A DNA stretch of 64,000 nt, from assembly GCA_035699625.1 (NCBI GenBank), contig DASSPM010000159.1, positions 11,203 through 75,202 of the forward strand. The letters run 5' to 3'. A model generated the notes under the pieces. That model had not been told where the DNA came from. It saw nothing but the letters and a program-made list of their open reading frames with translations, and did no database searches. The position numbers and the translations under genes were made by a program. Below are positions 1 through 64,000 of the stretch, in pieces. Within the stretch, counting starts at the first letter, position 1. Every line of letters starts with the position of its first letter. This stretch comes from Candidatus Limnocylindrales bacterium. GTDB taxonomy: Bacteria; Chloroflexota; Limnocylindria; Limnocylindrales; CSP1-4.

Positions 1-144
1 GTTCTCCAGCTGGTGCAGCGGGATGGTCACGCTCTTGACGTGGCCGAGGATGTCGGTGAACTGGAGCTGGACGAAGCGGACGTTGTGCTCCTTGGCCGCC
101 TCGATCTTCTCGCTCGCGGTCATCTCACCGATCTCGAGTGTCAT
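1..144 (-). CDS. glnA: glutamine synthetase type I, N-terminal fragment (gene runs off the left edge)
   Basis: Not in the ORF track because it is open at the window edge. Reverse translation from ATG 144-142 gives MTLEIGEMTASEKIEAAKEHNVRFVQLQFTDILGHVKSVTIPLHQLEN, a typical GS-I beta-grasp N-terminus. An AGGAGG SD lies 9 nt upstream. Confidence 0.8.
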   Translation of the reverse strand, partial: MTLEIGEMTASEKIEAAKEHNVRFVQLQFTDILGHVKSVTIPLHQLEN

Positions 145-212
145 GCGACTGCGCCTCCTGGTCTGCTCGGCGGTCACGGCGGTCCCCTCGGTGGCCGCCC
201 GCGGCCGGCCCG

Positions 213-316
213 CTTGTGCGAGCGGCACGATGAAGGCGAGTGTAGTCGCCCGCTCGGGCTGGGTGGCGGTCAGATGCGGGTTTCTGCCGCGGCTAATCTT
301 GTGCGCTTTGCACAAG
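213..316. promoter_or_regulatory. two palindromic boxes CTTGTGC-N5-GCACAAG upstream of glnA (candidate operator pair)
   Basis: The perfect copy is at 298-316 (CTTGTGC gcttt GCACAAG), inside the last codons of the PucR gene. An imperfect copy is at 213-231 (CTTGTGC gagcg GCACgAt). The centres are 85 bp apart and lie about 78 and 163 nt upstream of the glnA ATG. Confidence 0.4.
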
Positions 317-1870
317 TCTGACGGCGAGCGCCAGGACGAAGCGAAGCTCCGGGTCATCGAGGCGCCAGCCGGTGCGCGCCTCGATCCGGCCGACCCGGTA
401 GGCCAGCGTGTTGCGATGCAGGCCGAGGGCGGCCGCGGCCTCGGAGAGGCCCGGCCGATCGAGGATGGCGCGCAGGGTGCGCAGCCGCTCGGCCCGGGCC
501 TCGGGCCGGCCCTCGAGCAGCGGCGCCAACAGGAGCCGCGCCTGGCGGATGCCATCGGGCAGGTTGTGCAGACCGCCCAGCAGCCGGTAGGCGGGCAGGC
601 GGTCCGCGCGTGCGACCAGGGCCGAGGGGCCGGCGGCCGCATCCCACGGGCGTTCGCCCGGTGCCAACAGCTCGAAGGCCTCCAGGGTGGCCCGCGCATC
701 GGCATCGGCCGCGGGCCGCTCCTCGGGCGTCTCGAAGGGCAGCGAGACCGCCACCGGGCGGCCCGCCGCGGCCGCCACGCGCTCCGCCAGCGATAGGCCG
801 CGCGGATCGTCCTCGGCCGCTGCCGCCACGAGCCGGATCTCGAGGCTGGCCGCGTCACCGCGCAGGGCCAGCCGCCGCGCCGGGGCGAGCCGCCGCAGGC
901 GCTCACGGAGCCGCTCGCGCTCCTCGATGCTGCCGGGCTCCCCTGGCTGCACCTGGCGCGCCATGAGCGCCACCCAGGGCGGCCCGTCGGCCGGCAGCAC
1001 GTCGCCGCGCCTGGCGCCACGACCGGCCGCCGGCAGAGCCGGCCCACGCGTGAGCTCGAGCGCGATGAGCGGCGCCACCCGGGTGAGGGCGATGCGCTCG
1101 AGCTCCGTCGGGGGTGCGTCGCCGAGGAGCGAGATGCTGCCGGCGGCCCGCGGGCCCGGCTCGCGTGGCCCTGCCGGCGGCGCGCTGGGCAGCGGCACGC
1201 GCAAGACCACGCCACGCTGCCCGCGTAGGTAGCGGGCGGCCGAGGCGGCCGCATTCTCGACGGCCGCGGGCGCCTGCACGGCCACGGCCTCGCCGCGCGG
1301 CCCCTCCACGGCCACGGCCCGGCCGAGGAAGGCGCCGATGGCCGCGGCCTGGGCCTCCACTCCCCGGCCGGCGATGGCCAGTGCCTCGAGCTGCGCCTCG
1401 AGCCGGCCGGCCTGGCGCTCCAGCTCGGCGCGCTCGTTGACCAGGTAGCCGATGGCCGACCGCTCGAGCGCGGCGGGATCGACGCCGGGCAGCAGGTAGG
1501 CCGCCACGCCGGCCTCGGCGAGCAGCCCCAGCAGCCGGTCGGCGGCGGCACCGGGTTCGTCCTCGGCGGTGACCACGACACCGCCGGCGCCGGCCCGCAG
1601 GAGCGCCTCGACGATGGCCGCCGGCTCCACGCCGCTCGCCTCGAGCGCGGCCACCGCGGACGCCGGCGCGATGGCCAGGTCGCCCGGCTCGAGCGCCTCG
1701 AAGGCCGGCAGGCGCGAGCGCAGCACGCGCACCCAGGCCACCTCCCGGGGAGCGGCGCCCTCGCCAGGGGACGCGGCGTCCCAGGCGGGCGCGCCGGTCC
1801 CAGCGGCCACATGCCGCTGCGGGCGTGCCGTGGGGAAGACCGCGCGATGCAGTGCCTCCAGCTGCGCCAC
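293..1870 (-). CDS. PucR-family transcriptional regulator
   Basis: 525-aa ORF. The C-terminal GLHRNTLAYRVGRIEARTGWRLDDPELRFVLALAV is a PucR-type HTH. GTG start at 1870 and TAG stop at 293-295. Confidence 0.85.
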   Translation of the reverse strand: MAQLEALHRAVFPTARPQRHVAAGTGAPAWDAASPGEGAAPREVAWVRVLRSRLPAFEALEPGDLAIAPASAVAALEASGVEPAAIVEALLRAGAGGVVVTAEDEPGAAADRLLGLLAEAGVAAYLLPGVDPAALERSAIGYLVNERAELERQAGRLEAQLEALAIAGRGVEAQAAAIGAFLGRAVAVEGPRGEAVAVQAPAAVENAAASAARYLRGQRGVVLRVPLPSAPPAGPREPGPRAAGSISLLGDAPPTELERIALTRVAPLIALELTRGPALPAAGRGARRGDVLPADGPPWVALMARQVQPGEPGSIEERERLRERLRRLAPARRLALRGDAASLEIRLVAAAAEDDPRGLSLAERVAAAAGRPVAVSLPFETPEERPAADADARATLEAFELLAPGERPWDAAAGPSALVARADRLPAYRLLGGLHNLPDGIRQARLLLAPLLEGRPEARAERLRTLRAILDRPGLSEAAAALGLHRNTLAYRVGRIEARTGWRLDDPELRFVLALAVRLVQSAQD

Positions 1871-1874
1871 GGCG

Positions 1875-3254
1875 CTAGTCCGCGCCCACCCGACGCGCCT
1901 CGGGCCGCCGCCCCGCCCGCCGTGCCAGCGCCTCGAGCAACTCGCCGAACTCCCGCTCGGCGTCCACGTAGCGGTCTGCCAGGAAGGCGAGCCGGGCCTG
2001 CCCGTCGCCTTCGAGGCGCACCCAGACGCGGCGGCGCGGCAGGTAGAAGGTGCCGGCCAACCCCACGATCAGGCCCAGGAAGGCGAGGTAGACGATGGGC
2101 TCGCCCGGGTCGCGCTTGACGACGAGGCCGGAGAAGGCGCCCGCCTTCGCCCAGCGGATGGTGTAGCCGCCGGTGACCGTCGGGTCGGTCGTGCGGCCGA
2201 GGCGGATGGCCTCGCCGAACACGGGCCTGCCGCTGCCGTCGGGCGAGGTCGCCAGGCCGAGCAGCTTCAACAGACCGGCGCCGCTCTCGTCGCGATCGAG
2301 GAAGAGGAGCAGCCCGATGTCGCTGCCCGGGATGGTCAGGAAGCCGCGCGGCAGCCCGACGGCCTGGTCGGGCGGCATGATCACCGGGCCCTCCCAGGCG
2401 AGTCGGCCCTGCCCGTCGCGGATCTCCAGCGTCGCCGCCGGCCCGAAGGTGTTCTGGTGGAAGACGTAGCCGTCGACCTCGAGCGGCTCGTTGACCCGGA
2501 TGCGCTTCTGGGCGACCTCGACGCCGTCGCGGTAGACGACCAGGTCGGTGCGGAAGTCCTCGAAGCTGCCGTCGGGCCGTGTGGGCGCCTCGAAGCGCAG
2601 GTTCTTGACCAGCAGGTTGCCCGGCGTGCCGACCGGCTGGACGGGCGCCGTCTGGCCCTCGCCCACGAAGAGCACCGTCTCGAAGCCGAAGGCCCCGGTG
2701 ACGAAGCCGCCCAGCAGGAAGAGCACCAGCCCGGCATGGCTGACGAAGGTCGCCAGGCGCGCCCAGCGGTTGCGGTCGCCGTGCAGGTGGCGCACGCCTG
2801 GCTGGCGCGGGTCGGCCACGGCGCGCACGGCGAAGTGCCGCTCGCGCAGCACCGCCGCCAGGTCGGCCTCGCTCAGCGTGCTCGGTCCGAGCCGCGCCCG
2901 GTGTGGCAGGCGCAAGTCGAAGAACGGCTCCGGCTGGACCGGCCTGACCTGGCCCACCTGGCGCCAGAGGCGCGGCCAGCGGTCGACGGTGCAGACGACG
3001 ATGCTGGCCACGAGGAGCAGCAGCAGGCCACTGAACCAGGGCACGGTGAAGATGCGGAAGAAGCCGAGCCGCTCGAAGACGTCGACCATGGTCGGCCCGA
3101 CGTTGAGGCCGAGGATGGTGATCGGGTCGTAGCGCAGGTGCAGGTCGGCCAGCTCGCGCTCGTAGGCCGCCGGGTCGCGCAGGGCGAAGGCGGGCAGCTG
3201 GCGCACCAGGGTGCCGATCAGGCCACAGACGGCGAGGACGATGATCTGCAGCAC
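1875..3254 (-). CDS. resB: cytochrome c biogenesis protein ResB/Ccs1 (true start probably upstream, up to 3365)
   Basis: 459-aa ORF with an N-terminal TM helix, a large extracytoplasmic domain and C-terminal TM helices typical of ResB. The in-frame upstream sequence LADAVWTTLTSTRFAV looks like the conserved ResB N-terminus but contains no ATG, GTG or TTG. Confidence 0.8.
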   Translation of the reverse strand: MLQIIVLAVCGLIGTLVRQLPAFALRDPAAYERELADLHLRYDPITILGLNVGPTMVDVFERLGFFRIFTVPWFSGLLLLLVASIVVCTVDRWPRLWRQVGQVRPVQPEPFFDLRLPHRARLGPSTLSEADLAAVLRERHFAVRAVADPRQPGVRHLHGDRNRWARLATFVSHAGLVLFLLGGFVTGAFGFETVLFVGEGQTAPVQPVGTPGNLLVKNLRFEAPTRPDGSFEDFRTDLVVYRDGVEVAQKRIRVNEPLEVDGYVFHQNTFGPAATLEIRDGQGRLAWEGPVIMPPDQAVGLPRGFLTIPGSDIGLLLFLDRDESGAGLLKLLGLATSPDGSGRPVFGEAIRLGRTTDPTVTGGYTIRWAKAGAFSGLVVKRDPGEPIVYLAFLGLIVGLAGTFYLPRRRVWVRLEGDGQARLAFLADRYVDAEREFGELLEALARRAGRRPEARRVGAD

Positions 3255-3365
3255 CGCGAAGCGCGTGCTGGTCAGCGTCGTCCAGACCGCGTCGGCCAGG
3301 CGCGTCGGCAGGGAGAGCGGGTCGAAGGCGGGTCGCGAGTCGATGCCGAGGGTGGCGATGGTGCC

Positions 3366-4574
3366 TTACGCGGGGATGGCCGACGCCGCCGCGTCCAGCG
3401 CGGCGGTGAAGTCGGCGACCAGGTCCTCCACGTCCTCCAGGCCGACGGAGACGCGCACCATGCCCGGCGGGATCCCCGCCGCCTCGAGCTCGGCGTCGTC
3501 GAGCTGGCGGTGCGAGGTCGATGGTGGGTGGACGGCCATGGTGTGGACGCTGCCCAGCGAGGCGGTCCGCTCGGGCAGGGTCAGCGCATCGATGCAGGCC
3601 GCCGCCGCGGCGCGGCTGCCGAGATCGAAAGCGAGCATGCCGCCGCCCGAGCGCAGCAGGCGCTGCGCGACGCCCGCCTGCGGGTGGCTGGGCAGCCCCG
3701 GATACCAGACGCGGCGCACGTCCGGTCGCGCCTCGAGCATCCGGGCGAGCGTCATCGCCGCGTGGCTGTGCCGCTCCATGCGCACCGCCAGCGTCTCCAG
3801 GCCGCGCAGCACGAGGAAGGCGGAAAAGGGCGCCACGATGCCGCCCGTCTCGATCGCGACTTCGCGCAGCGGCCCGATGAGCTCGGGCCCGCAGGAGACG
3901 GTGCCGGCCATCACGTCGGAGTGGCCGCCGATCCACTTGGTGCAGGACTCGATGACCAGGTCGGCGCCCAGCTCGAAGGGACGGCAGAGGTAGGGCGAGG
4001 CGAAGGTGTTGTCCACGGCGACCGTGATGCCGCGCCTTTGGGCGCGCTCGATGAGCTCGGCCAGGTCGGCCACCACGATGGTCGGGTTGGCGATCGTCTC
4101 GAGGTAGAGGAGGCGCGTGTTCGGCCGGAAGGCAGCCTCCACCGCGTCCGTGTCGGTGGCATCGACGAAGCTCGTCTCGACGCCGAAACGGCGCAGCACC
4201 CGGTCGAAGAGGATGGTCACGCTGCCGTAGAGCGCCTTGGAGGTGACGATGTGGTCGCCCGCCCCGACGACGCTGGTGGCCGCGGCGTGGATGGCGGCCA
4301 TGCCGGTGCCGAAGGCGTAGCCGGCGGGCGCGCCCTCGAGCTCGGCCACGGCCGCCGCCATGGCTGCGGCCGTCGGGTTGTCGATGCGCGAGTAGGCGAA
4401 GCCCGGCCGCGCCCCGGTGAGGACGTCGCCCAGCTCATCCGCGTCGGCGGTGCTGAAGGTGGCCGACTGGTAGATGGGCGTCGCGGTCGAGCGCTGATCG
4501 GGCGGCGGTCCGCCGGTGGCCGCCCGGATGGCGCGCGTGGAGAAGCCCCGCCCCGGCTGGTTGCCCTGTGCCAT
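3366..4574 (-). CDS. Cys/Met-metabolism PLP-dependent enzyme (cystathionine gamma-synthase/lyase or O-acylhomoserine sulfhydrylase family)
   Basis: Inner ATG at 4574 of the 532-aa ORF gives a 402-aa protein. Motifs: TPIYQSATF, YSRIDNPT and the PLP-lysine motif SCTKWIGGHSD. The upstream 130 codons of the ORF overlap the hsp20 promoter region and look non-coding. Confidence 0.88.
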   Translation of the reverse strand: MAQGNQPGRGFSTRAIRAATGGPPPDQRSTATPIYQSATFSTADADELGDVLTGARPGFAYSRIDNPTAAAMAAAVAELEGAPAGYAFGTGMAAIHAAATSVVGAGDHIVTSKALYGSVTILFDRVLRRFGVETSFVDATDTDAVEAAFRPNTRLLYLETIANPTIVVADLAELIERAQRRGITVAVDNTFASPYLCRPFELGADLVIESCTKWIGGHSDVMAGTVSCGPELIGPLREVAIETGGIVAPFSAFLVLRGLETLAVRMERHSHAAMTLARMLEARPDVRRVWYPGLPSHPQAGVAQRLLRSGGGMLAFDLGSRAAAAACIDALTLPERTASLGSVHTMAVHPPSTSHRQLDDAELEAAGIPPGMVRVSVGLEDVEDLVADFTAALDAAASAIPA

Positions 4575-4612
4575 GGCCCGGCATGCTACACCGGCCCGAG
4601 GTGCCGTGGAGC

Positions 4613-4643
4613 CTTGACATGGCTCGTAGCAAGTTGCTATATA
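4613..4643 (+). promoter_or_regulatory. hsp20-hspR promoter (TTGACA-18-TATATA) with an embedded HAIR-like inverted repeat
   Basis: -35 TTGACA at 4614-4619 and -10 TATATA at 4638-4643. CTTGACA-N7-TAGCAAG (4613-4633) has the 7-N7-7 geometry of the HspR operator consensus CTTGAGT-N7-ACTCAAG. SD GAGGAGG at 4689-4695. Confidence 0.55.
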
Positions 4644-4707
4644 CAAGGCGTGTGACCAAACAGCACCCGGCTGCGGCCGGGATGAGCAGAGGAGGTGACC
4701 TTCTCGC

Positions 4708-5196
4708 ATGACCACCATCCAGCGTTGGGACCCGTTCCTGCGCCAGTTCGTGTCGCTGCGCGACGCGGTCGACCGCCTCTTCGAGGAGAGCGTGGTCAAC
4801 CCCGATCGACTCTTCTCCTGGACGACGGCCGGCGCGCGCACGATGCCGCTGGAGATCCACGAGACGCCCGATGACATCGTCGTCCGGGCGCTCGTGCCGG
4901 GGGTCTCCCCCGAGGCGCTCGACGTGCAGTACCAGCAGGGCGTCTTGACCCTGCGGGCGCGCACCGAGACCCCGTCGGCGCACGACGACTGGATCTGGCA
5001 CCTGCGCGAGTTCGGCTACGGCGAGATGACCCGGACGGTGAGCCTGCCCCGGGAGATCGACGTCGACCAGGCGCAGGCCACCTTCGAGCACGGCGTGCTG
5101 ACGCTCCGCCTGCCGAAGGCCGCGGAAGCGAAGCCGCGCACGATCCGCGTCGAGTCGCCGAGCCGGATCGGCGCCGGCAGCGGCGCGTCCGCGTAG
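4708..5196 (+). CDS. Hsp20/alpha-crystallin small heat-shock protein
   Basis: 162 aa with an alpha-crystallin core: MPLEIHETPDDIVVRALVPGV...GVLTLRA...FEHGVLTLRLPK. Confidence 0.92.
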   Translation: MTTIQRWDPFLRQFVSLRDAVDRLFEESVVNPDRLFSWTTAGARTMPLEIHETPDDIVVRALVPGVSPEALDVQYQQGVLTLRARTETPSAHDDWIWHLREFGYGEMTRTVSLPREIDVDQAQATFEHGVLTLRLPKAAEAKPRTIRVESPSRIGAGSGASA

Positions 5197-5529
5197 GTGC
5201 GCCGGGTGATGGACGACCGCGAGCCGCTCTACGCCATCGGCGTCGCGGCACGCCTCACCCGGATGCATCCACAGACGCTGCGCAAGTACGAGCGGGCGGG
5301 GCTGTTGCGCCCCGCCCGTCAGACCGGCAATCAGCGCCTCTACTCCGACGCTGACCTGCGGAGGCTGCGCAGGATCCGCTACCTGGTCGAGGACCGCGGC
5401 CTCAACATCGCCGGGCTCGAGATGACCTTGGCCATGATCGACCGGCTGGATGCCGTGCCGCCCGGCGCCGGCGTGCAGGAGATGCGCACCGCCATCGCCC
5501 AGACGCGACGCCTGGGCGGGGCCGACTGA
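5197..5529 (+). CDS. hspR: MerR-family heat-shock regulator HspR
   Basis: YAIGVAARLTRMHPQTLRKYERAGLLRPARQTGNQRLYSDADLRRLRRIRYL is a MerR HTH of the HspR type. GTG at 5197 abuts the hsp20 TAG. An alternative ATG is at 5209. Confidence 0.88.
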   Translation: MRRVMDDREPLYAIGVAARLTRMHPQTLRKYERAGLLRPARQTGNQRLYSDADLRRLRRIRYLVEDRGLNIAGLEMTLAMIDRLDAVPPGAGVQEMRTAIAQTRRLGGAD

Positions 5530-5532
5530 AGC

Positions 5533-7152
5533 TCAGGAGCTCCGGGTCCCGTCCCGAGGCTCCGTCGCATCCTGGGCGGGCGCGCCGCGCCGCTGACGCG
5601 GCGCCAGCAGCTGGGTCATCGTCCGGTCGAGGTGGTCGTCCTCGTCGTGGTTGACCATGGTGAAACGGCGCGCCTTGGGTGCGGCGGTGCCGCCATCCCG
5701 CTTCGCAGCGCCGCCATGCGGCCTGCCCGCGCCCCCGTCCGGCTTCCCTGCGCTGACGTCCGGCTTCCCTGCGCTGACGTCCGGTTTCCCTGCCCCGCCG
5801 TCCGGTTTCCCTGCCCCGCCGTCCGGTTTCTTGGGCGGGCGCGGGCGCGCTCGCGTCGGGCCCTTCGGTGCGGGCGCCAGCGGCTCCGCCACAGCCACCT
5901 CGCCGCCGGCGGGAACGTCAGCGCCACCCGCCGGAGCCGCGGCCGAGCCGTAGACACGCCGGCTGCCGCGTCCGCGGCCACGCACGACACGATCCTTGCC
6001 GGCGCGCTTCGACTCGTACATGGCGGCGTCGGCGCTGACCAGCAGCTGGTCGCCGGTGGCGCCGTCCTCGGGGTGCGCCACGAGGCCGATGGAGATGCTC
6101 GTGCGCAGCTCGCCGCTCTCGGTCGGGATGCGGATCGCGGCCGCGCCGTCGCGCAGCTTCTCGGCCACCACCGCGGCCCCGTCGGGGTCCGTCTCGGGCA
6201 ACAGCACCACGAACTCGTCGCCGCCATAGCGGGCCGCCGAGTCGATGACCCGGATGCCGCCGCGGATGACCTCGGCCACGCTGCGCAGCGCCGCGTCACC
6301 GAAGTGGTGGCCGTAGGTGTCGTTGATCGGCTTGAGGCCGTCGAGGTCGAGCATCAGCAGGCAGAAGCGCCGTCCCGTGCGCTCGCCGCGCTGGATCTCA
6401 CGCTCCAGCGCGGCGAAGAAGTAGTTGCGGTTGAAGAGGCCCGTCAGCGGGTCGTAGAGCGAGAGGCGCAGCGCCGCGTCACGCGTCCGGCGCTGCTCGC
6501 GCGCCAGCACCGAGGCGAAGTACGAGAGGAGCCAGAGCGCCAGCAGGCTGAAGCCGACCCGGGCGACCTGCGCCAGGCTGAGCTGGTCGGAGCCGGGCTG
6601 GACCGCCATGGCCAGCAGGTAGACCAGCGATGTCGACGCGGCCAGCACGAAGGTGGTGGCGCCACCGACGACCAGCGCGGCGCCGGCCAGGATGAGGTAG
6701 TAGCCGAAGAAGAAGGGACTGTCGACGCCACCGGTGAGGGCGATGAGCACCGTGAAGAAGGCGATCGCGGCGCTCCCCTCGAGCATGAACTTGCCCGGGC
6801 CGAGGACCGAGCTCGGCAGCAGGTCATGCACCACCAGCACGAACAGCGCACCGAGCGCGAGCAGCACGAAGATGGCAGCCGAGGTGGCCGGGAAGAGGCC
6901 GCCGATCCAGATGATGATGGCCGTGCCGGCCAGGAAGGCGTAGGCCACGATGCGCACGACACGGTCATAGATGCTGACGCTCAGCCCGGCGCGCACCTCC
7001 GGTGCCTTGTCGGCCGCGGCGGCCATCTGGAGCGCGATATCGACCGGCTCGGGCCGCGCCGCGGGATCGGCGTCGCCGCCGACGATGGGCGAGCGGCGGC
7101 CGACCATCGGCGGCAGCGCGATGGCGGCCATCAGCACGAGGTTGGCCACCAC
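5533..7152 (-). CDS. membrane-bound diguanylate cyclase (GGDEF) with a repetitive C-terminal tail
   Basis: Multi-TM N-terminal half. GGDEF domain motifs LTGLFNRNYF...DLDGLKPINDTYGH...RYGGDEFVVLL. An RVID I-site lies 5 aa before GGDEF. The tail is built of KPDGGAG heptads. Confidence 0.9.
   Translation of the reverse strand: MVANLVLMAAIALPPMVGRRSPIVGGDADPAARPEPVDIALQMAAAADKAPEVRAGLSVSIYDRVVRIVAYAFLAGTAIIIWIGGLFPATSAAIFVLLALGALFVLVVHDLLPSSVLGPGKFMLEGSAAIAFFTVLIALTGGVDSPFFFGYYLILAGAALVVGGATTFVLAASTSLVYLLAMAVQPGSDQLSLAQVARVGFSLLALWLLSYFASVLAREQRRTRDAALRLSLYDPLTGLFNRNYFFAALEREIQRGERTGRRFCLLMLDLDGLKPINDTYGHHFGDAALRSVAEVIRGGIRVIDSAARYGGDEFVVLLPETDPDGAAVVAEKLRDGAAAIRIPTESGELRTSISIGLVAHPEDGATGDQLLVSADAAMYESKRAGKDRVVRGRGRGSRRVYGSAAAPAGGADVPAGGEVAVAEPLAPAPKGPTRARPRPPKKPDGGAGKPDGGAGKPDVSAGKPDVSAGKPDGGAGRPHGGAAKRDGGTAAPKARRFTMVNHDEDDHLDRTMTQLLAPRQRRGAPAQDATEPRDGTRSS
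5716..5830. repeat. 21-bp tandem repeat (about 5.5 copies) inside the cyclase 3' end
   Basis: Units start at 5737, 5758, 5779 and 5800. Units 1 and 2 are identical (gtccggcttccctgcgctgac). Units 3 and 4 are identical (gtccggtttccctgccccgcc). A degenerate unit sits at 5716-5736 and a partial unit at 5821-5830. Confidence 0.85.
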
Positions 7153-7295
7153 GGCGACGGCGAGCAGGACGGCGAGCTCCTGTGTGGGCAGGATGCGGAC
7201 CTCGGGCGCGGAGGGTTCGGCGCTCCCGATGGTACCCCGCGCGAAGGCGCTCGCCCATGGTTGCCGCGGGCATGGTCGTCTGCTAGCGTCAGGCC

Positions 7296-7784
7296 ATGAC
7301 CGTCGCGCGACGCGGCGCCTCCGGTCGCTCCGGCGACGAGGTCTCCGAGCTCGACCAGCGCATCCTCGGGCACCTCCAGGAGGACGGCCGCAAGCCGTTC
7401 ACGCAGATCGCCGCCGACCTGGGAGTGAGCGAAGCTGCGGTGCGTGCACGCACCAACCGGCTCATCGAGCGGGGCGTGCTGCAGATCGTCGGCGTGACAG
7501 ACCCGCTCAAGCTCGGCTACGACCAGATGGCCATGATCGGCGTCAAGTGCGAGGGCGATTCGCTGCTCTCCGCCGCGGACGCCATCTCGGCCCTGCCGGA
7601 GGTCATCTACGTCATCGTCACGGCCGGCCATTACGACCTGCTGGTCGAGGCGGTCTGCGAGGACAACGAGGCCCTGCTGGGCTTCCTGGCCGACAAGCTG
7701 CGCAAGGTCCCGGGCGTCGTCTCGACCGAGACCTTCGTCTACCTGCGCATCGTCAAGCAGGCATACCAGTGGGGCAGCCGCTGA
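7296..7784 (+). CDS. Lrp/AsnC-family transcriptional regulator
   Basis: 162 aa. LDQRILGHLQEDGRKPFTQIAADLGVSEAAVRARTNRLIERGVL is an AsnC HTH, followed by a RAM-like C-terminal domain. Confidence 0.9.
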   Translation: MTVARRGASGRSGDEVSELDQRILGHLQEDGRKPFTQIAADLGVSEAAVRARTNRLIERGVLQIVGVTDPLKLGYDQMAMIGVKCEGDSLLSAADAISALPEVIYVIVTAGHYDLLVEAVCEDNEALLGFLADKLRKVPGVVSTETFVYLRIVKQAYQWGSR

Positions 7785-7797
7785 CGCTCCGGCCGGC

Positions 7798-7900
7798 GTG
7801 ACTGGCGAGACCGGCCGCCCGGGCTGGCGGGAGGTGCTGGGCGTCTTCCTGCGCCTCGGGCTGACCCGGCTTCGCGGGACCGGCGGCGCACGTCGGCGCG
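7798..7900 (+). pseudogene. 5' remnant of a chromate-transporter (ChrA-like) gene, frameshifted
   Basis: GTG 7798 reads TGETGRPGWREVLGVFLRLGLT. After an apparent extra C near 7867 the next frame reads GFAGPAAHVGA. Together this resembles the ChrA N-terminal signature FLRLGLT.FGGP.AH.GY. No ChrA-like sequence follows. Confidence 0.4.
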
Positions 7901-8150
7901 TCCGCCCGGCATTCGCCCCGTGACTCGTACCGGCCGTCGGGGGCCGATGCTCCGTCCCTCATGCGTCACCGGACTGGTATCCGGGCGCCACCGGTCAGCC
8001 CAGCATCCGTCCGGGCCCACGGGCGTCAGTCCACGTTCGATCCACGCTCGATGGATGCTGGCCACGGCATCAGAAGCCGTTACTGACGCCGGACGTGGCC
8101 GCCGGTCTCCGGATGCCAGTCCGTGGATGGATATCGGCAAGGGACGGGCC

Positions 8151-8234
8151 GACGGGCGGGACGACGAGCGCGACGACGGGCGGGACGACGGCCGGCCCGA
8201 CGGCCGGCCCGACGGCCGGGACGACGGACGGGTC
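8151..8234. repeat. 12-bp tandem repeat, 7 copies (consensus gacggScggSMc)
   Basis: The units are gacgggcgggac, gacgagcgcgac, gacgggcgggac, gacggccggccc, gacggccggccc, gacggccgggac and gacggacgggtc. The array lies in the roughly 500-bp gene-poor gap between the Lrp regulator and the lipoprotein gene. Confidence 0.8.
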
Positions 8235-8289
8235 ACCGGCGGGCCGTAGCCGGCTCGCGGGCGACCGTCGAGCTCGCGACTCTTCCGAC

Positions 8290-8883
8290 TCAGGGGCTGG
8301 CGGGGACGCTCGCGGGCGGGCTGGCCGGCGCCGCGGTCGGGCTGACCCGGCTCGCGGAACGCTCGACCAGAGGCCCGATGAGACGATCGAGCTCCCTCGC
8401 GAGCGCCCTCGCCGACTCGACGCGCTTGGCGTCGGCCGCGGCCGGCAGGCTCCCCGCACGCTGCGGGCCCCAGAAGATGACGATGTTCAGGCCGGCGAAG
8501 GTGTACGCGGGGTCCCCGGCGCCCGGCTTGGCGCCGGCCCTGAGGGGCGCGAGCCTGGCGCGTGCGGCGCTCGAGCTGTATTGCACGAATGCCAGCGGCC
8601 AGCCTGCGTAGGTGGCATTGATGCGCGCCTGCGGCTCCGTGCCCTGCTGGGCGTTGGTGCCGACCAGGCGCAGGCCCGCCGCGACGAGCTTGCTGTACAC
8701 CTCGGCCGCCTTGGCCGGCTCGGCCAGGCGCGGGTCCGGGGAGGGTGTCGGAGCGAGCGTCGGCGACGAGGATGGGCTCGGGCTCGGTCCACCGAAACAG
8801 GCGCCGAGCAGCGCGGCCAGGATCAGCGCCATGCAGGCGCGTGCGACCCCGAGGTGACGGTCCCGGACGGGCATGGGCGGCAT
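8290..8883 (-). CDS. hypothetical lipoprotein
   Basis: 197 aa. The signal peptide has the lipobox ALILAALLGAC, followed by a Pro/Ser linker and a globular domain. I recognised no family. Confidence 0.65.
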   Translation of the reverse strand: MPPMPVRDRHLGVARACMALILAALLGACFGGPSPSPSSSPTLAPTPSPDPRLAEPAKAAEVYSKLVAAGLRLVGTNAQQGTEPQARINATYAGWPLAFVQYSSSAARARLAPLRAGAKPGAGDPAYTFAGLNIVIFWGPQRAGSLPAAADAKRVESARALARELDRLIGPLVERSASRVSPTAAPASPPASVPASP

Positions 8884-8915
8884 CGTACCAGCGGCCGCCA
8901 GCGCCCCCGGGCCCT

Positions 8916-10205
8916 TCAGGCAGTGGCGCCGATGCGAAGGTGCGGCGCGGCGAGCGTGGTCCGGGAGAGTTCGGCGGCCGGCGCGGGGCGCGCCAGGTAG
9001 TAACCCTGCCCGAGGCCGACGCCGAGCCCGCGCAGGCTGATCGCCTCGGCCCGCCGCTCGATGCCCTCGCCGACCAGCTCGCAGCCGGTGACCCGTGCGA
9101 AGTGGAGCATGCCGGCGACCAGCGCCTGGCGAGCAGGGTCGGTATCGATGCCGGCGACAAGGGTCCGGTCGAGTTTCACCAGATGCGGGCCGAGCTCGAG
9201 GATGTGCCGCAGCGAGGCGAAGCCTGCGCCGGCGTCGTCCACCGCGAGGCGCACCTCCGGGAGGGTCGCGAGCACTGCCCGGAAGCCAGCGTAGTCGGCG
9301 ATGGCGGTGTGCTCGGTCAGCTCGAGCACGGTGTGCCAGTCCCAGCGCTGGAGGATGCCGCGCAGCGGCTCGCCCGCCAGCACCGTGGCGGGCGATACGT
9401 TGAGGTCCAGCCAGGCCGTCGCCGGCAGGGGCGCGGAGCCGACGAGCGCCACCTCGATGGCGGCCGTCTCGAGCTCGATGCCGAGCCCGAGCCGGGCAGC
9501 ATCGCTGAAGACGAGGTCGGGCGGTGTGCCGTCGTCGAAACGCGTCAGTGCCTCGTAGCCGACGGCATGACCCGAGTGCAGATCCACGATCGGCTGGTAG
9601 ACGGGGCTGAAGGAGCGGGCCGCGAGGATGGCTTCGATGCGCCGGGAGCGCGCCTCGAGGTCGATGGTCACCGCCGCTCGGTGGCGATCTTCCAGCCGCA
9701 CGACCTCGGTGGCGAAGGCCGCGACGGAGGCCGCGATGGACAGCGCCGGGATGTGCTGCGGCCCGAAGGCGGCCGATTCCTCGCTCTGGACCTCGAAGGC
9801 GCCGATGACCCGGCCGAGCACGACGAGCGGGAGGGCCAGGGCCGACTGCGGTTCGCGCGGATCGATGGCCATGCCCGTGAGGTGCTTCGGCAACCCGGCC
9901 ACGGACGACTGATAGTCGTCCACCATGACCGGTCGGCCGGTGATGATGGCCCGGCTGTTGGGGCTCGCGTTGAGCGGCAGCGGGGGCAGGCTGGCGATGT
10001 CCTCCTCCACGCCGTGGGCCGAGGAGAAGACGCAGACGCGTTCGGCGCGCTCGGCCTCGTAGAGGGCGACGAAGATGCCGGTCGTGGGCGTGGTCGCGGC
10101 CGCGAAGGCCGCCAGTGCCCGGTAGATGCCAGGCAGATCCTGCGCCGACGATATGGCCGTGACGAGCCCGTCGAGGTGCGCGTCGAGACTCGCATCGGGA
10201 GTCAT
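8916..10205 (-). CDS. GAF-EAL cyclic-di-GMP phosphodiesterase
   Basis: The EAL-domain signature residues are all present: YEALTRF, LNVSP, ELTEH, DDAGAGFASL, KLDRTLV, EGIE and QGYYLARP. The N-terminal roughly 170 aa look GAF-like. Confidence 0.88.
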   Translation of the reverse strand: MTPDASLDAHLDGLVTAISSAQDLPGIYRALAAFAAATTPTTGIFVALYEAERAERVCVFSSAHGVEEDIASLPPLPLNASPNSRAIITGRPVMVDDYQSSVAGLPKHLTGMAIDPREPQSALALPLVVLGRVIGAFEVQSEESAAFGPQHIPALSIAASVAAFATEVVRLEDRHRAAVTIDLEARSRRIEAILAARSFSPVYQPIVDLHSGHAVGYEALTRFDDGTPPDLVFSDAARLGLGIELETAAIEVALVGSAPLPATAWLDLNVSPATVLAGEPLRGILQRWDWHTVLELTEHTAIADYAGFRAVLATLPEVRLAVDDAGAGFASLRHILELGPHLVKLDRTLVAGIDTDPARQALVAGMLHFARVTGCELVGEGIERRAEAISLRGLGVGLGQGYYLARPAPAAELSRTTLAAPHLRIGATA

Positions 10206-10342
10206 CGACGTCGCCCGCGGGTCACGCCGGCGGACCGCTCGCCGTGATCGTCATCAAAGGACCGTACGCCACGCAGGCCGCGGGCGCCTCATCCAGTTGC
10301 GCGATTTCCGGCGGGGGGCACGTCCCACCCGCACGCCGGCGG

Positions 10343-11290
10343 TCAGCCCCGGTCGAGTGCCTCGAGCACCGGCGCCAGGGCCTCGACGGAGGCGACCGTG
10401 ATGGGGTCGAGCACGAGCTGCACGTGCCCCACGCCGGCGCGGGCGTAGGCGCGCAGGCCCGCGGCGATGACCTCCGGCGGCCCGGACAGGGGTTCGACGC
10501 GGCGTCCGGCCTCCCCACCCTGCCGGCGGCCACGACCCTCGGGCAGCTGCACAAGGACGGCCACCGAGCGCTCGACCGCGGCCGGGTCCCGATCGACGGC
10601 CCGGCAGGCGCCGTCGACCCGTGCCACCAGCGCCGACGCACCGTCGGGCGTGTTGGCCGTGTCGGCGTACCAGGCGTTCCAGGCGTCGACGTGGGGCAGC
10701 GTGATGCGCAGCATGCGCGGGCCGATCGAGCCGACCATGAGCGGCGGCCCGGACGGTCGCGGCCCGCGCGGCCGCAGCTCGCAGTCGCGCGCCTGGTAGA
10801 AGCGTCCGTCGAAGTCGATGGCCCCCTCGCGCAGCAGCGTGCGCAGGATGGTGAAGGCCTCCTCGAAGCGCGAGATGCGCTGCTCGAAGGGGAACCCGTA
10901 CGCCCGGAACTCGGACTCGTTCCAGCCCGCCCCGAGACCGAGGATGAGCCGGCCGCCGCTGATCTCGTCGATCGTGGCCGCCTTCTTGGCCAGCATGGCC
11001 GGGGCGTGGAAGAGGGCGCAGGCGACGAGCGGCCCGAGCTCGATGCGCTCGGTCACGGCGGCGAGCGCGGCCAGCAGGGACCAGGCCTCCCAGGGCCCGC
11101 TGGGCTCCTCGTCGGGCAGCCGGTAGAGGAGGTGGTCGCCCACCCAGAGCGAGTCGAGCCCGACCTGTTCGGCCGCGTGGGCCATGTCGCGCAGGTCAGA
11201 CCAGCGCGCCGGCCACTCGACCTCCGGCAGCTGTACACCGACCTTCAGGGGGCGGCCGGGCGAAACGCGTGCGGTGGCCATCCCCTGCAC
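10343..11290 (-). CDS. LLM-class (luciferase-like) flavin/F420-dependent oxidoreductase
   Basis: 315 aa with GLDSLWVGDHLL...LILGLGAGWNESEFRAYGFPFEQRISRFEEAFTILRTL, typical of LLM/F420 oxidoreductases. Start is GTG 11290 or ATG 11281. Confidence 0.85.
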   Translation of the reverse strand: MQGMATARVSPGRPLKVGVQLPEVEWPARWSDLRDMAHAAEQVGLDSLWVGDHLLYRLPDEEPSGPWEAWSLLAALAAVTERIELGPLVACALFHAPAMLAKKAATIDEISGGRLILGLGAGWNESEFRAYGFPFEQRISRFEEAFTILRTLLREGAIDFDGRFYQARDCELRPRGPRPSGPPLMVGSIGPRMLRITLPHVDAWNAWYADTANTPDGASALVARVDGACRAVDRDPAAVERSVAVLVQLPEGRGRRQGGEAGRRVEPLSGPPEVIAAGLRAYARAGVGHVQLVLDPITVASVEALAPVLEALDRG

Positions 11291-11291
11291 C

Positions 11292-12257
11292 CTACCCCGC
11301 GCGCCGGCGCGCCGCCACGAGGAGCACGCCGGCCAGGATGAGCGCCCCGCCCACCAGCTGGCGCGGCTCGAGCCGCTCGCCGACGAGGAGCACGGCCGCG
11401 GCCACGCCGGCCACGGGGATGAGATTGACCACCACGCCGCTCTCGAAGGCGCTCACGACGCGCACGCCCCGATTCCAGAGCAGGTAGGCGACGCAGGAGG
11501 CGCCCAGCGTCAGGTAGACGAAGGCCAGCAGGGCCGGCACGGTCAGCGTGATGCGCGCGCCGCCGAACAGTTCCAGCGCGGCGACCGGGGCCAAGAAGAG
11601 CGCGCCGAGCGCCCCGCTCCAGGTGACGGCTGTGAGCGGCGGGACGCTCTGCAGCCGGCCCCCGGCCACGGTGTAGAGCGCCCAGGAGGCGACGGAACCG
11701 GCGACCAGCAGGTTGCCCACGAGGCGCCCCGGCAGTTCGGGGCCGGGCGCCTGCGCGGTGGCCACGATGGCCGCGCCGGCGACGCTGAGGGCCAGCGCCA
11801 GGAGGCCGATCGCGTCGAGACGCTGGCGCAGGAAAAGCCAGCCGGCGGCGGCCGCCGCGGCCGGCATGGCGCCGCTGATGAGCGCCGTGTCGGAGGCCGT
11901 GGTGAGCGCCAGCCCGCTGTTGATGAGAGCGAAGAAGAGTGCCACGCCGGTCAGGCCGAGCACCGCCAGCTGGCGCCACGGCAGGCTCCGCAGTGACGGG
12001 GCATCGCTGCGGCGACGCTCGAAGGCGACCAGGAGCAAGGAGGCAGCCGCGAAGCGCAGGAAAGCCAGCGTCAGCGGTGGGACGTCCGTGAGGGCCAGCT
12101 TGGTGATGCCGACCGCGCCGCCCCAGACGATGGCCGCAGCGGCCATCGACGCCACGGCCGCGGCGTGGGGCGACGGGCGCACGTCGACGGGCGCGCCGGC
12201 GCGCGCCGGTGACGGACCGGCTGAAGACGCCTGGCGTCGGCTCGTGGCGTCGTCCAT
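11292..12257 (-). CDS. EamA/DMT-family transporter
   Basis: A polytopic protein of about 10 TM helices with duplicated EamA halves. I chose the start at ATG 12257, preceded by GAGGAGG, rather than the ORF-track start at 12329. Confidence 0.8.
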   Translation of the reverse strand: MDDATSRRQASSAGPSPARAGAPVDVRPSPHAAAVASMAAAAIVWGGAVGITKLALTDVPPLTLAFLRFAAASLLLVAFERRRSDAPSLRSLPWRQLAVLGLTGVALFFALINSGLALTTASDTALISGAMPAAAAAAGWLFLRQRLDAIGLLALALSVAGAAIVATAQAPGPELPGRLVGNLLVAGSVASWALYTVAGGRLQSVPPLTAVTWSGALGALFLAPVAALELFGGARITLTVPALLAFVYLTLGASCVAYLLWNRGVRVVSAFESGVVVNLIPVAGVAAAVLLVGERLEPRQLVGGALILAGVLLVAARRRAG

Positions 12258-12337
12258 CCTGCCTCCTCGCGACGATGGGCCGCCGCGGACGGTAGCATCT
12301 CCACGACGCCCAGCCCCACCGCTTCCCACCGAGAGCC

Positions 12338-12949
12338 GTGTTCTACCGCGCCGATCCCTGGCTGCATGTCATCACCGGCTGCATGTCGTCGGGCAAGACC
12401 GACGAGCTGCTCCGGCTGCTGCGGCGCGCCGAGATCGCCCGCCGCCGGGTGATCCTCGTGCGCCCCGACGTCGACGACCGCACGCCGCCCGACTTCGCCG
12501 AGAGCCGCTCCAAGGCCCGCTTCCCTTCCGTCGTCGTGGCCCGCAGCGAGCCTGACCGCATCGTGCAGCTGGCCAGGGAGCGTGACTCGGACCTGATCGG
12601 CATCGAGGAGGCGGAGTTCTTCGACGACCGCATCGTCGACGTGGTCCAGACCCTGCGCGGCTCCGGGCGCCACGTCATCCTGACCGGGCTCAACCTCGAC
12701 TTCGCGGCACGTCCCTTCGGGCCGATGCCGACGCTGCTCTCGCTGGCCGACGAGGTGACCACGCTGACCGCCATCTGCGTCGTCTGCGGCGAGACGGCGA
12801 CCCGCACGCAGCGTCTCGTGGGCGGCCGCCCGGCCGCCATCGACGACCCCATCGTGGTCGTCGGCGGCTACGACCAGTCACGCCTCGAGACCTACGAGGC
12901 ACGCTGTATCCGGCATCACGAGATCGCACCAGCGGTGGGACGAGGCTAG
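12338..12949 (+). CDS. tdk: thymidine kinase
   Basis: P-loop GCMSSGKTDEL, IGIEEAEFFD and the zinc motif CVVCGETATRTQR...ARCIRHH. GTG start. Confidence 0.92.
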   Translation: MFYRADPWLHVITGCMSSGKTDELLRLLRRAEIARRRVILVRPDVDDRTPPDFAESRSKARFPSVVVARSEPDRIVQLARERDSDLIGIEEAEFFDDRIVDVVQTLRGSGRHVILTGLNLDFAARPFGPMPTLLSLADEVTTLTAICVVCGETATRTQRLVGGRPAAIDDPIVVVGGYDQSRLETYEARCIRHHEIAPAVGRG

Positions 12950-13042
12950 GCTCCGGCGGCGGCCCGCGGACGTGACCAACGGCCGGCACGACGGGCCAGA
13001 TGGCATATCGCCTCGGACCGGCACGGGCGCGATGCTCTGGCC

Positions 13043-13243
13043 ATGAGAGAGCGACCCCACACGCAGTCGCGATCCGGCGAGTCCCGCTCCGGAGCGGCGC
13101 CGGCGTGCGGCCTCTGCCACCGGCCGGTCGGGCTGCGCCAGGCGGCGCGCGCCCGGCTCGGCTGGCGCTCGCTGGTCGTCTGCGACCGCTGCCTCGACAG
13201 CGCCGACACCCTGGAGCAGGCGGGCCTCGGCGCCGCCGCCTGA
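13043..13243 (+). CDS. small protein with a ClpX-type C4 zinc-ribbon motif (hypothetical)
   Basis: 66 aa with CGLC-x21-CDRC, where VVCDRCLD resembles the ClpX zinc finger iCdeC. Third-position GC is high in this frame. No SD was found. Confidence 0.4.
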   Translation: MRERPHTQSRSGESRSGAAPACGLCHRPVGLRQAARARLGWRSLVVCDRCLDSADTLEQAGLGAAA

Positions 13244-13262
13244 GTCGGCCCCGGGGACGGGC

Positions 13263-14147
13263 CTACTCGCCCCGGTCGGGGAACGAGATGCAGCCGGTCT
13301 CGTCCGGCAGCAGCGGCCGGAACCTGACCAGGTACGTGACGCCCGCATCGCGCCACATGGTCAGTTCGTTCGCGGCGGACAGCACGGCCAGGTTCGCGAC
13401 CAGCGCGCCGCCCTCGAGGAGGACGCAGCGCGCCGCCTCCCCGAAGCCCTCGGCTGGGACGCCGGCGGTCAGCAGGGGCACGGCCTTGATGGGCCAGTCG
13501 CGGACGTTGACGAGCCCGGGTTCGGGCATCTGCGCGGCGTCCCCGGCGCGCGTGAGCAGTCGCATCGCGTGCGGCACGTACGGCTGGGACTCGGCGGTGA
13601 GCTCCGGGCCGAAAAAGGTCGGCGCGTCGGCGACGCGGGCGAGGAAGGCTGCCAGGGCGCGCCGCAAGGGGCGCTGCTGTTCCGGGACCATGGCGTCGTC
13701 GGCGCCCTCGAGGTAGTAGGCATCGATGCGGTGGACGCGGCCGTCGGCGACGATGGTCACGCGGGTCGTCGCGGCGTCGGCCACGCCGTTGTGGTCGATG
13801 CGGGCGATGCCGACCAGCAGGCCGGCATCCCGGGCAGCGGCCAGCAATGCGCTGATGCCTGCCGGCGACAGGCGCTGCACCTGGAGGTTGGGCATCGCCG
13901 GCCCGGGGTAGATGGCGACCTGCGGGCCCATGGTGACGACGCGGCCGTCGCCGTAGATGGAGAGGCTGGGCAGGTTGGAGAAGGACCACTCGGGAGGGAC
14001 GTTGCCGCCGCGCGTCTCGATGCGGAAGACGAGCTGGTCGGCGCCGCTCGGCGGCACCGGGCTCGACGGCGCCGGGGAGCCGCCGGGCGCGAGCCCGCAG
14101 GCGGAGGCGAGGAGGGCCAGCAGGATCGGCGCCAGGAAGGTCTTCAT
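13263..14147 (-). CDS. hypothetical lipoprotein
   Basis: Inner ATG 14147 of the 371-aa ORF gives MKTFLAPILLALLASAC (lipobox) and a 294-aa protein. The longer ORF would run through the tRNA gene. Confidence 0.7.
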   Translation of the reverse strand: MKTFLAPILLALLASACGLAPGGSPAPSSPVPPSGADQLVFRIETRGGNVPPEWSFSNLPSLSIYGDGRVVTMGPQVAIYPGPAMPNLQVQRLSPAGISALLAAARDAGLLVGIARIDHNGVADAATTRVTIVADGRVHRIDAYYLEGADDAMVPEQQRPLRRALAAFLARVADAPTFFGPELTAESQPYVPHAMRLLTRAGDAAQMPEPGLVNVRDWPIKAVPLLTAGVPAEGFGEAARCVLLEGGALVANLAVLSAANELTMWRDAGVTYLVRFRPLLPDETGCISFPDRGE

Positions 14148-14211
14148 GCCCGGCCCCGACGCGTGGCACCGGGCCGCGGTTCCGCGGTGCCGGGCGGCGG
14201 CCCGGCGCCGT

Positions 14212-14286
14212 TGGTCGGGGCGGCGGGATTCGAACCCGCAACCTCGTGCTCCCAAAGCACGTGCGCTGCCGCTGCGCCACGCCCCG
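14212..14286 (-). tRNA. tRNA-Pro (anticodon UGG)
   Basis: The reverse complement folds as a canonical 75-nt cloverleaf. Acceptor stem CGGGGCG/CGCCCCG, D arm GCGC-AGCGGCA-GCGC and anticodon arm CGTGC-TTTGGGA-GCACG. Variable loop AGGTT, T arm GCGGG-TTCGAAT-CCCGC, discriminator A and an encoded CCA. Confidence 0.95.
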
Positions 14287-14340
14287 ACGGGGACATCATA
14301 GGCCGCCCGGGCGAGGCGCCCGACGCCCGGCCAGGCACGA

Positions 14341-16017
14341 TCAGGGGCTCGACCAGGGCATCGCGGCGGGCGCGCCACGCTCGATCAGGTAACGCCGGCC
14401 GGCGTCGAGGGGCAGCCATGGCCCCTCCTCACCGTCCGGCCACTGGACGCGGACCTCGGCCGCCACGGCGTCGCCAAGGCCGAAGTGGAGCCAGCCCAGT
14501 TGGCCCCCGGCGTGGCCGCCGCCGACGGTCACCTCACGCTGCTGCAGCCGGTCACCGGCGCGCAGCTCGACCCAGGCGCCGATGGCGTCGACGTTGGGCG
14601 CCGGCTGCCGGAGGCGCAGGGCGAGCCAGCGGCCCAGCGGTGCCGGGCGCCCGGCGTCGCCGCTGCCGACGTTGTGCCACAGGCGGACCGGCTCGCGGCG
14701 CGTGACCACCACCAGGTCGAGCAGGCCGTCCAGGTCGAGGTCGGCCAGGGCCGCGCCGCGGGCGCGTGCGAAGTCGACCAGTCCGGCCTCGGGAGCGCGC
14801 TCCACGAAGGTGCCGTCCGGCCGGCCGAGGAGCAGGTTGCTCGGGTCGCGCGCGGCGTAGCCGGGCAGCGCTTCCACGTTGCCCTTGGCCACGAAGAGAT
14901 CCATGTTGCCGTCGTTGTCCACGTCCTGGAACTCGGCGTGCCAGGCCGTGGAAGGGAGCGAGACGTCCCCGGCGTAGGGCCGGTTGGCGGTCACGCCCCG
15001 ACGGAGGGCGATGTCCTCGTATCGTGGCTGCGCGGCCTGCCCACCGGCCAGCGACTGCAGCTTGTTGTCGCCCTGGCTGGTGAGGAAGATCTCCGGGCGG
15101 CCGTCGCCCGTCAGGTCGTGGCTGGCGATGCCCATGCCGAAGACACGCACCGTCTGCCAGCCTTCATCGTGCGTGTAGAGGCGCGGCGGCTCGCCCGGTG
15201 CCATGCGCCAGAGCTGCTCCTCACCGTCGCTGTAGTCGCTGTAGTAGTGGCGGTCGTTGGAGACGCGCAGGTCGCGGCGGCCCGTGCGCGACCAATCGCT
15301 GAAGAGCATCGAGAGGGCGCACCAGCCCGGTGCCAGGGGCAGCGGCCGGGCGAAGCCGCCCTCGGGTCCTGGGCGCAGCAGCTCGTTGTCGTGGCAGAGG
15401 CGGTCCGGGTCGTGGCTGGCCTCGTTCACGTAGTGCCCGAAGGCGAGCGTCGGCCAGGCCGCCGCTCCTTCCCAGGTGGCACTGAACGCGGCCGTCCAGG
15501 TGTCGCTCGGGGTGAAGCCCCAGGCAGCGTCGGCCGGCGCGAAGCGACACTCCCCGAGGCCGCGCAGGAGGCGGTCGCGGCCCATGCGCAGCACCGCCAG
15601 GTCCGTCCGGCCGTCGCCGTCGACATCGAGCGGGTAGGCGCCGCTGACCGCGTCGAGGTCGGTGACCGCGTCGGGCAGCCGCCGGAAGCGGAGCGGCCCG
15701 CCGGCCGGGCTCTCGTTGCGGTAGAAGGCGGCGGGCGCCGAACCGCCGGCGAGGTAGAGCTCCGGGCGGCCGTCGCCGTCGCAATCGAAGACGGCCACGC
15801 CGCCGCCCACGACGTAGGGGTAGTCGCCCTGGTAGCGATGGTCGATGCCGGCGGCGGCGGCCTGCTCCACGAAGCGCGGCGCGGTTGCCGGCGCAGGCCC
15901 GCCCCACCCCGGCCACCCGCCGGAGCTCACGACCAGCAGTGAGCCCGCCGCGACCAGGGCGGCGCCGGCCAGGCCGGCGGCGATGCGGGGGCGCCGCCAC
16001 GCCGGCACCCCGCTCAC
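14341..16017 (-). CDS. CRTAC1-family secreted protein (FG-GAP/VCBS repeats plus ASPIC/UnbV domain)
   Basis: Repeats DVDGDGRTDL, LTGDGRPEIFL, DVDNDGNMDLF and DLDLDGLLDLVV. The C-terminal AIGAWVELRAGDRLQQREVTVGGGHAGGQ is UnbV-like. GTG start at 16017 (or 16008) precedes a WRRPRIAAGLAGAALVAAG signal/TM segment. The rest of the 942-aa ORF is antisense shadow. Confidence 0.8.
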   Translation of the reverse strand: MSGVPAWRRPRIAAGLAGAALVAAGSLLVVSSGGWPGWGGPAPATAPRFVEQAAAAGIDHRYQGDYPYVVGGGVAVFDCDGDGRPELYLAGGSAPAAFYRNESPAGGPLRFRRLPDAVTDLDAVSGAYPLDVDGDGRTDLAVLRMGRDRLLRGLGECRFAPADAAWGFTPSDTWTAAFSATWEGAAAWPTLAFGHYVNEASHDPDRLCHDNELLRPGPEGGFARPLPLAPGWCALSMLFSDWSRTGRRDLRVSNDRHYYSDYSDGEEQLWRMAPGEPPRLYTHDEGWQTVRVFGMGIASHDLTGDGRPEIFLTSQGDNKLQSLAGGQAAQPRYEDIALRRGVTANRPYAGDVSLPSTAWHAEFQDVDNDGNMDLFVAKGNVEALPGYAARDPSNLLLGRPDGTFVERAPEAGLVDFARARGAALADLDLDGLLDLVVVTRREPVRLWHNVGSGDAGRPAPLGRWLALRLRQPAPNVDAIGAWVELRAGDRLQQREVTVGGGHAGGQLGWLHFGLGDAVAAEVRVQWPDGEEGPWLPLDAGRRYLIERGAPAAMPWSSP

Positions 16018-16206
16018 GCGGCTCGGCGCACGTGGCGGCGCCCCGGCCCGTCCATCCCTCGTCGCGGCAGCACGCGCCGATTGAAGCACACGGCCCGCGT
16101 GGCGACGCCCGCTCCGCCGGCGGCTTGACGAGGTCGCCGCGGACTCGCATCCTGCGCGCCGGGGCGTATCGGTCGGCGACCTGGCGTCGGGACGGAGGGG
16201 TCGGTC

Positions 16207-18090
16207 ATCGAGAGGCGATCGCGGCGCAGCCGCTGGCGAGCGCACACGGGGTCCCTGGCCGCGCTGCTGCTCGCGGGCTGGCTGCTCACGGGTTGCCAGG
16301 CGACGCCGCCGCCGTACGTCATCGCGGGCTGCACGCGGACCGACCCCGCTGGCCGCTCGGTGGCGCGCATCTGGGACGAGACGCTGCTCGAGCTGGTCCG
16401 CCAGGTGGTGCCGGCCCCTACCGAGCACGCACGCAACCTCTTCCACGTCTCGGCCGCGATGTGGGACGCCTGGGCCGCCTACGACCCGGCGGCCGACGGC
16501 TACTTCGTGCACGAGAAGCAGCGCGCCGATGATCCCAGAGCGGCTCGCGAGGCGGCCATCAGCTACGCCGCCTACCGGATCCTGCTGTGGCGCTACGCGC
16601 GCGTGGCCGACCTGCCGGCGGCGACCGGGCAGCTCGACGGCGTGATGCGCTCGCTCTGCTACCGCACCGACGTCACGGCCACCACAGGCGATTCGCCGGC
16701 CGCCCTCGGCAACCGCATCGCCGAGGCGGTCATCGCCTACGGCCACGGCGACGGGGCGCGCGAGGACGAGCGCTACGTCGATGCCTCCTACAACCCGCGC
16801 AACGAGCCACTCGTGGTGACCGAGCCCGGCACGGTCATGCGCGACCCCGACCGCTGGCAGCCGCTCGCGCTCGACAAGCAGCTGGCGCAGAACGGGCTGC
16901 CCATCCCGGGCAAGGTGCAGACCTTCATCGGCCCGCACTGGGGCCACGTGACGGGCTTCGCGCTGCCCACCTCCGACGCCGGGACGCCCATCGATCCCGG
17001 CCCGCCGCCACGCCTTTCCGATCCGGCCACGGCCGCCGCGTACCGGGAGGCGGCCGTGGAGGTCCTGCGTTACAGCAGCCAGCTCGATCCGGCCGACGGC
17101 GTGACCGTGGACGCCAGCCCGGGTGCCATCGGCGGCAGCAGCCTGGGCGCCAACGATGGGCGCGGCCACCGGGTCAACCCGGCCACCGGGCAGCCCTACG
17201 CGGCGCAGCTCGTCCTGCGCGCCGATCTCGCGCGCACCCTGGCCGAGTACTGGGCCGACGGTCCCAGGTCAGAGACACCGCCGGGCCACTGGAACGTCAT
17301 CGCCAACGAGGTCTCCGATGCCCCCGGCTTCGAGCGGCGGCTGGGCGGCAGCGGCCCGGAGCTCGACCGCCTCGAGTGGGACGTCAAGCTCTACTTCGCA
17401 CTCAACGGCGCCGAGCACGACGCGGCCGTCGCCGCCTGGGGCCTGAAGGGCTTCTACGACTCCGCCCGGCCGATGTCGATGATCCGCTACATGGGCGGCC
17501 GTGGCCAGTCGTCCGACCCATCGGGCCCCGCCTACGACCCGCAGGGGCTGCCGCTGGTGCCCGGCCTGATCGAGGTCGTGACCGCCGGCTCAAGCGCCCC
17601 GGGTCAGCGGCACGCGAACCTCGGCAAGCACATCGGTGAGGTCGCCGTCCGCACCTGGCGGGGCTTCCCCGCCGACCCGGCCAGCCAGACCAGCGGCGTG
17701 GGCTGGATCCGGGCGGTCGAGTGGGTGCCGTACCAGCGCGCGACCTTCGTGACGCCCGCCTTCGCGGGGTACGTCTCGGGCCACAGCACCTTCAGCCGCG
17801 CTGCGGCCGAGGTGCTCACAGCGATGACCGGCGACGCCTTCTTCCCGGGCGGTGCGTACGAGTGGACGCTGCCCGCCGGGAAGCTCCAGCACGAGAAGGG
17901 CCCGACGCGCGATGTCACCCTCCGCTGGGCGACCTATGCCGACGCCGCCGACCAGGCCGGCCTCTCACGGCTCTACATGGGCATCCACATCGCCGCGGAT
18001 GACTTCACCGGCCGGCGCATCGGCTGGACCTGCGGCCGCGACGCCTGGGCGCTCGCCACGCGCCACTTCGACGGTTCGGCACGACCCTAA
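16207..18090 (+). CDS. PAP2 / vanadium-haloperoxidase-related lipoprotein (first canonical start is GTG 16360)
   Basis: PAP2 signature K-x6-RP (KGFYDSARP), PAFAGYVSGHS and SRLYMGIHIAADD. In-frame upstream codons encode a lipoprotein signal peptide (RRSRRSRWRAHTGSLAALLLAGWLLTGC) with no ATG, GTG or TTG. ATC 16207 sits 6 nt after GGAGGGG. Confidence 0.8.
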   Translation: MERRSRRSRWRAHTGSLAALLLAGWLLTGCQATPPPYVIAGCTRTDPAGRSVARIWDETLLELVRQVVPAPTEHARNLFHVSAAMWDAWAAYDPAADGYFVHEKQRADDPRAAREAAISYAAYRILLWRYARVADLPAATGQLDGVMRSLCYRTDVTATTGDSPAALGNRIAEAVIAYGHGDGAREDERYVDASYNPRNEPLVVTEPGTVMRDPDRWQPLALDKQLAQNGLPIPGKVQTFIGPHWGHVTGFALPTSDAGTPIDPGPPPRLSDPATAAAYREAAVEVLRYSSQLDPADGVTVDASPGAIGGSSLGANDGRGHRVNPATGQPYAAQLVLRADLARTLAEYWADGPRSETPPGHWNVIANEVSDAPGFERRLGGSGPELDRLEWDVKLYFALNGAEHDAAVAAWGLKGFYDSARPMSMIRYMGGRGQSSDPSGPAYDPQGLPLVPGLIEVVTAGSSAPGQRHANLGKHIGEVAVRTWRGFPADPASQTSGVGWIRAVEWVPYQRATFVTPAFAGYVSGHSTFSRAAAEVLTAMTGDAFFPGGAYEWTLPAGKLQHEKGPTRDVTLRWATYADAADQAGLSRLYMGIHIAADDFTGRRIGWTCGRDAWALATRHFDGSARP

Positions 18091-19076
18091 CGCCGCGCAG
18101 CGGCCTCGAAGACGCGCTCGATGACGCGCAGGTTGGCCACGGCATCCTCGGGCGGGACGGGCGTCGGCAGACCGTCGAGCACGGCCGCCGCGAAGCGCTC
18201 GGCCTCGACCGCGTAGGGGTCCGCGGCCGGGATGACGATGCGCTCCGTGGCCGGCGCCACCGGCGGGTCCCCGCCGGCGCTGACCTCGATCACCGTGGGT
18301 CGGTCGGGCGGGATGTTGAAGGGGATGCCGACCGAGATGCGGCCGCGCGTGCCGTAGACCTGCACGCGCTGGTCGTCCTCGGCGCGCGTCGAGCAGGTGA
18401 AGTCGGCGACGCCATCCTCGAAGACGAGCAGCCCGCTGGTCAGCGTGTCCGTGTCGGTCGTGGCGTCGCGCACGCTGACTGCGTCGACCCGGATGGGCTC
18501 GCCGCCGAAGAGCATGCGCGAGAGATTGATGCAGTAGCAGCCGATGTCGTAGAGGGCGCCGCCGCCGTAGGCGCCGATGTTGCGGATGTTGGCCGGGTCA
18601 TCGTTGTAGTACGAGAACCAGCTCTGGACGGCGACCAGGCGGCCGATGCGTCCGCTGGCCACCAGCTCGCGCACCGCCAGCCAGGATGGATGGAGGCGGT
18701 ACATGAAGGCCTCCATCAGCTGCACCCCTGCCGCGGCCGTGGCGTCGATCATGCGCTGGGCGTCGGCCGCGGTCAGCGCCAGAGGCTTCTCGCACAGGAT
18801 GTGCTTGCCGGCCTCGGCCGCGGCGACGGTCCACTCGGCGTGCAGGTGGTTGGGCAGCGGGATGTAGACGGCATCGATGCCGGGGTCGGCCAGGAGCGCC
18901 TCATAGGAGTCGTGGACGCGCTCGATGCCGAGCCGCTCGGCGATGGGCCGCGCCCGTGTCGCGTCACGCGAGGCGATGGCCGCGACCTGGCAGCGCTGGG
19001 CTTTCTGGATGCCCGGGATGACCTTCTCCACGGCGATCCTGGCAGTCGACAGGACGCCCCAGCGCAGGCTACTCAT
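18087..19076 (-). CDS. Gfo/Idh/MocA-family NAD(P)-dependent oxidoreductase
   Basis: MSSLRWGVLSTARIAVEKVIP...EKPLALTAADAQRMI. ATG 19076 is preceded by GGGAGGA. Its TAG (18087-18089) overlaps the TAA (18088-18090) of the convergent PAP2 gene. Confidence 0.88.
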   Translation of the reverse strand: MSSLRWGVLSTARIAVEKVIPGIQKAQRCQVAAIASRDATRARPIAERLGIERVHDSYEALLADPGIDAVYIPLPNHLHAEWTVAAAEAGKHILCEKPLALTAADAQRMIDATAAAGVQLMEAFMYRLHPSWLAVRELVASGRIGRLVAVQSWFSYYNDDPANIRNIGAYGGGALYDIGCYCINLSRMLFGGEPIRVDAVSVRDATTDTDTLTSGLLVFEDGVADFTCSTRAEDDQRVQVYGTRGRISVGIPFNIPPDRPTVIEVSAGGDPPVAPATERIVIPAADPYAVEAERFAAAVLDGLPTPVPPEDAVANLRVIERVFEAAARR

Positions 19077-19156
19077 CGATCCTCCCTTGACATGGCCCGG
19101 TCGTTGGCGGAGTCTGTCACAAACATTTGGAAGAGAGGAACACAAACCGGGTGGCG
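19077..19156. promoter_or_regulatory. divergent control region with an AT-rich island (candidate ROK/XylR operator)
   Basis: TTGACA at 19087-19092. Direct repeats CACAAAC at 19118-19124 and 19141-19147. Near-palindrome CAAACATTTG at 19120-19129. This is the only AT-rich stretch in this part of the window. Confidence 0.3.
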
Positions 19157-20416
19157 ATGGTCTGGCAGCAGGCGGTCGGGCAGCGAAGCGAGACGGCGCA
19201 CCGGGCGAACCTCAGCGCCATCGCACGCGAGCTCCACGCGCATGGCCGGCTCTCGCGCTCCGCGCTCGTGGCCCGCACCGGCCTGACGCGCACCACCATC
19301 CGCGGCCTGATCGGCGAGTTCGCCGCCGCAGAGCTGGTCTCCGAGGAGCGGCCCGCGCCGCTGGGCGTGCCCGGCCGGCCCTCCCCGCTGGTCCGCCTGG
19401 AGCCCGAGGGCGGGGTGGTGCTGGCCCTGGAGATCGCCGTGGACTCCCTGGCGGCGGCCTATGTCGGCCTGGGCGGCGTGGTCATCGACCGCATCCGCGT
19501 GGACCGGCCACGGGCCCACCTCTCCGTGGACGAGATCGGCTCCGATCTGGCCGCGCTGGCCGGGCAGCTGCGGTTGCCGCAGCGCGCCCGTGGCGCCCTC
19601 ATGGGCATCGGCGTGGCCGTCGTGGGTATCGTGCGCCGCAGCGACGGCTTCGTGTCCGTGGCGCCCAACCTCGGCTGGCGCGACGTGCCCCTGGGCGCTC
19701 GCCTGGCACGCGCGCTGCAGACGAACCTCCCCATCAACGTGGCCAACGAGGCCGACCTGGGCGCGCTGGCCGAGCACCGCCGCGGTGCCGGTGTCGGCGC
19801 CGAGCACCTGCTCTTCGTTTCGGGCGAGGTCGGCGTCGGCGGCGGCATGATCGTGGCCGGCGCGGCGGCGGTGGGAGCCGCCGGTTATGGCGGGGAGATC
19901 GGCCACATGCCCGTCAACCCGACCGGCGTCGCCTGCGGCTGCGGCTCGTCCGGCTGCTGGGAGACGGAGGTCGGCGAGCGGGCGCTGCTGGCGCTGGCGG
20001 GGCGCGACCCGTCCGGCGGCGCGGCAGAGGTTGACGGGGTGCTGGGTGCGGCGCAGGCAGGCGACGCGCGCGCGCTGGCCGCCCTCGACAGCGTGGGCCG
20101 CTGGCTGGGCATCGGCCTGGCCGGGCTGGTCAACCTGCTCGACCCGGAGCGCATCATCCTGGGCGGCCTCTTCGGGCGCGTCCATCCCTACGTGGCGCGG
20201 CGCATCGAGGAGGAGCTGGACCGACGGGCACTGGCCGCGCCGCGCCAGCTGGTGCGGGTGGTGCCGGCCCGGCTCGGCATCGACGCGCCGCTCATCGGGG
20301 CCGCCGAGCTGGCCCTGCAGGCGTTCCTCGACGACCCGGCCGCCTGGCTGCGGCCCCGCCGGCCGACGGCTGCGGCGGGTCAGCGCTTGAGCGGGGGAGT
20401 GGAGGGTGTAGCCTAG
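19157..20416 (+). CDS. ROK-family transcriptional repressor (XylR-like)
   Basis: N-terminal wHTH (LSRSALVARTGLTRTTIRGLIGEF) and the ROK zinc motif GHMPVNPTGVACGCGSSGCWE. Start taken at ATG 19157. GTG 19151 and the ORF-track TTG 19127 remain possible. Confidence 0.85.
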   Translation: MVWQQAVGQRSETAHRANLSAIARELHAHGRLSRSALVARTGLTRTTIRGLIGEFAAAELVSEERPAPLGVPGRPSPLVRLEPEGGVVLALEIAVDSLAAAYVGLGGVVIDRIRVDRPRAHLSVDEIGSDLAALAGQLRLPQRARGALMGIGVAVVGIVRRSDGFVSVAPNLGWRDVPLGARLARALQTNLPINVANEADLGALAEHRRGAGVGAEHLLFVSGEVGVGGGMIVAGAAAVGAAGYGGEIGHMPVNPTGVACGCGSSGCWETEVGERALLALAGRDPSGGAAEVDGVLGAAQAGDARALAALDSVGRWLGIGLAGLVNLLDPERIILGGLFGRVHPYVARRIEEELDRRALAAPRQLVRVVPARLGIDAPLIGAAELALQAFLDDPAAWLRPRRPTAAAGQRLSGGVEGVA

Positions 20417-20483
20417 CGAGATGGTGCGGTCATGGAGTCGCGCTGGAACGCGCGCACAGACGGGCACAGGAGGAGGAGGGTTC

Positions 20484-21584
20484 ATGTCGAGACGACGATT
20501 CCCGGCGATCTTCGCGGCCCTGTTCGTGGCGGCCGCGGCGTGTCAGCCGGGAGGGGGGACGGGCGGCGGCGATTGCGTCGTCGGCGTCTCCTGGAACAAC
20601 TACCAGCAGCCGCGCTGGGCCAAGGCGGACGAGCCCGCCATCAAGAAGGCCATCGAGGCCGGCGGCGGCAAGTACATCCGGGCTGACGCCCAGGACAAGG
20701 AAGACGTCCAGCTGCAGGACATCGACAGCCTGATCAACCAGGGTGCCAAGGTCCTCATCGTGCTGGCCAAGGACAACAAGGCCATCCTGCCGGCCATCGA
20801 GAAGGCCAAGGCGCGCAACATCCCGGTCATCGGCTACGACCGCCTGATCGAGGACCCGAGCGTCTTCTACATCACCTTCGACAACGAGAAGGTGGGCACG
20901 CTCATGGCCCAGGAGGTCATGAAGGCCAAGCCGAAGGGCACCTACGTGGTCATCAAGGGCCACAAGGCCGATCCCAACGCCGACTTCCTGCGCGGCGGCA
21001 TGGACAAGGCCGGCCTCAAGGACGCCGTCGCCAAGGGCGACATCACCATCGCCTACGAGGAATACACGGACGGCTGGAAGACCGAGAACGCCCAGAAGAA
21101 CATGGAGGCGGCGCTGGCCAAGACCAACAACAAGGTCGACGCGGTCCTCTCCGAGAACGACAGCATGGCCATCGGCGTGGTCGCCGCGCTGGACAAGGTC
21201 GGCCTCGCCGGGACGGTCCCGGTGAGCGGCCAGGACGGCGATGAGGCCAACCTCAACAACGTGGCCAAGGGACTGCAGTTGGTCGACGTTTGGAAGGACG
21301 CCTTCGCGCTGGGCGAGACGGCCGGCAATGCCGCCGTGCAGCTCTGCAAGGGCGCCAAGCTGGCCGACCTCAGTGCACCCTCCACGCTCAAGGAGCACGT
21401 CGCTCCCGAGAAGGGCGCCAAGGCCCAGCCGTTCACCACCCCCAACGGGACGACCGTGCAGTCGATCGTGCTCAAGCCGACGCCCATCACGGCCGCCAAC
21501 CTCGATCTGCCGATCAGCCTCGGCTGGATCACCAAGGACAAGGCCTGCGCGGGCGCCAAGCCCGACGTGGCAGCCTGTAAGTGA
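20484..21584 (+). CDS. xylF: D-xylose ABC transporter substrate-binding lipoprotein
   Basis: ATG 20484 follows AGGAGGAGGAGGG. The signal peptide ends AAAAC. VGVSWNNYQQPRWAKADEPAIKKAIE...NIPVIGYDRLI matches XylF-type periplasmic binding proteins. Confidence 0.85.
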   Translation: MSRRRFPAIFAALFVAAAACQPGGGTGGGDCVVGVSWNNYQQPRWAKADEPAIKKAIEAGGGKYIRADAQDKEDVQLQDIDSLINQGAKVLIVLAKDNKAILPAIEKAKARNIPVIGYDRLIEDPSVFYITFDNEKVGTLMAQEVMKAKPKGTYVVIKGHKADPNADFLRGGMDKAGLKDAVAKGDITIAYEEYTDGWKTENAQKNMEAALAKTNNKVDAVLSENDSMAIGVVAALDKVGLAGTVPVSGQDGDEANLNNVAKGLQLVDVWKDAFALGETAGNAAVQLCKGAKLADLSAPSTLKEHVAPEKGAKAQPFTTPNGTTVQSIVLKPTPITAANLDLPISLGWITKDKACAGAKPDVAACK

Positions 21585-21590
21585 CCCTCA

Positions 21591-21646
21591 CCGGCTGAGG
21601 AAGAGCCGGATCCGGGGCCTGCGTCCGACGCGTCGGACGCAGGCCC
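21591..21646 (+). terminator. tandem intercistronic stem-loops between xylF and xylH (attenuator/mRNA-stabiliser type)
   Basis: Hairpin 1: CCGGCT (21591-21596) / AGCCGG (21604-21609). Hairpin 2: a perfect 15-bp stem GGGCCTGCGTCCGAC (21615-21629) / GTCGGACGCAGGCCC (21632-21646), followed by TT. Confidence 0.55.
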
Positions 21647-21676
21647 TTCAGCTACGCAGACGCGTGAGGCATCGAG

Positions 21677-22987
21677 ATGTCTGACGTCCCGGCCGCGCTC
21701 CCGCAGCAGACGGAGACCCGCGCACGTCCGTCACTGCGCGAGCTGGTGGCAGCGACCGAGATCGACCTGCGCCTCTTCGGCATGGTCGTGGCGCTGGTGG
21801 CCATCGTGCTCGGTTTCGGCCTCGCCACCGGCGGCCGGTATCTCGAGCCGGCCAACCTCATCACCCTCTCCGTGCAGGCCGCGGCCGTGGCCATCATCGC
21901 CACGGGCATGGTGCTCATCATCGTCTCGCGCAACATCGATCTCTCGGTCGGCTCGATCGTGGGCGTGGTGGCGATGTCCTATGCGCTGCTCATGACCGAG
22001 TACCTGCCGCGCATCTTGGGCTTCGAGAACCCCTTCACCTGGATCATCGCCCTCGCCCTCGGCCTTGCCATCGGCGGCTTCATCGGCGGCCTCCAGGGCT
22101 TCATCATCGCCTACGTCGGCGTGCCCTCCTTCGTGGTCACGCTGGGCGGCCTGCTCATCCTGCGCGGCCTGGTCTGGGTCATGTCGAGCGGCGCCTCGGT
22201 CTCGGGCCTGGACCCCACCTTCCAGCTGCTGGGCGGCGGTCCCGAAGGTTCCCTCGGCGGCACCGCCAGCTGGATCGTCGGCGCGGCGCTCTGCGCCGGC
22301 ATCGTCTGGCTCATCGTCTACAACCGCCGGCAGCGCCGGAAATTCGGCTTCCCACTGCGGCCGGCCTGGGCCGAGGTGCTACTGGCCGGCGCGGGCATCG
22401 GCGTGACCTTGCTGCTGGTCAAGATCGCCAACGACTATCTCTGGCCGGCGCCGCTCGCCGAACGCTACGCGCGTGAGAACGGCATCACCGTCCCGCCCGG
22501 CGGCCTGCGCATCGAGTCGGGCATCCCGTATCCGCTGCTGCTGGTGCTGGTGGTGACACTGCTGATGGCCTTCATCGCCACGCGGCGTCGTTTCGGCCGC
22601 TACGTGTTCGCCATCGGCGGCAACCCCGAGGCGGCCGAGCTGGCCGGCATCAACACGCGCCTGACGATCATGAAGACCTACATCCTGCTGGGCGTGCTGT
22701 GCGGCCTCAGCGCGGCCATCGCCGCGGCACGACTCAACGGCTCGACGCTCGACGTCGGCGTCGGCTACGAGCTCTACGTCATCGCCGCAGCGGTCATCGG
22801 CGGCACCTCGTTCGCGGGCGGCATCGGCACCATCCCGGGCGCCGTGCTGGGTGCGCTGGTGATGCAGTCGCTCGCCTACGGCGTGAGCTTCATGGGCTTC
22901 TCGTCGCCGGTCCAGAACATGATCGCCGGCATCGTGCTCATCGTCGCCGTCGGCTTCGATAGCTGGAACCGGCGCCGGGCCGGGTAG
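21677..22987 (+). CDS. xylH: sugar (xylose) ABC transporter permease
   Basis: 436-aa polytopic protein of the XylH/AraH type, located between the binding protein and the ATPase. Confidence 0.85.
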
Positions 22988-23001
22988 GGAGGGGCCGTGC
23001 C

Positions 23002-23790
23002 ATGACCGTCGAGGCGCGCATCCCGCTGGTGGAGATGCGCAACATCCATGTCTCGTTCGGCGGCGTGCGCGCCGTCAACGACGTCAGCGTGGATCTCCAC
23101 GCCGGCGAGGTGGTCGGCCTCGTGGGTGGCAACGGTGCCGGCAAGTCGACCCTCATGCGGGCCCTCTCCGGCGCCCACCGGCCCGACTCGGGCGAGATCC
23201 TCGTCGAGGGCCAGCCGGTGACCATCGCCAACCCGCGCGACGCCAAGGACCTGGGCATCGAGTGCATCTATCAGACGCTGGCCCTGGCCGACAACGTCGA
23301 CGCGCCCGCCAACCTCTTCCTGGGCCGGGAACTGACGACCGTCTGGGGCACGCTCGACGAGTCGGCCATGGAGGACCGCACACGCAAGGTGATGGGCCGC
23401 CTCAACCCGCGCTTCACCGCCTTCAACAAGCCGGTGCGCTACCTCTCCGGCGGGCAGCGCCAGGCGGTGGCCATCGCGCGCGCCATCCACTTCAACGCGC
23501 GCGTCCTGATCATGGACGAGCCGACCGCCGCCCTCGGGCCGGCCGAGACGGCGCAGGTGCGCGACGTCATCCGGCAGCTCAAGAGCGAGGGCATCGGCAT
23601 CTTCCTGGTCAGCCACGACATCCACGACGTCTTCGACCTGGCCGACCGGATCAGCGTCATGTACCACGGCCGCATCGTGGACACGGTCAGCAAGGCCGAG
23701 GTGACCATCGACGAGGTCCTGGGCATGATCATCCTGGGCAAGCCGCCGGCGGCCGTGACGAGCCAGGAGCTGGCCGAGCTGCGCGGCTGA
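23002..23790 (+). CDS. xylG: sugar ABC transporter ATP-binding protein (single NBD)
   Basis: Walker [10 protein letters not shown], signature LSGGQRQ and Walker [12 protein letters not shown]. It is 262 aa, so it has one nucleotide-binding domain rather than the fused tandem form. Confidence 0.88.
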
Positions 23791-23824
23791 GCATCCGCGA
23801 CTGGCCGAGGAGGAGCGGAGGGCG

Positions 23825-25192
23825 ATGATGGAGGCCGAGTTCTTCGACGAGGTCCGCGGCCGGGTCCCCTTCGGCGGGCTGAACGCGCGCGAGCCACTCG
23901 CCTACCGGGTCTACCAGCCCGACCGGCTCGTGCTGGGGCGGCGCATGGAGGACCACCTGCGCATCGCGGTCTGCCTCTGGCACTCCTTCAACTGGCCCGG
24001 CTCGGACGTCTTCGGCGTGGGCACCTTCGACCGGCCCTGGCTCGCCGCCGGCGTCGAGCCGGCGCAGGCGATGCGCGAGAAGCTGGCCGCCGCCTTCGAG
24101 TTCGTGCACAAGCTGGGCGTGCCCTTCTTCTGCTTCCACGACCGGGACGTGGCGCCCGAAGGGAGCAGCTGGCGCGAGACGCGGGCGCACCTCGAGGCCG
24201 CCGTGGAGCTGATCGAGGGCCACATGGCGCGTACCGGCGTGCGCCTGCTGTGGGGCACCGCGAACCTCTTCTCGCACCCACGCTACGCGGCCGGCGCCGC
24301 CACCAACCCCGACCCGGAGGTCTTCGCCTACGCCGCCGCGCAGGTCAAGCTGATGCTGGAGGTGACGCAGCGGCTGGGCGGCGCCAACTACGTACTGTGG
24401 GGTGGCCGCGAAGGCTACGAGACGCTGCTCAACACGGACCTGGCCCGCGAGGAGGCACAGTTCGCGCGCTTCCTGCACCTGGTGGCCGAGCACAAACACC
24501 GCCTCGGCTTCGACGGCACGCTGCTCATCGAGCCCAAGCCCCAGGAGCCGACCAAGCACCAGTACGACTACGACTCGGCGACGGTGCTGGGCTTCCTCGC
24601 CCGTCACGGCCTGGAGGACGAGTACCGCGTGAACCTCGAGGTCAACCACGCCACGCTGGCCGGCCACAGCTTCCACCACGAGGTGGCCTGGGCCATCGCC
24701 AGCGGCGTCTTCGGCAGCGTCGATGTCAACCGCGGCGACTACCAGAACGGCTGGGATACGGACCAGTTCCCGAACTCGGTGGACGAGCTGGCGCTGGCGC
24801 TCTACGAGATCGTGCGCAGCGGCGGCTTCACCACGGGCGGCTTCAACTTCGACACCAAGCTGCGCCGCCAGAGCCTGCACCGGAGCGACCTCTTCCATGC
24901 CCACATCGGCGGCATCGACACGCTCGCCCGGGCGCTGCTCGTGGCGGCACGGCTCATCGAGGAGGGCGAGTTGGAGCGGCTGCGCCGGGAGCGCTATGCA
25001 GGCTGGGGCGAGCGCCTGGGCGCGGCGGTCATGTCGGGCGAGCTGGACCTGGCCGCGCTCGAAGCGCGGGTGGCCGATGGTGGCATCGATCCGCGCCCCG
25101 TCTCGGGACGCCAGGAGCTGCTCGAGAACCTCGTCAACCAGGCCATCTGGTCGGTGGACGGGCCCGCCTCGCCAGAGTCCGCCGAGCGGTGA
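23825..25192 (+). CDS. xylA: xylose isomerase (class II)
   Basis: [58 protein letters not shown] and WDTDQFP are all diagnostic XylA motifs. Confidence 0.95.
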
Positions 25193-26715
25193 GCGCGGGC
25201 CGGGGGTCCGGCCCGGCCGGCCGGCACGTCCTCGCCCTCGACGTCTCGACCACCGCCACCAAGGCCCTGCTGGTCGACGATGCGGGCGGCATCGCCGGCG
25301 TGGCCGCCTCGGAGTACCCCTTCGCCGCGCCGCGGCCGGGCTGGAGCGAGCAGGACCCGGCGCTCTGGTGGACGGCCAGCCTGCAGGCCATCCGGGAGGT
25401 CCTGGCCACCTCCGCGGTGGACCCGGCTTCTGTCGCGGCGGTCGGCCTCAGCGGCCAGATGCACGGCCTGGTGCTGCTCGACGCGGCGGGCGATGTGATC
25501 CGGCCGGCCATCCTCTGGAACGACCAGCGCACGCAACGCCAGTGCGACGCGATGCGCGCTGCCGTGGGACGAGAGCGGCTCATCGCGCTCACGGGCAACG
25601 ACGCGCTGACCGGCTTCACGGCGCCCAAGATCCTCTGGCTGCGCGACGAGGAGCCCGAGGCGCTGCGGCGCACGCGCCGCATCCTGCTGCCCAAGGACTA
25701 CGTGCGCTTCCGCCTGACCGGCGAGGCCGCCACCGACTGTGCCGATGGATCGGGCACGATCCTCTTCGACCTTGCCGCGCGGGCCTGGTCGGACGAAGTG
25801 CTGGCCGCGCTCGGCATCGACCCGGCCTGGCTGCCGCGCGTCGCGGAAGGCCCCCAGGTGAGCGCCGTCATCGGCCGCGCCGCGGCCGATGACACCGGGC
25901 TGCCTGCGGGCACGCCGGTCGTGGCGGGCGGCGGCGACCAGGCCGCCAACGCCGTGGGCCTGGGCGTCGTGGAGGCTGGCCAGGTGGCCCTCTCGGTGGG
26001 CACCTCGGGCGTGGTCTTCGTGGCGACCGACCGGCCCGTGGTCGAGCCCGACGGGCGACTGCACGCCTTCTGCCATGCCGTGCCGGGGCGCTGGCACCTG
26101 ATGGGCGTGATGCTCTCCGCGGCCGGCAGCCTGCGCTGGTTCCGCGACGCCTTCGCCCCGGGGGTGACCTTCGAGCGTCTGGTCGAGGCTGCCGCGGGCG
26201 TGCCCGCCGGCAGCGAGGGGCTGCTCTTCCTGCCCTACCTCGTGGGCGAGCGGACGCCGCATCCCGACCCCGACGCGCGCGGCGCCTTCGTCGGGCTGAC
26301 CGTGCGCCACGGACTGGCGCACCTGACGCGGGCGGTCCTGGAAGGCGTCGCCTTCGGGCTGCGCGATTCGCTCGAGCTGGTGCGGGCCGTCATGCGTGAA
26401 CCCATCCCGTCCGTGCGCGCCTCCGGCGGCGGCACGCGCAGCCTGCTCTGGCGGCAGATCCTGGCCGACGTGCTGGAGGTGCCCCTGGAGACGACCGTCA
26501 CCTCCGAGGGGGCAGCCTACGGCGCGGCTCTGCTGGCGGCCGTGGGCGCCGGCTGGTACACCTCGGTGGCCGAGGCGGCCGCGGCCTGCGTGCGGCCGGC
26601 CTCGCGCGTCGAGCCGGGCTCCGACCGCGCTGCGTACGGACCGACCTACGCGGCCTACCGCGACCTGTACCCGGCCCTCCGCCCGACGTTCGCGGCCGCG
26701 GCACTGCGCGGCTGA
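25189..26715 (+). CDS. xylB: xylulokinase
   Basis: GTG 25189 overlaps the xylA TGA (GTGA). [25 protein letters not shown] and [13 protein letters not shown] are FGGY-kinase/XylB motifs. The upstream part of ORF 24250-26715 is out-of-frame overlap with xylA. Confidence 0.92.
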
Positions 26716-26719
26716 CGCC

Positions 26720-27625
26720 TCAGGCGCCGGTCGCGGCGACCAGTGGCACCAGCGCCTCGTCGAGCTCCTCGTCGCTCGGGCCGCAGTCGACACGTGCCAG
26801 GTACCAGCGCTCGACGTGCTCCACGTGCGCGCCCGGCTCGAGGCGAGTCAGCGGTCCGAGGGTCTCGAGCTCCAGCATCTCCGGGTCGGTGAAGATCTGC
26901 GTGTTGCAGCCCATGTCCGGGTAGACGGCCGCTGGCAGGCAGGGGTAGCGCTTGAGAAGCACCTCGCCGTCGAGCAGGTAGGCCGCCCAGCCACGCGTGT
27001 TGAGGAAGCCCGCTTTCTGCTTGCTGGTGGCGCTCGGGTCCTGGCGCAGCTGGACGTAGCGCCGACCCCAGCTCCAGCGTGGGTCGCTCATGTCCGTGTA
27101 CGACCAGAGCACGACCGGTCGGACCGGCGCCAGCGCCTCGGGGTGCGGCCGGAACTCTTCCTGGGGGACGATGGCCCGGCCACCCGGGGCCATCACCGAG
27201 AGCGCCCACGGCGCGAGCTCGACCGCCCAGGCACCCCGGTTGATCAGGCGGTGCGCCACCTCCACGCGGGCGGCGCCAGGATCGAGCGTGAGCCGCAGCT
27301 CCTTGCCCAGGCCGTTGGGTTGGTCTTCCCCGCGCAGGGTCAGCGTGCGGCCGTCCCAGTGCTGGCCGATCGGCACGTTGTCCGGGCTGTAGGTGCGCGG
27401 GAAGTCCTCCGGGGCGTGCCACAGTCGATGCCCGCCGTAGATCCGCCACTCAGCGTCGCCCGTCCGACCCAGCTGCTCGGGATACTCGCGGAAGAGGTTG
27501 CGGCCGCCGACGAAGCCGAGGCGGATGACGCGCGGGCCGACCTCGGTCGGGGCCACCAGCTCGATGAGCCCGTTGGACAGGCGAAGGCACTCGCCCCAGC
27601 CGCCGTACTCGACCATCTCGATCAT
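26720..27625 (-). CDS. hypothetical protein, possibly galactose-mutarotase-like fold
   Basis: 301 aa and beta-rich, with a GGHRLWHAPE motif. ATG 27625 is preceded by GGGAGGA. It is convergent with xylB. The family assignment is a guess. Confidence 0.7.
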   Translation of the reverse strand: MIEMVEYGGWGECLRLSNGLIELVAPTEVGPRVIRLGFVGGRNLFREYPEQLGRTGDAEWRIYGGHRLWHAPEDFPRTYSPDNVPIGQHWDGRTLTLRGEDQPNGLGKELRLTLDPGAARVEVAHRLINRGAWAVELAPWALSVMAPGGRAIVPQEEFRPHPEALAPVRPVVLWSYTDMSDPRWSWGRRYVQLRQDPSATSKQKAGFLNTRGWAAYLLDGEVLLKRYPCLPAAVYPDMGCNTQIFTDPEMLELETLGPLTRLEPGAHVEHVERWYLARVDCGPSDEELDEALVPLVAATGA

Positions 27626-27761
27626 GGATCCTCCCGAACGGCGCCTACGCTACACCGCCGCGCGGGACGGTTTCGAGCGACCGTCAGGCCGGCACGGACC
27701 GGCTTGCTACACTGCGGCGGCTCCGGCCGCCGATGGGGGCGGCCGTCTTCCGGAGGTCCCG

Positions 27762-29204
27762 TTGCAGGCTCGTGCGCGGCGCCCCGAGCAGGGTCGGGCC
27801 GACGGGCGCCGCATCGTCGCGGCGGTGCTCTCCTCGATCGTGCCCGGGCTGGGCCAAGCGATGAACCACGATCGCCGCTCGATCGTCGTCTTCGGGCTGC
27901 CCGTCGCCATCCTGATCGTGCTCGGACTCTCGCTATGGCTGGCCCTCCAGGCGCGCCTGCTGGCGCTGCTGCTCAAGCCCGACGCCGTCCTGGCGCTGCT
28001 GATGGTGAACCTGCTGCTGCTCGCCTGGCGCCTGGCCGCCGTGGCGCATGCCTTTGCGCTCGGCGGCAGCGGGCCTGTCGGCCGGCTGGGCATGCTGGGC
28101 CTGGTGGGCGTGCTGGCCTGGACCGCCGTCCCCCAGGCGGCCGGCGGCTGGGTCGGCCTGCGGGTCTACGAGACGACCCAGGCAGTGTGCGTCAGCTGCC
28201 GCATCGGCAATCCACCGGCACAGCCGGGCCTGCCGACGCCGACGCCGCTCTTCCCCGGCGACGACCCCGGCTCCACCGCCGGCCCGACGCCGATGCCGGA
28301 GGAACGCATCAACATCCTGCTGCTCGGCATCGACTCGCGCCCGACGCGCCGCCACGCGCTGGCCGACACGATCATCGTCGCCTCCGTCGACCCGCTGGGC
28401 AAGACGGTCTCCATGCTCTCCATCCCACGCGACCTGGTCGACGTGCCGCTGCCGAACGGCAAGCGCTTCCGGCCGAAGATCAACTCGCTGCTCTCGCACG
28501 TCAACGCCAAGCCCGACGATCCGGCCTTCGCCTGGGCGAAGGGATCCGGCACGCGGGCGCTGCAGGACGCGGTGGGCACGCTGCTCGGCATCCGCATCCA
28601 CTATTACGCCAAGGTCGACCTGCCCGGCTTCATCCGCGTCGTCGATGCCGTGGGCGGCGTCGACATCCGCGTGCGCAAGCGTCTCGCCGCGCCCGACTAC
28701 GCCGACTTCGGCGTCTACGGCTTCGTGGTCGAGCCCGGCCGGCACCACTTCGACGGCAAGGAGGCGCTGGCCTACGCGCGCATCCGCAAGGCGAACGGGG
28801 AGAGCGACTTCACGCGCGCGGCACGCCAGCAGGAGGTGCTCCTCGCCGTGCGTGACGCCGCCCTGGACGGCGGGGCGCTGGCCCTGCTGGGCCGCCTCGA
28901 CCGGCTGCTCAAGGCCGTCGAAGGCGCCATCCGGACCGACCTGCCGCCCGACCGCTTCAGCGACCTGGCCTTCCTGGCCGAGGAGATCGGCGCGAACCGG
29001 GTGACCAACGTCGTGCTCCAGCATCCGCTGGTGCGCCCCGGCCGCAACGATCCGCGCGGCTCGATCCAGATCCCCGACGTGGCGGCCATCCGGCGCATGG
29101 CGGCCAAGCTCTTCCCGGACCCGGGTGAGCCGCCGGTGCCCTGGCCCAGCCCGACACCGACCAGGAAGCCACGCGCCAGCGCGTCGCCCACCCTGACGCC
29201 GTGA
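27762..29204 (+). CDS. LytR-CpsA-Psr (LCP) family cell-wall glycopolymer ligase
   Basis: TTG 27762 lies 5 nt after GGAGG. After the N-terminal TM helices come INILLLGIDSR...ADTIIVASVDP...SIPRDL...YYAKVDLPGFIRVVDAVGGV...EALAYARIRK, which is the LCP signature. Confidence 0.88.
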   Translation: MQARARRPEQGRADGRRIVAAVLSSIVPGLGQAMNHDRRSIVVFGLPVAILIVLGLSLWLALQARLLALLLKPDAVLALLMVNLLLLAWRLAAVAHAFALGGSGPVGRLGMLGLVGVLAWTAVPQAAGGWVGLRVYETTQAVCVSCRIGNPPAQPGLPTPTPLFPGDDPGSTAGPTPMPEERINILLLGIDSRPTRRHALADTIIVASVDPLGKTVSMLSIPRDLVDVPLPNGKRFRPKINSLLSHVNAKPDDPAFAWAKGSGTRALQDAVGTLLGIRIHYYAKVDLPGFIRVVDAVGGVDIRVRKRLAAPDYADFGVYGFVVEPGRHHFDGKEALAYARIRKANGESDFTRAARQQEVLLAVRDAALDGGALALLGRLDRLLKAVEGAIRTDLPPDRFSDLAFLAEEIGANRVTNVVLQHPLVRPGRNDPRGSIQIPDVAAIRRMAAKLFPDPGEPPVPWPSPTPTRKPRASASPTLTP

Positions 29205-29234
29205 GACCGACCGCGGCGCGCGTCGCTGCGGCGC

Positions 29235-29882
29235 TCACCAGCCCAGGCGACGGAGCTCCCGGGCCAACGCCTGGGCGGCGAGCGCGCGATGGGAGACGCG
29301 GTTCTTCTCCTCGGCCGACAGCTGGCCCACGGTGCGACCGCCGGGCGGCTCGGTGAGCGGCTCGAAGACCGGGTCGTAGCCGAAGCCGGCCGAGCCTCGG
29401 GCGGCCAACGCGATGCGGCCTTCGAAGACGCCCTCGCGCACGATCGGCTCGCCGCGCGAGCCGGGGCCGTCGGCCAGCGTCGGATCGATGACCACCAGCG
29501 CGCAGCGATAGCGAGCCGTGCGCTGCCCCGCGGGGATACCGTCGAGCTCGCGCAGCAGCTTGGCGTTGTTCTGCTCGTCGCTGGCCCGCTCGCCGGCATA
29601 GCGGCGGGTGCGCACGCCGGGACCGCCGCCGAGCGCGTCGACCTCGAGGCCACTGTCGTCGGCCAGCGTGGGCAGATCCGAGCGGGCGGCATAGAAGCGT
29701 GCCTTGATGAGGGCGTTGCCGGCGAAGCTGTCGGCATCCTCCGCGGGCTCGCCCTCCACCTGCACGTCGTCGAGGGAAAGGAGCTCGATGGCCGGCAGAT
29801 CGAGCAGCGTGCGCAGCTCGCCGAGCTTGTGAGCGGAGCGCGTCGCGATGAGCAGCCGGCGCCGGCGCGGGGCCTCGGTCAC
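29235..29882 (-). CDS. rdgB: non-canonical purine NTP pyrophosphatase (RdgB/HAM1)
   Basis: [13 protein letters not shown]...[16 protein letters not shown]...GFGYDPVF...[15 protein letters not shown] 29882 overlaps the rph TGA (GTGA). Confidence 0.9.
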
Positions 29883-30607
29883 TCGGCGCGAGCGAGGATG
29901 GCGCGCTGGGCCTCGAAGAGCGCCCGCAGGCCGCCGTCGGCGAGCGCCAGCAGGCGCTCCATGGCTGCCCGGTCGAAGGGCTTGCCCTCGGCGGTGCCCT
30001 GCAGCTCGACGTAGGTGCCCGCGTCCGTGCCGACCACGTTGAAGTCCACCTCGGCGCGCGAGTCCTCGGAGTAGTCGAGGTCGAGCAGCGCCGCCCCGTC
30101 GACGATGCCGACGCTCACGGCGGCGATCTGGTTGACCAGGGCGGCTTCGAGGCCGATGCGGCGCAGGGCCAGCGCCAGCGCCACGTAGCCGCCGGTGATC
30201 GAGGCGGTGCGTGTGCCCCCGTCGGCCTGGAGCACGTCGCAGTCGATGGTCACCGTGCGCTCCCCGAGCCTGGCCGTGTCGACCACGCCCCGCAGGGAGC
30301 GGCCGATGAGGCGCTGGATCTCGTGCGTGCGGCCCCCGGCGCGGCCCTTGGTCACCTCGCGCTGCGTCCGCTCCGAGGTGGCCCGCGGCAGCATCGAGTA
30401 CTCGGCCGTGACCCAGCCGGTGCCCTTGCCGCGCAGGTGCGGCGGGATGCGCTCCTCGACGGTCGCCGCACACAGCACGTGCGTGTCGCCGACCTCGATG
30501 AGGCAGGAGCCCTCGGCCCACTTCTGGACCTGCGTGCGGATGCGCACAGGGCGCAGCTGTGTCGGTGCCCGCCCGTCCTGGCGGAAGCTGGCGCTGCCGA
30601 TGCTCAC
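29879..30607 (-). CDS. rph: ribonuclease PH
   Basis: [15 protein letters not shown]...[16 protein letters not shown]...[14 protein letters not shown]...[15 protein letters not shown]. Confidence 0.95.
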
Positions 30608-31869
30608 TGCCGTGCCTCCACATCCCCTGCCGACCCGCCACCGACCGGTGTGAGCGGCCCGGCACGCTCGTCGGCCTTGGCCCGATCCCAGAGCTCGTCC
30701 AGCTCCTCGAAGGTGAGGCTCGACAGCGGCGTGCCGCGCTGCTCAGCGTAGCGCTCCACGCGGGCGAAGCGGTGGGCGAACTTGGCGTTCGCCGCGCGCA
30801 TGGCCGCCTCGGCATCGATGCCCAGCTTGCGGCCAAGGTTGACGATGACCAGCAGGAGGTCGCCGAACTCCTCGCGGCGGGCAGGTTCGTCCTGCGCACC
30901 GAGCAGCTCCGTCGCCTCCTCGGCCAGCTTCTCGATGACGCCCTCGATGTCCGGCCAGTCGTAGCCCAGCGAGGCGGCGCGCTCCTGGATCTCCTGGGCA
31001 TAGGCCAGTCCGGGCAGCGACCGCGAGAGGCCGGCGAAGGCCTCAGGCATCGCGGCGGCCGCCTCCGGTCCGCTCGCCGCGCTGGTCGTCCGGGCGGCAT
31101 CCGCGGCTGCTGCGGCATCGGCACGCTCGCCGGCCTTGATGCGCTCCCAGTTGCGCAGCACCTCCTCGGCCGAACGCGCCTCGGCGTCGCCGAAGACATG
31201 CGGGTGGCGGCGCACGATCTTGGCCATGATGGCGCGGTAGACGTCGGAGAGGTCGAAGACGCCCGCCTCGGCCGCGTACTGGGCATGCAGCACGACCTGC
31301 AGCAGCAGGTCGCCCAGCTCCTCGGCCAGCGCCGGCGTGGCGCCGCCATCGAGCGCGTCGTAGACCTCGTAGGCCTCCTCGAGCAGGAACTTCTTGAGCG
31401 AGCGGTGATCCTGCTCCCGGTCCCACGGGCAGCCGTCCGGCGCCCGCAGGCGCGCTGCCAGCCAGGGCAGTGCATGGGGACTGGCCAAGTCGTGCTCGCC
31501 TTCGAGCGGCGGCAGCAGCCAGGTCCCGTCGGCCAACGCCTCCGGCGTCAGCTGCCCCAGCGTGGTGTCGGCCCGGCCGTCGAGCGCGAGGGCCGGCTGG
31601 TCCGGCGGGTAGAGTCCCCGCAGGACCGCCAGCGGCTCCGCTGGTCGGGCGTGGCGCCCGGGCAGCACCGGCGCATCGAAGCCGGCGTCGAGGCCCGCGT
31701 CGACGTCGGGCACCGCCCCCGTGGCGGGCAGCACCACCAGCGGCCAGCCCGGCTCGACGGGCCGCCGCGCCAGGCGGTCGGCCGCCACCAGCTGCACGCC
31801 GTCGTCCGGGCGGACGCCGCGCGCGCCGAGCGCCTCTACCAGGGCGGCGGGGTCGAGCGGGCCGGTCAT
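30604..31869 (-). CDS. mazG: MazG-family nucleoside triphosphate pyrophosphohydrolase with an N-terminal extension
   Basis: Two MazG EXXE-type modules ([29 protein letters not shown] and [22 protein letters not shown]). An N-terminal domain of about 140 aa of unclear function precedes them. Confidence 0.88.
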
Positions 31870-31872
31870 GGC

Positions 31873-33648
31873 CTACTGCGTGGGCAGTTCGCCGCCGAGT
31901 GCCGCCGAATCGCGGTGGATGGTGCCGTCGTCCTCGGCCGCCTGCTTCTGCGGCTGGTACCAGTTCTGGAAGGCGTTCGACTCGATGGCCGAGCGCTGCT
32001 CGTCGTCGACCGGCCGCGCGCGGCGCTCGAGGACCTTGTAGACGTGGAAGCCGTCGTCGAGCTCCACCCCCGAGGTCGACACCTGGCCTGCCTGCAGGGC
32101 GAAAAGGGCGTCCTCGACCTTCTTCTCGAGCTGGTAGCGCGCGACCCAGCCGATATCGCCGCCGTCGTCGGCGCTGGGGCCGTCGGAGTGCTCCCTGGCG
32201 ATGGCCGCGAAGTCCGCGTCGGGCGCCTTGACCAGCTCGAGCACTGCCTTGAGCCGCTCATCGGCGGCTGCCTTCTTCTCCACGAAGAGGATCACATGCC
32301 AGCCGAACTGGCTCTTCACGGGGCCGATGATCTCGCCCTTCTGGTGCTCCTTGTCGAAGACCGCGTCGGCGAACTCCTGGACCATCCGCCCGCGGGTGAA
32401 GAAGCCCAGGTCGCCTCCCTGGGCGCCCGAGCCCTTGTCGTCGCTCTCGGCCTTGGCCAGTTCCGCGAACTGCGTCTGACGCTCCTCGACCGAGGCGATG
32501 GCGCGCAGCTTGGCGGCGGCCGCGTCGGCCAGCTTCTGGGCGGCCGCCCAGGCCGGGTCGTCTTCGGGCAGGTCGGCCGCGGCTTGCGAGTCGTCGTTGG
32601 GCGAGTAGAGGATGTGCGAGGCCTTGACCTCGGCACCGGCGGCCGTGGGATCGCCCGCATCGCCGGTCGTGGCGATGACGATCTCGGCGGCGCGCACCTG
32701 CTCCTGCTCGCCGGTCGTGGCATCGGCGACGATCTTCTGCTCGAGCTTCTCCTGCAGGATGCGGCCGGCGAGGTCGCTGCGGTATGCGGCCAGCCCGACG
32801 CGCCGCTCGATCTCCTTGAGCATCGCCTCGTCCTTGACGGCGGGCGTGATCTCGGCCACGCGCCCGATGCGGAAGACACCGTCGGCGCCCTCGATGACCT
32901 CGGTGGTGCCGCCCGATTCGAGCTTGAAGAGGGCCTCCACCCAGGCCTTGTCGGTGTCGTTCTCGCTGGTCAGCGTGCCGTAGTCGCCGCCGCGGGAGCG
33001 ACTCGAGTCGGTCGAGTAGCGGACGGCCACCTCCTGGAAGCTCTTGCCGGCGCGCAGTTCGGCCAGGGCATCCTGGGCCTTCTTGCGCGCGGCCGCCGTC
33101 TGCTCGCTGGTCGGCGCGTCCTTGCCGCTGTCGACCTCGGGTTCGACGAAGACGGCGTAGACGTGGCGCAGCTCGGGCGTCGAGGCCTCCCGCTCCAGGC
33201 GCTGGTCGATCTCCTGCTCGCTGACGCTGACGCCGAGCGGCCCTGCGAGGCGCTCCTGGAAGCGCTGGTCGATGAGCGACTCGATGGCCTCAGCGGCAAG
33301 CTGCTGCCGGCGCTGCGAGATGGCCTGCAGCTGCTGGGCGGCGAAAGCCGGGTCGATCTCGCCCTTGGCGATCGACTCGCGCAGGCGGCGCTCGGAGATC
33401 TCGAGGCGCAGCGCGCCGACCTGACCGCGCTCCAACCAGACATCGCGCGTGATGGCCGAGCCGCCCACGGACGCCACCGGCTTGAGGTGCTTGTCGTACC
33501 AGTCGAGGCCGAAGGCCGCCACCAACACCAGCAGCGCCACGACCACGAGCCCGATGAAGCCCAACGTGGCCAGGAACTGCTGGCGCTCCTCGGCCTCCCA
33601 GTGCGAGCGGCGCTTGGGGCCACGGAGGAGCTTCAGGCGGAGGGTCAT
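31873..33648 (-). CDS. membrane-anchored SurA/PrsA-like peptidyl-prolyl isomerase (parvulin type)
   Basis: N-terminal TM helix (FIGLVVVALLVLVAAF). Parvulin core VKASHILY...GGDLGFFTRGRMVQEFADAVF...GPVKSQFGWHVILF. Confidence 0.85.
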   Translation of the reverse strand: MTLRLKLLRGPKRRSHWEAEERQQFLATLGFIGLVVVALLVLVAAFGLDWYDKHLKPVASVGGSAITRDVWLERGQVGALRLEISERRLRESIAKGEIDPAFAAQQLQAISQRRQQLAAEAIESLIDQRFQERLAGPLGVSVSEQEIDQRLEREASTPELRHVYAVFVEPEVDSGKDAPTSEQTAAARKKAQDALAELRAGKSFQEVAVRYSTDSSRSRGGDYGTLTSENDTDKAWVEALFKLESGGTTEVIEGADGVFRIGRVAEITPAVKDEAMLKEIERRVGLAAYRSDLAGRILQEKLEQKIVADATTGEQEQVRAAEIVIATTGDAGDPTAAGAEVKASHILYSPNDDSQAAADLPEDDPAWAAAQKLADAAAAKLRAIASVEERQTQFAELAKAESDDKGSGAQGGDLGFFTRGRMVQEFADAVFDKEHQKGEIIGPVKSQFGWHVILFVEKKAAADERLKAVLELVKAPDADFAAIAREHSDGPSADDGGDIGWVARYQLEKKVEDALFALQAGQVSTSGVELDDGFHVYKVLERRARPVDDEQRSAIESNAFQNWYQPQKQAAEDDGTIHRDSAALGGELPTQ

Positions 33649-33741
33649 GGGGGGACGTGGTCTCCGATCTGGTGGGTCGCACGGGCGGCTCGCGCGCGAG
33701 GCGTCGCGGCGCGGCCGGTCCCGGCAGGACGGCGCCGTAGT

Positions 33742-35784
33742 CTAGCGCACGCGGGCGGCGGCCGGCCTCGCCGGGGCGGCCGTGAGCCAGGCGCGCAGAT
33801 CCTGCGCGATGCGGGGCGTGGCCGGTCCCGGCAGGTAATGGTCGGCGAGGAAGGCGCGGCGGGCCGTCTCGGTGATGGCGCCCGTGGCCAGGGCGTCCAG
33901 GCCGGCCAGGAGCTCTGCGCCGTCCCGGACCGGCAGCGCGACGCCGGCATCGACGTATCCCAGCAGGTCGCCCGACGCCTGGGTCGCCGCGATCAGGTTG
34001 CCTGTGCCCGCGGCGACGGCATCGGTGAGCACCGTGGAGTGGACGCCCAGGTGCGCATCTGCCGCGGCGAGGAGCTCATAGAGATCGATGCGCTGGACGA
34101 TGCTGATGGGCGGGGAACGGAAGCCGCGGGCCTGGGCGATGCCCTCGATAAGGCGACGGTACGGCCCCTCGTCCTTCTCGCCGGGGTGGAGCTTGACGAC
34201 GACGTGCACGCCCGGCAGCGGTCGATCGAAGACCGCGGCCAGCGCCGGCAGGAGGTGCAGCCGCCGGCCGCTGTCGCCGCTCGTTCCCGAGATGACCACC
34301 AGCCGGTCACCCTGGGCCACGCCGAGCGCGCGACGCAGCGCGGTGCGCCGCTCGTCCGCGGCTGTGGCTGCCCCCTGGTCGCGCGACCCGGCGAGGTCGA
34401 GGCGGGGTGAGCCGACCACACGCAGCTCCCCCTCGCGGTAGACGCTACGGGAGGTGAGCAGGCGCCGCTCGTAGTCACCGAAGAGGTAGAGCCGGTCGGG
34501 CAGCGGCAGCTCGGGTGCACGTGACGGATGGATGTAGCCGGCATGCCAGGGATGGATGATGCCGTGCTGCAGGGCGGCCACCGGCACGCCCGCCAGGCGT
34601 GCTGCGGCGACCCAGTCGGCGCGGCCATACTCGTTGACCAAGAGCAGCCCGGCGGGACGGCAGTCGGCCAGGAAGCGCACCGCGCGACGGATGAGGCGGA
34701 GGGTGCCGGGCAGGCTTCGTCGGGCCTCTGCCTCCAGCCGGCTGCTCAGCAGGGGCCCGAGGTCGACACCGGCGACCACGAGCGGCGTGTCGATGGCATG
34801 GAGGCGCTCGAGCACCGCGTCCGCGTCGGCCTGCGCCGCGGCGGCATCCTCCGGCCGGGCGTAGTGGAGCTGGACCTCGTCCTGGCCCACACTGGGGAAG
34901 GGCGACGCCTCGCGGTCCCCCTCATGCCGGGCGGCCAGCACGACCGCGGGTGCCAGCGACGTGCCATCCAGCGCCTCGAGCACGCTGCCGAGGAACGGGT
35001 CGCGGCGCCGTGGGCCATCGGTGCCGTCGATGACCTGGTGCACGCGCGGGTCGGTCAGGGCCAGCAGGCGACCGCGGCCGTGGGCCAGGAAGCGCTCGAG
35101 GCTGCGGCCGGCCTCGGCGCGTCGCCGGGCCCGCTCGGCCGCCGCCCGGTCGGCCGGGGACGGCCAGAGCCGACGCCGCAGACCGGCGAGCACGCCCCGC
35201 GACGCCGGGCGTGGCGGCGAGGCTGAGCCAGATGGAGCGGCGAGCGCGGGCGACTCCGGGCCCTTGAACGGCAGGCCGTCGCGCGCGGCGATGAGGCGCG
35301 CCATCTCGGCCAGCGCGTCGCCGGCGACCAGGCTGCCGTCGTCCGGCTCCTGGTCGGACTCCTGGTCCAGGCCGGCCGGCACCTCGATCGACGACGGCCG
35401 CACCCTTGCCACGAGATCGTCGAGCACGCCCAGCCAGCTGAGGCGTTCCTCGAGCCAGCGCCAGGCCCCGAGCCGGTGGCGGATCCAGTGCGTCGTGCCT
35501 CCGACGGACCAGCGCTCCTCGATGCGGGCGGCGGCGGCCCAGGCGTCGAGGAGCTCGCTGGTGCGACTGAAGACGTCCTCGCCTGCCAGCCGCAGCGTGA
35601 GCCAGGCCCGCGCAGGAGCGAGCCCGGGCGGGTCGTCGGGCCCCGGCGTCCAGGCGGTGTCGCCGACCAGCACGGCCGCCGCCGGGTCGGCCGACGCCTC
35701 GGCGCGGCCGCGCGTCGCGTCGGCCACGACGAGGAGCCGCCGGCCGCTGGGAAGCGGCTCCCGTGGCCCCGCCGGGTCAGCCAC
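33742..35784 (-). CDS. polysaccharide biosynthesis protein, KpsS/TagF-like GT-B C-terminal half with an uncharacterised N-terminal half
   Basis: GTG 35784 overlaps the stop of the upstream GT4 by 8 nt. The C-terminal VVVKLHPGEKD...IDLYELLAAADAHLGVHSTVLTDAVAAGTGNLI resembles capsule-synthesis or CDP-glycerol-transferase families. I matched the first roughly 400 aa to nothing. Confidence 0.7.
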   Translation of the reverse strand: MADPAGPREPLPSGRRLLVVADATRGRAEASADPAAAVLVGDTAWTPGPDDPPGLAPARAWLTLRLAGEDVFSRTSELLDAWAAAARIEERWSVGGTTHWIRHRLGAWRWLEERLSWLGVLDDLVARVRPSSIEVPAGLDQESDQEPDDGSLVAGDALAEMARLIAARDGLPFKGPESPALAAPSGSASPPRPASRGVLAGLRRRLWPSPADRAAAERARRRAEAGRSLERFLAHGRGRLLALTDPRVHQVIDGTDGPRRRDPFLGSVLEALDGTSLAPAVVLAARHEGDREASPFPSVGQDEVQLHYARPEDAAAAQADADAVLERLHAIDTPLVVAGVDLGPLLSSRLEAEARRSLPGTLRLIRRAVRFLADCRPAGLLLVNEYGRADWVAAARLAGVPVAALQHGIIHPWHAGYIHPSRAPELPLPDRLYLFGDYERRLLTSRSVYREGELRVVGSPRLDLAGSRDQGAATAADERRTALRRALGVAQGDRLVVISGTSGDSGRRLHLLPALAAVFDRPLPGVHVVVKLHPGEKDEGPYRRLIEGIAQARGFRSPPISIVQRIDLYELLAAADAHLGVHSTVLTDAVAAGTGNLIAATQASGDLLGYVDAGVALPVRDGAELLAGLDALATGAITETARRAFLADHYLPGPATPRIAQDLRAWLTAAPARPAAARVR

Positions 35785-37054
35785 GTGCGAGCCGATCGAC
35801 GAGTGCCACGTAGCGCGCCGCCTCCGCCGGCCACGAGAGCGCCGCCACGCGTTCGGCGGCGCGCTCAGCGAGCCGCTGGCGCAGGCCGGGCTCATCGGCC
35901 AGCCGGCGCACGGCGGCGGCCATGGAGGGTGCGTCCCCGGGTTCGTAGAAGAGGACCGCATCGGCGCCGAAGTAGCGCTCCACCGTCGGCAGGTGCGAGG
36001 CGATGGCCACCTTGCCCATCACGGCGTATTCGAAGAGCTTGGTCGAGAGGCTGAAGTCGGTGAATGCGTCCCGCCGGGTGGGCGCCAGGCCGACGTCCGA
36101 GCCGGCGATGCGCTCCGCCACCTCCTCGAGCGGGATGCGGCCGTGGAAGACGATCTGCTCGCCGACGCCGCGCGCGGCCGCCTGCGCCCGCAGGGCCTCG
36201 AGCGAGTCGCCCCGGCCGTAGACATCCAGCCGGACGGGGAACGGCAGAGGCTGTCCCCCTTCCGCGCCGTACACCAGGCGCGCCACGGCATCGACGGCCA
36301 CGTCGAGCTCGTAGACCGGGGTGACCGCTCCGGCGTACACGAGACGCAGCGTGCCGTCGGCCATGAACTGGCGCGCTTGGTGCGCCGACGGGTCGAAGTG
36401 GCGCAGGTCGGGCGCATTGAGCACGACCTCGACCTTGCGGGCCGGCACGCCCAGGCCACGCAGGCGGTCGGCGAGCGCATCGTTGACGGTGAGGACCTGG
36501 TCGGCCAGCCCGATGGAGGCCCGCTCGACCCAGCCCAGGAGGCGGTGGATCGGCTCGCTCGAGAGTCGCGGGAAACGGCTGCGGAAGAACTCGGGCATCG
36601 CCTCGTGCAGGTCGAGCAGGACGGGCACGCCGCCCGCGAGGCGCACCGGCAGGGCTGCCAGGACCAGGTAGTCGGGCAGCGTCGCCACCTGGACCAGGCC
36701 GTAGCGCCGCCGCGGATGGCGTTGCGCAAGGGCGAGCATGGCGCGCACGAGGAAGTCGAGGTACTCGCCGAAGTAGGTCACCAGGCCGGCACCCTGGTGG
36801 CGGCGCACCGGCAGGCGCAGGATGCGCACGCCGGCGACCATCTCCTCGGGCGCCTCGCCCTCGTTGCGCAGGGCGTAGACGTCCACCTCGCGACCGGTCG
36901 CGGCGAGGGCCTCGGCCTGGCGGCGCACGCGAGGGTCCTCGAGGTAGTAGGAGTGGGCGAGGATGGCGACCGGCCTCGGCCCGGCCTGCTTGCGGGAGCG
37001 CCTGCCCCCATGGCGGGGCGCCCTCGCCTCGTCAGACCTGGTCACCGGGGCCAT
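35777..37054 (-). CDS. glycosyltransferase family 4 (GT-B)
   Basis: ATG 37054 gives 425 aa. VAILAHSYYLEDPRVRRQAEAL...LVYAGAV...STKLFEYAVMGKVAIAS is a GT4-like EX7E region. The rest of ORF 35777-37813 is antisense to wzm. Confidence 0.82.
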   Translation of the reverse strand: MAPVTRSDEARAPRHGGRRSRKQAGPRPVAILAHSYYLEDPRVRRQAEALAATGREVDVYALRNEGEAPEEMVAGVRILRLPVRRHQGAGLVTYFGEYLDFLVRAMLALAQRHPRRRYGLVQVATLPDYLVLAALPVRLAGGVPVLLDLHEAMPEFFRSRFPRLSSEPIHRLLGWVERASIGLADQVLTVNDALADRLRGLGVPARKVEVVLNAPDLRHFDPSAHQARQFMADGTLRLVYAGAVTPVYELDVAVDAVARLVYGAEGGQPLPFPVRLDVYGRGDSLEALRAQAAARGVGEQIVFHGRIPLEEVAERIAGSDVGLAPTRRDAFTDFSLSTKLFEYAVMGKVAIASHLPTVERYFGADAVLFYEPGDAPSMAAAVRRLADEPGLRQRLAERAAERVAALSWPAEAARYVALVDRLARG

Positions 37055-37072
37055 GCTACCGTACGGCGGCGC

Positions 37073-37942
37073 ATGAGCATCCCCTCCTCGAAGGCCGTGG
37101 CGTCCGGCCGCCCCGGCGACCCGCGGCCGAGCCTCCTCGGCCTGGTGCGGGCCGGCCTGGACGACCTGCTGACGCGCCGGCGCCTTATCGGCTTCCTGGT
37201 CGGCGCCGACCTCAAGCGGACGCACGCCGACACCATCATCGGCCAGCTCTGGTGGGTCGTCGATCCACTCCTCCAGATGGTCGTCTATGCCGTGCTCGTG
37301 GGGGTCGTCTTCCAGCGCAGCACGCCCGACTTCCCGCTCTTCCTCTTCGCCGCCATCCTGCCCTGGAAGTGGTTCAGCACCACGCTCAGCGACGCAACCA
37401 TCTCGGTCACCAACCGCTCCAGCCTCATCCGCCAGGTGCCCTTCCCGAAGCTGGTGCTGCCGGCGGCCGCGACCCTCGCCGGCACGGTCAGCTTCGCCAT
37501 CGGCCTCGTGGCGCTGGGGGCGGTCTACCTCTTCTATCTGCACCGGCTCAGCCCGTGGCTGCTGACGCTGCCCCTGGTGGCCCTCGTCCAGCTCGTCTTC
37601 ACCTTCTCGTTGGCCGTCCTCTTCGCCGCGCTGAACGCCTTCTATCGCGACGTCCAGAACGTGCTCCGCCATGCCCTGCGACTCTGGTTCTACGTCTCGC
37701 CGACGCTCTACTCGCTGGAGCAGCTCGAGGATCACGGTGAGATCGGGCGCGTCCTTGCGCTCAATCCGATGGCGCCCATCCTGACCAGCTACCGGAGCAT
37801 CATCTGGGGTCACGAGGGCGCCGCCACACGCGCGCCCGAGTGGCTTGGGCTGGGGGCCGTGGTGGTCCTCTCGCTCGTGCTGCTGGCCGTGGCGCTGGCC
37901 GTCTTCAAGCGGGTCGAGCCCGGCTTCGCCAGGATCCTCTGA
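37073..37942 (+). CDS. ABC-2 type polysaccharide/teichoic-acid export permease (Wzm/TagG-like)
   Basis: 289 aa. LIGFLVGADLKRTHADTIIGQLWWVVDPLLQM... has 6 TM helices and is typical of ABC-2 exporters. The ATG at 37073 lies only 18 bp from the divergent GT4 start. Confidence 0.85.
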   Translation: MSIPSSKAVASGRPGDPRPSLLGLVRAGLDDLLTRRRLIGFLVGADLKRTHADTIIGQLWWVVDPLLQMVVYAVLVGVVFQRSTPDFPLFLFAAILPWKWFSTTLSDATISVTNRSSLIRQVPFPKLVLPAAATLAGTVSFAIGLVALGAVYLFYLHRLSPWLLTLPLVALVQLVFTFSLAVLFAALNAFYRDVQNVLRHALRLWFYVSPTLYSLEQLEDHGEIGRVLALNPMAPILTSYRSIIWGHEGAATRAPEWLGLGAVVVLSLVLLAVALAVFKRVEPGFARIL

Positions 37943-38757
37943 TGGACGACCCCGGCGCCCGGCCGGCCATCGATGTCCAGGACCTGGGCGTGCGCTACAA
38001 CCTCAGGCTCACGCGGCGCACCACGCTGAAGGGCTCCCTGGCCGGCCTGGTCCGCTCACGCGACCAGGGCGCGGCGACGCACTTCTGGGCGGTGCGCCAC
38101 CTGACCTTCCGAGTCGCTCACGGCGAGTCGTTGGCCGTCATCGGCCCCAACGGCGCGGGCAAGTCGACGCTGCTGCTGGCGCTGGCGGGCATCCTCCAAC
38201 CCAGCGAGGGGCGCGTCGTGCTCGACGGCCGGGTGTCGACGCTGCTCACGCTGGGCGCCGGCTTCGAGCAGGAGCTCTCCGGGCGCGACAACATCGACCT
38301 GGCGGCCGCCTTCCTCGGCCTGGACCACCGGCAGATGGCCGAGTTGACGCCGCGCATCATCGAGTTCGCCGAGATCGGGCCCTTCATCGATGCGCCGGTC
38401 AAGACCTATTCGAGCGGCATGAAGGCGCGCCTCGGCTTCGCCATCGCCACGGCCATCACGCCCGACATCCTGCTGCTCGACGAGGTCATCGGCACGGGCG
38501 ACCAGGTCTTCCGCGCACGCAGCCAGGCGCGCATCCGTGAGCTGGTGGCCCAGGCGCGGGCGATCGTGCTGGTGACCCACGACATGAGCTTCGTGACCGA
38601 GTTCTGCAACCGGGCCATCCTGCTCGAGAAGGGCACCATCATCCACGAGGGCGAGCCGGCCGAGACGGTCGAGCTCTACCGCGAGCGGGTGCGCCAGCAC
38701 AAGCTGTTGGCCGAGAGCGAGGCGCAGCGCTTCGCGACGATGCCCGGCCAGGGGTAG
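37942..38757 (+). CDS. polysaccharide/teichoic-acid export ATP-binding protein (Wzt/TagH-like, short form)
   Basis: The ATG overlaps the wzm TGA (TGATG). Walker A GPNGAGKST, signature YSSGMKARL and Walker B LLLDEV. At 271 aa it has no C-terminal carbohydrate-binding domain. Confidence 0.9.
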   Translation: MDDPGARPAIDVQDLGVRYNLRLTRRTTLKGSLAGLVRSRDQGAATHFWAVRHLTFRVAHGESLAVIGPNGAGKSTLLLALAGILQPSEGRVVLDGRVSTLLTLGAGFEQELSGRDNIDLAAAFLGLDHRQMAELTPRIIEFAEIGPFIDAPVKTYSSGMKARLGFAIATAITPDILLLDEVIGTGDQVFRARSQARIRELVAQARAIVLVTHDMSFVTEFCNRAILLEKGTIIHEGEPAETVELYRERVRQHKLLAESEAQRFATMPGQG

Positions 38758-38783
38758 ACGTCCCGAGCGCGGGCGGCCCGAGC

Positions 38784-40031
38784 TCAGCCCGGCGGCACCA
38801 GCCGGCCGTAGAGCGCCAGCAGCGTCCCGGCCTGGCGCTCCCAGCCGTAGCGCTCGCGGGCGGCACGCAGGCAGGCCTCCCGGTACGCTGCCCGTCGCTC
38901 CGGCGACGCATCCACGATGTCGCGGATGGCGCGCGCGATGTCCTGCGGGTCACTCGGATCGCAGAGCACGCCGCAGCCGGTCTGGCGCACGATGGCTGCC
39001 ATGCCGGGCAGATCGGAGGCGACCACCGGGGTGCCCGCGCCCATGGCGTCGAAGAGCTTGGTGGGCGTGTTGAGGCGGTGATTGAGCGTGCTGCCGCGAA
39101 CGGGCATGGCCGAGACGTCCGCCGCCGCCGTCCAGGCCGGGATCGCCTCGGGCGCCACGCCCGGCAGGAAGTGGATGCGCTCGGCGTGGGGCAACGAGGC
39201 CGCCAGCGCGCGGTAGTGCTCCAGGCCGCCGCCGACGCCGACCACCGCGAGCACCGCCCGCTCGACCAGCCCGATGGCCGCGAAGAGCTCCTCCAGGCCG
39301 CGGTGCGCCACGACCTGCCCGAGGTAGAGCACGACCCGCGTGTCGGGCGCGAGCCCGAGGGCTCGATGGAAGAGGGGCTCGGGCGGCTCGGGCCGCTGCC
39401 AGGCGGGCGGACAATTCATGACGATGGCCGCAGGCGGGCGGCCCAGGAAGCGCTCGAGCACGCGGGCGTACGGCTCGCTGACCGTGATCCAGGCATCGGC
39501 GCGCGCGACCCAGGCCCGCTCGCGACGGCGAAGGAGCTCCTTCCAGGGCGGCGGCAGGCGCGCGAAGCGGCCGCTCTCGACGTGCACGTCGCGCGAGTCA
39601 TAGACGACGCGGCCGCCCCGGACCCGCGCCAGGGCGAGCGCGACGGGCAGCGTCACCAGGCCCTCGGCCTGCCACAGGTCGCCGTCGGGCGCCGCGCGCT
39701 CGATGTCCCGGGCCCAGCGTCGCGTGAGGGCCAGGTAGCGCAGCGCCTGCAGGCCGCGCCCGAGGCTGTCGCGGACGTAGCCGGCCGGACCGCGCAGACC
39801 CGCCGCGGTCGGGTCCGGCAGCGGGGGCGCCGGCAGCCAGCGCGGGGCGGCGGGCTGGGGCACGCGCAGGACGCGGAAGCCGTCTCGCTCCTCGGTCACC
39901 GGCAGGTCGGGCCCGCCACGTGCCACGACCGTGACCGACCAGCCCGCGGCGCTGGCCGAGCGAGCGATCTTCCAGGAGCGCGAGTCGGTCAGGAACGGGT
40001 TGTTGAGCAGCAGCACCAGGCGCCGCGTCAC
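38784..40031 (-). CDS. glycosyltransferase, paralog D of a four-member tandem family
   Basis: GTG 40031 overlaps the upstream TGA (GTGA). Motifs shared with the paralogs: NNPFLTDSR..., VVYDSRDVHVE, NCPPAW and STLNHRLNTPTKLFDAMGAGTPVV. Confidence 0.82.
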   Translation of the reverse strand: MTRRLVLLLNNPFLTDSRSWKIARSASAAGWSVTVVARGGPDLPVTEERDGFRVLRVPQPAAPRWLPAPPLPDPTAAGLRGPAGYVRDSLGRGLQALRYLALTRRWARDIERAAPDGDLWQAEGLVTLPVALALARVRGGRVVYDSRDVHVESGRFARLPPPWKELLRRRERAWVARADAWITVSEPYARVLERFLGRPPAAIVMNCPPAWQRPEPPEPLFHRALGLAPDTRVVLYLGQVVAHRGLEELFAAIGLVERAVLAVVGVGGGLEHYRALAASLPHAERIHFLPGVAPEAIPAWTAAADVSAMPVRGSTLNHRLNTPTKLFDAMGAGTPVVASDLPGMAAIVRQTGCGVLCDPSDPQDIARAIRDIVDASPERRAAYREACLRAARERYGWERQAGTLLALYGRLVPPG

Positions 40032-41353
40032 CCCTGCCCCTCCCCCGCAGCCAGCCGCCGGTAGAGCTCCCGCAGGCCAGCCTGCTGCGCCTCCCAGGTG
40101 TAGCGCTCGAGCGCCACGCGCCGGCAGTGGGCGCGCAGCCGCTCCCGCTCGTAGGCGGGCGTGGCGAGCATGGCCCCGGCCGCCTCGGCGATGGCCCGCG
40201 GCGAGTCCACGTCGCAGCAACGGCCGACGGCCTCGGCCGTCACCAGGCGGCAGTGCTCGGTGCCTTCGGCCACCAGCACCGGCACGCCCGCCATCAGGCT
40301 CTCGAAGAGCTTGTTGGCGAGGTTGAGGCGCTGGTTGAGCGTGCGCGGCGGCTGGCCCACGAAGCAGAGGTCGGCCGAGGCGGTCCACTCGAGCAGTTCG
40401 CTCGGCGGCACGGCCTGCAACACGAAGAGGCGGCCGGGGCGCGCCGCCGCCTCGCGCAGCAGCGGCTCGCGCAGGCGCCCGTAGCCGAGCAGCACCACCA
40501 CCGCCCCCGTCTCCGCCAGGGCGGGCTCGTCGAGCGCCGCGACGAGCTCCTCGATGCCCCGGTCGACACTCAGGCCGCCCTGGTAGAGCACGATGGGCGC
40601 CTCGGGCGGGACGCCCACGGTGTCGCGCAGCCGCCTGCTCGCCGGCGGTCCGGGCTCGTCGGGGCGCCATGCCGGTGGGCAGTTGAGGAGGGTCACCGGC
40701 CGGGCGACGCCGAAGCGCCTCTCCACTTCCGCGGCGACCGCCTCGCTGACGGCCGTGAGTCCCGCCGCTTCGCGCACCCAGGCTGCCTCGCGGCCGCGGA
40801 CCAGGGCACGCACGGGAGCCGGCATCCGACCGAGTCGCGCCGCCTCGGTGTGGATGTCGGCGATGTCATAGACGAAGCCGCCGCCGGTGCGAGCGGCGGC
40901 CGCGCGGATGACCGGCAGGGCGATGAGTGCCTTGGCATGGAAGACCTGTGCGTCGGGCGCGGCCCGCACGACCGCGTCGGTCCAGGGCCCGACACGCCGG
41001 GCGTGGGCGGCGATCTCGACCAGCCGGCGCAGGGGCGCGCGCAGGCGGTCGGCGCCGTGCGCCGGGGCCGCCGGCAGCACGGTCGCCTCGGGCTCGAAGC
41101 CGAGTGCCCGGGCCAGTGCGCCGCGCACGCCGTCGGGCAGCGGCCGCAGGGCGCCGGCCACCGTCCGGTCGATGTCGACGCGCACGACACGGACCCCCTC
41201 GCGAAGCGTCTGCTCGACCGCCAGCCCGGGCGCGGCGAAGGCGACCACGGTCACCGCGTGCCCATCCGCGGCGAGCGCCGTGGCGGTGCGCAGCAGGCGT
41301 GAGTCGTGCTCGAAGGTGTTGGCAGCCACGATGGCCACGCGCAGCTCAGCCAC
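40028..41353 (-). CDS. glycosyltransferase, paralog C
   Basis: GTG 41353 overlaps the upstream stop by 8 nt. Motifs ANTFEHDSR, FVYDIADIHTE, NCPPAW and RTLNQRLNLANKLFESLMAGVPVL. Confidence 0.82.
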   Translation of the reverse strand: MAELRVAIVAANTFEHDSRLLRTATALAADGHAVTVVAFAAPGLAVEQTLREGVRVVRVDIDRTVAGALRPLPDGVRGALARALGFEPEATVLPAAPAHGADRLRAPLRRLVEIAAHARRVGPWTDAVVRAAPDAQVFHAKALIALPVIRAAAARTGGGFVYDIADIHTEAARLGRMPAPVRALVRGREAAWVREAAGLTAVSEAVAAEVERRFGVARPVTLLNCPPAWRPDEPGPPASRRLRDTVGVPPEAPIVLYQGGLSVDRGIEELVAALDEPALAETGAVVVLLGYGRLREPLLREAAARPGRLFVLQAVPPSELLEWTASADLCFVGQPPRTLNQRLNLANKLFESLMAGVPVLVAEGTEHCRLVTAEAVGRCCDVDSPRAIAEAAGAMLATPAYERERLRAHCRRVALERYTWEAQQAGLRELYRRLAAGEGQG

Positions 41354-42629
41354 GGCCGGGTACCAGGCGGTCGGCGAGCTCGAGATAGGCCGGCGCGTGC
41401 ACGTCCCAGGCATAGCGCTCGGCGACGAGGCGGCGGGCCCGCTCGCGGCGCGCGCGGCGCTCCGCCGGCGGCGTGTCGAGCAGGGCGGCCAGGGCGGCGG
41501 CGATGGCGACCGGGTCGTCGTGCGTGGCGGCGATCCCCAAACCATCGGGCTCGACCACCCGCCGGATGCCCTCGAGCTCCCGCCCGTAGACGATGGGCGT
41601 GCCGCCGGCCAGGCTCTCCCAGAGCTTGTTGGGCGTTGAGAGGCGCAGGTTGAGCGTGCTGCCCGGGCTGACGAAGATGGTCGCGTCGGCACCTGCGGCC
41701 CAGCGCGGCACGTCGGCGGGCGGGACCGGCGGCAGCGTCACGTGGCGCCCCGGCCGTGCCGCGTCGCGCCGCCGGAGCTCCTCCTCGAGCGGGCCGTAGC
41801 CGAGGGCGACGAAGGCCGCCGTCGGCAGGCGCAGCACGGCGTCGCCCGCCTCCAGCAGCCCCCGACCGGGCACGAACCGGCCCAGGAAGAGGACGATGGA
41901 CACCTCGCGCGGCAGGCCAGCGGCTTCGCGCAGCAGCGTCGTCTCGCCGGTCGGCAGCTCGTCGCGCGCCGGGCAGTTGTAGAGCACCAGCGGCGGGCGG
42001 CTGAGGCCCCAGCGGCCCAGCGCGTCGTCGGCCAGGGCGTCGTTGACGGTCGTCAGGCCATCCACGTCGCGCACGAGGCGCGCCTCGCGCCGCCGATAGA
42101 GGGCACGGCGCCAGGCCGGCAGGGAGGGGTAGCGGCTGGCCTCAAGGAAGATGTCGATCATGTCGTAGACGACGCGCCCGGCGGCGCCCTCGCGACGGGC
42201 GCGGCGCGCCAGGTCGCGTGCCGCCCAGGCCGCCCCGAGACCGCAGGCATGGTAGAGGTCGGCCGGTGGCAGGCTACGCAGCCCGTGGCTCCAGGCACGC
42301 GCGGCGAGCGGCCAGGCGGCGACCTGGGCCAGTGCCCCCGGCGTCGGCAGGCCGCCGCGGCGCGCCGCCCGCTCCAGGGGTCCGCGCCGCTCGTGCAGGA
42401 ACGCGGCCAGCGGGCCGGCCGGCGCCACGCGCCGCAGGGTCACGCCGGGCGTGCCGGCATCGTGCTCGACCTCGGGCAACCCCTCCCCGGCCAGGCCGAC
42501 GACGGAGACCTGCCAGCCCGCGCCGGCGAGCGAGCGAGCCACGCGGTCGGTGCGCGCGTACGCCCGCAGCGTCTTATGCGAGAGCACCACGGCGCGGCGC
42601 GCCGCCGGGCGATCGGGCGGTGCGGCCAC
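41346..42629 (-). CDS. glycosyltransferase, paralog B
   Basis: GTG 42629. Motifs VVYDMIDIFLE, YNCPA and STLNLRLSTPNKLWESLAGGTPIV. Its N-terminal motif is the most divergent of the four (SHKTLRAYARTDR). Confidence 0.82.
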   Translation of the reverse strand: MAAPPDRPAARRAVVLSHKTLRAYARTDRVARSLAGAGWQVSVVGLAGEGLPEVEHDAGTPGVTLRRVAPAGPLAAFLHERRGPLERAARRGGLPTPGALAQVAAWPLAARAWSHGLRSLPPADLYHACGLGAAWAARDLARRARREGAAGRVVYDMIDIFLEASRYPSLPAWRRALYRRREARLVRDVDGLTTVNDALADDALGRWGLSRPPLVLYNCPARDELPTGETTLLREAAGLPREVSIVLFLGRFVPGRGLLEAGDAVLRLPTAAFVALGYGPLEEELRRRDAARPGRHVTLPPVPPADVPRWAAGADATIFVSPGSTLNLRLSTPNKLWESLAGGTPIVYGRELEGIRRVVEPDGLGIAATHDDPVAIAAALAALLDTPPAERRARRERARRLVAERYAWDVHAPAYLELADRLVPGRG

Positions 42630-42633
42630 GGTC

Positions 42634-44094
42634 TCAGGCAGCCTCGGGCGCGAGCGGCGCCTGCGGGGCGGGCGCGGACGCTTCGCTGCCCAGCAGGCGC
42701 CGGTAGAGGTCGATCAGAGCGGCCGACTCGGTCTCCCAGTTGTAGCGCTCCAGCGCCGCCTGGCGGCAGCGGCGGCGGAGCTCGAGCCGCGCCTCCGGCG
42801 AGAGGCGCAGGATACGCGCGAAGGCGAGCGCCACGGAGCGCGTGTCGGACGGGTCGCAGACCTCGCCCACGCCGCTCTCGCGGACCACGCGCGCCATCTC
42901 AGGGAAGTCGCTCACGACCACCGGCACACCGGCGGCGAGGCTCTCCCAGAGCTTGTTGGGCGTGGCCAGGTAGTGGTTGAGGGTGCTGCGCTCGATGGGC
43001 GCGCCGGTCACGTCGGCCGAGGCGGTCCACTCGAGCAGCACGTCCGGCGATACCGCGTCGACCACGAAGACCCGGCCGGGTCGGGCACGTGCCTGCTCCT
43101 CGAGCCAGGCCCGCATCGCGCCGTAGCCGAGGAAGACTGCCACGGCGTCGGAGAGCTCCGGCTCGTCGAGCGCGCCGATGATGCGCTCGATGCCACGGTG
43201 GAGCGTGAAGGAGCCCTGGTAGAGCAGGATGGGGCGATCGGTCGCGATGGGCAGGCCGGCCGTCGTCCGGAAGTGGTCCCGCACCGGGGGCTCGGGTGAC
43301 GCCGGCAGCCAGCGGGGCGGGCAGTTGCGCACGACCACCGGCGCGGGAACGCCGTAGCGACGCACGAGCTCGCCGGCGATGGACTCGTTGACCGTGACCA
43401 CCCCGTCCACCCGTCGCAGCAGCGCCGCCTCCAGGCGGGCGGCGAGGCGGCGCGTGCGGGGCTGCATGGAGGCGGCGGCGCGGCCCGACTCGAGGTAGAG
43501 CTCGTGGCTGTCGTAGACGACCAGGCCGCCCGCCCGGCGCGCATGACGCACGGCGTGCGCCAGCACCGGCAGATCGTGGGCATGGTAGACGTCGGCCTTG
43601 GGGAGCAGGTCACGCCCGTGGCGATACCAGGCGTAGAGCTGCCAGGCGAGGCCCGTCCAGAAGGAGGTCCGCCGCAGGACGGCGTAGGCAAGGCGGTCCA
43701 GCCGGTACGCACCGATCTGGCCCAGCTCGCGCGGGCCGCGCTGCGCCAGGCGCCGGAGGCGCGCCAGAGCACGGTCCGTGACCGGCGCGTCCGCGGGCGC
43801 GCGCGACAGCCCCGGCCGGTCCAGGCTCGCTCGCAGCAGGGCCACGGCCGGCACGCGCCGGATGACGAAGCCATCGCGCGCTTCCTCGGCCGGCAGGCCG
43901 TGCGCGGCCCGCGCCACGATGGTCACCTCGCCGCCCGCCGTGGCAAGGCTGGCCGCCTCGCGCAACACGCGCGAGTCGGTGGTGCAGTCGTTGAAGACGA
44001 ACATGCACACCCGCCGCCCCTGGAGTGGCCGGTGGGCGATCGTGGCGTCGAGGCGCGTGGCGTCGGTGACCGCGGGGCCGCTGGGCGCCTCCAT
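42634..44094 (-). CDS. glycosyltransferase, paralog A
   Basis: ATG 44094 overlaps the epimerase TGA by 1 nt. Motifs FNDCTTDSR, VVYDSHELYLE, NCPPRW and STLNHYLATPNKLWESLAAGVPVV. Confidence 0.82.
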   Translation of the reverse strand: MEAPSGPAVTDATRLDATIAHRPLQGRRVCMFVFNDCTTDSRVLREAASLATAGGEVTIVARAAHGLPAEEARDGFVIRRVPAVALLRASLDRPGLSRAPADAPVTDRALARLRRLAQRGPRELGQIGAYRLDRLAYAVLRRTSFWTGLAWQLYAWYRHGRDLLPKADVYHAHDLPVLAHAVRHARRAGGLVVYDSHELYLESGRAAASMQPRTRRLAARLEAALLRRVDGVVTVNESIAGELVRRYGVPAPVVVRNCPPRWLPASPEPPVRDHFRTTAGLPIATDRPILLYQGSFTLHRGIERIIGALDEPELSDAVAVFLGYGAMRAWLEEQARARPGRVFVVDAVSPDVLLEWTASADVTGAPIERSTLNHYLATPNKLWESLAAGVPVVVSDFPEMARVVRESGVGEVCDPSDTRSVALAFARILRLSPEARLELRRRCRQAALERYNWETESAALIDLYRRLLGSEASAPAPQAPLAPEAA

Positions 44095-45272
44095 CAGCCC
44101 GCCAGCCAGTCGGTGACGGCGCCGGCCACGGCGCGCGCCACTCCGGCAGGCGCGACGGTGGCGCCCGCCGCTCGGCGGCGCGCCTCAGCGGCCGCCGAGT
44201 CGCCCGGTGCCAGCCGGCCAAGGGCCGCGCGCGCCCGCCCGCTGTCGCGGCCCACGAGGAGCGCTCGACCGCCCGAGGCGACGAGCGTCTCGGGCCACTC
44301 CGTCGTTTCGCGCAGCACCAGCGCCGGCACGCCCAGCCAGTGCGCCTCGCGCTGGACGCCGCCGGAGTCGGTCACCACGGCGGCGGCGTGGAGCTGCAGG
44401 GCGAGCGTGGTGCGGTAGCCCAGGGGTGGCAACAGGTGCACACCCGCAGGGACCACCGAACCGTGCTCGTCGATGACCCGCTTGGTGCCCGGGTGGAGCG
44501 CCAGCGCCACCGGTCGATCGAGCTCGCCCAGGAGGCGGAGCCACTCTGCCGTCGCAGCGGGCTCGCGGTTCTCGGCACGGTGCACCGTGGCGAAGAGGTA
44601 CTCGCCGGGTCGCAGGCTTAGCTCCCGCACCGCATCGGGCGCCGCCGCGCCGATGCTGTCTGGCTGGCGTACCTGGTCGATGGTCGCCGCCAGGAGGTCC
44701 TGCATCAGGTCGCCCACGACGACGATGCGCTGGCGGTGGTGCCGAGCCGAGCCGCTGTCCGCGTCCGCGCCGTCCGCGTCGGCCAGACGCTCCACGGCGA
44801 TGCCCTCCGCGCGCAGGTTGCGCGCCGCCTCGTCGCCGGTCACGAGCAACAGCCCCGAGAGGTGGTCGACCACGACGCGGTTGAGCTCCTCGGGCATGCG
44901 CCGGTCGTAGCTGCGCAGGCCGGCCTCGACGTGCGCCAGGGCCAGATCCAGCTTCGACGCCGCCAGCGCCCCGGCCAGGGTCGAGTTCGTGTCGCCGAAG
45001 ACGACCACCGCGTCGGGCCGCTCGTCGAGCAGCAGCGGCTCGAGCCGGTCGAGCATGGCCGCCGTCTGGCGCGCGTGGCTGCCGCTGCCCACGCCCAGCT
45101 CGTGGTCGGGCAGGGGCAGGCCCAGCTCCGCGAAGAAGGTGCCCGCCAGCTGTTCGTCGTAGTGCTGGCCCGTGTCCACCAGCACGGGCTGGTGCGCCTC
45201 GCGCAGGGCCGGCCAGGCCGCCGCCGCCTTGATCAGCTGGGGCCTGGTGCCGACGACACAGACGAGCTTCAC
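44094..45272 (-). CDS. wecB: UDP-N-acetylglucosamine-type 2-epimerase, non-hydrolysing (WecB/WbpI-like)
   Basis: VVGTRPQLIKAAA...DTGQHYD...GSGSHARQTA...VFGDTNSTLAGALAA...HVEAGLRS.D..MPEE.NR. Confidence 0.9.
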   Translation of the reverse strand: MKLVCVVGTRPQLIKAAAAWPALREAHQPVLVDTGQHYDEQLAGTFFAELGLPLPDHELGVGSGSHARQTAAMLDRLEPLLLDERPDAVVVFGDTNSTLAGALAASKLDLALAHVEAGLRSYDRRMPEELNRVVVDHLSGLLLVTGDEAARNLRAEGIAVERLADADGADADSGSARHHRQRIVVVGDLMQDLLAATIDQVRQPDSIGAAAPDAVRELSLRPGEYLFATVHRAENREPAATAEWLRLLGELDRPVALALHPGTKRVIDEHGSVVPAGVHLLPPLGYRTTLALQLHAAAVVTDSGGVQREAHWLGVPALVLRETTEWPETLVASGGRALLVGRDSGRARAALGRLAPGDSAAAEARRRAAGATVAPAGVARAVAGAVTDWLAG

Positions 45273-46702
45273 GCGCCCCCGCTCGACGAGCTCGCCGCGG
45301 CCAGGCGCCTGCCGTTGCGGGCGCCGCGTGCTCCCTCTCGCCCGTTCGGGAGGCCGACGCCGATGTAGCGCACGTCGTCGGGCCGCGGCACGTCGCGCAG
45401 GCCGTTGCGGCCGTCGTAGACGACGCGGAGTGCCGGGAAGCGGCCGTAGTCGATGGCCCGGTAGAGCGGATCGGCCGTCTGGAGCACGATGGCCACGGCG
45501 TCCGATCCGTCGCCCCAGGTGTAGGGCTCGGCGCCGAGGCGCCGGACCTCGTCGGCAGAGAGGAGCGGGTCGTGGGCGTGGACCTGGGCGCCGTGGAAGC
45601 GGAGTCGCTCGATGAGCGGCAGGGCGCGCGAGTAGGCCAGCTCCTTGACCCCCGCGCGATAGGTGAGCCCGAGCACGAGCACCGGCACTCCCTCCAGCGA
45701 GCCGAGCTCGCGCTGCAGCTCCTGCACGGCCAGCCCGACCTGGCCGTCGTTGACGCGGCGCGAGATGACCGGCAGCTGGAGCTCAGGCGCGCGGTGGATC
45801 AGGAAATGCGGGTAGACGGGGATGCAGTGGCCGCCGACGCCGATGCCGGGCTGGTGGATGTGCGAGAAGGGCTGGCTGTTGGCGCCGCGGATGACCTCCT
45901 CGACGTCGACGCCGACGCGTTCCGCGTAGCGCGCGAACTCGTTGGCCAGGGCGATGTTGACGTCGCGGTAGGTCGTCTCGGCCAGCTTGGCGAACTCGGC
46001 CGCCTCGGCCGACGAGAGTCGCCAGACCTCGGCCGGCAGCACGCTGCGGTAGAAGGCGACCGCCCGCTCGGCGCTGGCGGCGTCGACGCCGCCGACCAGC
46101 TTGGGGTAGGTGGCCAGGTCGCGGAAGACGCGCCCGGTGAAGACGCGCTCGGGACTGAAGGCGAGCAGGAAGCCGGCCTCCGCGTCGCCCAGGGTCAGGC
46201 CGCTGGCGGCCTCGAGGGCGGGTCCGAAGCGAGTGCGCGTGTCGCCCACCGGCAGGGTCGTCTCGTAGACCACCAGGCAGCCGGGGTGGAGGCCCTCCCC
46301 GACGGCCTGCGTCGCGCTGTCCAGCCAGCGGTAGTCGGGCAGCTGCTCATCGGAAAGCATGAGCGGCACGATCATGACCACCACGTCGGCGCGGCGCGCA
46401 GCCTCGGCATGGGAGAGCGTGGCCTCGAAGCGGCCCGCGGCGTGGGCCTCGGCGATGCGCTCCGCGAGCCCCGGCTCCTCGTCGACGTGGACCCGACCGG
46501 CGTTGAGCGTCTCGACCACGTCGGGCAGCACGTCCACCCCGATGACGTGCCAGCCGGACGCCGCGTACTGGGCCGCCAGGGGCAGCCCGATCTTGCCCAT
46601 ACCGACCACGGCCACCGTGCCGACCGTGCCCGGCTCGCCCCGCCAGGGCGACACGTGGCGGCGCGACTCGGTCGGAGCGCTGTCGGGCAGCGGCTGGGTC
46701 AT
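45269..46702 (-). CDS. UDP-sugar 6-dehydrogenase (UDP-GlcNAc/ManNAc dehydrogenase, WbpA/WecC-like)
   Basis: ATG 46702 (ATGA overlap) gives 477 aa. Rossmann motif VAVVGMGKIGLPLA and catalytic GIGVGGHCIPVYP. Confidence 0.88.
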   Translation of the reverse strand: MTQPLPDSAPTESRRHVSPWRGEPGTVGTVAVVGMGKIGLPLAAQYAASGWHVIGVDVLPDVVETLNAGRVHVDEEPGLAERIAEAHAAGRFEATLSHAEAARRADVVVMIVPLMLSDEQLPDYRWLDSATQAVGEGLHPGCLVVYETTLPVGDTRTRFGPALEAASGLTLGDAEAGFLLAFSPERVFTGRVFRDLATYPKLVGGVDAASAERAVAFYRSVLPAEVWRLSSAEAAEFAKLAETTYRDVNIALANEFARYAERVGVDVEEVIRGANSQPFSHIHQPGIGVGGHCIPVYPHFLIHRAPELQLPVISRRVNDGQVGLAVQELQRELGSLEGVPVLVLGLTYRAGVKELAYSRALPLIERLRFHGAQVHAHDPLLSADEVRRLGAEPYTWGDGSDAVAIVLQTADPLYRAIDYGRFPALRVVYDGRNGLRDVPRPDDVRYIGVGLPNGREGARGARNGRRLAAASSSSGGA

Positions 46703-47721
46703 CCGGGCACCTCCTCGAGGGCGACGTCGATGGGGCGGTGCTGCGTGGCCGACGCGAGCAGCAGGTTGGCCAGCACGACGGCCCACAGGCCGTCCTCGCC
46801 GCCCACCACGGGCGGGCTGCCGTCGCGCACGGCGGTGAAGAAGGCGTCGAGCTCGCGCCGCAGCGGCTCGGCCGGCTCGACCGGAAGGTGGACCGTCTCA
46901 CCGGCGAAGGTGGGCGCATAGCCGTCGAGGTAGGTCGGCGCCAGGTCGGCCGCGCCGCGCGTGAAGGTGAGCGACTGGGAGAGGTAGTCGGCCACGAACA
47001 TGCCCTCCTCGCCGAGCACGGTCACGCGGCGCTGCTTCTCCGGCGTCAGCCAGTTGACGTCGAGCGTGGCCAGGGTGCCGCCGGGGAAGGAGAGGAGGCC
47101 GTAGAGCAGGTCCTCGTGGGCGGTGTGGACGTGCTGCGTGGTCTCGGCGTAGACGCGGCTGGGACGCTCCCCAACCAGGTGGCAGATGACGTCCACGTCG
47201 TGCGTCGCCAGGTCGACGGCCACGCCCACGTCGCGGATGCGCTCCGGCAGGGGCCCACCGCGGACCGTCTTGACGCTGAAGATGCGCGACAGCGCGCCGC
47301 CGCGCAGCCGCTCCCCGAGGGCCAGCACGGCCGGGTTGAAGCGCTCGATATGGCCCGCCTGGAGGACCACGCCCGCGGCCCGTGCGGCGTCCACCAGCTC
47401 GCGCGCCTCGTCCACGGTCGCGGCCAGCGGCTTCTCCACGAGCACCGGCACGCCGCGCTCGATGGCCGCCAGCGCGACACGGTGGTGGAGTGTCGTGGGT
47501 ACGGCCACGATGAGTGCGTCGAGCTGCTCCTCCTCGAGCATCGCCAGCGGGTCGGCGAAGTCGCGCGCCGAGGAGGCCTGCTCGGCGGCCGTGATGCGCG
47601 CCGGCATGGAGGGATCGGCCAGCGCCACCAGCCGCACGTCGTCGCGGGCGACGAGGTTGCGCAGGTGGTTCCGGCCCATCGTGCCGAGGCCGGCCAGGCC
47701 GACGCGCAGGCGTGCGCTCAC
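46699..47721 (-). CDS. Gfo/Idh/MocA oxidoreductase (WbpB-like UDP-sugar 3-dehydrogenase candidate)
   Basis: VGLAGLGTMGRNHLRNL...VLVEKPLAATVDEAREL...GHIERFNPA. GTGA overlap with the aminotransferase gene. Confidence 0.85.
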   Translation of the reverse strand: MSARLRVGLAGLGTMGRNHLRNLVARDDVRLVALADPSMPARITAAEQASSARDFADPLAMLEEEQLDALIVAVPTTLHHRVALAAIERGVPVLVEKPLAATVDEARELVDAARAAGVVLQAGHIERFNPAVLALGERLRGGALSRIFSVKTVRGGPLPERIRDVGVAVDLATHDVDVICHLVGERPSRVYAETTQHVHTAHEDLLYGLLSFPGGTLATLDVNWLTPEKQRRVTVLGEEGMFVADYLSQSLTFTRGAADLAPTYLDGYAPTFAGETVHLPVEPAEPLRRELDAFFTAVRDGSPPVVGGEDGLWAVVLANLLLASATQHRPIDVALEEVPG

Positions 47722-48836
47722 GCCGGCCCCGCCTCCGAGCCGACGGCCTCGGCGAGCGGCGTGGCCACCTCGCGCACGGCGGCGATGATCGTCTCGAGCT
47801 CCTCCTCGGTCAGGTCCGGCCGCACCGGGATCGAGAGGACCTCCTCGGAGAGGCGTTCGGTGACGGGCAGCGAGACGTCGGCCGACTCGGGCGCGAGGCG
47901 CTTCAGATAGGGCTGGCGGTGCACCGGCACGGGGTAATAGATGAGCGTGCCGATGCCGCGCTCGGTGAGGCCCTCGACCACGCGTTCCCGCTCGCCGGGG
48001 AAGCGCATCGTGTACTGGTGCCAGACGTGCTCGCGGCCTTCCGGGACGCGCGGCGTGAGGTAGCCGCGCAGGCCCTCGCTGAGGCGGGCGGCGTTACGCC
48101 GGCGGCGCTCCGTGCGCTCGTCGAGCTGGGCCAGCCCGGCCATGCCCAGCGCCGCCGCAAGGTCCGTCGGCTTGAAGTTCGTGCCCAGCGCCTCGTGGTG
48201 GTAGCGCACGCGCATGCCGTGCGCGCGGTAGAGGCGCAGGCGATCGGCCAGTCCGTCGTCGTCGGTGGTGGCGAAGCCGCCCTCGCCGGTCATCAGGTTC
48301 TTGGTCGCGTAGAGGCTGAACATGGCCGGCCCGAAGCTGCCCGCGCGGCGGCCGCCGTAGGTCGCTCCGTGCGCCTGCGCGGCGTCCTCCAGCAGCAGCA
48401 GCCCGTGGCGCTGCGCGATCGCCGTGAGCGGCTCCATGTCGGCCATCAGGCCATACAGGTGGACCGGCATGATGGCCCGCGTGCGGGGCGTGATGGCGGC
48501 TTCCACGAGGGCGGGGTCGATGGTGAAGTCGTCCTCGCGGATGTCCACGAAGACCGGCCGCGCGCCGGTCTGCAGGATGACGCTGGCGGTCGCGTTGAAG
48601 GTGAAGGCAGGGCAGATGACCTCGTCGCCCGGGCTGATGTCGAGGCAGCGCAGGATGGCCTCCATGGCGACCGTCCCGTTGGCCATCAGCACGGCGTGGC
48701 GCACGCCGCAGTAGTCGGCCCAGGCCCGCTCGAACTCCTCCGTCCGGCGGCCCATGGCCAGCATCCCCGAGCGCAGCACCTCGAGCACGGCCTGCTCCTC
48801 GCGCGGGCCGATCTCGGGCCTCGAGATTGGGATCAT
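47718..48836 (-). CDS. DegT/DnrJ/EryC1/StrS-family sugar aminotransferase (WbpE-like)
   Basis: IPISRPEIGPREEQAVLEVLRSGMLAMG...NGTVAMEA...FSLYATKNLMTGEGG, which contains the PLP lysine context. Confidence 0.9.
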   Translation of the reverse strand: MIPISRPEIGPREEQAVLEVLRSGMLAMGRRTEEFERAWADYCGVRHAVLMANGTVAMEAILRCLDISPGDEVICPAFTFNATASVILQTGARPVFVDIREDDFTIDPALVEAAITPRTRAIMPVHLYGLMADMEPLTAIAQRHGLLLLEDAAQAHGATYGGRRAGSFGPAMFSLYATKNLMTGEGGFATTDDDGLADRLRLYRAHGMRVRYHHEALGTNFKPTDLAAALGMAGLAQLDERTERRRRNAARLSEGLRGYLTPRVPEGREHVWHQYTMRFPGERERVVEGLTERGIGTLIYYPVPVHRQPYLKRLAPESADVSLPVTERLSEEVLSIPVRPDLTEEELETIIAAVREVATPLAEAVGSEAGPA

Positions 48837-49525
48837 GCGCCGGCCTCGCCCGCCGCCAGGGCTGCCGCGTCAGCGGGCGCAGCGTTGCCGGGCCCGTCCG
48901 GCGCGACACGCTCGGCGGCCTCCTCGGAGACGACGGCATCGCCCGAGATGAGGAAGCGCCGACCGTCGCGCGGGCAGCGCCCGATGCCGTGTGCCTCGCC
49001 CGGCAGCGGCCGACCGTCGCCGTCGACGAGGCGCCGGCCGCAGTCGCAGACCCAGCCCATGCGGCGGGCCGGGTTGCCGGCCACCAGCGCGTGGTCGGGC
49101 ACGCTGCGCGTGACCACCGCGCCGGCCGCCACCAACGCGAAGCGACCGACGTCCGCTCCGGCCACGACGATCGCCCCGGCACCGACCGACGAGCCGTAGC
49201 GCAGCGTGATCGGGCTCAGCTCCCAGTCCGCATCGCGCGCCAGCTCGCCGTCCGGCGTGATGGAGCGCGGGAAGCGGTCGTTGGTGAGGATCGCGCCCGG
49301 CCCGATGAAGACGGCCGATTCCACGGTCACGCCGTGGTAGACGAGCGCGCCGTTCTGGATCTTGACCTTGTCGCCGACGTGCACTCCGGCATCGACGTAG
49401 GCGTCTTTGCCGATGATGCAGTCGTCGCCGATGACCGCCCCTTCGCGCACCTGCGCCCGGTTCCAGATGCTCGTCCCCTGGCCGATGCGCGCGTCCGGAG
49501 CGATGTCGGCGGAGGGATGGATCAC
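48833..49525 (-). CDS. hexapeptide-repeat N-acetyltransferase (WbpD-like) with a Cys/His-containing C-terminal extension
   Basis: GTG 49525 lies 10 nt after AAGGAG. The left-handed beta-helix repeats are IGQGTSIWNRAQVREGAVIGDDCIIGKDAYVDAGVHVGDKVKIQNGALV. The C-terminus carries WVCDCG...HGIGRC. Confidence 0.85.
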   Translation of the reverse strand: MIHPSADIAPDARIGQGTSIWNRAQVREGAVIGDDCIIGKDAYVDAGVHVGDKVKIQNGALVYHGVTVESAVFIGPGAILTNDRFPRSITPDGELARDADWELSPITLRYGSSVGAGAIVVAGADVGRFALVAAGAVVTRSVPDHALVAGNPARRMGWVCDCGRRLVDGDGRPLPGEAHGIGRCPRDGRRFLISGDAVVSEEAAERVAPDGPGNAAPADAAALAAGEAGA

Positions 49526-49690
49526 GAGTGTGGGACTCCTTCCGCGGCTGCGGCGGGAGTGTAGCGGAAAGGGTGCCCGGGTCAGCCCGGCCGGCAGGGG
49601 TCGTGCAGGCGACAGCACGCGCGCCCGGTTTCGGGGACCATAGGCGGCACGCCCGAACGGGCGGCACAGACTGCCCGTGACGGGGGACCC

Positions 49691-51286
49691 ATGGCCGACG
49701 GTGACTGGTGGCGCCACGGCGTCATCTACCAGATCTACCCGCGCAGCTTCCAGGACTCGGATGGCGACGGCGTGGGCGACCTGCCGGGCATCATCGCCCG
49801 CCTCGATCACCTCAACGGCGCGCCCGACTCCCTCGGCGTGGACGCCATCTGGCTGTCGCCCTTCTACCCCTCGCCGATGGCCGACTTCGGCTACGACATC
49901 AGCGACTACTGCGACGTCCACCCCATGTTCGGCACGCTGGTCGACTTCGACCGGCTGCTGGCCGAGGCTCACGCTCGCGGCATCCGGGTCATCATCGACC
50001 TCGTCCCCAACCACACCTCGGACCAGCATCCCTGGTTCCTCGAATCGCGCTCGAGCCGCAGCAGCCCGAAGCGGGACTGGTACGTCTGGGCCGACCCGAA
50101 GCCCGACGGTTCACCGCCCAACGCCTGGCAGAGCGTCTTCCAGCGGGTGCAGGAGTCGGCCTGGACCTTCGACCAGCGCACCGGCCAGTACTACCTCCAC
50201 TCGTTCCTGCCGCAGCAGCCCGATCTCAACTGGTGGCATCCCGAGGTGCGCCGGGCGATGGACCGGGTGGTGCGCTTCTGGCTCGAGCGCGGCGTGGACG
50301 GCTTCCGCATCGACGTCGCCACCAAGACGGTCAAGGTGCGCGACCTCGAGCACCCCACGCTGGAGTTCGCGCCCGGCCAGCCCGACCCGACGCCCCCCGC
50401 GGACGAGGCCGAGGTGCACGCCCTGTTGCGCACGCTGCGTGCCACGCTCGAGGAGTACGGCGAACGGATGGCCGTGGGCGAGGTCTTCGTGCTCGACCCG
50501 GCGATGATGGCCCGCTACTACGGCGAGCAGGCGGACGAGCTGCACCTCGCCTTCAACTTCCATTTCCTGCGTCAGCCCTGGGACGCCGACGGCTTCCGCG
50601 CCGCGGTGGAGGCCTTCGAGCGGGTGCTGCCGCCCGGCGCCTGGCCCGACTACACGCTCTCCAACCACGACAACCCGCGCCACGCCAGCCGCTACGACCA
50701 AGGCGGGCGCGGTCCGGCGCGGGCGCGCGTGGCAGCGATGATGCTGCTCACGCTGCGCGGCACGCCCTTCCTCTACTACGGCGAGGAGATCGGCATGACC
50801 GACGTGCCCATCCCACCCGAGCGGGTGGTCGACGTCGACGGCCGCGACCCCGAGCGGACGCCGATGCAATGGGACGCATCACCCTGCGGCGGCTTCACGG
50901 TGGGCGAACCCTGGCTACCCATGGGTGACGTGGCGAACATCAACGTCGCTGCCCAGCGAGGCGACCCGGCGTCGCTCTTCAGCCTCTACCGCCGGCTCAT
51001 CGCCCTCCGACGCGAGTCCGGGGCGCTGCGCTGGGGCAGGTATCGCAGCCTGGCCTCGCCGGGTGGCGTCTTCGCCTACGCGCGGCAGGCCGAGGGCGAA
51101 ACGCTGCTCGTGGCGCTCAACATGGGCGACGATCGGGACCGGGTGGACCTGGGCGTCGCGGGCCGGGGCAGCGTCGTGCTCGGCACGTCGATCGAGCGCG
51201 ACGGGGAGGCGGTCGACCTACGCTCCGTGGCCCTCGCGCGGGATGAGGGCGTCATCGTACGCCCGGAGGCGAGCGCGTCCGACTGA
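49691..51286 (+). CDS. GH13 alpha-glucosidase / oligo-1,6-glucosidase family
   Basis: WWRHGVIYQIYPRSFQDSDGDGVGDLPGI, DLVPNHTSDQHPWF, GFRIDVATK, GEVF and SNHDNPR are GH13 conserved regions I-IV. Confidence 0.92.
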   Translation: MADGDWWRHGVIYQIYPRSFQDSDGDGVGDLPGIIARLDHLNGAPDSLGVDAIWLSPFYPSPMADFGYDISDYCDVHPMFGTLVDFDRLLAEAHARGIRVIIDLVPNHTSDQHPWFLESRSSRSSPKRDWYVWADPKPDGSPPNAWQSVFQRVQESAWTFDQRTGQYYLHSFLPQQPDLNWWHPEVRRAMDRVVRFWLERGVDGFRIDVATKTVKVRDLEHPTLEFAPGQPDPTPPADEAEVHALLRTLRATLEEYGERMAVGEVFVLDPAMMARYYGEQADELHLAFNFHFLRQPWDADGFRAAVEAFERVLPPGAWPDYTLSNHDNPRHASRYDQGGRGPARARVAAMMLLTLRGTPFLYYGEEIGMTDVPIPPERVVDVDGRDPERTPMQWDASPCGGFTVGEPWLPMGDVANINVAAQRGDPASLFSLYRRLIALRRESGALRWGRYRSLASPGGVFAYARQAEGETLLVALNMGDDRDRVDLGVAGRGSVVLGTSIERDGEAVDLRSVALARDEGVIVRPEASASD

Positions 51287-51345
51287 CCAGCGCGCTTCGC
51301 GCCGGCCCCTATCATCGACGCGATGGGCCGCCGTCACCGACCCGC

Positions 51346-52560
51346 ATGCCGCTGACCCCGCCACAGCGGCTCGGCCGCGCGCTGCGCGATCCGAAGCAAC
51401 GCTGGGCGGTCATCGGGTCCCTGCTGGCGGTGCTCGGCGTGCTCGTGCTGGCCGTTCTGGCCGTGCTGGGCAGCCAGCCGTCGCGCAGCGCGGACGTGAC
51501 GCTGCCGCCGACCTTCGAGCCGAGCCCCAGCGCATCCGCCACCGCGTCCCCGACAGCCTCGACGGCGGCCGCCTCAGCCAGCCCGCCGGCCACGCCGGCA
51601 CCGATCTACGAGGGCCTCTCCGGCGTGGCCACGACCGCCGAACTGGCGCACCGCTATCCCATCGCCGTGATGCTCGACGACTCGCCCGCCGCACGGCCCC
51701 AGGCCGGCCTGGCCAGCGCCAGCATCGTCTGGCAGGCACCCGCCGAGGGGGGTATCCCGCGCTACATGGCCGTCTACCAGTCGGGCACGGCGCCGCTCAT
51801 CGGCCCGGTGCGCAGCGCGCGGCTCTACTTCGTGCGCTGGGCTGCCGAGTGGCGCGCCGTCTACCTCCACGCCGGGGGTCCGCCGCCGCTCAAGGCATTC
51901 CTCCGGGGCCGGCAGACGCTGGTCATCAACGCCGACGGCAAGCGCACCTTCCGCGTCGGCTGGCGCGCCGCGCCGCACAACCTCTACACCACCGGCGAGC
52001 GGATGCTCGAGTGGGCGCGCGCCAACGGCGGCACGGACGACCGCCTGGGCTACGACCCGGCGGCGCCCGGGGCGCTGCAACCGTTCCGCGATGCAGCCCC
52101 GCTCGGGGAGCGCGGCCCGGACGCCGGGCGCATCAGCCTGACCTACACCAGCGAGCGGGTGGACTACCGCTATGACCGCGCCACGAACACCTGGCTGCGC
52201 TTCGTCGACGGGCGCGAGCAGCGCGATGCGGAGACGCGCCAGGTGCGCGGCTTCGGCACCCGCACCGACGGGCCGCGCATCGCGCCCACGACGGTCGTGG
52301 TGATGGTCGTGCCCATCCGGCGCAGCTCGTCCATCGAGGGCCCGGCGCTGGGCCGCCTCGAGGCCGACTCCATCGGCTCCGGCAAGGCCTGGCTCTTCGT
52401 CGAGGGCCGCGTCGTGGCCGCCACCTGGAAGAAGGCCGACGAGCGGGCGCGGACGCGCTTCGTGGATGCCGCGGGCGCCGAGATCGTGCTGCCGCGGGGC
52501 CAGCTCTTCGTGCAGGTCGTGCCGCGACGCTCCGCCTTCGACTACGACCTGGAGGAGTAG
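51346..52560 (+). CDS. DUF3048-domain protein (YerB-like), membrane-anchored, paralog 1
   Basis: N-terminal TM helix, an Ala/Ser/Pro linker, then YPIAVMLDDSPAARPQAGLASASIVWQAPAEGGIPRYMAVYQ...VRSARLYFVRWAAEW. Confidence 0.82.
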   Translation: MPLTPPQRLGRALRDPKQRWAVIGSLLAVLGVLVLAVLAVLGSQPSRSADVTLPPTFEPSPSASATASPTASTAAASASPPATPAPIYEGLSGVATTAELAHRYPIAVMLDDSPAARPQAGLASASIVWQAPAEGGIPRYMAVYQSGTAPLIGPVRSARLYFVRWAAEWRAVYLHAGGPPPLKAFLRGRQTLVINADGKRTFRVGWRAAPHNLYTTGERMLEWARANGGTDDRLGYDPAAPGALQPFRDAAPLGERGPDAGRISLTYTSERVDYRYDRATNTWLRFVDGREQRDAETRQVRGFGTRTDGPRIAPTTVVVMVVPIRRSSSIEGPALGRLEADSIGSGKAWLFVEGRVVAATWKKADERARTRFVDAAGAEIVLPRGQLFVQVVPRRSAFDYDLEE

Positions 52561-52583
52561 CGCCGGACGCTGGCGCCCGGTGC

Positions 52584-53201
52584 CTAGCGCCCTCGCAGCG
52601 CGCGCAGGATGGCGCCGATAACGCCCAGGGTGACGGCGAAGGCCACGCCGGCGCGCCAATCGACGAGCGTGCGCACCTCGCCCGTCACGTTGCGCGCGAT
52701 GACCAGCACCGCGCCCGATTGGGGTCCCATCTCGACGCGGTTGGCGATCACGTTCATGGCGCCGGCCTGCTCGAGCCGGACCGAGTCGCGCGCCGCCACG
52801 AGCCGCCCGATGCCCTGGTGGATCTCGATGTTGCCGGCGAGGGCCACGCCCACGGCGCCCATCTCGACCTGGATGCGCTCGCCGCGCGCCAGGCCGATGC
52901 CGCCCTGGCGCACGTTGATCTCGCTCGACTCGACGCGCCCGGCACCGCCCTGCTTGATGTCGACGCGCTCGGCGCGCACCTCCTGGGCACCGCCCTGCAC
53001 GATGCTCACGCTGGTGGCCTCGATGCTTGCCGCCTCGTCGCCAGGGGCGGCTGCCGCGCTGCCGTTGCCGTCCTCGGCACGAGCGCGCCGTCGGGACGGC
53101 TTGACCGGCGCGTCACCGGCCTCGGCGACCGCCTCGAGAGCGGCCTGCGATTCCGCGCTCGAGAGAGAGCGCTCGTCGGGTGTCGGTCGGTTCGGGCTCA
53201 T
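52584..53201 (-). CDS. hypothetical tail-anchored protein with about 15-aa beta-solenoid-like repeats
   Basis: 205 aa. Repeats are VSIVQGGAQEVRA / ERVDIKQGGAGRVES / SEINVRQGGIGLARG / ERIQVEMGAVGVALAG / NIEIHQGIGRLVAAR / DSVRLEQAGAMNVIAN / RVEMGPQSGAVLVIAR. C-terminal TM helix VAFAVTLGVIGAIL. Confidence 0.65.
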   Translation of the reverse strand: MSPNRPTPDERSLSSAESQAALEAVAEAGDAPVKPSRRRARAEDGNGSAAAAPGDEAASIEATSVSIVQGGAQEVRAERVDIKQGGAGRVESSEINVRQGGIGLARGERIQVEMGAVGVALAGNIEIHQGIGRLVAARDSVRLEQAGAMNVIANRVEMGPQSGAVLVIARNVTGEVRTLVDWRAGVAFAVTLGVIGAILRALRGR

Positions 53202-53405
53202 GGTGTCCTCCTGGGGCGTCCGTGGTGCGGCGGACGACCTCTGCGCGGGTGCCTAGCCTAGCGCGGCCGTGCCCCGGTCGCCCGCGGCGGGCCCGGACCC
53301 GGCTGCTACCATCGGCCGACCGTCGGCCGTCACCGGCGGACCCACGGCCGGCAGCCGGCCCCACCGGCCGCGCAGCCCCGGCCAGGAGAGACGCCCGGGA
53401 GGACC

Positions 53406-54650
53406 GTGCCCCGATCATTCGCACCGTACCGCGCTGGCCGGCGACGCTGGCTGGGCGTGCTCGCCGGCATGGGCGTCGTGGCCGTGGCGCTGGCGGCGCT
53501 CCTCCTGGCGCGGGCACCGGCCACGGCCGAGCCGTCACCTTCGCCGACGCCACCGGCCGCCACCGGCAGCCCGACGGGCGCGCCGACGCCCACGCCGACC
53601 GTCGGCGCCTCCCCGCTCCCCAGCCCCACGCCGACGCTGGCGCCACACGAGCCGGGGGCCGTGGCGGCCACGACCAACGGCGTGCTGGTGCCCTGGGCGG
53701 AGCGCGAGCGGGCCACGCGCCACCCCATCGCGGTCATCATCGACGACCACCCCGATGCCCGGCCGCAGTCCGGCCTCGCCTCGGCCGACATCGTCTACCA
53801 GGCACTCGCGGAAGGCGGTGTACCGCGCTACCTGGCCGTCTTCCAGGCCGGCGACGCGGAGGCCGTCGGGCCGGTCCGCTCGAGCCGCTTCTACTTCGTC
53901 GCCTGGGCCGCCGAATGGCGCGCCCTCCTGGCGCACGTCGGCGGCGCGCCCAACTCGCTGGCTTACCTGCGGCGCATCGACGGGCGCCTGGTCTGGAACG
54001 CCGACGAGTTCCGCTGGGGAGGCCGGGCCGGCTACTTCTGGCGCATCCGGCAGCGCCTCTCACCGCACAACGTCTACAGCTCGACCAGCCGGCTGCGGGA
54101 GCTGGCGGAGCGGCTGGGCGCGACCGCGCCCGTGAGCGGCTCGCCCTGGACGTTCACCGTGGAGACGCCGCGAGCGCGCCGGCCGAGCGGCGGCAGCCTG
54201 GTCATCCCCTATGCCTGGAACCGGGTCAGCTACCGCTACGACGCGGCCAGCAACCGCTACCTGCGCAGCGTGACGCGCGAGGGCAGGCAGGTGGACGCCG
54301 GCTCGGAGCGGCGCGTGGCCCCTGCCAACGTGATCGTGCTCTTCATGCGCACCGGCCGCCTCTCCGATTCGGGGCCGGGCAGCACGAACGAGGCGAAGGG
54401 ACGACTCGAGCTCGCCTTCACCGGCACCGGCCGGGCCCTCGTGCTGCGCAACGGCGAGGTCGTGTCGGCGGTCTGGTCGAAGAAGGACGACGCCGCTCCG
54501 ACGCTGCTGCGCTATCCCAGGGGCCATCGCCTGGCCGGCCTGCCGGTGCCGCTGGTGCGCGGCCAGATCTACGTGCAGGTGGTGCCGCTCTCGCTGCCCG
54601 TCTCGGTCAGGCGCGGCACGCCCGCCCCGACGCTGGTCGATCCGCGTTGA
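53406..54650 (+). CDS. DUF3048-domain protein, paralog 2
   Basis: Same architecture as 51346-52560: HPIAVIIDDHPDARPQSGLASADIVYQALAEGGVPRYLAVFQ...VRSSRFYFVAWAAEW. Confidence 0.82.
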   Translation: MPRSFAPYRAGRRRWLGVLAGMGVVAVALAALLLARAPATAEPSPSPTPPAATGSPTGAPTPTPTVGASPLPSPTPTLAPHEPGAVAATTNGVLVPWAERERATRHPIAVIIDDHPDARPQSGLASADIVYQALAEGGVPRYLAVFQAGDAEAVGPVRSSRFYFVAWAAEWRALLAHVGGAPNSLAYLRRIDGRLVWNADEFRWGGRAGYFWRIRQRLSPHNVYSSTSRLRELAERLGATAPVSGSPWTFTVETPRARRPSGGSLVIPYAWNRVSYRYDAASNRYLRSVTREGRQVDAGSERRVAPANVIVLFMRTGRLSDSGPGSTNEAKGRLELAFTGTGRALVLRNGEVVSAVWSKKDDAAPTLLRYPRGHRLAGLPVPLVRGQIYVQVVPLSLPVSVRRGTPAPTLVDPR

Positions 54651-54662
54651 CCGTGGTGCCGT

Positions 54663-55952
54663 TTACCAGCCGGAGGGCGCGACGCGTGTCGCCTCTTTGA
54701 CCGCGGCGGCATAGACGGCGCGCGTCTCGCGCGCCACGTCGTGCCACGTCCGCCGGGGCCCGCGGGCGCGCTTCTGGGCCGCCCGAGCGAGCTGCGTATG
54801 GATCCGCTCGTCCTGCCAGAAGGAGCGCAGCGCGGCCGCCAGGCGGGCCGGGTCGCGCGGCTCCACGACGATACCGGCGTTGCCCACGATCTCGGGCAGC
54901 GGCCCCGTGCGGGAGGCGATGACCGGCGTGCCCACGGCGAGCGCCTCGACGGTCGCCAGGCCGGTGCCCTCGCTGACGGCAGGGAAGACGAAGCCCCGGG
55001 CAGCTGCCTCCAGCGCGGCCAGGTCGGGTGGCGAGAGATACGGCGTGCGGCGCACCAGGTCGCCCACGCCGTTGCGCGCCGCGGCACGCGCCAGCGCCTC
55101 CGACTCGGCCTCGTCGCCGCCGGCCAGGACGACCACCGGCGGCCAGGGATCGGTGGCGCTGTCCGCAGCGGGGCGCTCCTCGCGCAGTGAGCGCAGCGCG
55201 GCGAAGAGCGTGCCCAGGTCCTTGCGCGCGTCGTAGCGGCCGGCGAAGACGAGGTAGCGCGCCGGCAGCCCGAGGCGCTGGCACACCTCGGCCGAACGCT
55301 CGGCCGCCGCCGGGCTGAAGGCGTCGTCGGCGGCCAGCGGGATGACCACGATGCGCTCGGCGCGGATGTGCACGCGCCGGCGGGCGCTCTCCGCGGTCGC
55401 CGTGGAGCAGACGATGAGTCGCGTCGCGTCACGCAGGATGCGTGCCCGCAGGCGGTGCCCGAAGCGCGCCGCCGCGCTGCGGGCATAGACGTCGGGCAGT
55501 TCCCACGGCGCCAGGTCGAGCAGCGTGGCCACGACCGGCAGGCGCGAGGCCAGGGGCACGGCGCCGCCGGCGGTGTGGTAGAGCGTGCCGGCCGCGCCGG
55601 ACGCGTCGGCGCCGACCCCGGTGCCGACCTCCGCGCCGCGCAGCAGAAAGGAGTCGAGCGTCAGGCCGCCCGAGCGCAGCAGCCGGGCCGTAGGCGGCAC
55701 GCGGCGGCGACCGGCCATGGGCAGGCCGAGCGCCTCGAGCTCGTCGGCGGGGTCGTCGCGCAGCGCGCGCAGCACCGCCACGAACGACTCCCCGGGCAGC
55801 GGCCGCTCCGCGAAGGCACGCAGCAGCCGGTCGAGGTAGGCCGCCGTGATGGGGGTCCGCTCCGGCTCCTGCAGCGGCCGCAGATCGATCACCACGCGCG
55901 TGCCGGGCGGCGGGGGCGCGTCTCGGGGCGCCAGCTCGGCCGGACGGGGCAT
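54663..55952 (-). CDS. glycosyltransferase family 4 (GT-B)
   Basis: The C-terminal FVFPAVSEGTGLATVEALAVGTPVIAS is the classical GT4 E-x7-E region. The ATG overlaps the ppm1 TGA by 1 nt. Confidence 0.85.
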   Translation of the reverse strand: MPRPAELAPRDAPPPPGTRVVIDLRPLQEPERTPITAAYLDRLLRAFAERPLPGESFVAVLRALRDDPADELEALGLPMAGRRRVPPTARLLRSGGLTLDSFLLRGAEVGTGVGADASGAAGTLYHTAGGAVPLASRLPVVATLLDLAPWELPDVYARSAAARFGHRLRARILRDATRLIVCSTATAESARRRVHIRAERIVVIPLAADDAFSPAAAERSAEVCQRLGLPARYLVFAGRYDARKDLGTLFAALRSLREERPAADSATDPWPPVVVLAGGDEAESEALARAAARNGVGDLVRRTPYLSPPDLAALEAAARGFVFPAVSEGTGLATVEALAVGTPVIASRTGPLPEIVGNAGIVVEPRDPARLAAALRSFWQDERIHTQLARAAQKRARGPRRTWHDVARETRAVYAAAVKEATRVAPSGW

Positions 55953-56830
55953 CAGTCGCCGGTGCCCGTCGCGCCCGACCCGGCGTTCGATCCGCCGGGC
56001 GTCGGCCGCCGCAGGCGGCGCCGGCGCAGCTCCTCCCAGCGCAGCCGGAGGACGACGAGCAGCGCCTCGAAGATGATGCGGCGGGACATCTTGCTGACGC
56101 CCACCCGGCGGTCGCTGAAGACGATGGGCACCTCGACCACGCGCGCGCCGGCGCGGCTGGCGAGGTAGGTCATCTCGATCTGGAAGACGTAGCCGCCCGA
56201 GTGGAGCCGCGGCCAGGGGATGGCAGCCAGGGTGGTCCGCCGCCAGGCCTTGAAACCGCCGGTCAGGTCGTGCGGCGTAAGACCCAATACGGTGCGGGCG
56301 AAGATGGAGCCGCCGCGCGAGACGACACGCCGGCCGAAGCCCCAGTCGCGCACGCCGCCGCCGCGAGCGTAGCGCGAGCCGATGACCAGGTCCGCGCCGG
56401 CCGGGTCCGGCGCGGACTCGCCGCCCACCAGCGCGTCGACCATGGCCGGCAGGTAGGCCGGGTCGTGCGACCAGTCGGCGTCCATCTGCACGATGCGCTC
56501 GGCGCCGCCGTCGAGGGCGACGCGGAAGCCGTCGACGTAGGCCCGCCCGAGGCCCTGCTTGCCGGGCCGGTGCAGGACGCGCACACGCGGCTCGCGGGCG
56601 GCGAGTGCGTCGGCGAGGTCGCCCGTGCCGTCCGGGGAGGCGTCATCCACGACGAGCAGCGTGGCGCCGGGGAGCTGCTCGAGGATGGCGGCCGCGATCG
56701 GCTCCAGGTTCTCGGCCTCGTTGAAGGTGGGCAACACGACCCACGTGTCGGCGTAGGGTCCTGCCGTGCGTGCAGCATCGGCCTCGGGCAGGGTTGCCAG
56801 GGGGCGGTCGGCCGGCGGGCTGTCGGTCAT
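55952..56830 (-). CDS. ppm1: polyprenol-monophosphomannose synthase (GT2, Ppm1/Dpm1-like)
   Basis: VVLPTFNEAENL...LLVVDDASPDGTGDLA...RPGKQGLGRAY..G...QMDADWSHDP...VIGSRY are GT2 DPM1-type motifs. Confidence 0.85.
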   Translation of the reverse strand: MTDSPPADRPLATLPEADAARTAGPYADTWVVLPTFNEAENLEPIAAAILEQLPGATLLVVDDASPDGTGDLADALAAREPRVRVLHRPGKQGLGRAYVDGFRVALDGGAERIVQMDADWSHDPAYLPAMVDALVGGESAPDPAGADLVIGSRYARGGGVRDWGFGRRVVSRGGSIFARTVLGLTPHDLTGGFKAWRRTTLAAIPWPRLHSGGYVFQIEMTYLASRAGARVVEVPIVFSDRRVGVSKMSRRIIFEALLVVLRLRWEELRRRRLRRPTPGGSNAGSGATGTGD

Positions 56831-56868
56831 GGGACCGTGAGTCTACCGGCGCCGGCCCGGGCCCGGCC

Positions 56869-59800
56869 TCAGCGGACGGTGAGCCCGACCGTCGTGGTGT
56901 TCCTCTGGCCGCCGGTGTCGAGGCCGCTGACCGTCACGCTGGCAGCCCCGGAGCCGCCGACGGCGATGGTGAAGCTCGCGCGGTAGCGCCCGTCGCTGCC
57001 CTTGATCGCGGTCACCGTGCGGGCACTGAGCCCGGATTGCTTGAGCGTCACGGTGGGCGCGGACTTGAGCGGTTCCGCTGTCGTCGCGATCACGGTCAAC
57101 ACGTCACCCGCGCTCGGCGTCGCGCTGGAGAGGCGGACGATGAACGCCGTCAGCGTGGTGGTGTGGGCCAGGATCTGCTTGCCCAGGCCCGACGAGGCAT
57201 AGAGGCGCAGGCCATATGTGCCCGGAGCAACCAGCCGACCGTACGCATCTCGGCCGTCCCAGGTCCACTTCCAGGTACCGGCTGCGAGGCGCCTCGCTGA
57301 CCACGCGGTACGCACGACGCTGCCATCGGCGCGCACGACCCGCAGGGTCGTGGTGGCCGTCCGCGTGAGTCGGAAGCTGATGCTGCTGGTCTTCGCCAGG
57401 GCATCGCCATCCTGCGGGTACCAGAGTCGCGGCGTGGCGCGTAGGAAGCCGGCGGTGCGGTCGACCATGACGTAGCCGATGAGCGTGGCGCGGTTGCCGG
57501 CCGGATCGACGATGCGCGCCAGCAGCGTGTAGCTGCCCTCGGCGACGAGGCGGCCGTAGCCGTCGCGGCCGTCCCAGCGGAAGGTGCCACCCGTGCCCCA
57601 GCCGATCTTGGTGTAGCGCACGGTGGCGGTGCCACGCTTGATGTAGAGCGTGCCGGCCGCCCGCTCGCCGAAGGACCAGCGCAGGTCGGCCTGGTCCTGG
57701 AAGCCGTCGCCGTTGGGCGAGAATGCGTTCGGAGTGGCCCAGCCGATGGCGCCCACGGCGCTGGCCGAGAGGCTGCCGGTCGGGCGGATCGTATCGACGA
57801 CCAGGGACCGGCTGCGAAGCGCGCTGTTACCGACGCCATCGGTGGCTGTGACGCGGGCCGTGTAGGTCCCGTCTGCCACGCGCGTCCCCGGGCCATCACG
57901 ACCGTCCCACGTGGCGGCGATGGTGCCGCCACTGCCGGCGAAGCTGCGCACGATCCGCGAACCTGCCAGGAGCTCGACTCGCCAGGTGGCTGCGCCGCCG
58001 GCAGTGGCGCTGATGCGCGTCAGGTCCTTGTAGCCATCGCCGTTGGGGGAGAAGGCACCGTAGGTGGCGGCGGGCGCGGTCAGGGTCGGCGGCACGGTGT
58101 CCACGGTCACGACCAGGGCGGTCAGCGGCAGCGTCGGGTCGGTCATGTCCGGTGCCGGCACGGCGTAGCTGAGGCCGGCCTTGACGCCCACGAGCTGGAT
58201 GAGGATCGTGCCGTCAGGCACGACGCTGCCGCCGAGCCGGCCGTCCCAGTCGAAGCTATGGTCGCCGCCGCGCAGGCCCGGCAGGGCAAGGCTGCCGAGC
58301 AGAGCCCGATCCGAGGCGCGGTAGACGCGCAGCGTCAGGCTGTCCATGGTGTGGCTCAGGTGGTAATTGATGCGCAGGGCGTCGCGCAAGCCGTCTCCGT
58401 TGGGGGAGAAGGCGTGCGGCCCGTTCACCGGGTCAGCCAGGCTGGAGGCGGAACGGAGCGTCGCCGACGCGACCGGACCCATGGTCAGCCCCGACAGCTC
58501 GGCCCGCACGAGCGTGGCGTTGGGCGACTGGGCGGCGACCACGAAGGCCGTGCTGCCGTCGCTCACCGCGACCCAGCCCCGCTTGGTCGCGCTCGACACC
58601 GGCGCCCATTCGGAGAGCGGCCCATCGACCAGGTACCAGGTGTAGCCGTCGGCGGCACGCGGGCCGTCGAGGATCGCAACCAGGTTGCCGGAGGCGAGAC
58701 TGCCCACGCTCAGCGAGGAGGCGTCGGGCGAGGCGCGCATCGCGCGGCTCGACACTGTCCGGCCGAACGCGCCCAGGGCGATCGCTGGGGCAGCCACGTG
58801 GTTCGCGGTCACCGCCCAGGCACCCCAGTTGCCCTTCCCGTCGCGGGCGCGGGTGCGGAAGGCATAGGTGTGACCGGTGCGTGCGAGATAGGTGCCGCTC
58901 CCGTGGGTCGTGCTCGTCAGCCAGGCCGTCCAGCTGCCGCCATCGACCGAGACCTGCACATCGTGGGCAGTCACGCCGGTCCAGTCGTCGACCGCGGTCC
59001 AGTCGACCCGGATGCCCTCCTGCGTGCTCGTGGCCGGCAGAAGCTTGATGCCCGCCCGCGGCGGGGTCGTGTCGTTGAGGAACTTCGCCCGCAGGCCGGC
59101 GCTGAGCTCGGTCCGGCTGCCGTCGTAGCCGAGCGCCCAGATGCCGGCGCCCCGCAGGCCCAGTCGGTTGATCAGGTCGTACTTGGCGGCCAGGCTCTGG
59201 CTGTCGTCGTAGTAGAGCTCCCGCCAGGTGGCCGGGCAGCTGGAGCAGGCGTTGTACTGGTAGACCGACCAGGCCGACTGCTCCTTCGAGTCGTAGCGGC
59301 GGCCCTTCTCCACCGCCAGCGAGTAGGCGGTCGAGTAGACGGCGGTGTTGGAGTAGCCGTAGCTGGAGCTCCCGGCCCGGGTCGGCGCGTTCGGGTCGCT
59401 GGTCGTGGTCGACCAGGCCCGGCCGTACCAGGGCAGGCCGAGGATGATCTTGCTGGCGCTCGTCTTGGCCAGGTAGGCCTGGACCGTGTCGGTCAGGTCG
59501 TAGCCGCTGCTGCTCAGGGGGGCGATGGACCCGGCGCGCGACGAGCTGGCGGTGCGGTAGTCGTAGCCCATGATGAAGACCGCGTCGGCCGCGCCGGAGG
59601 CGGTCAGGGCAGTGATGTCGTAGTTGCCGATCCAGCCGGTCGAGTCGAAGGTCAGCTGGTAACCGGCGGCCTTCGCGTCGAGCGCGGCGCGCACCTGCCG
59701 CACGAAGGTCACGAAGTTCGCACCCTGGCCGCTGGGCAGCGGCTCGAAGTCGAGGTTGACGCCGTCGGCGCCGCGGTCGCGCACGGCGGCGGCGATCTCG

Positions 59801-60723
59801 TTGGCCAGCGTCTGGCGCGCCGTCGAGCTCGAGAGGAGGGCGATCGTGTCCTCGGTCTGGCTGGTGGTCCAGGCGAAGCGCTGCACCGTCAGCACCACGC
59901 GGGTGCCGGCGGCGTGGGCGTCGTTCATGACCGTGGTCAGGCGGCTGCTCGTCCAGCCGGACCAGCCCACGGTCGTGGCGCCGCTGCTGTCCTTCTTGAT
60001 GAGGTGGCCCGAGCGGCTGGCGCCGACGCCGAAGTAGGCGATGGTCGAGAGCGAGGCGTAGTCGAGCCGCGTGGTCGAGTCCGACAGCTCCCAGTAGGGC
60101 AGGAAGCCGAAGACCTCGCGGTGCAGGCCTGTCGGGCCCACGGGGGTCGCGTCGACGACCGTCGCGTCGGTCCGCTCATAGGCGGGCCGGCCGGCTCCGT
60201 CACCGAGTCGGATATCGGCGTCGGCGGGGGGCTCGACCGGCGCCGCGGTGGCCTCCTGCGTGCTTGCACCGTCGCCTGCGGGCGCGACCGGCTCGGCCGG
60301 CAGCTTCGTCGTGCCGTTCCGCTGGCGCTCCAGCTGCCGGCCGCTGGCGCGTGCCGCCGGGAGGGCCCTGGGCAGCTCACCGCCGACCGTCCAGCGGTCG
60401 CCGCGGCGCGGCCGGAAGGGGACACTCACCGCGTCGCCGGGCGTGAAGTCGGGCCGGTCGGCGGCGTGCCGCTGGGCGTCCTCGTAGTGGATCGTGGGCA
60501 GCAGCTCCGCGGCGGCCTCGGGGGCTGGCGGGGCGGCCTGGTCGAGCCGTGTGGCTGAGTCCGGCCGACGCGCCTCGCCGGGCACCACCTGCGCGGGCGT
60601 GCCGGCGCCTGCGGCGGCGCCCACGGGCCGGGCCACGGCAGCGCCGGGCATCAGCAGCGAGAGGGCAGCGACGACGCCGAGGGCGGTCGACGGATGGCGC
60701 AGGGGCACGAGGCTCTCCTCCAT
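56869..60723 (-). CDS. large secreted multidomain protein: GH18 (YaaH/CFLE-like) plus Fn3-like, SH3b-like, four FlgD-Ig-like modules and a C-terminal Ig-like domain
   Basis: ATG 60723 (MEESLVPLRH..., signal peptide ALSLLMPGAAVA) gives 1284 aa. GH18 core FGFLPYWE...GADGVNLDFE...FIMGYDY...LGLPWYGRAW. FSPNGDG occurs three times, and W.W.DGRD..G..V..GTY modules are present. Confidence 0.85.
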   Translation of the reverse strand: MEESLVPLRHPSTALGVVAALSLLMPGAAVARPVGAAAGAGTPAQVVPGEARRPDSATRLDQAAPPAPEAAAELLPTIHYEDAQRHAADRPDFTPGDAVSVPFRPRRGDRWTVGGELPRALPAARASGRQLERQRNGTTKLPAEPVAPAGDGASTQEATAAPVEPPADADIRLGDGAGRPAYERTDATVVDATPVGPTGLHREVFGFLPYWELSDSTTRLDYASLSTIAYFGVGASRSGHLIKKDSSGATTVGWSGWTSSRLTTVMNDAHAAGTRVVLTVQRFAWTTSQTEDTIALLSSSTARQTLANEIAAAVRDRGADGVNLDFEPLPSGQGANFVTFVRQVRAALDAKAAGYQLTFDSTGWIGNYDITALTASGAADAVFIMGYDYRTASSSRAGSIAPLSSSGYDLTDTVQAYLAKTSASKIILGLPWYGRAWSTTTSDPNAPTRAGSSSYGYSNTAVYSTAYSLAVEKGRRYDSKEQSAWSVYQYNACSSCPATWRELYYDDSQSLAAKYDLINRLGLRGAGIWALGYDGSRTELSAGLRAKFLNDTTPPRAGIKLLPATSTQEGIRVDWTAVDDWTGVTAHDVQVSVDGGSWTAWLTSTTHGSGTYLARTGHTYAFRTRARDGKGNWGAWAVTANHVAAPAIALGAFGRTVSSRAMRASPDASSLSVGSLASGNLVAILDGPRAADGYTWYLVDGPLSEWAPVSSATKRGWVAVSDGSTAFVVAAQSPNATLVRAELSGLTMGPVASATLRSASSLADPVNGPHAFSPNGDGLRDALRINYHLSHTMDSLTLRVYRASDRALLGSLALPGLRGGDHSFDWDGRLGGSVVPDGTILIQLVGVKAGLSYAVPAPDMTDPTLPLTALVVTVDTVPPTLTAPAATYGAFSPNGDGYKDLTRISATAGGAATWRVELLAGSRIVRSFAGSGGTIAATWDGRDGPGTRVADGTYTARVTATDGVGNSALRSRSLVVDTIRPTGSLSASAVGAIGWATPNAFSPNGDGFQDQADLRWSFGERAAGTLYIKRGTATVRYTKIGWGTGGTFRWDGRDGYGRLVAEGSYTLLARIVDPAGNRATLIGYVMVDRTAGFLRATPRLWYPQDGDALAKTSSISFRLTRTATTTLRVVRADGSVVRTAWSARRLAAGTWKWTWDGRDAYGRLVAPGTYGLRLYASSGLGKQILAHTTTLTAFIVRLSSATPSAGDVLTVIATTAEPLKSAPTVTLKQSGLSARTVTAIKGSDGRYRASFTIAVGGSGAASVTVSGLDTGGQRNTTTVGLTVR

Positions 60724-60923
60724 CGCTCCACGCCTCCGGCCGTCCCTTCGACCGGAGCGCGGGTGCGGCCGAGCCGGGTGACGGGCGCCGGGCTCGAGGA
60801 GCGCCCTGCAAGACCAGACCTGACCGAGATCCGGGCCGCGCCGCCGACCTGGCGGGCGATACGGCATCGGACTCCGGACGAGCATACGCCGGGTGCATCG
60901 GCGGTCAATGGGCCGATGGTCCC

Positions 60924-60963
60924 GGTGTGGCGTGGTACGGGGTGGTCTGGTGCGGTGCGGTGC
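60924..60963. repeat. pentanucleotide-periodic GGTNN tract (8 units)
   Basis: The units are ggtgt ggcgt ggtac ggggt ggtct ggtgc ggtgc ggtgc. The tract lies in the intergenic region upstream of the GH18 gene and is C/A-rich on the transcribed strand. Confidence 0.6.
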
Positions 60964-60971
60964 ACCGCCGC

Positions 60972-60993
60972 GCCTGCTCGCGAGCCAGCAGGC
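60972..60993 (-). terminator. stem-loop just downstream of the 796-aa gene (candidate terminator, no U-tract)
   Basis: GCCTGCT (60972-60978) / AGCAGGC (60987-60993) form a 7-bp stem with an 8-nt loop, starting 7 nt after the stop at 61000. Confidence 0.4.
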
Positions 60994-60999
60994 CTGGCG

Positions 61000-63390
61000 T
61001 CAGTGCAGGGGCAGTCCGATCGTCGTGGCCTGCGAGCGGTAGCCCGTGTCGATGCCGTAGGCACGCAGGAGTAGCTTCCCGGTGGTGCCGCCCGTCTTGA
61101 GCGTGAACGTGACACGGTACTTGTAGGTCGAAAGCTTCGTCGTCCTGAGCACATAGGCGGTCAGACCCGGCTGGGTGACGCGCAGTGTGGGGTTCCTGGA
61201 GAGCGGCTCGGCGCTGATCAGCGTGACCGTGATGCGCTGGCCGCGGGCCGGCGTGGTGTCCGAGGCGATGACCCGGAAGGCGCTCAAGACGACCGCCTTG
61301 CGGATGGCGATCGTGCCTTCTGGCGTCGTCGCCGTGGCCACCGCGACATAGACGCCGTCCCGCACGTAGGCGCCCGTGGAGTCCTTGCCGAACCAGCTCC
61401 AGGCGTAGGTGCCGGCCGTCGTGGCGCGTTCTGCCCAGCGCGTCGCTACCGTCCGGCCGGCGCTGTCGAGCACTCGCCAGGTGACGCTGGCCGGTCGTGT
61501 GAGCGTGATGCGGAAGGTCGTGTAGGGTGCCAGTGAGTCACGGTCGCGGGCGTAGAAGAGGACGCGCGACGCGGTCGGCGAGCGGAGCGCGGTCAGGATG
61601 CGGGCGGTGGCCTGCGCCGAGGCCCCGCTATTGCCCGCCACATCGACCGGGGTGATGGTCAGGCCGTAGGTCCCATCGGCCAGGAGCCCGCTGGCGTCGA
61701 CCTTGCCGTCCCAGGCGGACGTGCCGGGCCCGGACGCGGCAAGAAGCGTCCGGGAGCCTGCCGCCGCGCCGGCCGAGTCGGTCACGGCAAGACGCAGGTC
61801 GGCTGGCTCGGAGAGGTCATAGCCGATGGGCAGCGTGTCGAGGATGCCGTCGCCGTTGGGCGAGAAGGTGGGCGGGCTGGGCTCGCCGGCGGTCGTGACC
61901 GTGACGCTGCTGCCGCCGACGGCCAGCGTGGCCATCGTCGGCGCCACGGTGTCAAGGCGGATCGTGGCCAAAGACTCATCGCCCACGTTGCCCCAGGCAT
62001 CGGTGGAGACGACGCTGACGCGGTAGGTGCCGTCGGGCTGGATGGTCGAGCCGCTGGTCCCGTTCCAGGCGACCTGCGCCACCTGCCCACTGCCGGTGTA
62101 GCTCTTGAGCGTGCGGCCGTCGAGGCGCTGGAACCGGACCCACCATGTGCCGGCCTCGCTGAACTCGACCCGCACGGGCAGCGTGTCGAGCGTACCGTCG
62201 CCATTGGGTGAGAAGGCGCCTCGACCGGTGTCGATGCGCCAGGCACGGGGCCCGGTCGAGTCCGCCGGATCGAGGCTGGCCGCGGCCGCCCAACCAGCCA
62301 CGGGCGAGTCGAGCCGGAACCAGGGCTGACCATCCGGACCGCTCACCGGCCCTTCGGCCAAGCGGACGGCGGTGCCGGCCGCCAGCGTGCCCGTCACGTT
62401 CGCGCCGGCCGGCGCATCCATCACCTTGGCCGGCGCCGGCAAGGAGGGATCGACGACGGCCGCGCCGGGCACGACGAAGTCGGCCGGCGTCGTATCGGTG
62501 TTCGCGAAGGGGGCGCCGGTGACCTGGTCGGCGGTCAGGCCGAGGTTGCCCACGACGGAGCGGTAGTAGGTCGTGGCGTCGGCCGGATCCATGTGCACCT
62601 GGTATCCGGGGGTGCGCACCGAGCCGAAGCGGATATCGCGGCCGCCGATGTAGCCCGTGCCCATGAAGATCTCGTCCATGGTGCGGTGGGTCGTCATCAG
62701 GTCGCGGATGACGGGCGCCACGCTCTGGTACCCGTAGGCGAAGACGGCGCGCGCGCCGGCGCGGAGGAAGCCGGCGGCGTAGTTGTCGACGCGCTGCTTG
62801 GCCACGCTCTGCGTCGGGGCGGCATGGCCCGGCTCGCTGTTGCCGCTGGCGTAACAGAGGTGGTTGAGCAGCACGACCGCGTTCGGCGCCAGGCGCACGT
62901 TCGCGGCGATGGGGCCCTCGCCGTAGTACTTGACCGTGTTCTCGGAGCCGCCCGCGATCGGGTTGAGGCCCATGCCGTCCTTCGTCTCGGTCTGGAACGG
63001 GCTATAGGGGCTGGGCCAACCGTTGCCGTGGCCGAGGTAGACGACGATGCTCGCGCCCTGGATGTTGTCGAGGACCGCCGACCACGTGGCGCGCGGGTGG
63101 AAGACGCGGCGCACGTCGAGGCCGTACGAGGCTGCCAGCTGGGCGAGTGCCTCGCCGCGCGAGAGGTTGGAGGCGGTCAGGCCGTGGGTCGGGCCGACGA
63201 TGATGACCGCCTTGAGCCGCGCCGCAGCCTGCGTCGTCCCGGGCAGGCCGGGCAGCGCCGGCAGCAGGATGGCCACCACGAGCGCCACGAGCGCCAGCGG
63301 CAGGCGCGTGGTCCGAAGGCGGCGGGCGGTGGCGGCGGGCGCGTCCGGCAATGCTTCTCCCCGGGATCGCTCAGGCGCGTCGATCGACAC
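61000..63390 (-). CDS. large secreted protein: putative His/Cys peptidase-like head, SH3b-like domain, three FlgD-Ig-like modules and a C-terminal Ig-like domain (paralogous tail to 56869-60723)
   Basis: GTG 63390. Signal peptide LALVALVVAILLPALPGLPGTTQAAA. Head motifs IVVYLGHGNG and AVVLLNHLCYASG. FSPNGDG occurs twice. The C-terminal roughly 330 aa are collinear with the GH18 protein tail. Confidence 0.82.
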   Translation of the reverse strand: MSIDAPERSRGEALPDAPAATARRLRTTRLPLALVALVVAILLPALPGLPGTTQAAARLKAVIIVGPTHGLTASNLSRGEALAQLAASYGLDVRRVFHPRATWSAVLDNIQGASIVVYLGHGNGWPSPYSPFQTETKDGMGLNPIAGGSENTVKYYGEGPIAANVRLAPNAVVLLNHLCYASGNSEPGHAAPTQSVAKQRVDNYAAGFLRAGARAVFAYGYQSVAPVIRDLMTTHRTMDEIFMGTGYIGGRDIRFGSVRTPGYQVHMDPADATTYYRSVVGNLGLTADQVTGAPFANTDTTPADFVVPGAAVVDPSLPAPAKVMDAPAGANVTGTLAAGTAVRLAEGPVSGPDGQPWFRLDSPVAGWAAAASLDPADSTGPRAWRIDTGRGAFSPNGDGTLDTLPVRVEFSEAGTWWVRFQRLDGRTLKSYTGSGQVAQVAWNGTSGSTIQPDGTYRVSVVSTDAWGNVGDESLATIRLDTVAPTMATLAVGGSSVTVTTAGEPSPPTFSPNGDGILDTLPIGYDLSEPADLRLAVTDSAGAAAGSRTLLAASGPGTSAWDGKVDASGLLADGTYGLTITPVDVAGNSGASAQATARILTALRSPTASRVLFYARDRDSLAPYTTFRITLTRPASVTWRVLDSAGRTVATRWAERATTAGTYAWSWFGKDSTGAYVRDGVYVAVATATTPEGTIAIRKAVVLSAFRVIASDTTPARGQRITVTLISAEPLSRNPTLRVTQPGLTAYVLRTTKLSTYKYRVTFTLKTGGTTGKLLLRAYGIDTGYRSQATTIGLPLH

Positions 63391-63546
63391 GCTCGGATGA
63401 GTGCTGCCAGAAGCCTCGCCGCCAGCAGCCCGGATGGGTATGCCGCGATGGTCCCGCGACGCCTAGCCACATCGAGCCAGGGACTACGTATGGCACGATG
63501 AGGGTGGCCGCCCGGGATCCGGCCGTCGTCCGTCGCAGGGGAACCG

Positions 63547-64000
63547 ATGCGCCGCAAACGCCAACGCCCGCTCGTCGCCCGATCGAACCGCCCCGCGGGC
63601 GACACCCCGCTCGACGAGCACGCCCTCGACGAGCAGGCCCTCGACGAGGCGGAGACGCAGGCGATCCAGGAGGCCACCGTCGAGGCCGCCGCGGCAGCGC
63701 CCGCGGACGCTGCCGTCGTCGAGGAGCCGCCCGCCGGGGTACCTGCAGCGCCCGCGAAGGCCGCCGAGACGGGGGCCGCCGAGGAGTCGGCCACGCCTCC
63801 GGACGGGCCGGCTCCCACGGACGAGCCGCCATGGGCACGCCGCCGCGCCTCGGGCGTGCTCGTGGCGTTCTCCGCGGTGGTCCTGGTGATCGCTCTCGCC
63901 GGGACGGCCGGCTACGGGCTGGCGCTGTTCGTGGCCGGCCTGAACTCCGTGCGGGCGCCCGACGTGCCCTTCGCCAGCCCGACGCCCACCACCGGGATAC
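63547..64000 (+). CDS. hypothetical membrane-anchored protein, 5' part (runs off the right edge)
   Basis: Not in the ORF track because it is open-ended. ATG 63547 opens a stop-free, GC3-rich frame: MRRKRQRPLVARSN..., an acidic/Ala-rich region, then the TM helix VLVAFSAVVLVIALAGTAGYGLALFVAGL. Confidence 0.5.
   Translation, partial: MRRKRQRPLVARSNRPAGDTPLDEHALDEQALDEAETQAIQEATVEAAAAAPADAAVVEEPPAGVPAAPAKAAETGAAEESATPPDGPAPTDEPPWARRRASGVLVAFSAVVLVIALAGTAGYGLALFVAGLNSVRAPDVPFASPTPTTGI

Follow-up and report, generated by a model that had tools for sequence, protein, structure and literature searches.

Geobacillus stearothermophilus and its relatives, which are monoderm Bacillota, possess anionic secondary cell-wall polymers (SCWPs) that contain ManNAc3NAcA and anchor surface-layer proteins. 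The Wbp/Wlb systems (P. aeruginosa WbpA/B/E/D/I, Bordetella WlbA-D and Thermus thermophilus HB27; PMC10622841) belong to diderms, in which they serve LPS or glycolipid synthesis. In Streptomyces griseus and S. antibioticus, the teichuronic-acid-like (TUA) cluster utrA-J encodes five enzyme types (6-dehydrogenase, oxidase plus aminotransferase, N-acetyltransferase and 2-epimerase) together with glycosyltransferases (GTs) (PMC13274773, Cell 2025). Its products are ManNAc3NAcA and/or GlcNAc3NAcA wall polymers, as determined by NMR; the GTs are TarS-like and TarM-like, the polymer is attached as a graft to ribitol-phosphate teichoic acid, and no dedicated ABC exporter is mentioned for it (PMC13274773).

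We analyzed a stretch of 64,000 nucleotides (the window) from an uncultured member of the Chloroflexota, class Limnocylindria (a Candidatus Limnocylindrales MAG; the host is no actinobacterium), for which the original prediction had proposed an envelope glycopolymer locus that matches no described system. This last claim is contradicted by the utr cluster, which also belongs to a high-GC monoderm (PMC13274773): this kind of system is already known, and the present locus is a further example of it, in the Chloroflexota. As judged from the published description of utr rather than from utr sequences, both systems combine the five enzyme types with dedicated GTs, and in both the content of GTs and modifying genes varies between species. 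They differ in that utr is found in Actinomycetota, whereas the Chloroflexota system comprises between one and four paralogues from a distinct GT4 subfamily along with a wzm/wzt pair of its own; the window showed no teichoic-acid genes. The Wbp/Wlb systems have the five enzyme families in common with the locus, and among solved structures it is their epimerase and acetyltransferase that come closest to the window proteins, the specificity residues of the epimerase being shared. Wall teichoic and teichuronic acid assembly and mycobacterial galactan assembly rely on TagGH or Wzm/Wzt export and on ligation by LytR-CpsA-Psr (LCP) proteins. The locus resembles them in its ABC-2 permease and ATPase of TagGH/galactan-Wzt type, its cytoplasmic GT-B transferases and an LCP gene close by, but the window is without polyol-phosphate genes (TagD/TarIJ), TagO/TagA linkage-unit genes were not found in it, and the polymer predicted for it is a glycan of diacetamido-uronic acid. 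The rare sugar of the Geobacillus polymers, which occur in Bacillota, is predicted here for Chloroflexota.

Coordinates of the features of the locus and its surroundings in the window (junctions are given between the genes that they join)
Feature	Coordinates	Strand	Assignment and remarks
LCP glycopolymer transferase	27441..29204	+	Pfam LytR_cpsA_psr, 110 bits; open frame, start may differ
U739, unannotated soluble GT-B-fold enzyme	33742..35727	-	661 aa; HP motif VVVKLHPGEKD; AlphaFold/Foldseek
GTdiv, divergent GT4	35777..37054	-	Pfam GT4 domains
wzm/tagG-like ABC-2 permease	37073..37942	+	289 aa; Pfam ABC2_membrane, 37 bits (cutoff 26.9); hydrophobic segments found
wzt/tagH-like ABC exporter ATPase	37942..38757	+	271 aa; Pfam ABC_tran
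GT4 paralogue 4	38784..40031	-	415 aa; Pfam; last gene of the operon
Junction, GT4 paralogues 3/4	40028-40031	-	GTGA overlap
GT4 paralogue 3	40028..41353	-	441 aa; Pfam
Junction, GT4 paralogues 2/3	41346-41353	-	8-nt overlap
GT4 paralogue 2	41346..42629	-	427 aa; Pfam
Junction, GT4 paralogues 1/2	42630-42633	-	4-nt gap
GT4 paralogue 1 ('core' GT)	42634..44094	-	486 aa; Pfam Glycos_transf_1 and Glyco_transf_4
Junction, 2-epimerase/GT4 paralogue 1	44092-44096	-	TGATG, 1-nt overlap
Non-hydrolysing UDP-sugar 2-epimerase, WbpI/WlbD type	44094..45272	-	392 aa; TIGR00236
Junction, 6-dehydrogenase/2-epimerase	45269-45272	-	GTGA overlap
UDP-N-acetylhexosamine 6-dehydrogenase, UDPG/MGDP dehydrogenase family	45269..46702	-	477 aa; three Pfam domains; TIGR03026
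Junction, Gfo/Idh/MocA dehydrogenase/6-dehydrogenase	46699-46702	-	ATGA overlap
Gfo/Idh/MocA NAD-dependent oxidoreductase	46699..47721	-	340 aa; Pfam; predicted UDP-HexNAc(A) 3-dehydrogenase
Junction, aminotransferase/Gfo/Idh/MocA dehydrogenase	47718-47721	-	GTGA overlap
DegT/DnrJ/EryC1 PLP-dependent nucleotide-sugar aminotransferase	47718..48836	-	372 aa; Pfam PF01041, 399 bits
Junction, acetyltransferase/aminotransferase	48833-48836	-	ATGA overlap
Hexapeptide left-handed beta-helix N-acetyltransferase, WlbB/WbpD type	48833..49525	-	230 aa; Pfam Hexapep
Divergent intergenic region, presumed promoter	49526..49690		165 bp; acetyltransferase start to start of plus-strand alpha-glucosidase at 49691
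GT4 of GT4/GT2 pair	54663-55952	-	Pfam
GT2 of GT4/GT2 pair	55952-56830	-	Pfam

The nine translationally coupled genes that had been proposed, with their domains and junctions, were all confirmed by ORF, junction and Pfam/NCBIfam checks. The nine minus-strand ORFs run from 49525 to 38784 with the predicted starts and stops and without internal stops, in the domain order Hexapep acetyltransferase, DegT aminotransferase, Gfo/Idh/MocA dehydrogenase, UDPG_MGDP dehydrogenase, Epimerase_2 and four GT4/Glycos_transf_1 proteins. In Chloroflexi bacterium CSP1-4 (L004), the orthologous operon consists of these nine genes as well and overlaps by 1-4 nt at each junction, so the tight coupling is no accident of a single genome. 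The start used here for the acetyltransferase was also picked by an independent gene caller, and a ribosome-binding site (GGAAGGAG) lies 8 nt ahead of this GTG, the first start codon of the operon. A scan for promoters and terminators within the operon gave nothing exceeding chance, and we infer that the nine genes are co-transcribed. The upstream intergenic region is only presumed to act as the promoter, because no sigma-70 consensus was found in it by the promoter scan.

Comparisons with enzymes of known structure placed the five sugar enzymes with differing precision. The top PDB match of the acetyltransferase was 3MQG, WlbB of Bordetella petrii (129 bits, E 2e-36), in an alignment that spans residues 2-194 and includes the C-terminal segment (extension) of WlbB. 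Further 3-amino-sugar N-acetyltransferases (4MZU, 7S43 and QdtC) came next, whereas the 4-amino N-acetyltransferases PglB-ATD and PerB reached just ~35 bits in this ranking; the enzyme is predicted to be a 3-N-acetyltransferase, within the group of such enzymes. For the aminotransferase, 7B0D, perosamine synthetase, ArnB, DesV, WbpE and QdtB all scored 315-385 bits with the family profile; it is not specifically WbpE-like, and as judged from these scores the PDB ranking leaves its regiospecificity undecided. The best curated model for the Gfo/Idh/MocA enzyme was NF040723 (archaeal UDP-GlcNAc 3-dehydrogenase), matched end to end with 261 bits, below the cutoff of 450. Its family profile retrieved 3Q2K (B. 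pertussis WlbA, 125 bits), 7BVJ (GnnA, 121) and 3Q2I (C. violaceum WlbA, 116), so that WlbA and GnnA, which are nucleotide-sugar 3-dehydrogenases, were the top PDB matches of known function, and the Thermus/Pseudomonas WlbA type was absent from the 60 best. Assignment to the P. aeruginosa/Thermus WbpB type was rejected, the enzyme lying as far from B. pertussis WlbA as from GnnA, the UDP-GlcNAc 3-dehydrogenase. None of the dehydrogenase, aminotransferase and acetyltransferase reached an NCBIfam equivalog cutoff, the aminotransferase with none of the models. The 6-dehydrogenase exceeded the TIGR03026 cutoff (316 bits, cutoff 190), and its top PDB matches were 4R16, the UDP-ManNAc dehydrogenase of P. 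horikoshii, with 231 bits and Cap5O with 180 bits; no UDP-glucose dehydrogenase scored above 135 bits. By these scores it sits in the UDP-HexNAc dehydrogenase group, nearest to UDP-ManNAc dehydrogenases, and the step order may therefore differ from that of Wbp.

The 2-epimerase also exceeded its family cutoff (TIGR00236, 220 bits, cutoff 210), and its top PDB match was 8SXV, the T. thermophilus UDP-GlcNAc3NAcA 2-epimerase (237 bits, compared to 107 for E. coli WecB). Three positions that tell a 3-acetamido substrate from UDP-GlcNAc have been reported for the Thermus enzyme (PMC10622841), and at one of them all UDP-GlcNAc 2-epimerases have an Arg that binds the 3-OH. The window enzyme has RPQLIK-A (Ala18), F-G-D (aromatic at 96) and TE-W-PE (Trp307, replacing Arg) at these positions. 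The Ala18 and position-96 motifs recurred in most of the ~50 cassette-linked orthologues examined, and TEW was present in all ~35 whose stretch a simple pattern search located. The pocket would thus fit a 3-acetamido group, its pattern being that of the 3-acetamido-specific Thermus enzyme.

The WbpD-E-B-A-I-type pathway of the original prediction was therefore upheld for the five enzyme types, the epimerase and the acetyltransferase, and not for a WbpB-type dehydrogenase or a WbpE-like aminotransferase. Clustering with enzymes of another pathway had been named as the observation that would speak against it: the acetyltransferase fell on the WlbB side, the dehydrogenase tied between WlbA and GnnA, and the aminotransferase matched perosamine synthetase and ArnB at least as well as WbpE. 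Since the epimerase and the acetyltransferase fit a route to UDP-ManNAc3NAcA, they argue against the scenario of plain UDP-ManNAcA that had been considered. The departures from Wbp/Wlb (a dehydrogenase not of the Pseudomonas/Thermus WbpB type, an aminotransferase not specifically WbpE-like and a WecC-like 6-dehydrogenase) mean that C6 oxidation may come last and not first; the resemblance of the 3-dehydrogenase and 6-dehydrogenase to enzymes acting on UDP-GlcNAc and UDP-ManNAc would allow more than one step order.

Among 82 loci analyzed, nearly all cassette-bearing ones coming from Limnocylindria or other Chloroflexota MAGs, the cassette order was identical in 37 complete loci and in 17 truncated or variant ones. 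The five-gene sugar cassette was invariant in the 37 related loci, whereas the number of GT4 paralogues ranged from 1 to 4, contradicting the earlier view that the cassette is hard-wired to four GTs. GT number is variable in other surface-polysaccharide loci as well. Paralogue 1, whose PDB matches were generic GT4 structures only, is the sole one kept in one-GT loci such as L005; an NCBI protein from a Candidatus Limnocylindrales MAG matches it with 100% identity. Paralogue 2 is 34-36% identical to the three others and paralogue 3 is 36-41% identical to its paralogues; identities to the CSP1-4 orthologues amount to 69% for paralogue 2, where the orthologue is 1:1, 69% for paralogue 3 and 70% for paralogue 4.

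The system extends past the nine genes and includes wzm/wzt, the divergent GT4, the GT-B enzyme and the LCP gene. The ABC exporter that had been proposed is real, its genes lying on the plus strand and convergent with the operon, with 26 nt between the stop codons of GT4 paralogue 4 and wzt; the wzt ATG overlaps the wzm stop (TGATG). Wzm gave weak matches to the NCBIfam galactan Wzm and KpsM models. Wzt consists of the nucleotide-binding domain only, without a C-terminal carbohydrate-binding domain, and its NCBIfam scores (TagH 171-193 bits, galactan Wzt 180 bits) were all under the cutoffs. GTdiv is kept in most loci and is 59% identical to its same-position orthologues in CSP1-4 and L005; its start is uncertain, as just 18 nt separate the ATG at 37054 from the wzm start and orthologues have ~393 aa, and the gene may in fact begin around 36970. 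U739 itself gave no match in Pfam and NCBIfam scans, and 11 of 24 members of its family weakly matched PF04464 (Glyphos_transf). Its AlphaFold model (pLDDT 88, pTM 0.88) has a generic GT-B fold that Foldseek matched to 2-epimerases, Tps1 and TagF; homologues occur in loci L061, L064, L066 and L068, and some family members carry a fused GT4 or GNAT domain. U739 is remotely TagB/TagF-like and an accessory that some of the related loci have. The LCP protein, with one hydrophobic segment N-terminal of its domain, exceeded the TIGR00350 cutoff (100 bits, cutoff 62), the TagU and LytR equivalogs staying under theirs; located ~9.6 kb from the operon end, it is a candidate for attaching the polymer to peptidoglycan that is tied to this polymer by proximity only. 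The GT4/GT2 pair, whose GT2 weakly matched NCBIfam polyprenyl-phospho-sugar synthases, neighbours the locus in most relatives (syntenic in L003, L004, L005 and many others) and possibly belongs to the same envelope system. Large secreted GH18/FlgD_ig/CHU_C proteins adjoin the locus and are conserved there.

Based on the present data, we consider it probable that the operon is the core of an ABC-transporter-dependent envelope glycopolymer locus, which would make a UDP-ManNAc3NAcA-type sugar for an exported teichuronic-acid-like wall polymer. The five coupled enzymes would convert UDP-GlcNAc to UDP-2,3-diacetamido-2,3-dideoxy-D-mannuronic acid: the Gfo/Idh/MocA dehydrogenase would oxidize C3, the DegT enzyme would transaminate, the WlbB-like acetyltransferase would N-acetylate, and the WbpI/WlbD-type epimerase would epimerise C2. 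The UDP-HexNAc 6-dehydrogenase would oxidize C6, at the start of the route as in Pseudomonas or at its end. The four soluble GT4 paralogues, the divergent GT4 and the adjoining GT-B enzyme would then assemble a chain rich in uronic acid on a polyprenyl carrier, on the cytoplasmic side, presumably after an initiating step; a phosphoglycosyl transferase of the WecA/TagO or WbaP type was not found among the scanned window ORFs. The chain would be exported via Wzm/Wzt, and the LCP transferase probably joins it to peptidoglycan.

The cassette could also serve two sugars, the acetyltransferase-aminotransferase-3-dehydrogenase trio making UDP-GlcNAc3NAc from UDP-GlcNAc and the epimerase and 6-dehydrogenase making plain UDP-ManNAcA as an ordinary WecB/WecC pair, for one heteropolymer. 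The UDP-GlcNAc 3-dehydrogenase model NF040723, the equal scores of GnnA and WlbA, and the UDP-ManNAc dehydrogenases 4R16 and Cap5O would suit such a division of labor, but the Trp in place of Arg, Ala18, the aromatic residue at 96 and the Thermus 3-acetamido-specific top match of the epimerase would not. Moreover, trio and pair were in no case seen separately in cassette-bearing loci, those apparently without the 6-dehydrogenase having frameshift-split genes on inspection, and we regard this division as quite improbable. A role of the DegT enzyme as 4-aminotransferase, with another diamino or acetamido uronic acid as the product of the cassette, is suggested by the profile of the enzyme, which favours perosamine synthetase (368 bits) and ArnB (341) over WbpE (326). 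However, regiospecificity in the DegT family is polyphyletic, the best characterised matches of the partner oxidoreductase are 3-dehydrogenases, the acetyltransferase belongs among the 3-N-acetyltransferases rather than to the PglD/PerB type, and the epimerase pocket suits a 3-acetamido group. As no SDR 4,6-dehydratase domain turned up in the scanned ORFs of the locus and its flanks, no 4-keto route is evident there; a decarboxylating 4-oxidase was likewise absent from these ORFs, and this reading has a very slight chance of being correct.

A different destination of the glycan is rather unlikely: it might decorate surface (S-layer-like) glycoproteins, for example the giant GH18/FlgD_ig proteins, or form a capsule or exopolysaccharide that is free or lipid-anchored. 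ABC-transporter-dependent routes serve S-layer glycans and capsules too, the secreted proteins are conserved beside the locus, and the LCP gene lies apart from the operon. Nevertheless, the scanned ORFs include no oligosaccharyltransferase, O-antigen-ligase-like (Wzy_C) or capsule export proteins, the LCP protein in the window is over its domain cutoff, and the nearest experimentally studied analogues, the Streptomyces TUA and the Geobacillus SCWP, are wall-bound.

For the wall-polymer reading, which we prefer, Limnocylindria is assumed to be monoderm, as taken from its phylum (PMC10608941). That the polymer anchors the neighbouring giant surface proteins is speculation only. The locus would represent an ABC-transporter-dependent system for a teichuronic-acid-like wall polymer that is conserved across an uncultured class.

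The minus strand of the window carries nine uninterrupted ORFs running from 49525 to 38784, whose starts, stops and junctions all agree with the original prediction. The predicted gene order was likewise recovered with Pfam and NCBIfam: a Hexapep acetyltransferase, a DegT aminotransferase, a Gfo/Idh/MocA oxidoreductase, a UDP-sugar 6-dehydrogenase and a non-hydrolysing 2-epimerase (together the sugar cassette), followed by four glycosyltransferases (GT) of family GT4, here called paralogues 1 to 4. The first five genes are joined by four 4-nt overlaps (ATGA or GTGA), the epimerase gene and that of paralogue 1 by a 1-nt overlap (TGATG), and the subsequent junctions are a 4-nt gap, an 8-nt overlap and a last GTGA. 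GGAGG-like ribosome-binding sites are found upstream of several of the starts, and we infer that the nine genes are co-transcribed. A 165-bp divergent intergenic region lies upstream of the first gene. A consensus scan of positions 37000-50500 gave no sigma-70 promoters or intrinsic terminators above shuffled expectation, and searching the entire window with Rfam revealed no riboswitch or leader RNA, the sole RNA gene detected being a tRNA-Pro (TGG) at 14212-14286 on the minus strand. At the distal end of the operon, the stop codons of paralogue 4 and of the convergent wzt gene are 26 nt apart (38757-38784), while in the Chloroflexi bacterium CSP1-4 locus (L004) the corresponding stop codons overlap by 4 nt (15271-15274), which leaves little or no room for a terminator between the opposed transcription units. 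The G+C content of the window is uniformly 70-77%. Long plus-strand ORFs also overlie the operon, such as 47712-49199 and 34961-37942; since the domains and the third-position GC favour the minus-strand genes, we rejected these as shadow ORFs of high-GC DNA.

The epimerase provides the strongest test of which sugar is made. Its best match in the PDB is 8SXV, the UDP-GlcNAc3NAcA 2-epimerase of Thermus thermophilus (237 bits, compared to 107 bits for Escherichia coli WecB). UDP-GlcNAc 2-epimerases have a conserved Arg that contacts the 3-OH, a Leu or Met after the substrate-binding Lys, and a His or Gln two residues before the catalytic Asp, whereas the 3-acetamido-specific Thermus enzyme has Trp307, Ala18 and Tyr96 at these three positions (PMC10622841). 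The window epimerase, with the motifs RPQLIK-A, F-G-D and TE-W-PE, shares the Thermus pattern: Trp replaces the 3-OH-binding Arg, Ala the Leu/Met, and an aromatic residue the His/Gln. Among approximately 50 cassette-linked orthologues, the Ala and aromatic motifs are present in most, and TEW occurs in every one of the approximately 35 whose corresponding stretch was found by a simple pattern search. Both the PDB ranking and these residues thus point to the predicted WbpI/WlbD-type 2-epimerase specific for a 3-acetamido UDP-sugar, and they are direct evidence against plain UDP-ManNAc(A) being made. The acetyltransferase gives a concordant picture. Its best PDB match is WlbB of Bordetella petrii (3MQG, 129 bits), nearly over the full length and including the C-terminal segment; other 3-amino-sugar N-acetyltransferases come next, and the 4-N-acetyltransferases of the PglD/PerB type reach only about 35 bits. 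This ranking is that expected of a left-handed beta-helix 3-N-acetyltransferase of the WbpD/WlbB type, as had been predicted.

The remaining three enzymes are less clear-cut. When the family profile of the Gfo/Idh/MocA enzyme was compared to the PDB, WlbA of Bordetella pertussis (125 bits), the almost equally scoring UDP-GlcNAc 3-dehydrogenase GnnA (121) and WlbA of Chromobacterium violaceum (116) ranked just below one uncharacterised Thermotoga protein and above the inositol dehydrogenases, and the WbpB type of Thermus and Pseudomonas was absent among the best 60 matches. The best curated model is NF040723, an archaeal UDP-GlcNAc 3-dehydrogenase (261 bits, cutoff 450). Judged by these comparisons, the enzyme is a relative of the nucleotide-sugar 3-dehydrogenases but does not appear to belong to the WbpB type of Pseudomonas and Thermus. 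The 6-dehydrogenase groups with UDP-HexNAc dehydrogenases, and the closest solved structures are those of the UDP-ManNAc dehydrogenases 4R16 (231 bits) and Cap5O (180 bits). The aminotransferase, a DegT family member (399 bits), is the weak point of the pathway reading. Its family profile matches perosamine synthetase (368 bits), ArnB (341) and WbpE (326) in the PDB, and neither single-sequence nor family-profile comparison separates 3- from 4-specificity, so that the position of amination is not fixed by the sequence alone. An exact-match look-up of this protein returned two short Logan contigs only, whose context was uninformative. The aminotransferases of loci L016 to L082 fall into two classes, with either 72-78% or 51-57% identity to that of the window, among loci whose 3-dehydrogenase, 6-dehydrogenase and epimerase are all 55-65% identical to their window counterparts; the aminotransferase gene thus has a different history from the other cassette genes, by recombination or through two lineages.

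Taken as a proposal for a WbpD-E-B-A-I-type pathway, the original prediction therefore stands for the epimerase and the acetyltransferase, but the 3-dehydrogenase does not look WbpB-like and the aminotransferase is not specifically WbpE-like. We read the cassette as probably producing UDP-ManNAc3NAcA, with UDP-GlcNAc3NAc(A) possibly serving as a donor too; oxidation at C6 could come first, as in Pseudomonas, or last. That the product might instead be a 4-amino sugar is suggested only by the aminotransferase scores. The genomic context favours amination at C3, since the scanned ORFs of the locus and its immediate surroundings include no 4,6-dehydratase, the oxidase that partners the aminotransferase is related to 3-dehydrogenases, and a 3-acetamido group suits the two downstream enzymes. 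Production of two separate sugars, UDP-GlcNAc3NAc and UDP-ManNAcA, is disfavoured, because the residues of the epimerase speak against it.

The polymer locus reaches beyond 38784-49525 (Table). The predicted exporter, an ABC-2 permease and its ATPase, was confirmed by Pfam and NCBIfam matches and by its conserved position, the wzm/wzt pair being convergent to the glycosyltransferase genes in most of the loci. Its best NCBIfam matches are TagH and the galactan Wzt/Wzm, below the equivalog cutoffs. Wzt is without a carbohydrate-binding extension, and a terminal cap therefore probably does not gate export. The LCP gene lies approximately 9.6 kb from the operon. No initiating transferase of the TagO/WecA or WbaP type was found among the scanned ORFs of the 64-kb window, in which small ORFs were incompletely covered; the initiating phosphoglycosyl transferase may be encoded elsewhere in the genome. 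Indeed, tagO is often encoded away from the polymer locus. On the other side of the cassette, where a GT4/GT2 pair lies between the DUF3048 and the giant GH18 genes, relatives carry a single DUF3048 gene as a conserved neighbour, oriented against the cassette. CSP1-4 and L076 have a homologue of the giant GH18 proteins at the same position beside their polymer locus, and the giant proteins may be surface proteins that are functionally linked to the polymer. Elsewhere in the window, and unrelated to the polymer locus, a GGDEF diguanylate cyclase gene (5533-7398, minus strand) near one for a GAF-EAL phosphodiesterase (8916-10250, minus strand) suggests c-di-GMP signalling in the host.

Features of the polymer locus and its neighbourhood. 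Positions refer to the window; functions are predicted.
Feature	Position	Strand	Evidence or remark
LCP glycopolymer transferase	27441-29204	+	TIGR00350, 100 bits (cutoff 62)
U739	33742-35727	-	661 aa, soluble; adjoins GTdiv
GTdiv, a further GT4-family enzyme	35777 to about 37054	-	Pfam; divergent from wzm
ABC-2 permease (wzm)	37073-37942	+	Pfam ABC2_membrane above cutoff
ATPase (wzt)	37942-38757	+	ABC_tran; TGATG overlap with permease stop
GT paralogue 4	38784-40031	-	GT4 family
GT paralogue 3	40028-41353	-	GT4 family
GT paralogue 2	41346-42629	-	GT4 family
GT paralogue 1	42634-44094	-	GT4 family
2-Epimerase	44094-45272	-	
6-Dehydrogenase	45269-46702	-	
3-Dehydrogenase	46699-47721	-	Gfo/Idh/MocA
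Aminotransferase	47718-48836	-	DegT
Acetyltransferase	48833-49525	-	Hexapep
Alpha-amylase-family glucosidase	49691-51286	+	between cassette and GT4/GT2 pair
DUF3048 paralogue	51346-52560	+	between cassette and conserved GT4/GT2 pair
DUF3048 paralogue	53262-54650	+	between cassette and conserved GT4/GT2 pair
Giant GH18/Big_13/CHU_C/FlgD_ig protein	56869-60885	-	1338 aa
Giant GH18/Big_13/CHU_C/FlgD_ig protein	61000-63462	-	about 820 aa

The four tandem glycosyltransferases are old paralogues, with a mutual identity of 34-41% and 54-70% identity to their 1:1 orthologues in CSP1-4. A family profile of paralogue 1 matched only generic GT4 enzymes in the PDB (an SPS-like protein, PimA and MshA), which provides no clue to donor or acceptor. 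All four paralogues (38784-44094, alignment A1) have in common an invariant motif, TLN-x5-(P)NK-L-(F/W)-E, at the site where typical GT4 enzymes carry E-x7-E; the first Glu of the latter is presumably absent from them. Because no more than 18 nt separate the annotated starts of GTdiv (37054) and wzm (37073), GTdiv probably begins further in. U739, encoded next to GTdiv, has no match in Pfam or NCBIfam. Its AlphaFold model is confident (pLDDT 88) and has a generic GT-B fold, the protein contains a KLHPGE 'HP' motif, and 11 of its 24 homologues weakly match the TagB/TagF family. Homologues occur in a subset of the related loci (L061, L064, L066 and L068), and some homologues also carry a fused GT4 or GNAT domain. 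A role as glycerophosphotransferase is unsupported, the fold being generic and the TagB/F signal remote and seen via homologues only. U739 and its homologues look like an orphan family of glycosyl- or phospho-transferases that goes with these polymer loci.

A profile scan of GTDB species representatives with paralogue 1 yielded 80 loci, nearly all from metagenome-assembled genomes (MAGs) of Limnocylindria or other Chloroflexota. In the CSP1-4 locus all nine genes recur, again with overlapping junctions, together with the convergent wzt/wzm pair and the divergent GT4 gene, between GH18-GT2-GT4 on one side and a PPIase gene on the other; on a JGI contig (L005) the five sugar genes are accompanied by a single glycosyltransferase gene. 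When 82 loci were mapped with the window proteins, the complete cassette was found in 37, always in the order acetyltransferase, aminotransferase, 3-dehydrogenase, 6-dehydrogenase, epimerase, and a partial one in 17 further loci, most of which end at a contig end or at the flank limit. In a comparison meant to show whether the 3-amino trio and the epimerase/6-dehydrogenase pair can occur as separate modules, three loci that appeared to be without a 6-dehydrogenase gene (L040, L041 and L076) proved to have this gene split by frameshifts, and the other apparent exceptions ended at the flank limit. The number of GT4 paralogues between epimerase and transporter varied considerably: the 36 complete intervals contained one (5 loci), two (13), three (13) or four (5). 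The cassette is thus the fixed part of the locus and the glycosyltransferase set its variable part, and the idea that the pathway is hard-wired to four glycosyltransferases was not borne out. Such variation is usual in surface-polysaccharide loci. Where a locus has one glycosyltransferase, paralogue 1 is the one kept. At the same chromosomal slot, three Chloroflexota loci (L044, L057 and L069) keep the flanking GT2/GT4 pair (the PPIase gene is also seen in L044) and are devoid of the five-gene cassette; they have other glycosyltransferases, and their epimerase is of another type (GARPNFIKA), which suggests replacement of the whole locus at a fixed site. Outside Limnocylindria, a gene resembling paralogue 1 lies beside a Trp-type epimerase and wzm/wzt in a Pirellulales MAG (L056), and beside an aminotransferase, acetyltransferase and 3-dehydrogenase trio in a Dehalococcoidales MAG (L085). 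This hints that the GT4 subfamily of paralogue 1 is tied to diacetamido sugars.

The pathway read for the cassette is the one known from the WbpA/B/E/D/I enzymes of Pseudomonas aeruginosa, WlbA-D of Bordetella and their Thermus homologues. Contrary to the original view that no described system matches, a monoderm locus that bears direct comparison has been published: in the utrA-J cluster of Streptomyces griseus, genes for several glycosyltransferases accompany those for a UDP-sugar dehydrogenase, an aminotransferase/oxidase pair, an N-acetyltransferase and a 2-epimerase (PMC13274773, 2025). Its product, a [3)GalNAc-alpha(1-4)-ManNAc3NAcA-beta(1] polymer, is attached to wall teichoic acid, with the TarS-like glycosyltransferase UtrC grafting the uronic acid chain to the ribitol-phosphate teichoic acid; Streptomyces antibioticus makes a beta-1,4 GlcNAc3NAcA homopolymer, and the glycosyltransferase and modifying genes differ between species (PMC13274773). 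The window locus is set apart from the published description of utr by its phylum, by tandem GT4 (GT-B) paralogues in place of TarS/TarM-like glycosyltransferases, by an ABC exporter of its own, and by the lack of polyol-phosphate genes among the scanned window ORFs. On the strength of this likeness and these four differences, we do not count it as a member of the utr system itself but regard it as a teichuronic-acid-like wall polymer locus that depends on an ABC transporter, rather than as a new kind of system. Its parts and logic are familiar and it reveals no new mechanism.

On this basis, the five coupled enzymes would supply the activated acidic sugar. As judged from family membership and neighbourhood, the soluble GT4 paralogues, GTdiv and U739 would extend the chain on a cytoplasmic polyprenyl carrier, Wzm/Wzt would export it, and the LCP enzyme would move it onto peptidoglycan. 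It is possible that the glycan is protein-linked or capsule-like rather than a wall polymer, as the conserved giant surface proteins next to the locus could indicate, but no oligosaccharyltransferase or ligase was seen among the scanned ORFs. Returning to the wall polymer, a broader reading is that the locus, fixed in the chromosome throughout the uncultured class Limnocylindria, makes the main anionic wall polymer of the class, a ManNAc3NAcA-rich teichuronic acid, with the one to four tandem GT4 paralogues per species each adding one residue and the TagF-like GT-B protein helping. We put this forward tentatively and consider it somewhat more likely to be wrong than right. If true, no envelope glycopolymer would have been predicted for Limnocylindria before this one, and the GT4 subfamily that builds it would be a previously uncharacterised one; the polymer might anchor the adjacent giant GH18/FlgD_ig surface proteins, and the variable glycosyltransferases would reflect diversifying selection by phage or toxin receptors, as in the Streptomyces polymers.

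The host, originally described as a high-GC monoderm, belongs to the Chloroflexota, class Limnocylindria, and is not an actinobacterium. Although the G+C content of 74% suggested an actinobacterial origin, paralogue 1 and U739 are each 100% identical to NCBI proteins of a Candidatus Limnocylindrales MAG. Chloroflexota are counted among the monoderm Terrabacteria, and the taxonomic survey that lists Limnocylindria (formerly Ellin6529/CSP1-4) mentions no cultured member (PMC10608941). The class is widespread in soil and freshwater and is known here from metagenome-assembled genomes only, and the literature searched held no description of its envelope. With this locus, the known occurrence of the ManNAc3NAcA pathway extends to a further monoderm phylum. 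The value of the analysis lies in the prediction, for an uncultured class that is widespread, of a defined envelope component, an unusual acidic sugar that offers a target for wall analysis and for lectin or antibody probes in cell sorting as well as a basis for phage-receptor prediction, and in the variation from one to four glycosyltransferases, a natural series with which linkages may be assigned to single paralogues.

Follow-up and report, generated by a model that had tools for sequence, protein, structure and literature searches.

Organization of the glycosyltransferase locus

What might four related glycosyltransferases (GTs) encoded one after the other be building, and are they enzymes of a new kind? 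The question is raised by the window analysed here, a 64,000-nucleotide stretch of DNA from an uncultured soil Chloroflexota bacterium. GC3 frame plots combined with ORF and start analysis resolved the array at 38784-44094 of the minus strand into four translationally coupled genes, which close an operon of nine genes linked throughout by translational coupling. The operon and its neighbours comprise the following features.

35777..37054, minus strand: fifth GT of the GT4 type, more distant from the other four; its motif (FSLSTKLFEY) is a related variant, and it has a conserved clade of its own
37073..37942, plus strand: Wzm-like ABC-2 permease (Pfam ABC2_membrane; frame and start analysis), convergent with the GT array
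37942..38757, plus strand: Wzt-like ABC ATPase (Pfam ABC_tran; start analysis)
38784..40031, minus strand: GT_A, 415 aa, orthogroup A (clade support 94-99)
40028..41353, minus strand: GT_B, 441 aa, orthogroup B (clade support 100)
41346..42629, minus strand: GT_C, 427 aa, orthogroup C (clade support 99-100)
42634..44094, minus strand: GT_D, 486 aa, from the GC3 frame, orthogroup D (clade support 97-100), PNKLFE-type GT4 subfamily
44094..45272, minus strand: WbpI-like non-hydrolysing UDP-sugar 2-epimerase (Pfam Epimerase_2, 269 bits), its stop overlapping the GT_D start (TGATG)
45269..46702, minus strand: WbpA-like UDP-sugar 6-dehydrogenase, probable start ATG 46702, with an ATGA overlap and GAGGAGG upstream
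46699..47721, minus strand: WbpB-like Gfo/Idh/MocA 3-dehydrogenase, whose top NCBIfam match, UDP-GlcNAc 3-dehydrogenase, scores under its cut-off
47718..48836, minus strand: WbpE-like DegT aminotransferase (Pfam DegT_DnrJ_EryC1, 399 bits)
48833..49525, minus strand: WbpD-like hexapeptide N-acetyltransferase, start uncertain between GTG 49525 (GGAAGGAG upstream) and 49717

The WbpI-like gene and GT_D overlap by 1 nt, GT_D and GT_C are separated by 4 nt, GT_C and GT_B overlap by 8 nt, and GT_B and GT_A by 4 nt; this last overlap, at the GT_B stop, reads GTGA, and a GGAGG-like sequence lies upstream of GT_A. Either GTG 41353 or GTG 41338 may serve as the GT_B start. All four GT frames have a GC3 above 0.89. 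The five Wbp-type families (6-dehydrogenase, 3-dehydrogenase, aminotransferase, N-acetyltransferase and 2-epimerase) are present together and coupled, and the epimerase is the only one to pass an equivalog cut-off (TIGR00236, 220 against 210). The first five operon products would represent a WbpA/B/E/D/I-type route to UDP-2,3-diacetamido-2,3-dideoxy-mannuronic acid (UDP-ManNAc3NAcA), with substrates that we infer. No Wzx, Wzy or priming transferase was found within the 64-kb window, and an LCP protein is encoded 10 kb from the array.

The four enzymes are anciently diverged paralogues

The first-pass annotation had proposed that the four proteins are paralogous along their full length, and composition-corrected BLASTP bore this out, with pairwise identities of 34-41% over 427-461 columns (E 1e-40 to 8e-78). 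MAFFT likewise aligned them end to end at 36-41% identity. Because shuffled controls (50 per protein) never exceeded 26.6 bits, the paralogy is not compositional, an objection that the annotation itself had raised. In phylogenetic trees the four split into four separate orthogroups (FastTree support 97-100; IQ-TREE SH-aLRT 94-100), from which it follows that the duplication is ancient; this agrees with the earlier suggestion of duplication and neofunctionalisation. Each copy is 54-70% identical to its own orthologues in other genomes, as against 34-41% to its array neighbours. Related genomes carry 2-5 GT copies per locus, and the GT_A type is found in all related loci. In two of these loci a natural fusion ORF joins a B-type to an A-type domain (L012 and L011), and two-domain representatives of the subfamily measure 859-895 aa.

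Fold and family assignment

The AlphaFold2 model of GT_D, with which GT_A-C align end to end, reached a pLDDT of 91.4 and a pTM of 0.88. All of its top 50 Foldseek matches in the PDB are GT-B enzymes, the best being MshA (3c4q), which confirms the GT-B assignment; of the folds that had been put forward for comparison, GT_D agrees with GT4 and not with TagA or TarS. Pfam recognised the GT4 C-terminal domain in all four, both with PF00534 (78.4, 27.2, 33.5 and 58.0 bits for GT_A to GT_D; cut-off 26.4) and with PF13692 (78.5, 32.0, 42.2 and 49.4 bits; cut-off 27). The N-terminal models PF13439/PF13579 detected GT_A (34.3 bits), GT_B (30.8) and GT_D (51.4) above the cut-off of 28.5 and left GT_C under the gathering cut-offs (24.2 and 26.3 bits). 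Under their Pfam names, the GT_D matches are Glycos_transf_1 (58.0 bits) and Glyco_transf_4 (51.4 bits).

Placement of the four outside the well-characterised GT4 clades was upheld, as all NCBIfam matches fell far under their cut-offs. The top matches, nearly full length, were the WcaI family NF007640 (28-59 bits against 276) and stp3, TIGR04063 (40-71 against 442), and membership of either was rejected on these scores. The signature subfamily comprises about 5,000 clusters at E<=1e-30, with members in Limnocylindria as well as in cultured Pseudomonas, Ruegeria and Thauera, and PGAP names the proteobacterial members 'glycosyltransferase family 4 protein'. GT_A-D, single-domain nucleotide-sugar GTs, are members of this large, unnamed and experimentally uncharacterised subfamily, already filed as GT4 in databases. 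The array is real and tidy, and belongs to an already catalogued enzyme group rather than to something new in kind.

An altered donor-site motif shared by the subfamily

Every sequence block that the first-pass annotation had listed was recovered in the MAFFT alignment, and all four GTs retain all invariant residues. Three of them share the N-terminal block ..DSR...G..V(T/S)V, and GT_A, GT_B and GT_D the block NCPP(A/R)W; GT_C, the most divergent of the four, has AYAR for DSR and NCPARD for the NCPP block. VYDxxDxxxE and the C-terminal (S/R)TLNxxLxxxxKL(F/W)(E/D)xxxxGxP are common to all. Their conservation extends to 205 family members drawn from 80 related loci. The C-terminal motif lies at the following positions.

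42922..42987, minus strand: GT_D motif STLNHYLATPNKLWESLAAGVP, residues 370-391
41595..41660, minus strand: GT_C motif STLNLRLSTPNKLWESLAGGTP, residues 324-345
40280..40345, minus strand: GT_B motif RTLNQRLNLANKLFESLMAGVP, residues 337-358
39027..39092, minus strand: GT_A motif STLNHRLNTPTKLFDAMGAGTP, residues 314-335

In classical GT4 enzymes the first Glu of the E-x7-E motif contacts the donor sugar and the second acid binds the nucleotide ribose. Three approaches agreed that the C-terminal block falls exactly at this site, namely HMMER (PimA, sucrose-phosphate synthase), MAFFT (with two canonical E-x7-E references, WcaL and the GT4 that the window encodes at 54663-55952) and hhalign, in which L376 and E384 of GT_D pair with the first and second Glu of WcaL, respectively. 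All four proteins lack the first Glu and have Leu at the x7 position; in gapped alignments the Ser/Thr of (S/R)TLN stands opposite the first Glu and is followed by a 5-6-residue insertion, so that the donor-site loop (S/R)TLNxRLxxPxKLFE is 5-6 residues longer than in classical GT4. The second acid is kept (Glu in GT_B, GT_C and GT_D, Asp in GT_A). The motif pattern was matched by 184 of the 217 family members screened; among these 184 the second acid is E in 150, D in 32 and Q in 2, and the K and G.P are invariant. The signature is retained in 136/147 top representatives. The reported alteration therefore stands as regards the missing first Glu and the TLN element in its place, but it is no peculiarity of these four proteins, being the signature of a large, widespread subfamily.

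The GT_D model has a short helix at residues 372-376 and a second helix at 380-387 (pLDDT 97-98). Alignment to solved GT4 enzymes would put the loop in the donor pocket, where the loop and short helix, with the conserved Thr-Leu-Asn-His-Arg and the invariant Lys, may recognise the sugar part of the donor. The family also has conserved acid/His blocks in the N-domain (D..H.HD and YD.HE).

The solved retaining GT4/GT5 enzymes nearest to GT_D are MshA (3c4q), sucrose-phosphate synthase (6kih), BshA (3mbo), GlgM (6tvp) and PimA (2gej), with which it shares the two-Rossmann GT-B fold (Foldseek E 1e-20 to 1e-15, TM to target 0.72-0.78) at only 12-19% identity. Pfam GT4 domains, the G-x-P turn and the second acid of E-x7-E are common to GT_A-D and these enzymes, and a basic residue precedes the Gly of the phosphate-binding turn, Arg in the array and Lys in PimA. 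Unlike them, the array GTs lack the first Glu (Leu at x7), carry an insertion, LNHRL, that forms the extra short helix, do not conserve the Arg of the PimA 'GR', have the DSR motif in place of the N-terminal Gly-rich loop and bear an N-domain helical insertion of 60-80 residues. The colanic acid fucosyltransferase WcaI of E. coli also lacks the first Glu, with (L)PSKL where the array GTs have TPNKL, a related PxKL variant that the fifth GT at 35777-37054 shares; however, it has Asn for the second acid, no TLNxR element, a loop 2 residues shorter and a different N-terminal motif.

Genomic context in related genomes

Among 41 Limnocylindria loci of at least 15 kb, a full Wbp module (WbpD-E-B-A-I) precedes the array, which adjoins Wzm/Wzt, in 25, only a 2-epimerase and/or NDP-sugar dehydrogenase is present in 13, and 3 have neither, so that the co-occurrence with Wbp-type genes that had been suggested as a survey proved strong within this class. 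A Wzt-like ABC ATPase adjoins the array in 25/41 loci, and the syntenic unit across Limnocylindria consists of the Wbp module, 2-5 GTs, the ABC ATPase and the fifth GT. Elsewhere, a homologue on a Ruegeria plasmid adjoins Gfo, DegT, formyltransferase and epimerase genes, and other members lie in Wzy-/Wzx-type loci without Wbp genes (L084 and L086); because of these last two, a link to diacetamido-uronic donors does not hold for the entire subfamily.

A predicted acidic wall glycan and its precedents

In the B-band O-antigen of Pseudomonas aeruginosa O5, the WbpA/B/E/D/I pathway works with the transferases WbpH and WbpJ, which are annotated as GT4 and presumed to add the di-N-acetylated mannuronic acids. 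Compared by description, that system and the array locus have the same five enzyme families beside GT4-annotated transferases; the former is a Wzx/Wzy-dependent Gram-negative system, whereas the latter has Wzm/Wzt. The same pathway is cited as reference 29 in PMC13274773, which describes the Utr polymer of Streptomyces griseus, a teichuronic-acid-like chain of ->3)GalNAc-alpha(1->4)-ManNAc3NAcA-beta(1-> and a precedent for a ManNAc3NAcA-containing wall polymer that a monoderm builds with an MshA-like GT. The Utr locus and the array locus both belong to monoderm Terrabacteria lineages and set a Wbp-type five-enzyme UDP-ManNAc3NAcA route beside GTs. UtrG, of 440 aa, has MshA (3C4Q) as its best fold match at ~18% identity, as does GT_D. 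The Utr system uses TarS-like and TarM-like enzymes and appends its polymer to wall teichoic acid (PMC13274773), whereas the array locus has four (plus one) paralogous GT4-type enzymes and a Wzm/Wzt exporter.

Our preferred reading, to which we give a probability of about 0.6, is that the four anciently diverged GT4-type paralogues, the Wbp-type route and Wzm/Wzt together yield an exported acidic teichuronic-acid-like glycan. On the cytoplasmic side of the membrane, the four GTs would act in succession and jointly build the chain, starting from a primer that is linked to polyprenyl phosphate and comes from a priming enzyme whose gene lies elsewhere; at least one would use UDP-ManNAc3NAcA as donor, and the B- and A-types are probably partners. 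The convergent Wzm/Wzt transporter would export the finished chain for attachment to the wall, a step in which the LCP protein encoded 10 kb from the array might act.

Several observations run against this proposal, among them the subfamily members in Wzy-/Wzx-type loci that lack Wbp genes and the absence of a priming transferase from the 64-kb window. The ManNAc3NAcA linkage is beta in Pseudomonas and Bordetella glycans. It is also beta in the Streptomyces polymer (PMC13274773). GT4 enzymes are retaining, whereas a beta linkage would require inversion from a UDP-alpha donor.

It is conceivable, though we consider it unlikely, that the PNKLFE-type enzymes differ in mechanism from other enzymes of GT4-like fold and form an inverting branch, one that makes beta-ManNAc3NAcA-type linkages from UDP-alpha donors, enabled by the missing first Glu, the lengthened loop and the N-domain acid/His residues. 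The conserved acid/His blocks would fit, as would the fact that the predicted installer of beta-ManNAc3NAcA in Streptomyces is UtrG, a 440-aa MshA-like GT-B (PMC13274773) with the same best PDB match as GT_D. According to the RefSeq product names of its locus, E. coli WcaI, with its PxKL variant, places alpha-L-Fuc. Its donor is presumably GDP-beta-L-Fuc, which would amount to a formal inversion. Yet all solved relatives among the Foldseek matches are retaining, only a long branch connects WcaI to the family, and loss of a motif is by itself no proof of a changed mechanism. In a similarly tentative extension, the subfamily would be mechanistically distinct in having exchanged the donor-sugar Glu for a Thr-Leu-Asn-His-Arg...Lys loop able to take N-acetylated donors that are bulky or anionic, possibly with inversion to beta-ManNAc3NAcA, and its arrays of 2-5 paralogues would make a wall polymer. 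If true, Limnocylindria would possess a class-wide, previously undescribed poly-diacetamido-uronic-acid wall polymer.

Rather improbable in our judgement is that these are ordinary retaining GT4s with a functionally meaningless motif change, of which one or none uses the Wbp product while the others add common sugars such as GlcNAc, Glc or Gal, so that the product is a heteropolymer, capsule/EPS or S-layer glycan instead of a wall-bound teichuronic-like polymer. Recognition of all four proteins by Pfam GT4 models, the family members in unrelated Wzx/Wzy-type loci without Wbp genes and the lack of the full module in 16/41 long loci are what such enzymes would lead one to expect. Set against this are the tight translational coupling of the array with the Wbp genes, the fact that in 38/41 long loci the array adjoins a 2-epimerase or a 6-dehydrogenase at the least, and the strong conservation of the signature in all four orthogroups.

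Recent tandem amplification with redundant or partly decayed copies, or a high-GC compositional artefact, as the tandem layout, the 74% G+C and the variation from 2 to 5 copies between genomes might have suggested, is refuted by the phylogeny and by the shuffled sequences, and is also contradicted by the closer identity to orthologues than to neighbours, by the intact invariant residues and by the high GC3. The other option of the first-pass annotation, a tetrasaccharide repeat in which four enzymes correspond to four sugars, is weakened because related genomes retain the same locus with only 2-3 copies.

A glycosyltransferase array at the distal end of a Wbp-type gene string

The G+C content of the window is 74%, and a GC3 frame plot together with ORF and start analysis located four consecutive minus-strand glycosyltransferase (GT) genes between positions 38784 and 44094. 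These genes (GT_A to GT_D) close a string of nine, in which the successive junctions are overlaps of 4, 4, 4, 4 and 1 nt, a gap of 4 nt and overlaps of 8 and 4 nt. Upstream of GT_D, listed as transcribed, lie the genes for five enzymes: a hexapeptide acetyltransferase, a DegT aminotransferase, a Gfo/Idh/MocA oxidoreductase, an NDP-sugar 6-dehydrogenase and a non-hydrolysing 2-epimerase. Together they make up the WbpD/E/B/A/I set for UDP-ManNAc3NAcA, a pathway established for the P. aeruginosa system and listed as reference 29 in PMC13274773. No priming transferase, Wzx or Wzy was found within the 64-kb window.

Array genes and associated envelope-glycan genes
42634-44094, minus strand: GT_D, 486 aa
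41346-42629, minus strand: GT_C, 427 aa
40028-41353, minus strand: GT_B, 441 aa
38784-40031, minus strand: GT_A, 415 aa
37942-38757, convergent with the array: Wzt-like ATPase
37073-37942, convergent with the array: Wzm-like ABC-2 permease
35777-37054, minus strand: fifth GT4-type gene, after the Wzm/Wzt-like pair
27498-29204: LCP-family protein

The longest-ORF starts of two upstream genes (45269-46786, WbpA-like; 48833-50029, WbpD-like) are probably wrong. The WbpA-like gene most likely starts at ATG 46702, with an ATGA overlap and GAGGAGG upstream, and the WbpD-like gene at GTG 49525, preceded by GGAAGGAG, which leaves room for a divergent alpha-amylase-family gene starting at 49691. A long ORF with good GC3 (33742-35961, minus strand, 650-739 aa) had neither a Pfam nor a PDB sequence match, and homologues of 42-46% identity occur in four related loci (L052, L053, L062 and L075). 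Two more minus-strand GT genes, a GT4 with a canonical E-x7-E motif (54663-55952) and a GT2 (55952-56830), are located 10 kb away from the array; in many related loci an orthologue of this GT4, with 48-67% identity, lies immediately upstream of the B-A gene pair.

The four proteins are paralogues with a GT4-type fold and a variant donor site

GT_A to GT_D align end to end with 36-41% identity, and composition-corrected BLASTP gave pairwise E values of 1e-40 to 8e-78. Shuffled versions scored 26.6 bits at most, which rules out a compositional artefact and bears out the first-pass annotation, in which the four had been read as true paralogues. The conserved blocks listed there are all present, although in GT_C two of them differ, AYAR replacing DSR and NCPAR replacing NCPP.

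All four proteins matched Pfam Glycos_transf_1 and Glyco_trans_1_4 above threshold, and three of them also matched N-terminal GT4 models. A confident AlphaFold2 model of GT_D built from 118 sequences (pLDDT 91.4, pTM 0.88) had as its best PDB matches MshA, sucrose-phosphate synthase (SPS), BshA, GlgM, PimA and WaaG, all GT-B enzymes of GT4/GT5 type, at only 12-19% identity. TagA and TarS had been proposed for comparison, and neither fold appeared among the top 50 Foldseek matches of the GT_D model. A search for close PDB sequences of the array proteins returned none, and every match to curated NCBIfam models, the best being stp3 and the WcaI family, was far below cut-off.

The C-terminal block was placed on the E-x7-E motif by three independent alignments: HMMER against PimA and SPS, MAFFT with the canonical E. 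coli WcaL and the window's canonical GT4 (54663-55952), and hhalign against WcaL and WcaI. In all three the second acid is kept (E384 in GT_D, Asp in GT_A and its core clade) and the first Glu is absent, a Leu standing eight positions upstream of the second acid. Gapped alignments put the Ser/Thr of (S/R)TLN at the first-Glu position, followed by an insertion of 5-6 residues, which in the GT_D model forms a short extra helix (372-376) ahead of the motif helix (380-387). The phosphate-binding K-G turn is also altered: in the HMMER alignment the PimA Lys aligns with an invariant Arg, and the Arg that precedes this Lys in PimA is not conserved. Loss of the first Glu and alteration of the turn thus confirm the earlier description of a non-classical donor site.

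The signature defines a large GT4 subfamily

We scanned a genome collection, which yielded 468 relatives, and analysed the best 80 loci, almost all from Chloroflexota of the class Limnocylindria. A common signature, W.ASADV..MP.QP.TLNHRL.TPNKLFEA.AAGVPVVASDLP together with DSR..R.A..L...G..VT, VYD..D...ES, NCP and LY.G.....RG, is conserved across the 205 family members of these loci. Profile search of 1.8 billion representatives recovered 4,979 clusters at E<=1e-30, and K-L-F-E....G.P is kept in 136 of the best 147. Plasmids and chromosomes of cultured bacteria (Pseudomonas, Ruegeria, Thauera, Dechloromonas and Rhodoferax) carry members as well, and two aligned plasmid homologues (Ruegeria, P. 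frederiksbergensis) retain the signature. Related variants without the first Glu occur in the fifth GT (35777-37054; FSLSTKLFEY) and in E. coli WcaI (AVLPSKLTN). The motif is not special to the four proteins. The fifth GT also has an N-terminal YxxEDPRVRRxAEAL motif; its clade is separate and conserved, and accompanies the array in many loci of Limnocylindria.

Proteobacterial members bear no annotation more specific than 'glycosyltransferase (family 4 protein)', only generic names occur among cluster members, and the matches of a Pseudomonas homologue used as query were all named 'glycosyltransferase (family 4)'. Literature searches on WbpH/WbpJ as GT4, on EX7E in WcaI and on inverting GT4/WbuB gave no usable result. 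The present analysis refines annotation on a sound basis and holds no surprise: a GT4 subfamily that is very large but lacks a characterised member, comprising thousands of clusters and including cultured Pseudomonas, Thauera and Ruegeria, now has a defined sequence signature and four orthogroups.

The array diversified before the class

In trees built with FastTree (220 sequences) and IQ-TREE (LG+C20, 64 sequences) the window's four proteins fell into four separate clades, with supports of 94-99 (A), 100 (B), 99-100 (C) and 97-100 (D), which rules out recent tandem duplication. Each protein has orthologues of its own at 54-70% identity in CSP1-4-like genomes, indicating that the duplications are older than the diversification of the class. 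The array thus consists of anciently diversified members of a large, catalogued yet uncharacterised GT4 subfamily in a conserved envelope-glycan locus; the initial interpretation is partly supported, in that diversification into distinct types holds, as four old orthogroups. The conserved locus contains between 2 (B-A) and 5 copies, and the A type is universal. In two loci (L012:2760-5648, also L011) a single ORF joins a B-type to an A-type domain through a linker of about 20 residues, which argues that the two types work together. Two-domain representatives of this subfamily (P0121-P0123, 859-895 aa) exist elsewhere.

Genomic context and putative product

Across the 41 loci that span 15 kb or more, a full Wbp module lies next to the array in 25, only a WecB-type epimerase and/or an NDP-sugar dehydrogenase (a UDP-ManNAcA-like route) in 13, and neither in 3; of all 41 loci, 25 include an ABC ATPase. 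Within Limnocylindria, an abundant uncultured soil class, co-occurrence with Wbp-type genes is seen, and the subfamily is tied to a conserved di-N-acetylated uronic-acid glycan locus. This tie does not extend to the whole subfamily, since two members (P0133 and P0276) are encoded in loci of Wzy or Wzx type that lack Wbp genes. These loci weaken a uronic-acid-specific donor site as a subfamily-wide property and make the diacetamido-uronic link a property of the Limnocylindria locus.

The four GTs probably extend a lipid-linked primer in turn, which would take place at the cytoplasmic face, with UDP-ManNAc3NAcA as the predicted donor for at least one of them. The resulting chain would be acidic and teichuronic-acid-like, and is putatively exported by Wzm/Wzt. 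Our literature search on the class and its cell wall found nothing on Limnocylindria wall chemistry. A precedent for a ManNAc3NAcA wall polymer made through a Wbp-type pathway with an MshA-like GT-B is that of Streptomyces griseus, with the repeat ->3)GalNAc-alpha(1->4)-ManNAc3NAcA-beta(1-> and a predicted ManNAc3NAcA transferase, UtrG, that is a 440-aa MshA-like GT-B (PMC13274773).

Judging from product names, E. coli WcaI, which likewise lacks the first Glu, appears to place alpha-L-fucose. Its donor is presumably GDP-beta-L-fucose and, taken with the beta linkage of the S. griseus polymer, this would allow for inversion in this branch of the GT4 fold, which we consider conceivable but unlikely. 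If the variant loop does set donor choice or stereochemistry, glycan structures could be better predicted from genomes, and the finding could bear on how enzymes classed in a retaining family form beta-ManNAc3NAcA linkages.

In an alternative locus type (L004:2129-10394, and similarly L003 and L016) a B-A pair is followed by a 640-aa stp3-like GT, which scores 276 bits against TIGR04063, and then by a nucleotide-sugar dehydrogenase and an epimerase of WecB type. Loci of this type lack WbpB, WbpE and WbpD, which suggests that their version of the polymer is based on UDP-ManNAcA. A distant family member with 30% identity and the motif MPNKLFE is encoded on a plasmid of Ruegeria sp. SCSIO 43209 (L082:4014-10199), where the neighbouring genes for a Gfo/Idh/MocA oxidoreductase, a formyltransferase, a DegT aminotransferase and a truncated 2-epimerase suggest a 3-formamido sugar pathway.

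Follow-up and report, generated by a model that had tools for sequence, protein, structure and literature searches.

A secreted GH18 glycosidase and a candidate caspase-fold peptidase with one kind of tail, probably a wall-associated pair, in uncultured Limnocylindria

Two adjacent genes of an uncultured soil Chloroflexota bacterium of the class Limnocylindria encode a secreted GH18 glycosidase (A) and a candidate secreted cysteine peptidase (B), which have different heads and homologous tails. Because relatives have exchanged this tail, in both genes together, for known wall anchors, the pair probably sits on the cell wall and remodels it. The reading we prefer, and to which we give roughly even odds, is that A and B are a wall-tethered pair of hydrolases of the Limnocylindria, held by one kind of tail and acting on the cell's own wall.

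Both genes, and all their features given below, are on the minus strand of the window, the 64,000-nucleotide stretch of DNA that was analysed. A sequence-only reading had placed the two open reading frames correctly, but it had also called their products giant, which is an overstatement for proteins of 1284 aa (A, 56869..60723) and 796 aa (B, 61000..63390; GC3 = 0.91). The maximal open reading frame of A has 1338 codons for amino acids (56869..60885), and its M55, at nucleotide 60723, is the likely start. We dropped the upstream ATG at 60885 because a promoter-like site between B and A (TTGACC-16-TATGCT, 60881..60908; a consensus match only, with one found against 0.2 expected) falls downstream of it, and because an entry in a public protein collection (P0207) begins at the same M55, which the N-termini of orthologs also favor. 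Signal peptides had been proposed for both proteins, and both have hydrophobic N-termini with equivalents in orthologs. The one predicted for A by hydropathy is MEESLVPLRHPSTALGVVAALSLLMPGAAVA (60628..60723). In B, the predicted signal sequence at aa 28-56, ...LPLALVALVVAILLPALPGLPGTTQAAA (63223..63309), is the top hydropathy window of the protein, ortholog signal peptides sit immediately N-terminal to the head, and the cleavage site is inferred. Behind the signal peptide of A comes an N-terminal domain of about 55 aa (LLPTIHYEDAQRHA...GELPRALPA; 60331..60495), which is conserved in orthologs and for which we found neither a Pfam match nor a family assignment. The GH18 domain, an fn3-like segment, an SH3b-like domain, three FSPNGDG modules, a FlgD_ig module, and a terminal Ig-like domain follow in that order. 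In B, the signal sequence is succeeded by the caspase-fold head, an SH3b-like segment, two FSPNGDG modules, a FlgD_ig module, and a terminal Ig-like domain.

The homology of the two tails is clear from a pairwise BLASTP alignment (35% identity over 407 aa, E = 8e-49), which also bears out the homologous C-terminal domain that had been noticed in both proteins. The FSPNGDG modules, three in A (aa 820-1145; 57451..58428) and two in B (aa 389-600, with motifs at aa 393 and 509; 61591..62226), occur nowhere else in the window and agree with the repeats described earlier. At the DNA level they show up as five repeats at a spacing of 330-357 nt (D1 and D2 in A, D1 in B). They are matched by CHU_C (as summed scores in both proteins) and by Big_13 (as a summed score in B), and in B they are modeled as beta-sandwiches. 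Each protein then has a module that lacks the motif, as had also been seen, and this module is its strongest match to FlgD_ig (PF13860; cut-off 27 bits), with 78 bits in A (aa 1150-1242; 57160..57438; Pfam stretch 1165-1232) and 60.5 bits in B (aa 605-700; 61291..61578; Pfam stretch 624-689). The tails thus resemble the FlgD hook cap in having beta-sandwich modules above the FlgD_ig cut-off, and the module of B matches a FlgD structure in the PDB (7eh9, E = 9e-6). Between head and modules, A has the fn3-like segment (aa 606-700), assigned from the appearance of its sequence only, and the SH3b-like domain (aa ~705-790), together at 58516..59070. B has a linker and SH3b-like segment (aa 301-388; 62227..62490), which aligns to the SH3_3 region of A and has no Pfam match of its own. 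For the earlier SH3b-like assignment the signals are mixed: the segments of A and B align with each other and orthologs score 27.4-33 bits, above the Pfam cut-off of 27 bits, but the window proteins, at 19.8-21.7 bits, fall below it.

The terminal Ig-like domains (aa 1243-1338 of the 1338-aa open reading frame of A, 56872..57159; aa 701-796 of B, 61003..61290) are supported by the tail alignment and a profile search, and that of B also by a modeled beta-sandwich. A word-indexed search returned one protein only for the last 193 aa of A, and an exhaustive profile search was used instead, giving 870 matches. Among the best 150 of these, a single C-terminal copy is found only on A and B heads; elsewhere the domain occurs in 6-30 tandem copies in proteins of 1,500-7,700 aa. 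We had considered that the domain might be a dedicated sorting signal and rejected this, as it is a generic Ig-like tandem repeat of large unrelated proteins. A model of four tail domains has its best structural matches in the extender (stalk) repeats of calcium-stabilized adhesins, with further matches to macroglobulin domains and to an S-layer assembly domain, and has no likeness to a known wall-binding module among solved structures. On this model, the whole tail looks like an adhesin-type stalk, a rod of tandem beta-sandwiches like those of MpIBP (4p99), 6xi3, and SiiE (2yn3). These giant adhesins have tens to hundreds of calcium-stabilized repeats with ligand-binding domains at the end, whereas A and B would have four or five modules that carry an enzyme and may bind calcium.

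The strongest pointer to what the tail does comes from relatives that have replaced it. Neither A nor B has an LPXTG motif, a C-terminal hydrophobic segment, or an SLH, CWB2, or LysM domain in Pfam searches and a sequence scan, in line with the earlier remark that no known wall-anchoring signal is visible. SLH and CWB2 domains are both established anchors that bind the wall non-covalently. Elsewhere in the Limnocylindria, three CWB2 domains stand where the distal tail would be in both partners, concordantly in 11 of 11 loci (in one of them, L057, with E values of about 1e-53 in each partner), and two further loci, L081 and L082, have three SLH domains on both partners. No discordant pair was found among the related loci compared. 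This parallel replacement supports the earlier suggestion that the tail is an envelope-targeting device. In L066 and L061, the CWB2 cassettes of A and B have DNA identities of 96-100%, and we read these two genomes as cases of gene conversion between the partners' tails. For the FlgD-type tails, concerted evolution was tested and discarded, as these tails sort by gene, those of A together and those of B together, and within the window the DNA similarity of the two tails is confined to short motif repeats. There is one clade in which B retains the terminal Ig-like domain and A does not have it, so the partners match by tail type and not in exact architecture. As few as two or three evolutionary events may lie behind the swaps; in neighbor-joining trees of the heads the CWB2 pairs fall in two groups, the placement of which differs between trees that are too rough for counting swaps.

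An arrangement of this kind has precedents. In the Cwp family of Clostridioides difficile (for example Cwp84, with three CWB2 domains) and in SLH-anchored enzymes of Bacillus and Clostridia, different heads likewise share one non-covalent tail, and the orthologs of A and B in sister lineages carry three CWB2 or three SLH domains themselves. A and B differ from these in having FlgD_ig and Ig-like modules. Such modules have no established role in wall anchoring, and our literature search, made for FlgD_ig in this role, found nothing on it; Cwp84 moreover is papain-like, of clan CA, unlike B. Staphylococcal Atl is an amidase and a glucosaminidase sharing targeting repeats. It resembles A and B, if these act on the wall as predicted, in placing peptide-side and glycan-side hydrolases on homologous repeats, but it is one polyprotein cleaved into two enzymes, not two genes, and it uses Amidase_2 and GH73 catalytic families with GW/SH3b-like repeats.

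The glycosidase head of A, the GH18 domain that had been predicted (59071..60120; Pfam 1.2e-30), scores 107.7 bits against the PF00704 cut-off of 29.6. The motif DG[VI]NLDFE (DGVNLDFE in A) is kept in 45 of 45 orthologs. At the end of strand 4, the catalytic D-x-E (DxxDxDxE motif) is intact, with Asn in place of the middle Asp, which is likewise replaced in YdhD, 4wiw, and 4q6t. With the motifs aligned, the best relatives in the PDB are 4wiw (5e-21), YdhD (3cz8, 2e-17), and YaaH (4s3k, 9e-11), which rank ahead of or among the chitinases, and A homologs are named 'spore germination protein YaaH' at JGI. By its closest relatives, A is an enzyme of the SleL/YaaH-YdhD subgroup of GH18. It has in common with SleL (YaaH) and YdhD of Bacillus the sequence subgroup (E = 1e-17 to 5e-21), the shortened catalytic motif DG.N/T.DFE without the middle Asp, and a modular build with a wall-binding domain attached, although for A the binding is predicted. 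The Bacillus enzymes differ in having LysM domains, in being specific to sporulation or germination, and in targeting the spore cortex; A has SH3b-like, FlgD_ig, and Ig-like domains and an extra N-terminal domain, and we know of no spores in its lineage. SleL/YaaH, the characterized member of the subgroup, is a peptidoglycan N-acetylglucosaminidase, and YdhD is listed among candidate wall hydrolases (PMC10653849). We infer that A acts on the glycan strands of peptidoglycan, although chitin or glycoprotein glycans could also be substrates of a GH18 enzyme with this motif.

The head of B (aa 57-300, ~245 aa; 62491..63222) had been described as a His/Cys domain, presumed to be a peptidase. The His and Cys are indeed invariant and the modeled fold is that of clan CD, so that peptidase activity is predicted. 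The candidate dyad is His121 (in GHGNG) and Cys179 (in HLCYASGNSE), the sole Cys of the protein. The motifs GHGNG and LCY..G..E are invariant, as are the H, C, and E among the aligned homologs; across orthologs GHGNG is kept in 72 of 72 and LCYASGN in 70 of 72. More than 1957 homologs of the head were found among 8,000 scored candidates, but the head has no match in Pfam or NCBIfam even at E ≤ 10, and a search of PDB sequences with its profile gave matches to fn3 columns, which longer homologs had brought in, and none to the head itself. The predicted structure, an alpha/beta/alpha sandwich, is a confident one (pLDDT 91.6, pTM 0.89). Its top Foldseek matches in the PDB are CHAT, C11 clostripain-like peptidases, separase, legumain, and caspases (probability 0.85-1.0), and its top viral matches are a metacaspase and a caspase; the matches are distant (TM 0.35-0.42), and flavodoxin-like folds appear in the same list. 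In the model His121 follows strand 3 (E60-64) and Cys179 follows strand 4 (E116-121), which is the clan CD order. The head therefore shares with the clan CD peptidases (C11 6n9j/6nag, CHAT, C13, C14, C25, and C50) the alpha/beta/alpha fold and the placement of His before Cys, with the His in G-H-G after strand 3 and the Cys ending strand 4. It differs in that no sequence similarity to these families could be detected, and in being predicted to be extracytoplasmic, wall-associated, and confined to one bacterial class. Given that the Pfam and NCBIfam searches place it outside C11, C13, C14, C25, C50, C80, CHAT, and YabG, the model suggests a new family of caspase-fold (clan CD-like) cysteine peptidases.

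The pairing of the two genes is conserved. Among 62 related loci with room for it, 51 have a GH18 gene directly downstream of B, which agrees with the earlier notion of a paired system; in the closest relatives of the window (L002 and L070) the GH18 gene lies 8-9 kb away and does not adjoin. All related loci are from Chloroflexota, the window itself being from Limnocylindria. The pair is part of a conserved block, mreB-mreC-(rml)-B-A-GT2-GT4-DUF3048, which is complete in 41 loci, and in 60-62 of 80 loci B is preceded, on its own strand, by mreB-mreC-(rml). In the window, the syntenic genes downstream of A encode a GT2 polyprenyl-phosphate-sugar-synthase-like protein (55952-56830, minus strand, co-directional) and a GT4 protein (54663-55952, minus strand), the start of the GT4 gene overlapping the GT2 stop, and the block further includes genes for a DUF3048 protein (53406-54650, plus strand) and a 205-aa repeat protein with a hydrophobic C-terminal end (52584-53201, minus strand). 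The window further encodes an LCP ligase, along with a UDP-sugar pathway accompanied by GT4 genes. A is not always the partner of B: some B heads stand alone (~280 aa), some belong to fn3-tailed paralogs, and some loci have B but lack A.

In the mechanism that we propose, an N-terminal signal sequence would export both proteins, which would then be kept on the wall, without a covalent bond, by the SH3b-like domain and the tail. Calcium may stabilize the tail, pictured as a rod made up of four or five beta-sandwiches in tandem, in which the distal FlgD_ig module and the terminal Ig-like domain would do the retaining. A common ligand could thereby bring the glycan-cutting activity of A and the peptide-cutting activity of B to the same sites, where the pair may open or trim the cell's own wall during growth. 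We suggest a role in growth because the genes adjoin those for rod growth (mreB-mreC) and for the biosynthesis of wall glycopolymers. In its boldest form, the proposal would make B the first caspase-fold peptidoglycan endopeptidase, a 'space-maker' linked to MreB/MreC and working with a GH18 glucosaminidase, and would at the same time turn the tail into a novel type of module that binds wall polymers and is functionally exchangeable for SLH and CWB2; we regard this combination as doubtful.

The peptidase could instead cut proteins. B might be a processing protease that matures A by cutting off the conserved ~55-aa N-terminal domain and the low-complexity Pro/Ala-rich linker ahead of GH18, or that matures other surface or S-layer proteins, with the shared tail merely placing the protease beside its substrate. 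Clan CD enzymes are site-specific protein endopeptidases, and there are parallels in Cwp84, a CWB2-anchored cysteine protease with an S-layer protein as substrate, and in YabG, a clan CD enzyme by which the precursor of SleC, a cortex hydrolase, is processed (PMC12445089). It also counts for such a role that no clan CD peptidoglycan hydrolase is known, the reviewed hydrolase families including no enzyme of this clan (PMC6403190), and that our literature search found nothing on the B head family or on clan CD wall hydrolases. We nevertheless consider this unlikely: the occurrence of B without A, the SH3b-like segment that B itself owns, and the failure to identify a cleavage site in A argue against it. 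The clan CD fold is common to transamidases and ligases (PorU, GPI8, and legumain-type ligases). B could accordingly be imagined as a transpeptidase or sorting enzyme like PorU or GPI transamidase, which would remove a C-terminal domain from surface proteins and attach these to a wall polymer or glycolipid synthesized by the neighboring GT2 and GT4 enzymes. A GT2 polyprenyl-phosphate-sugar-synthase-like gene always adjoins, and there are NCBIfam matches to PorU/PorZ, but these cover the Ig-like tail only, are far below the cut-off, and leave the catalytic head untouched. Candidate substrates have no conserved C-terminal sorting signal that we could find, and the GT2/GT4 synteny may reflect only a conserved wall gene cluster. 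This alternative seems to us very improbable.

A different possibility is that A and B are foraging exoenzymes, acting on chitin, microbial necromass, and proteins, and that the tail is a passive calcium-stabilized stalk or a substrate-binding array. The tail fold is nearest to adhesin extender repeats, GH18 is the main chitinase family, with many chitinases among the PDB matches of A, and modules of the FlgD_ig, Big_13, and fn3 types are common in secreted polysaccharide-degrading enzymes (for example PMC9772803). Foraging is nonetheless unlikely in our view, given that the nearest GH18 relatives of A are of the SleL/YdhD type and not classical chitinases, the middle Asp of the chitinase motif being absent, and that the genes lie between mreBC and wall-polymer synthesis genes and not in a sugar-uptake locus. 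Retention is favored by the tail swaps, since CWB2 and SLH domains attach to wall polymers of the cell that makes them. The FSPNGDG modules resemble the CHU_C motif (F/I)TPNGDG, and they might for that reason be taken for type B sorting signals of type IX secretion. The summed Pfam scores for CHU_C do exceed the cut-off of 27 bits (39.8 in A and 29.7 in B), and NCBIfam TIGR04131 gives weak scores of 25.5 and 21.4 bits against a cut-off of 35. However, no single module passes CHU_C alone, and the modules of A and B, unlike those of FlgD and of type B cargo, are internal and repeated on hydrolases, not C-terminal, and have no flagellar or type IX context. The related loci are all from Chloroflexota, and type IX secretion is limited to Bacteroidetes (PMC11611037). 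We reject this reading as next to impossible.

The preferred reading of A and B as a wall-tethered pair concerns bacteria that are abundant in soil and freshwater but uncultured, and whose envelope, to our knowledge, has not been described. It would add a new catalytic family within the known modular wall hydrolases. The B head defines a large family, of more than 1,900 sequences among the candidates scored, that has no Pfam or NCBIfam model and for which His121 and Cys179 are now a candidate active site. Three tail types swapped in step in two partner genes amount to a natural experiment on the tail. FlgD_ig/Ig-like tails are widespread, and we know of no role assigned to them outside flagella and type IX secretion; the tail swaps, together with the gene conversion in two genomes, point to a function for them. 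Should B turn out to process proteins, it would join Cwp84 and YabG as an analogous protease for surface maturation. Should its target be peptidoglycan, the known wall hydrolases would gain a fold class, and mreBC would have a candidate growth autolysin as its neighbor.

The sequence-only reading had placed two adjacent secreted paralogs with one tail and different heads at this locus, and both long ORFs lie exactly where it put them, on the minus strand: gene A, with the GH18 head, as a maximal ORF of 1338 aa (56869-60885), and upstream of it gene B, encoding a candidate peptidase with a His/Cys head (61000-63390, 796 aa). Their third-position G+C (0.92 and 0.91, respectively) is typical of real genes in this window, where overall G+C is about 73%. 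The start of A is most likely M55 of the maximal ORF (nt 60723), giving 1284 aa, because P0207, a form of A in a public protein collection, has this length, because the M55 form opens with a signal peptide like the A orthologs, and because the upstream ATG precedes the sole promoter-like site that a scan of 10 kb (54000-64000) turned up, at 60908-60881. At 1284 and 796 aa the proteins are hardly "giant", the one overstatement in an observation otherwise confirmed. A 93-aa antisense ORF in gene A (59756-60037, plus strand; third-position G+C 1.00) is almost certainly a high-G+C by-product and no gene.

The homology claimed for the tails is borne out by pairwise BLASTP, in which a 407-aa alignment of A and B (35% identity, E = 8e-49) begins at A's second FSPNGDG module and extends to the last residue; extra, weaker alignments arise because the modules repeat internally. 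Pfam recovers GH18 in A (107.7 bits) and FlgD_ig in both proteins (78 bits in A, 60.5 bits in B), with summed CHU_C and Big_13 signals across the FSPNGDG modules and a sub-threshold SH3_3 in A. A contains three copies of the FSPNGDG motif and B two, with none in the rest of the window, and the five modules are also detectable as DNA repeats. As had been proposed, known wall-anchoring signals are absent from both proteins, whether LPXTG, a C-terminal hydrophobic segment or, by Pfam, SLH and CWB2 domains. The B tail (aa 389-796) is modelled as four tandem beta-sandwiches (pLDDT 90.9, pTM 0.72), and the predicted shape is that of a rod or stalk, since the best structural matches are calcium-stabilised adhesin extender repeats (6xi3, 4p99, SiiE), macroglobulin domains and the Sap S-layer assembly domain. 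A 96-aa profile of the terminal domain gave 870 matches among 1.84 billion representative proteins. The best 150 of these fall into two classes: single copies at the extreme C-terminus, found only in B-head or GH18 proteins where a head is present, and arrays in which 5-30 stretches match in tandem, most of them carried by unrelated proteins 1,500-7,700 aa long. Given these arrays, the domain is a generic Ig-like repeat; its terminal placement appears, from the sequences compared, to be specific to the A/B pair.

Scanning species-representative genomes yielded 80 related loci, 79 of them titled Chloroflexota, Chloroflexia or Limnocylindria MAGs, CSP1-4 included. We classified the C-terminal ends of both partners by tail type at every locus. 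FlgD-type tails are found on both in about 40 loci and the window, three CWB2 repeats on both in 11/11 loci (at L057, A and B each score about 1e-53) and three SLH repeats on both in two loci (L081 and L082), with partner tails 55-60% identical. Among the loci classified, no pair had different tail types on A and B. What is matched is tail type and not exact architecture: in one clade a short A lacks the terminal Ig-like domain, while B retains it. Because CWB2 and SLH count among the wall-binding domains that hydrolases carry (PMC6403190), the distal FlgD_ig/Ig part stands where a bona fide wall anchor would be. In-step replacement of the tail by CWB2 or SLH in both partners is the main, if indirect, support for the suggestion that the shared tail is an envelope-targeting device, and it seems that a common anchor is maintained for the two enzymes. 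Independent tail switches may number as few as two or three.

The FlgD-type tails of A and B diverged long ago, since A tails cluster with A tails. In two CWB2 loci, L066 (11371-12270 and 15108-16007) and L061 (11404-12303 and 15128-16027), the peptidase and GH18 genes each carry a 900-nt cassette (three repeats of 300 nt) at the 3' end, and the two cassettes are 96-100% identical, in register and at the DNA level; repeats inside one cassette are 85-96% alike. Such identity between partner cassettes indicates recent gene conversion or cassette copying, with an assembly artefact as a possible other source.

The B-head gene is followed immediately by the GH18 gene in 51 of the 62 loci with enough sequence, and the block B-A-GT2-GT4-DUF3048 is complete in 41. 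In 60-62 of the 80 loci, mreB and mreC precede the pair and share its strand, with rmlA/B/D(/C) usually next. The distance from this mreBC(-rml) region to the B gene downstream of it is about 0.2-7 kb (L001-L080; e.g., L057:7578-9579), and in some loci, such as L057, the end of mreC is about 250 nt from the B ORF. The region is not visible here because only 610 nt of sequence upstream of B fall within the window; a partial ORF at 63547-63999 (plus strand) has no counterpart in any related locus. Downstream of the pair are a polyprenyl-phosphate-sugar-synthase-like GT2, a GT4 and two DUF3048 proteins, and further on a UDP-GlcNAc 2-epimerase/dehydrogenase/oxidoreductase/aminotransferase set, more GT4 genes and an LCP-family ligase. 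With mreBC upstream and wall-polymer genes downstream, the pair therefore sits inside a conserved wall-growth/wall-glycopolymer region. The pairing is broken by additional B paralogs at other genomic sites, at three loci that lack A, and in two relatives (L002, L070) whose GH18 gene is 8-9 kb from B. Some genomes have, at another site, a longer B paralog (~960-1250 aa; head and FlgD-type tail with terminal Ig-like domain) that has no adjacent GH18 (L040, L053, L064, L069, L074, L078, L080); MAG MFD09779.bin.2.225 carries both a paired (L031) and an unpaired (L074) copy.

The glycopolymer set (two GT4, UDP-GlcNAc 2-epimerase, UDP-sugar dehydrogenase, GFO-type oxidoreductase and DegT aminotransferase; 41346-48836, minus strand) and a LytR-CpsA-Psr family protein (27498-29204, plus strand) together suggest that a secondary wall polymer is linked to the peptidoglycan, and this polymer might be what the tails bind. 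The two DUF3048 (YerB-like) paralogs (51346-52560 and 53406-54650, plus strand), 44% identical to each other, flank a gene for a 205-aa protein (52584-53201, minus strand) with degenerate short repeats (…VxxGGxxxV…), a hydrophobic C-terminal end and no Pfam or NCBIfam match. Most related loci have a single DUF3048 gene, oriented opposite to the pair, and a 205-aa counterpart (30-54% identity) in the same position after it. A 591-aa protein with three PPIC-type rotamase domains and a SurA-like N-terminal domain (31873-33648, minus strand) is probably an extracytoplasmic foldase. Three minus-strand ORFs of 739, 371 and 301 aa (33742-35961, 13263-14378 and 26720-27625) have gene-like codon bias and no Pfam match at E <= 1e-5.

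The B head (aa 57-300) has no Pfam or NCBIfam match, even at permissive thresholds; more than 1,957 homologs were found among 8,000 candidates scored, those with a named source being nearly all Chloroflexota/Limnocylindria MAG proteins; it occurs stand-alone (~280 aa) or fused with FlgD_ig, CWB2 or fn3-type tails. GHGNG..PSPY and LCY..G..E are invariant in a 45-sequence alignment, from which AlphaFold predicts an alpha/beta/alpha sandwich (pLDDT 91.6, pTM 0.89) with His121 ending the third strand and Cys179 the fourth. The best Foldseek matches are CHAT (Craspase, SAVED-CHAT), C11 clostripain-like, separase, legumain and caspases in the PDB, and metacaspase and caspase proteins among viruses. 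Since TM-scores reach only 0.35-0.42 and the matches also include flavodoxin-like folds of a generic kind, the model points to a distant, new family with clan CD (caspase-like) topology, outside existing families. An active-site role for His121 and Cys179 gains weight from the His-then-Cys order and the Gly beside His, both as described for clan CD (PMC12445089), from Cys179 being the sole cysteine of B, and from retention of GHGNG and LCY in 72/72 and 70/72 orthologs.

The nearest solved structures to the A head are 4wiw, YdhD (3cz8) and YaaH/SleL (4s3k). Like A, all keep D-x-E and lack the middle Asp of the chitinase DxxDxDxE (DGVNLDFE in A; DGVVIDFE and GGVTIDFE in the closest structures), and the motif is conserved in 45/45 A orthologs examined. 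SleL is an N-acetylglucosaminidase acting on spore cortex peptidoglycan, and for B. subtilis, YdhD and related proteins figure among the candidate wall hydrolases (PMC10653849). Chitin or glycoprotein glycans are also possible substrates of A. A also has, after its signal peptide and before the Pro/Ala-rich linker that precedes GH18, a conserved domain of ~55 aa (60331-60495, minus strand; LLPTIHYEDAQRHA…PRALPA) with no family assignment. The GH18 head, together with this domain, is also found joined to CWB2 or SLH tails. Orthologs of all three tail types retain the domain, which could be a propeptide or regulatory domain.

C. difficile Cwp proteins, SLH proteins and Atl are familiar cases of differing hydrolase heads that share one wall-binding tail. 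What appears undescribed is the catalytic family of B, its constant pairing with a SleL-type GH18 beside mreBC, an FlgD_ig/Ig-like tail where relatives have CWB2 or SLH, and the step-wise co-variation and gene conversion of partner tails. A review of wall hydrolases includes no clan CD enzyme, GH18 or FlgD_ig module (PMC6403190), and we found nothing relevant in the literature on FlgD_ig or the Limnocylindria envelope.

How the pair acts can be read in several ways. B might be a protease that processes A or surface proteins, comparable to Cwp84 and YabG, which process their own substrates; we consider this unlikely, if plausible. That A and B are foraging exoenzymes on a passive stalk is doubtful, and a PorU/GPI8-like transpeptidase activity of B is highly improbable. 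The FSPNGDG modules were also considered as a type IX secretion signal, which we reject. We favor, at a probability of about one half, a role in growth of the producer's own wall. In this model, A and B would be exported and then, by means of the SH3b-like domain and the tail, stay bound non-covalently to the wall, where A would cut glycan strands and B peptides, and their action would be tied to MreB/MreC-directed growth.
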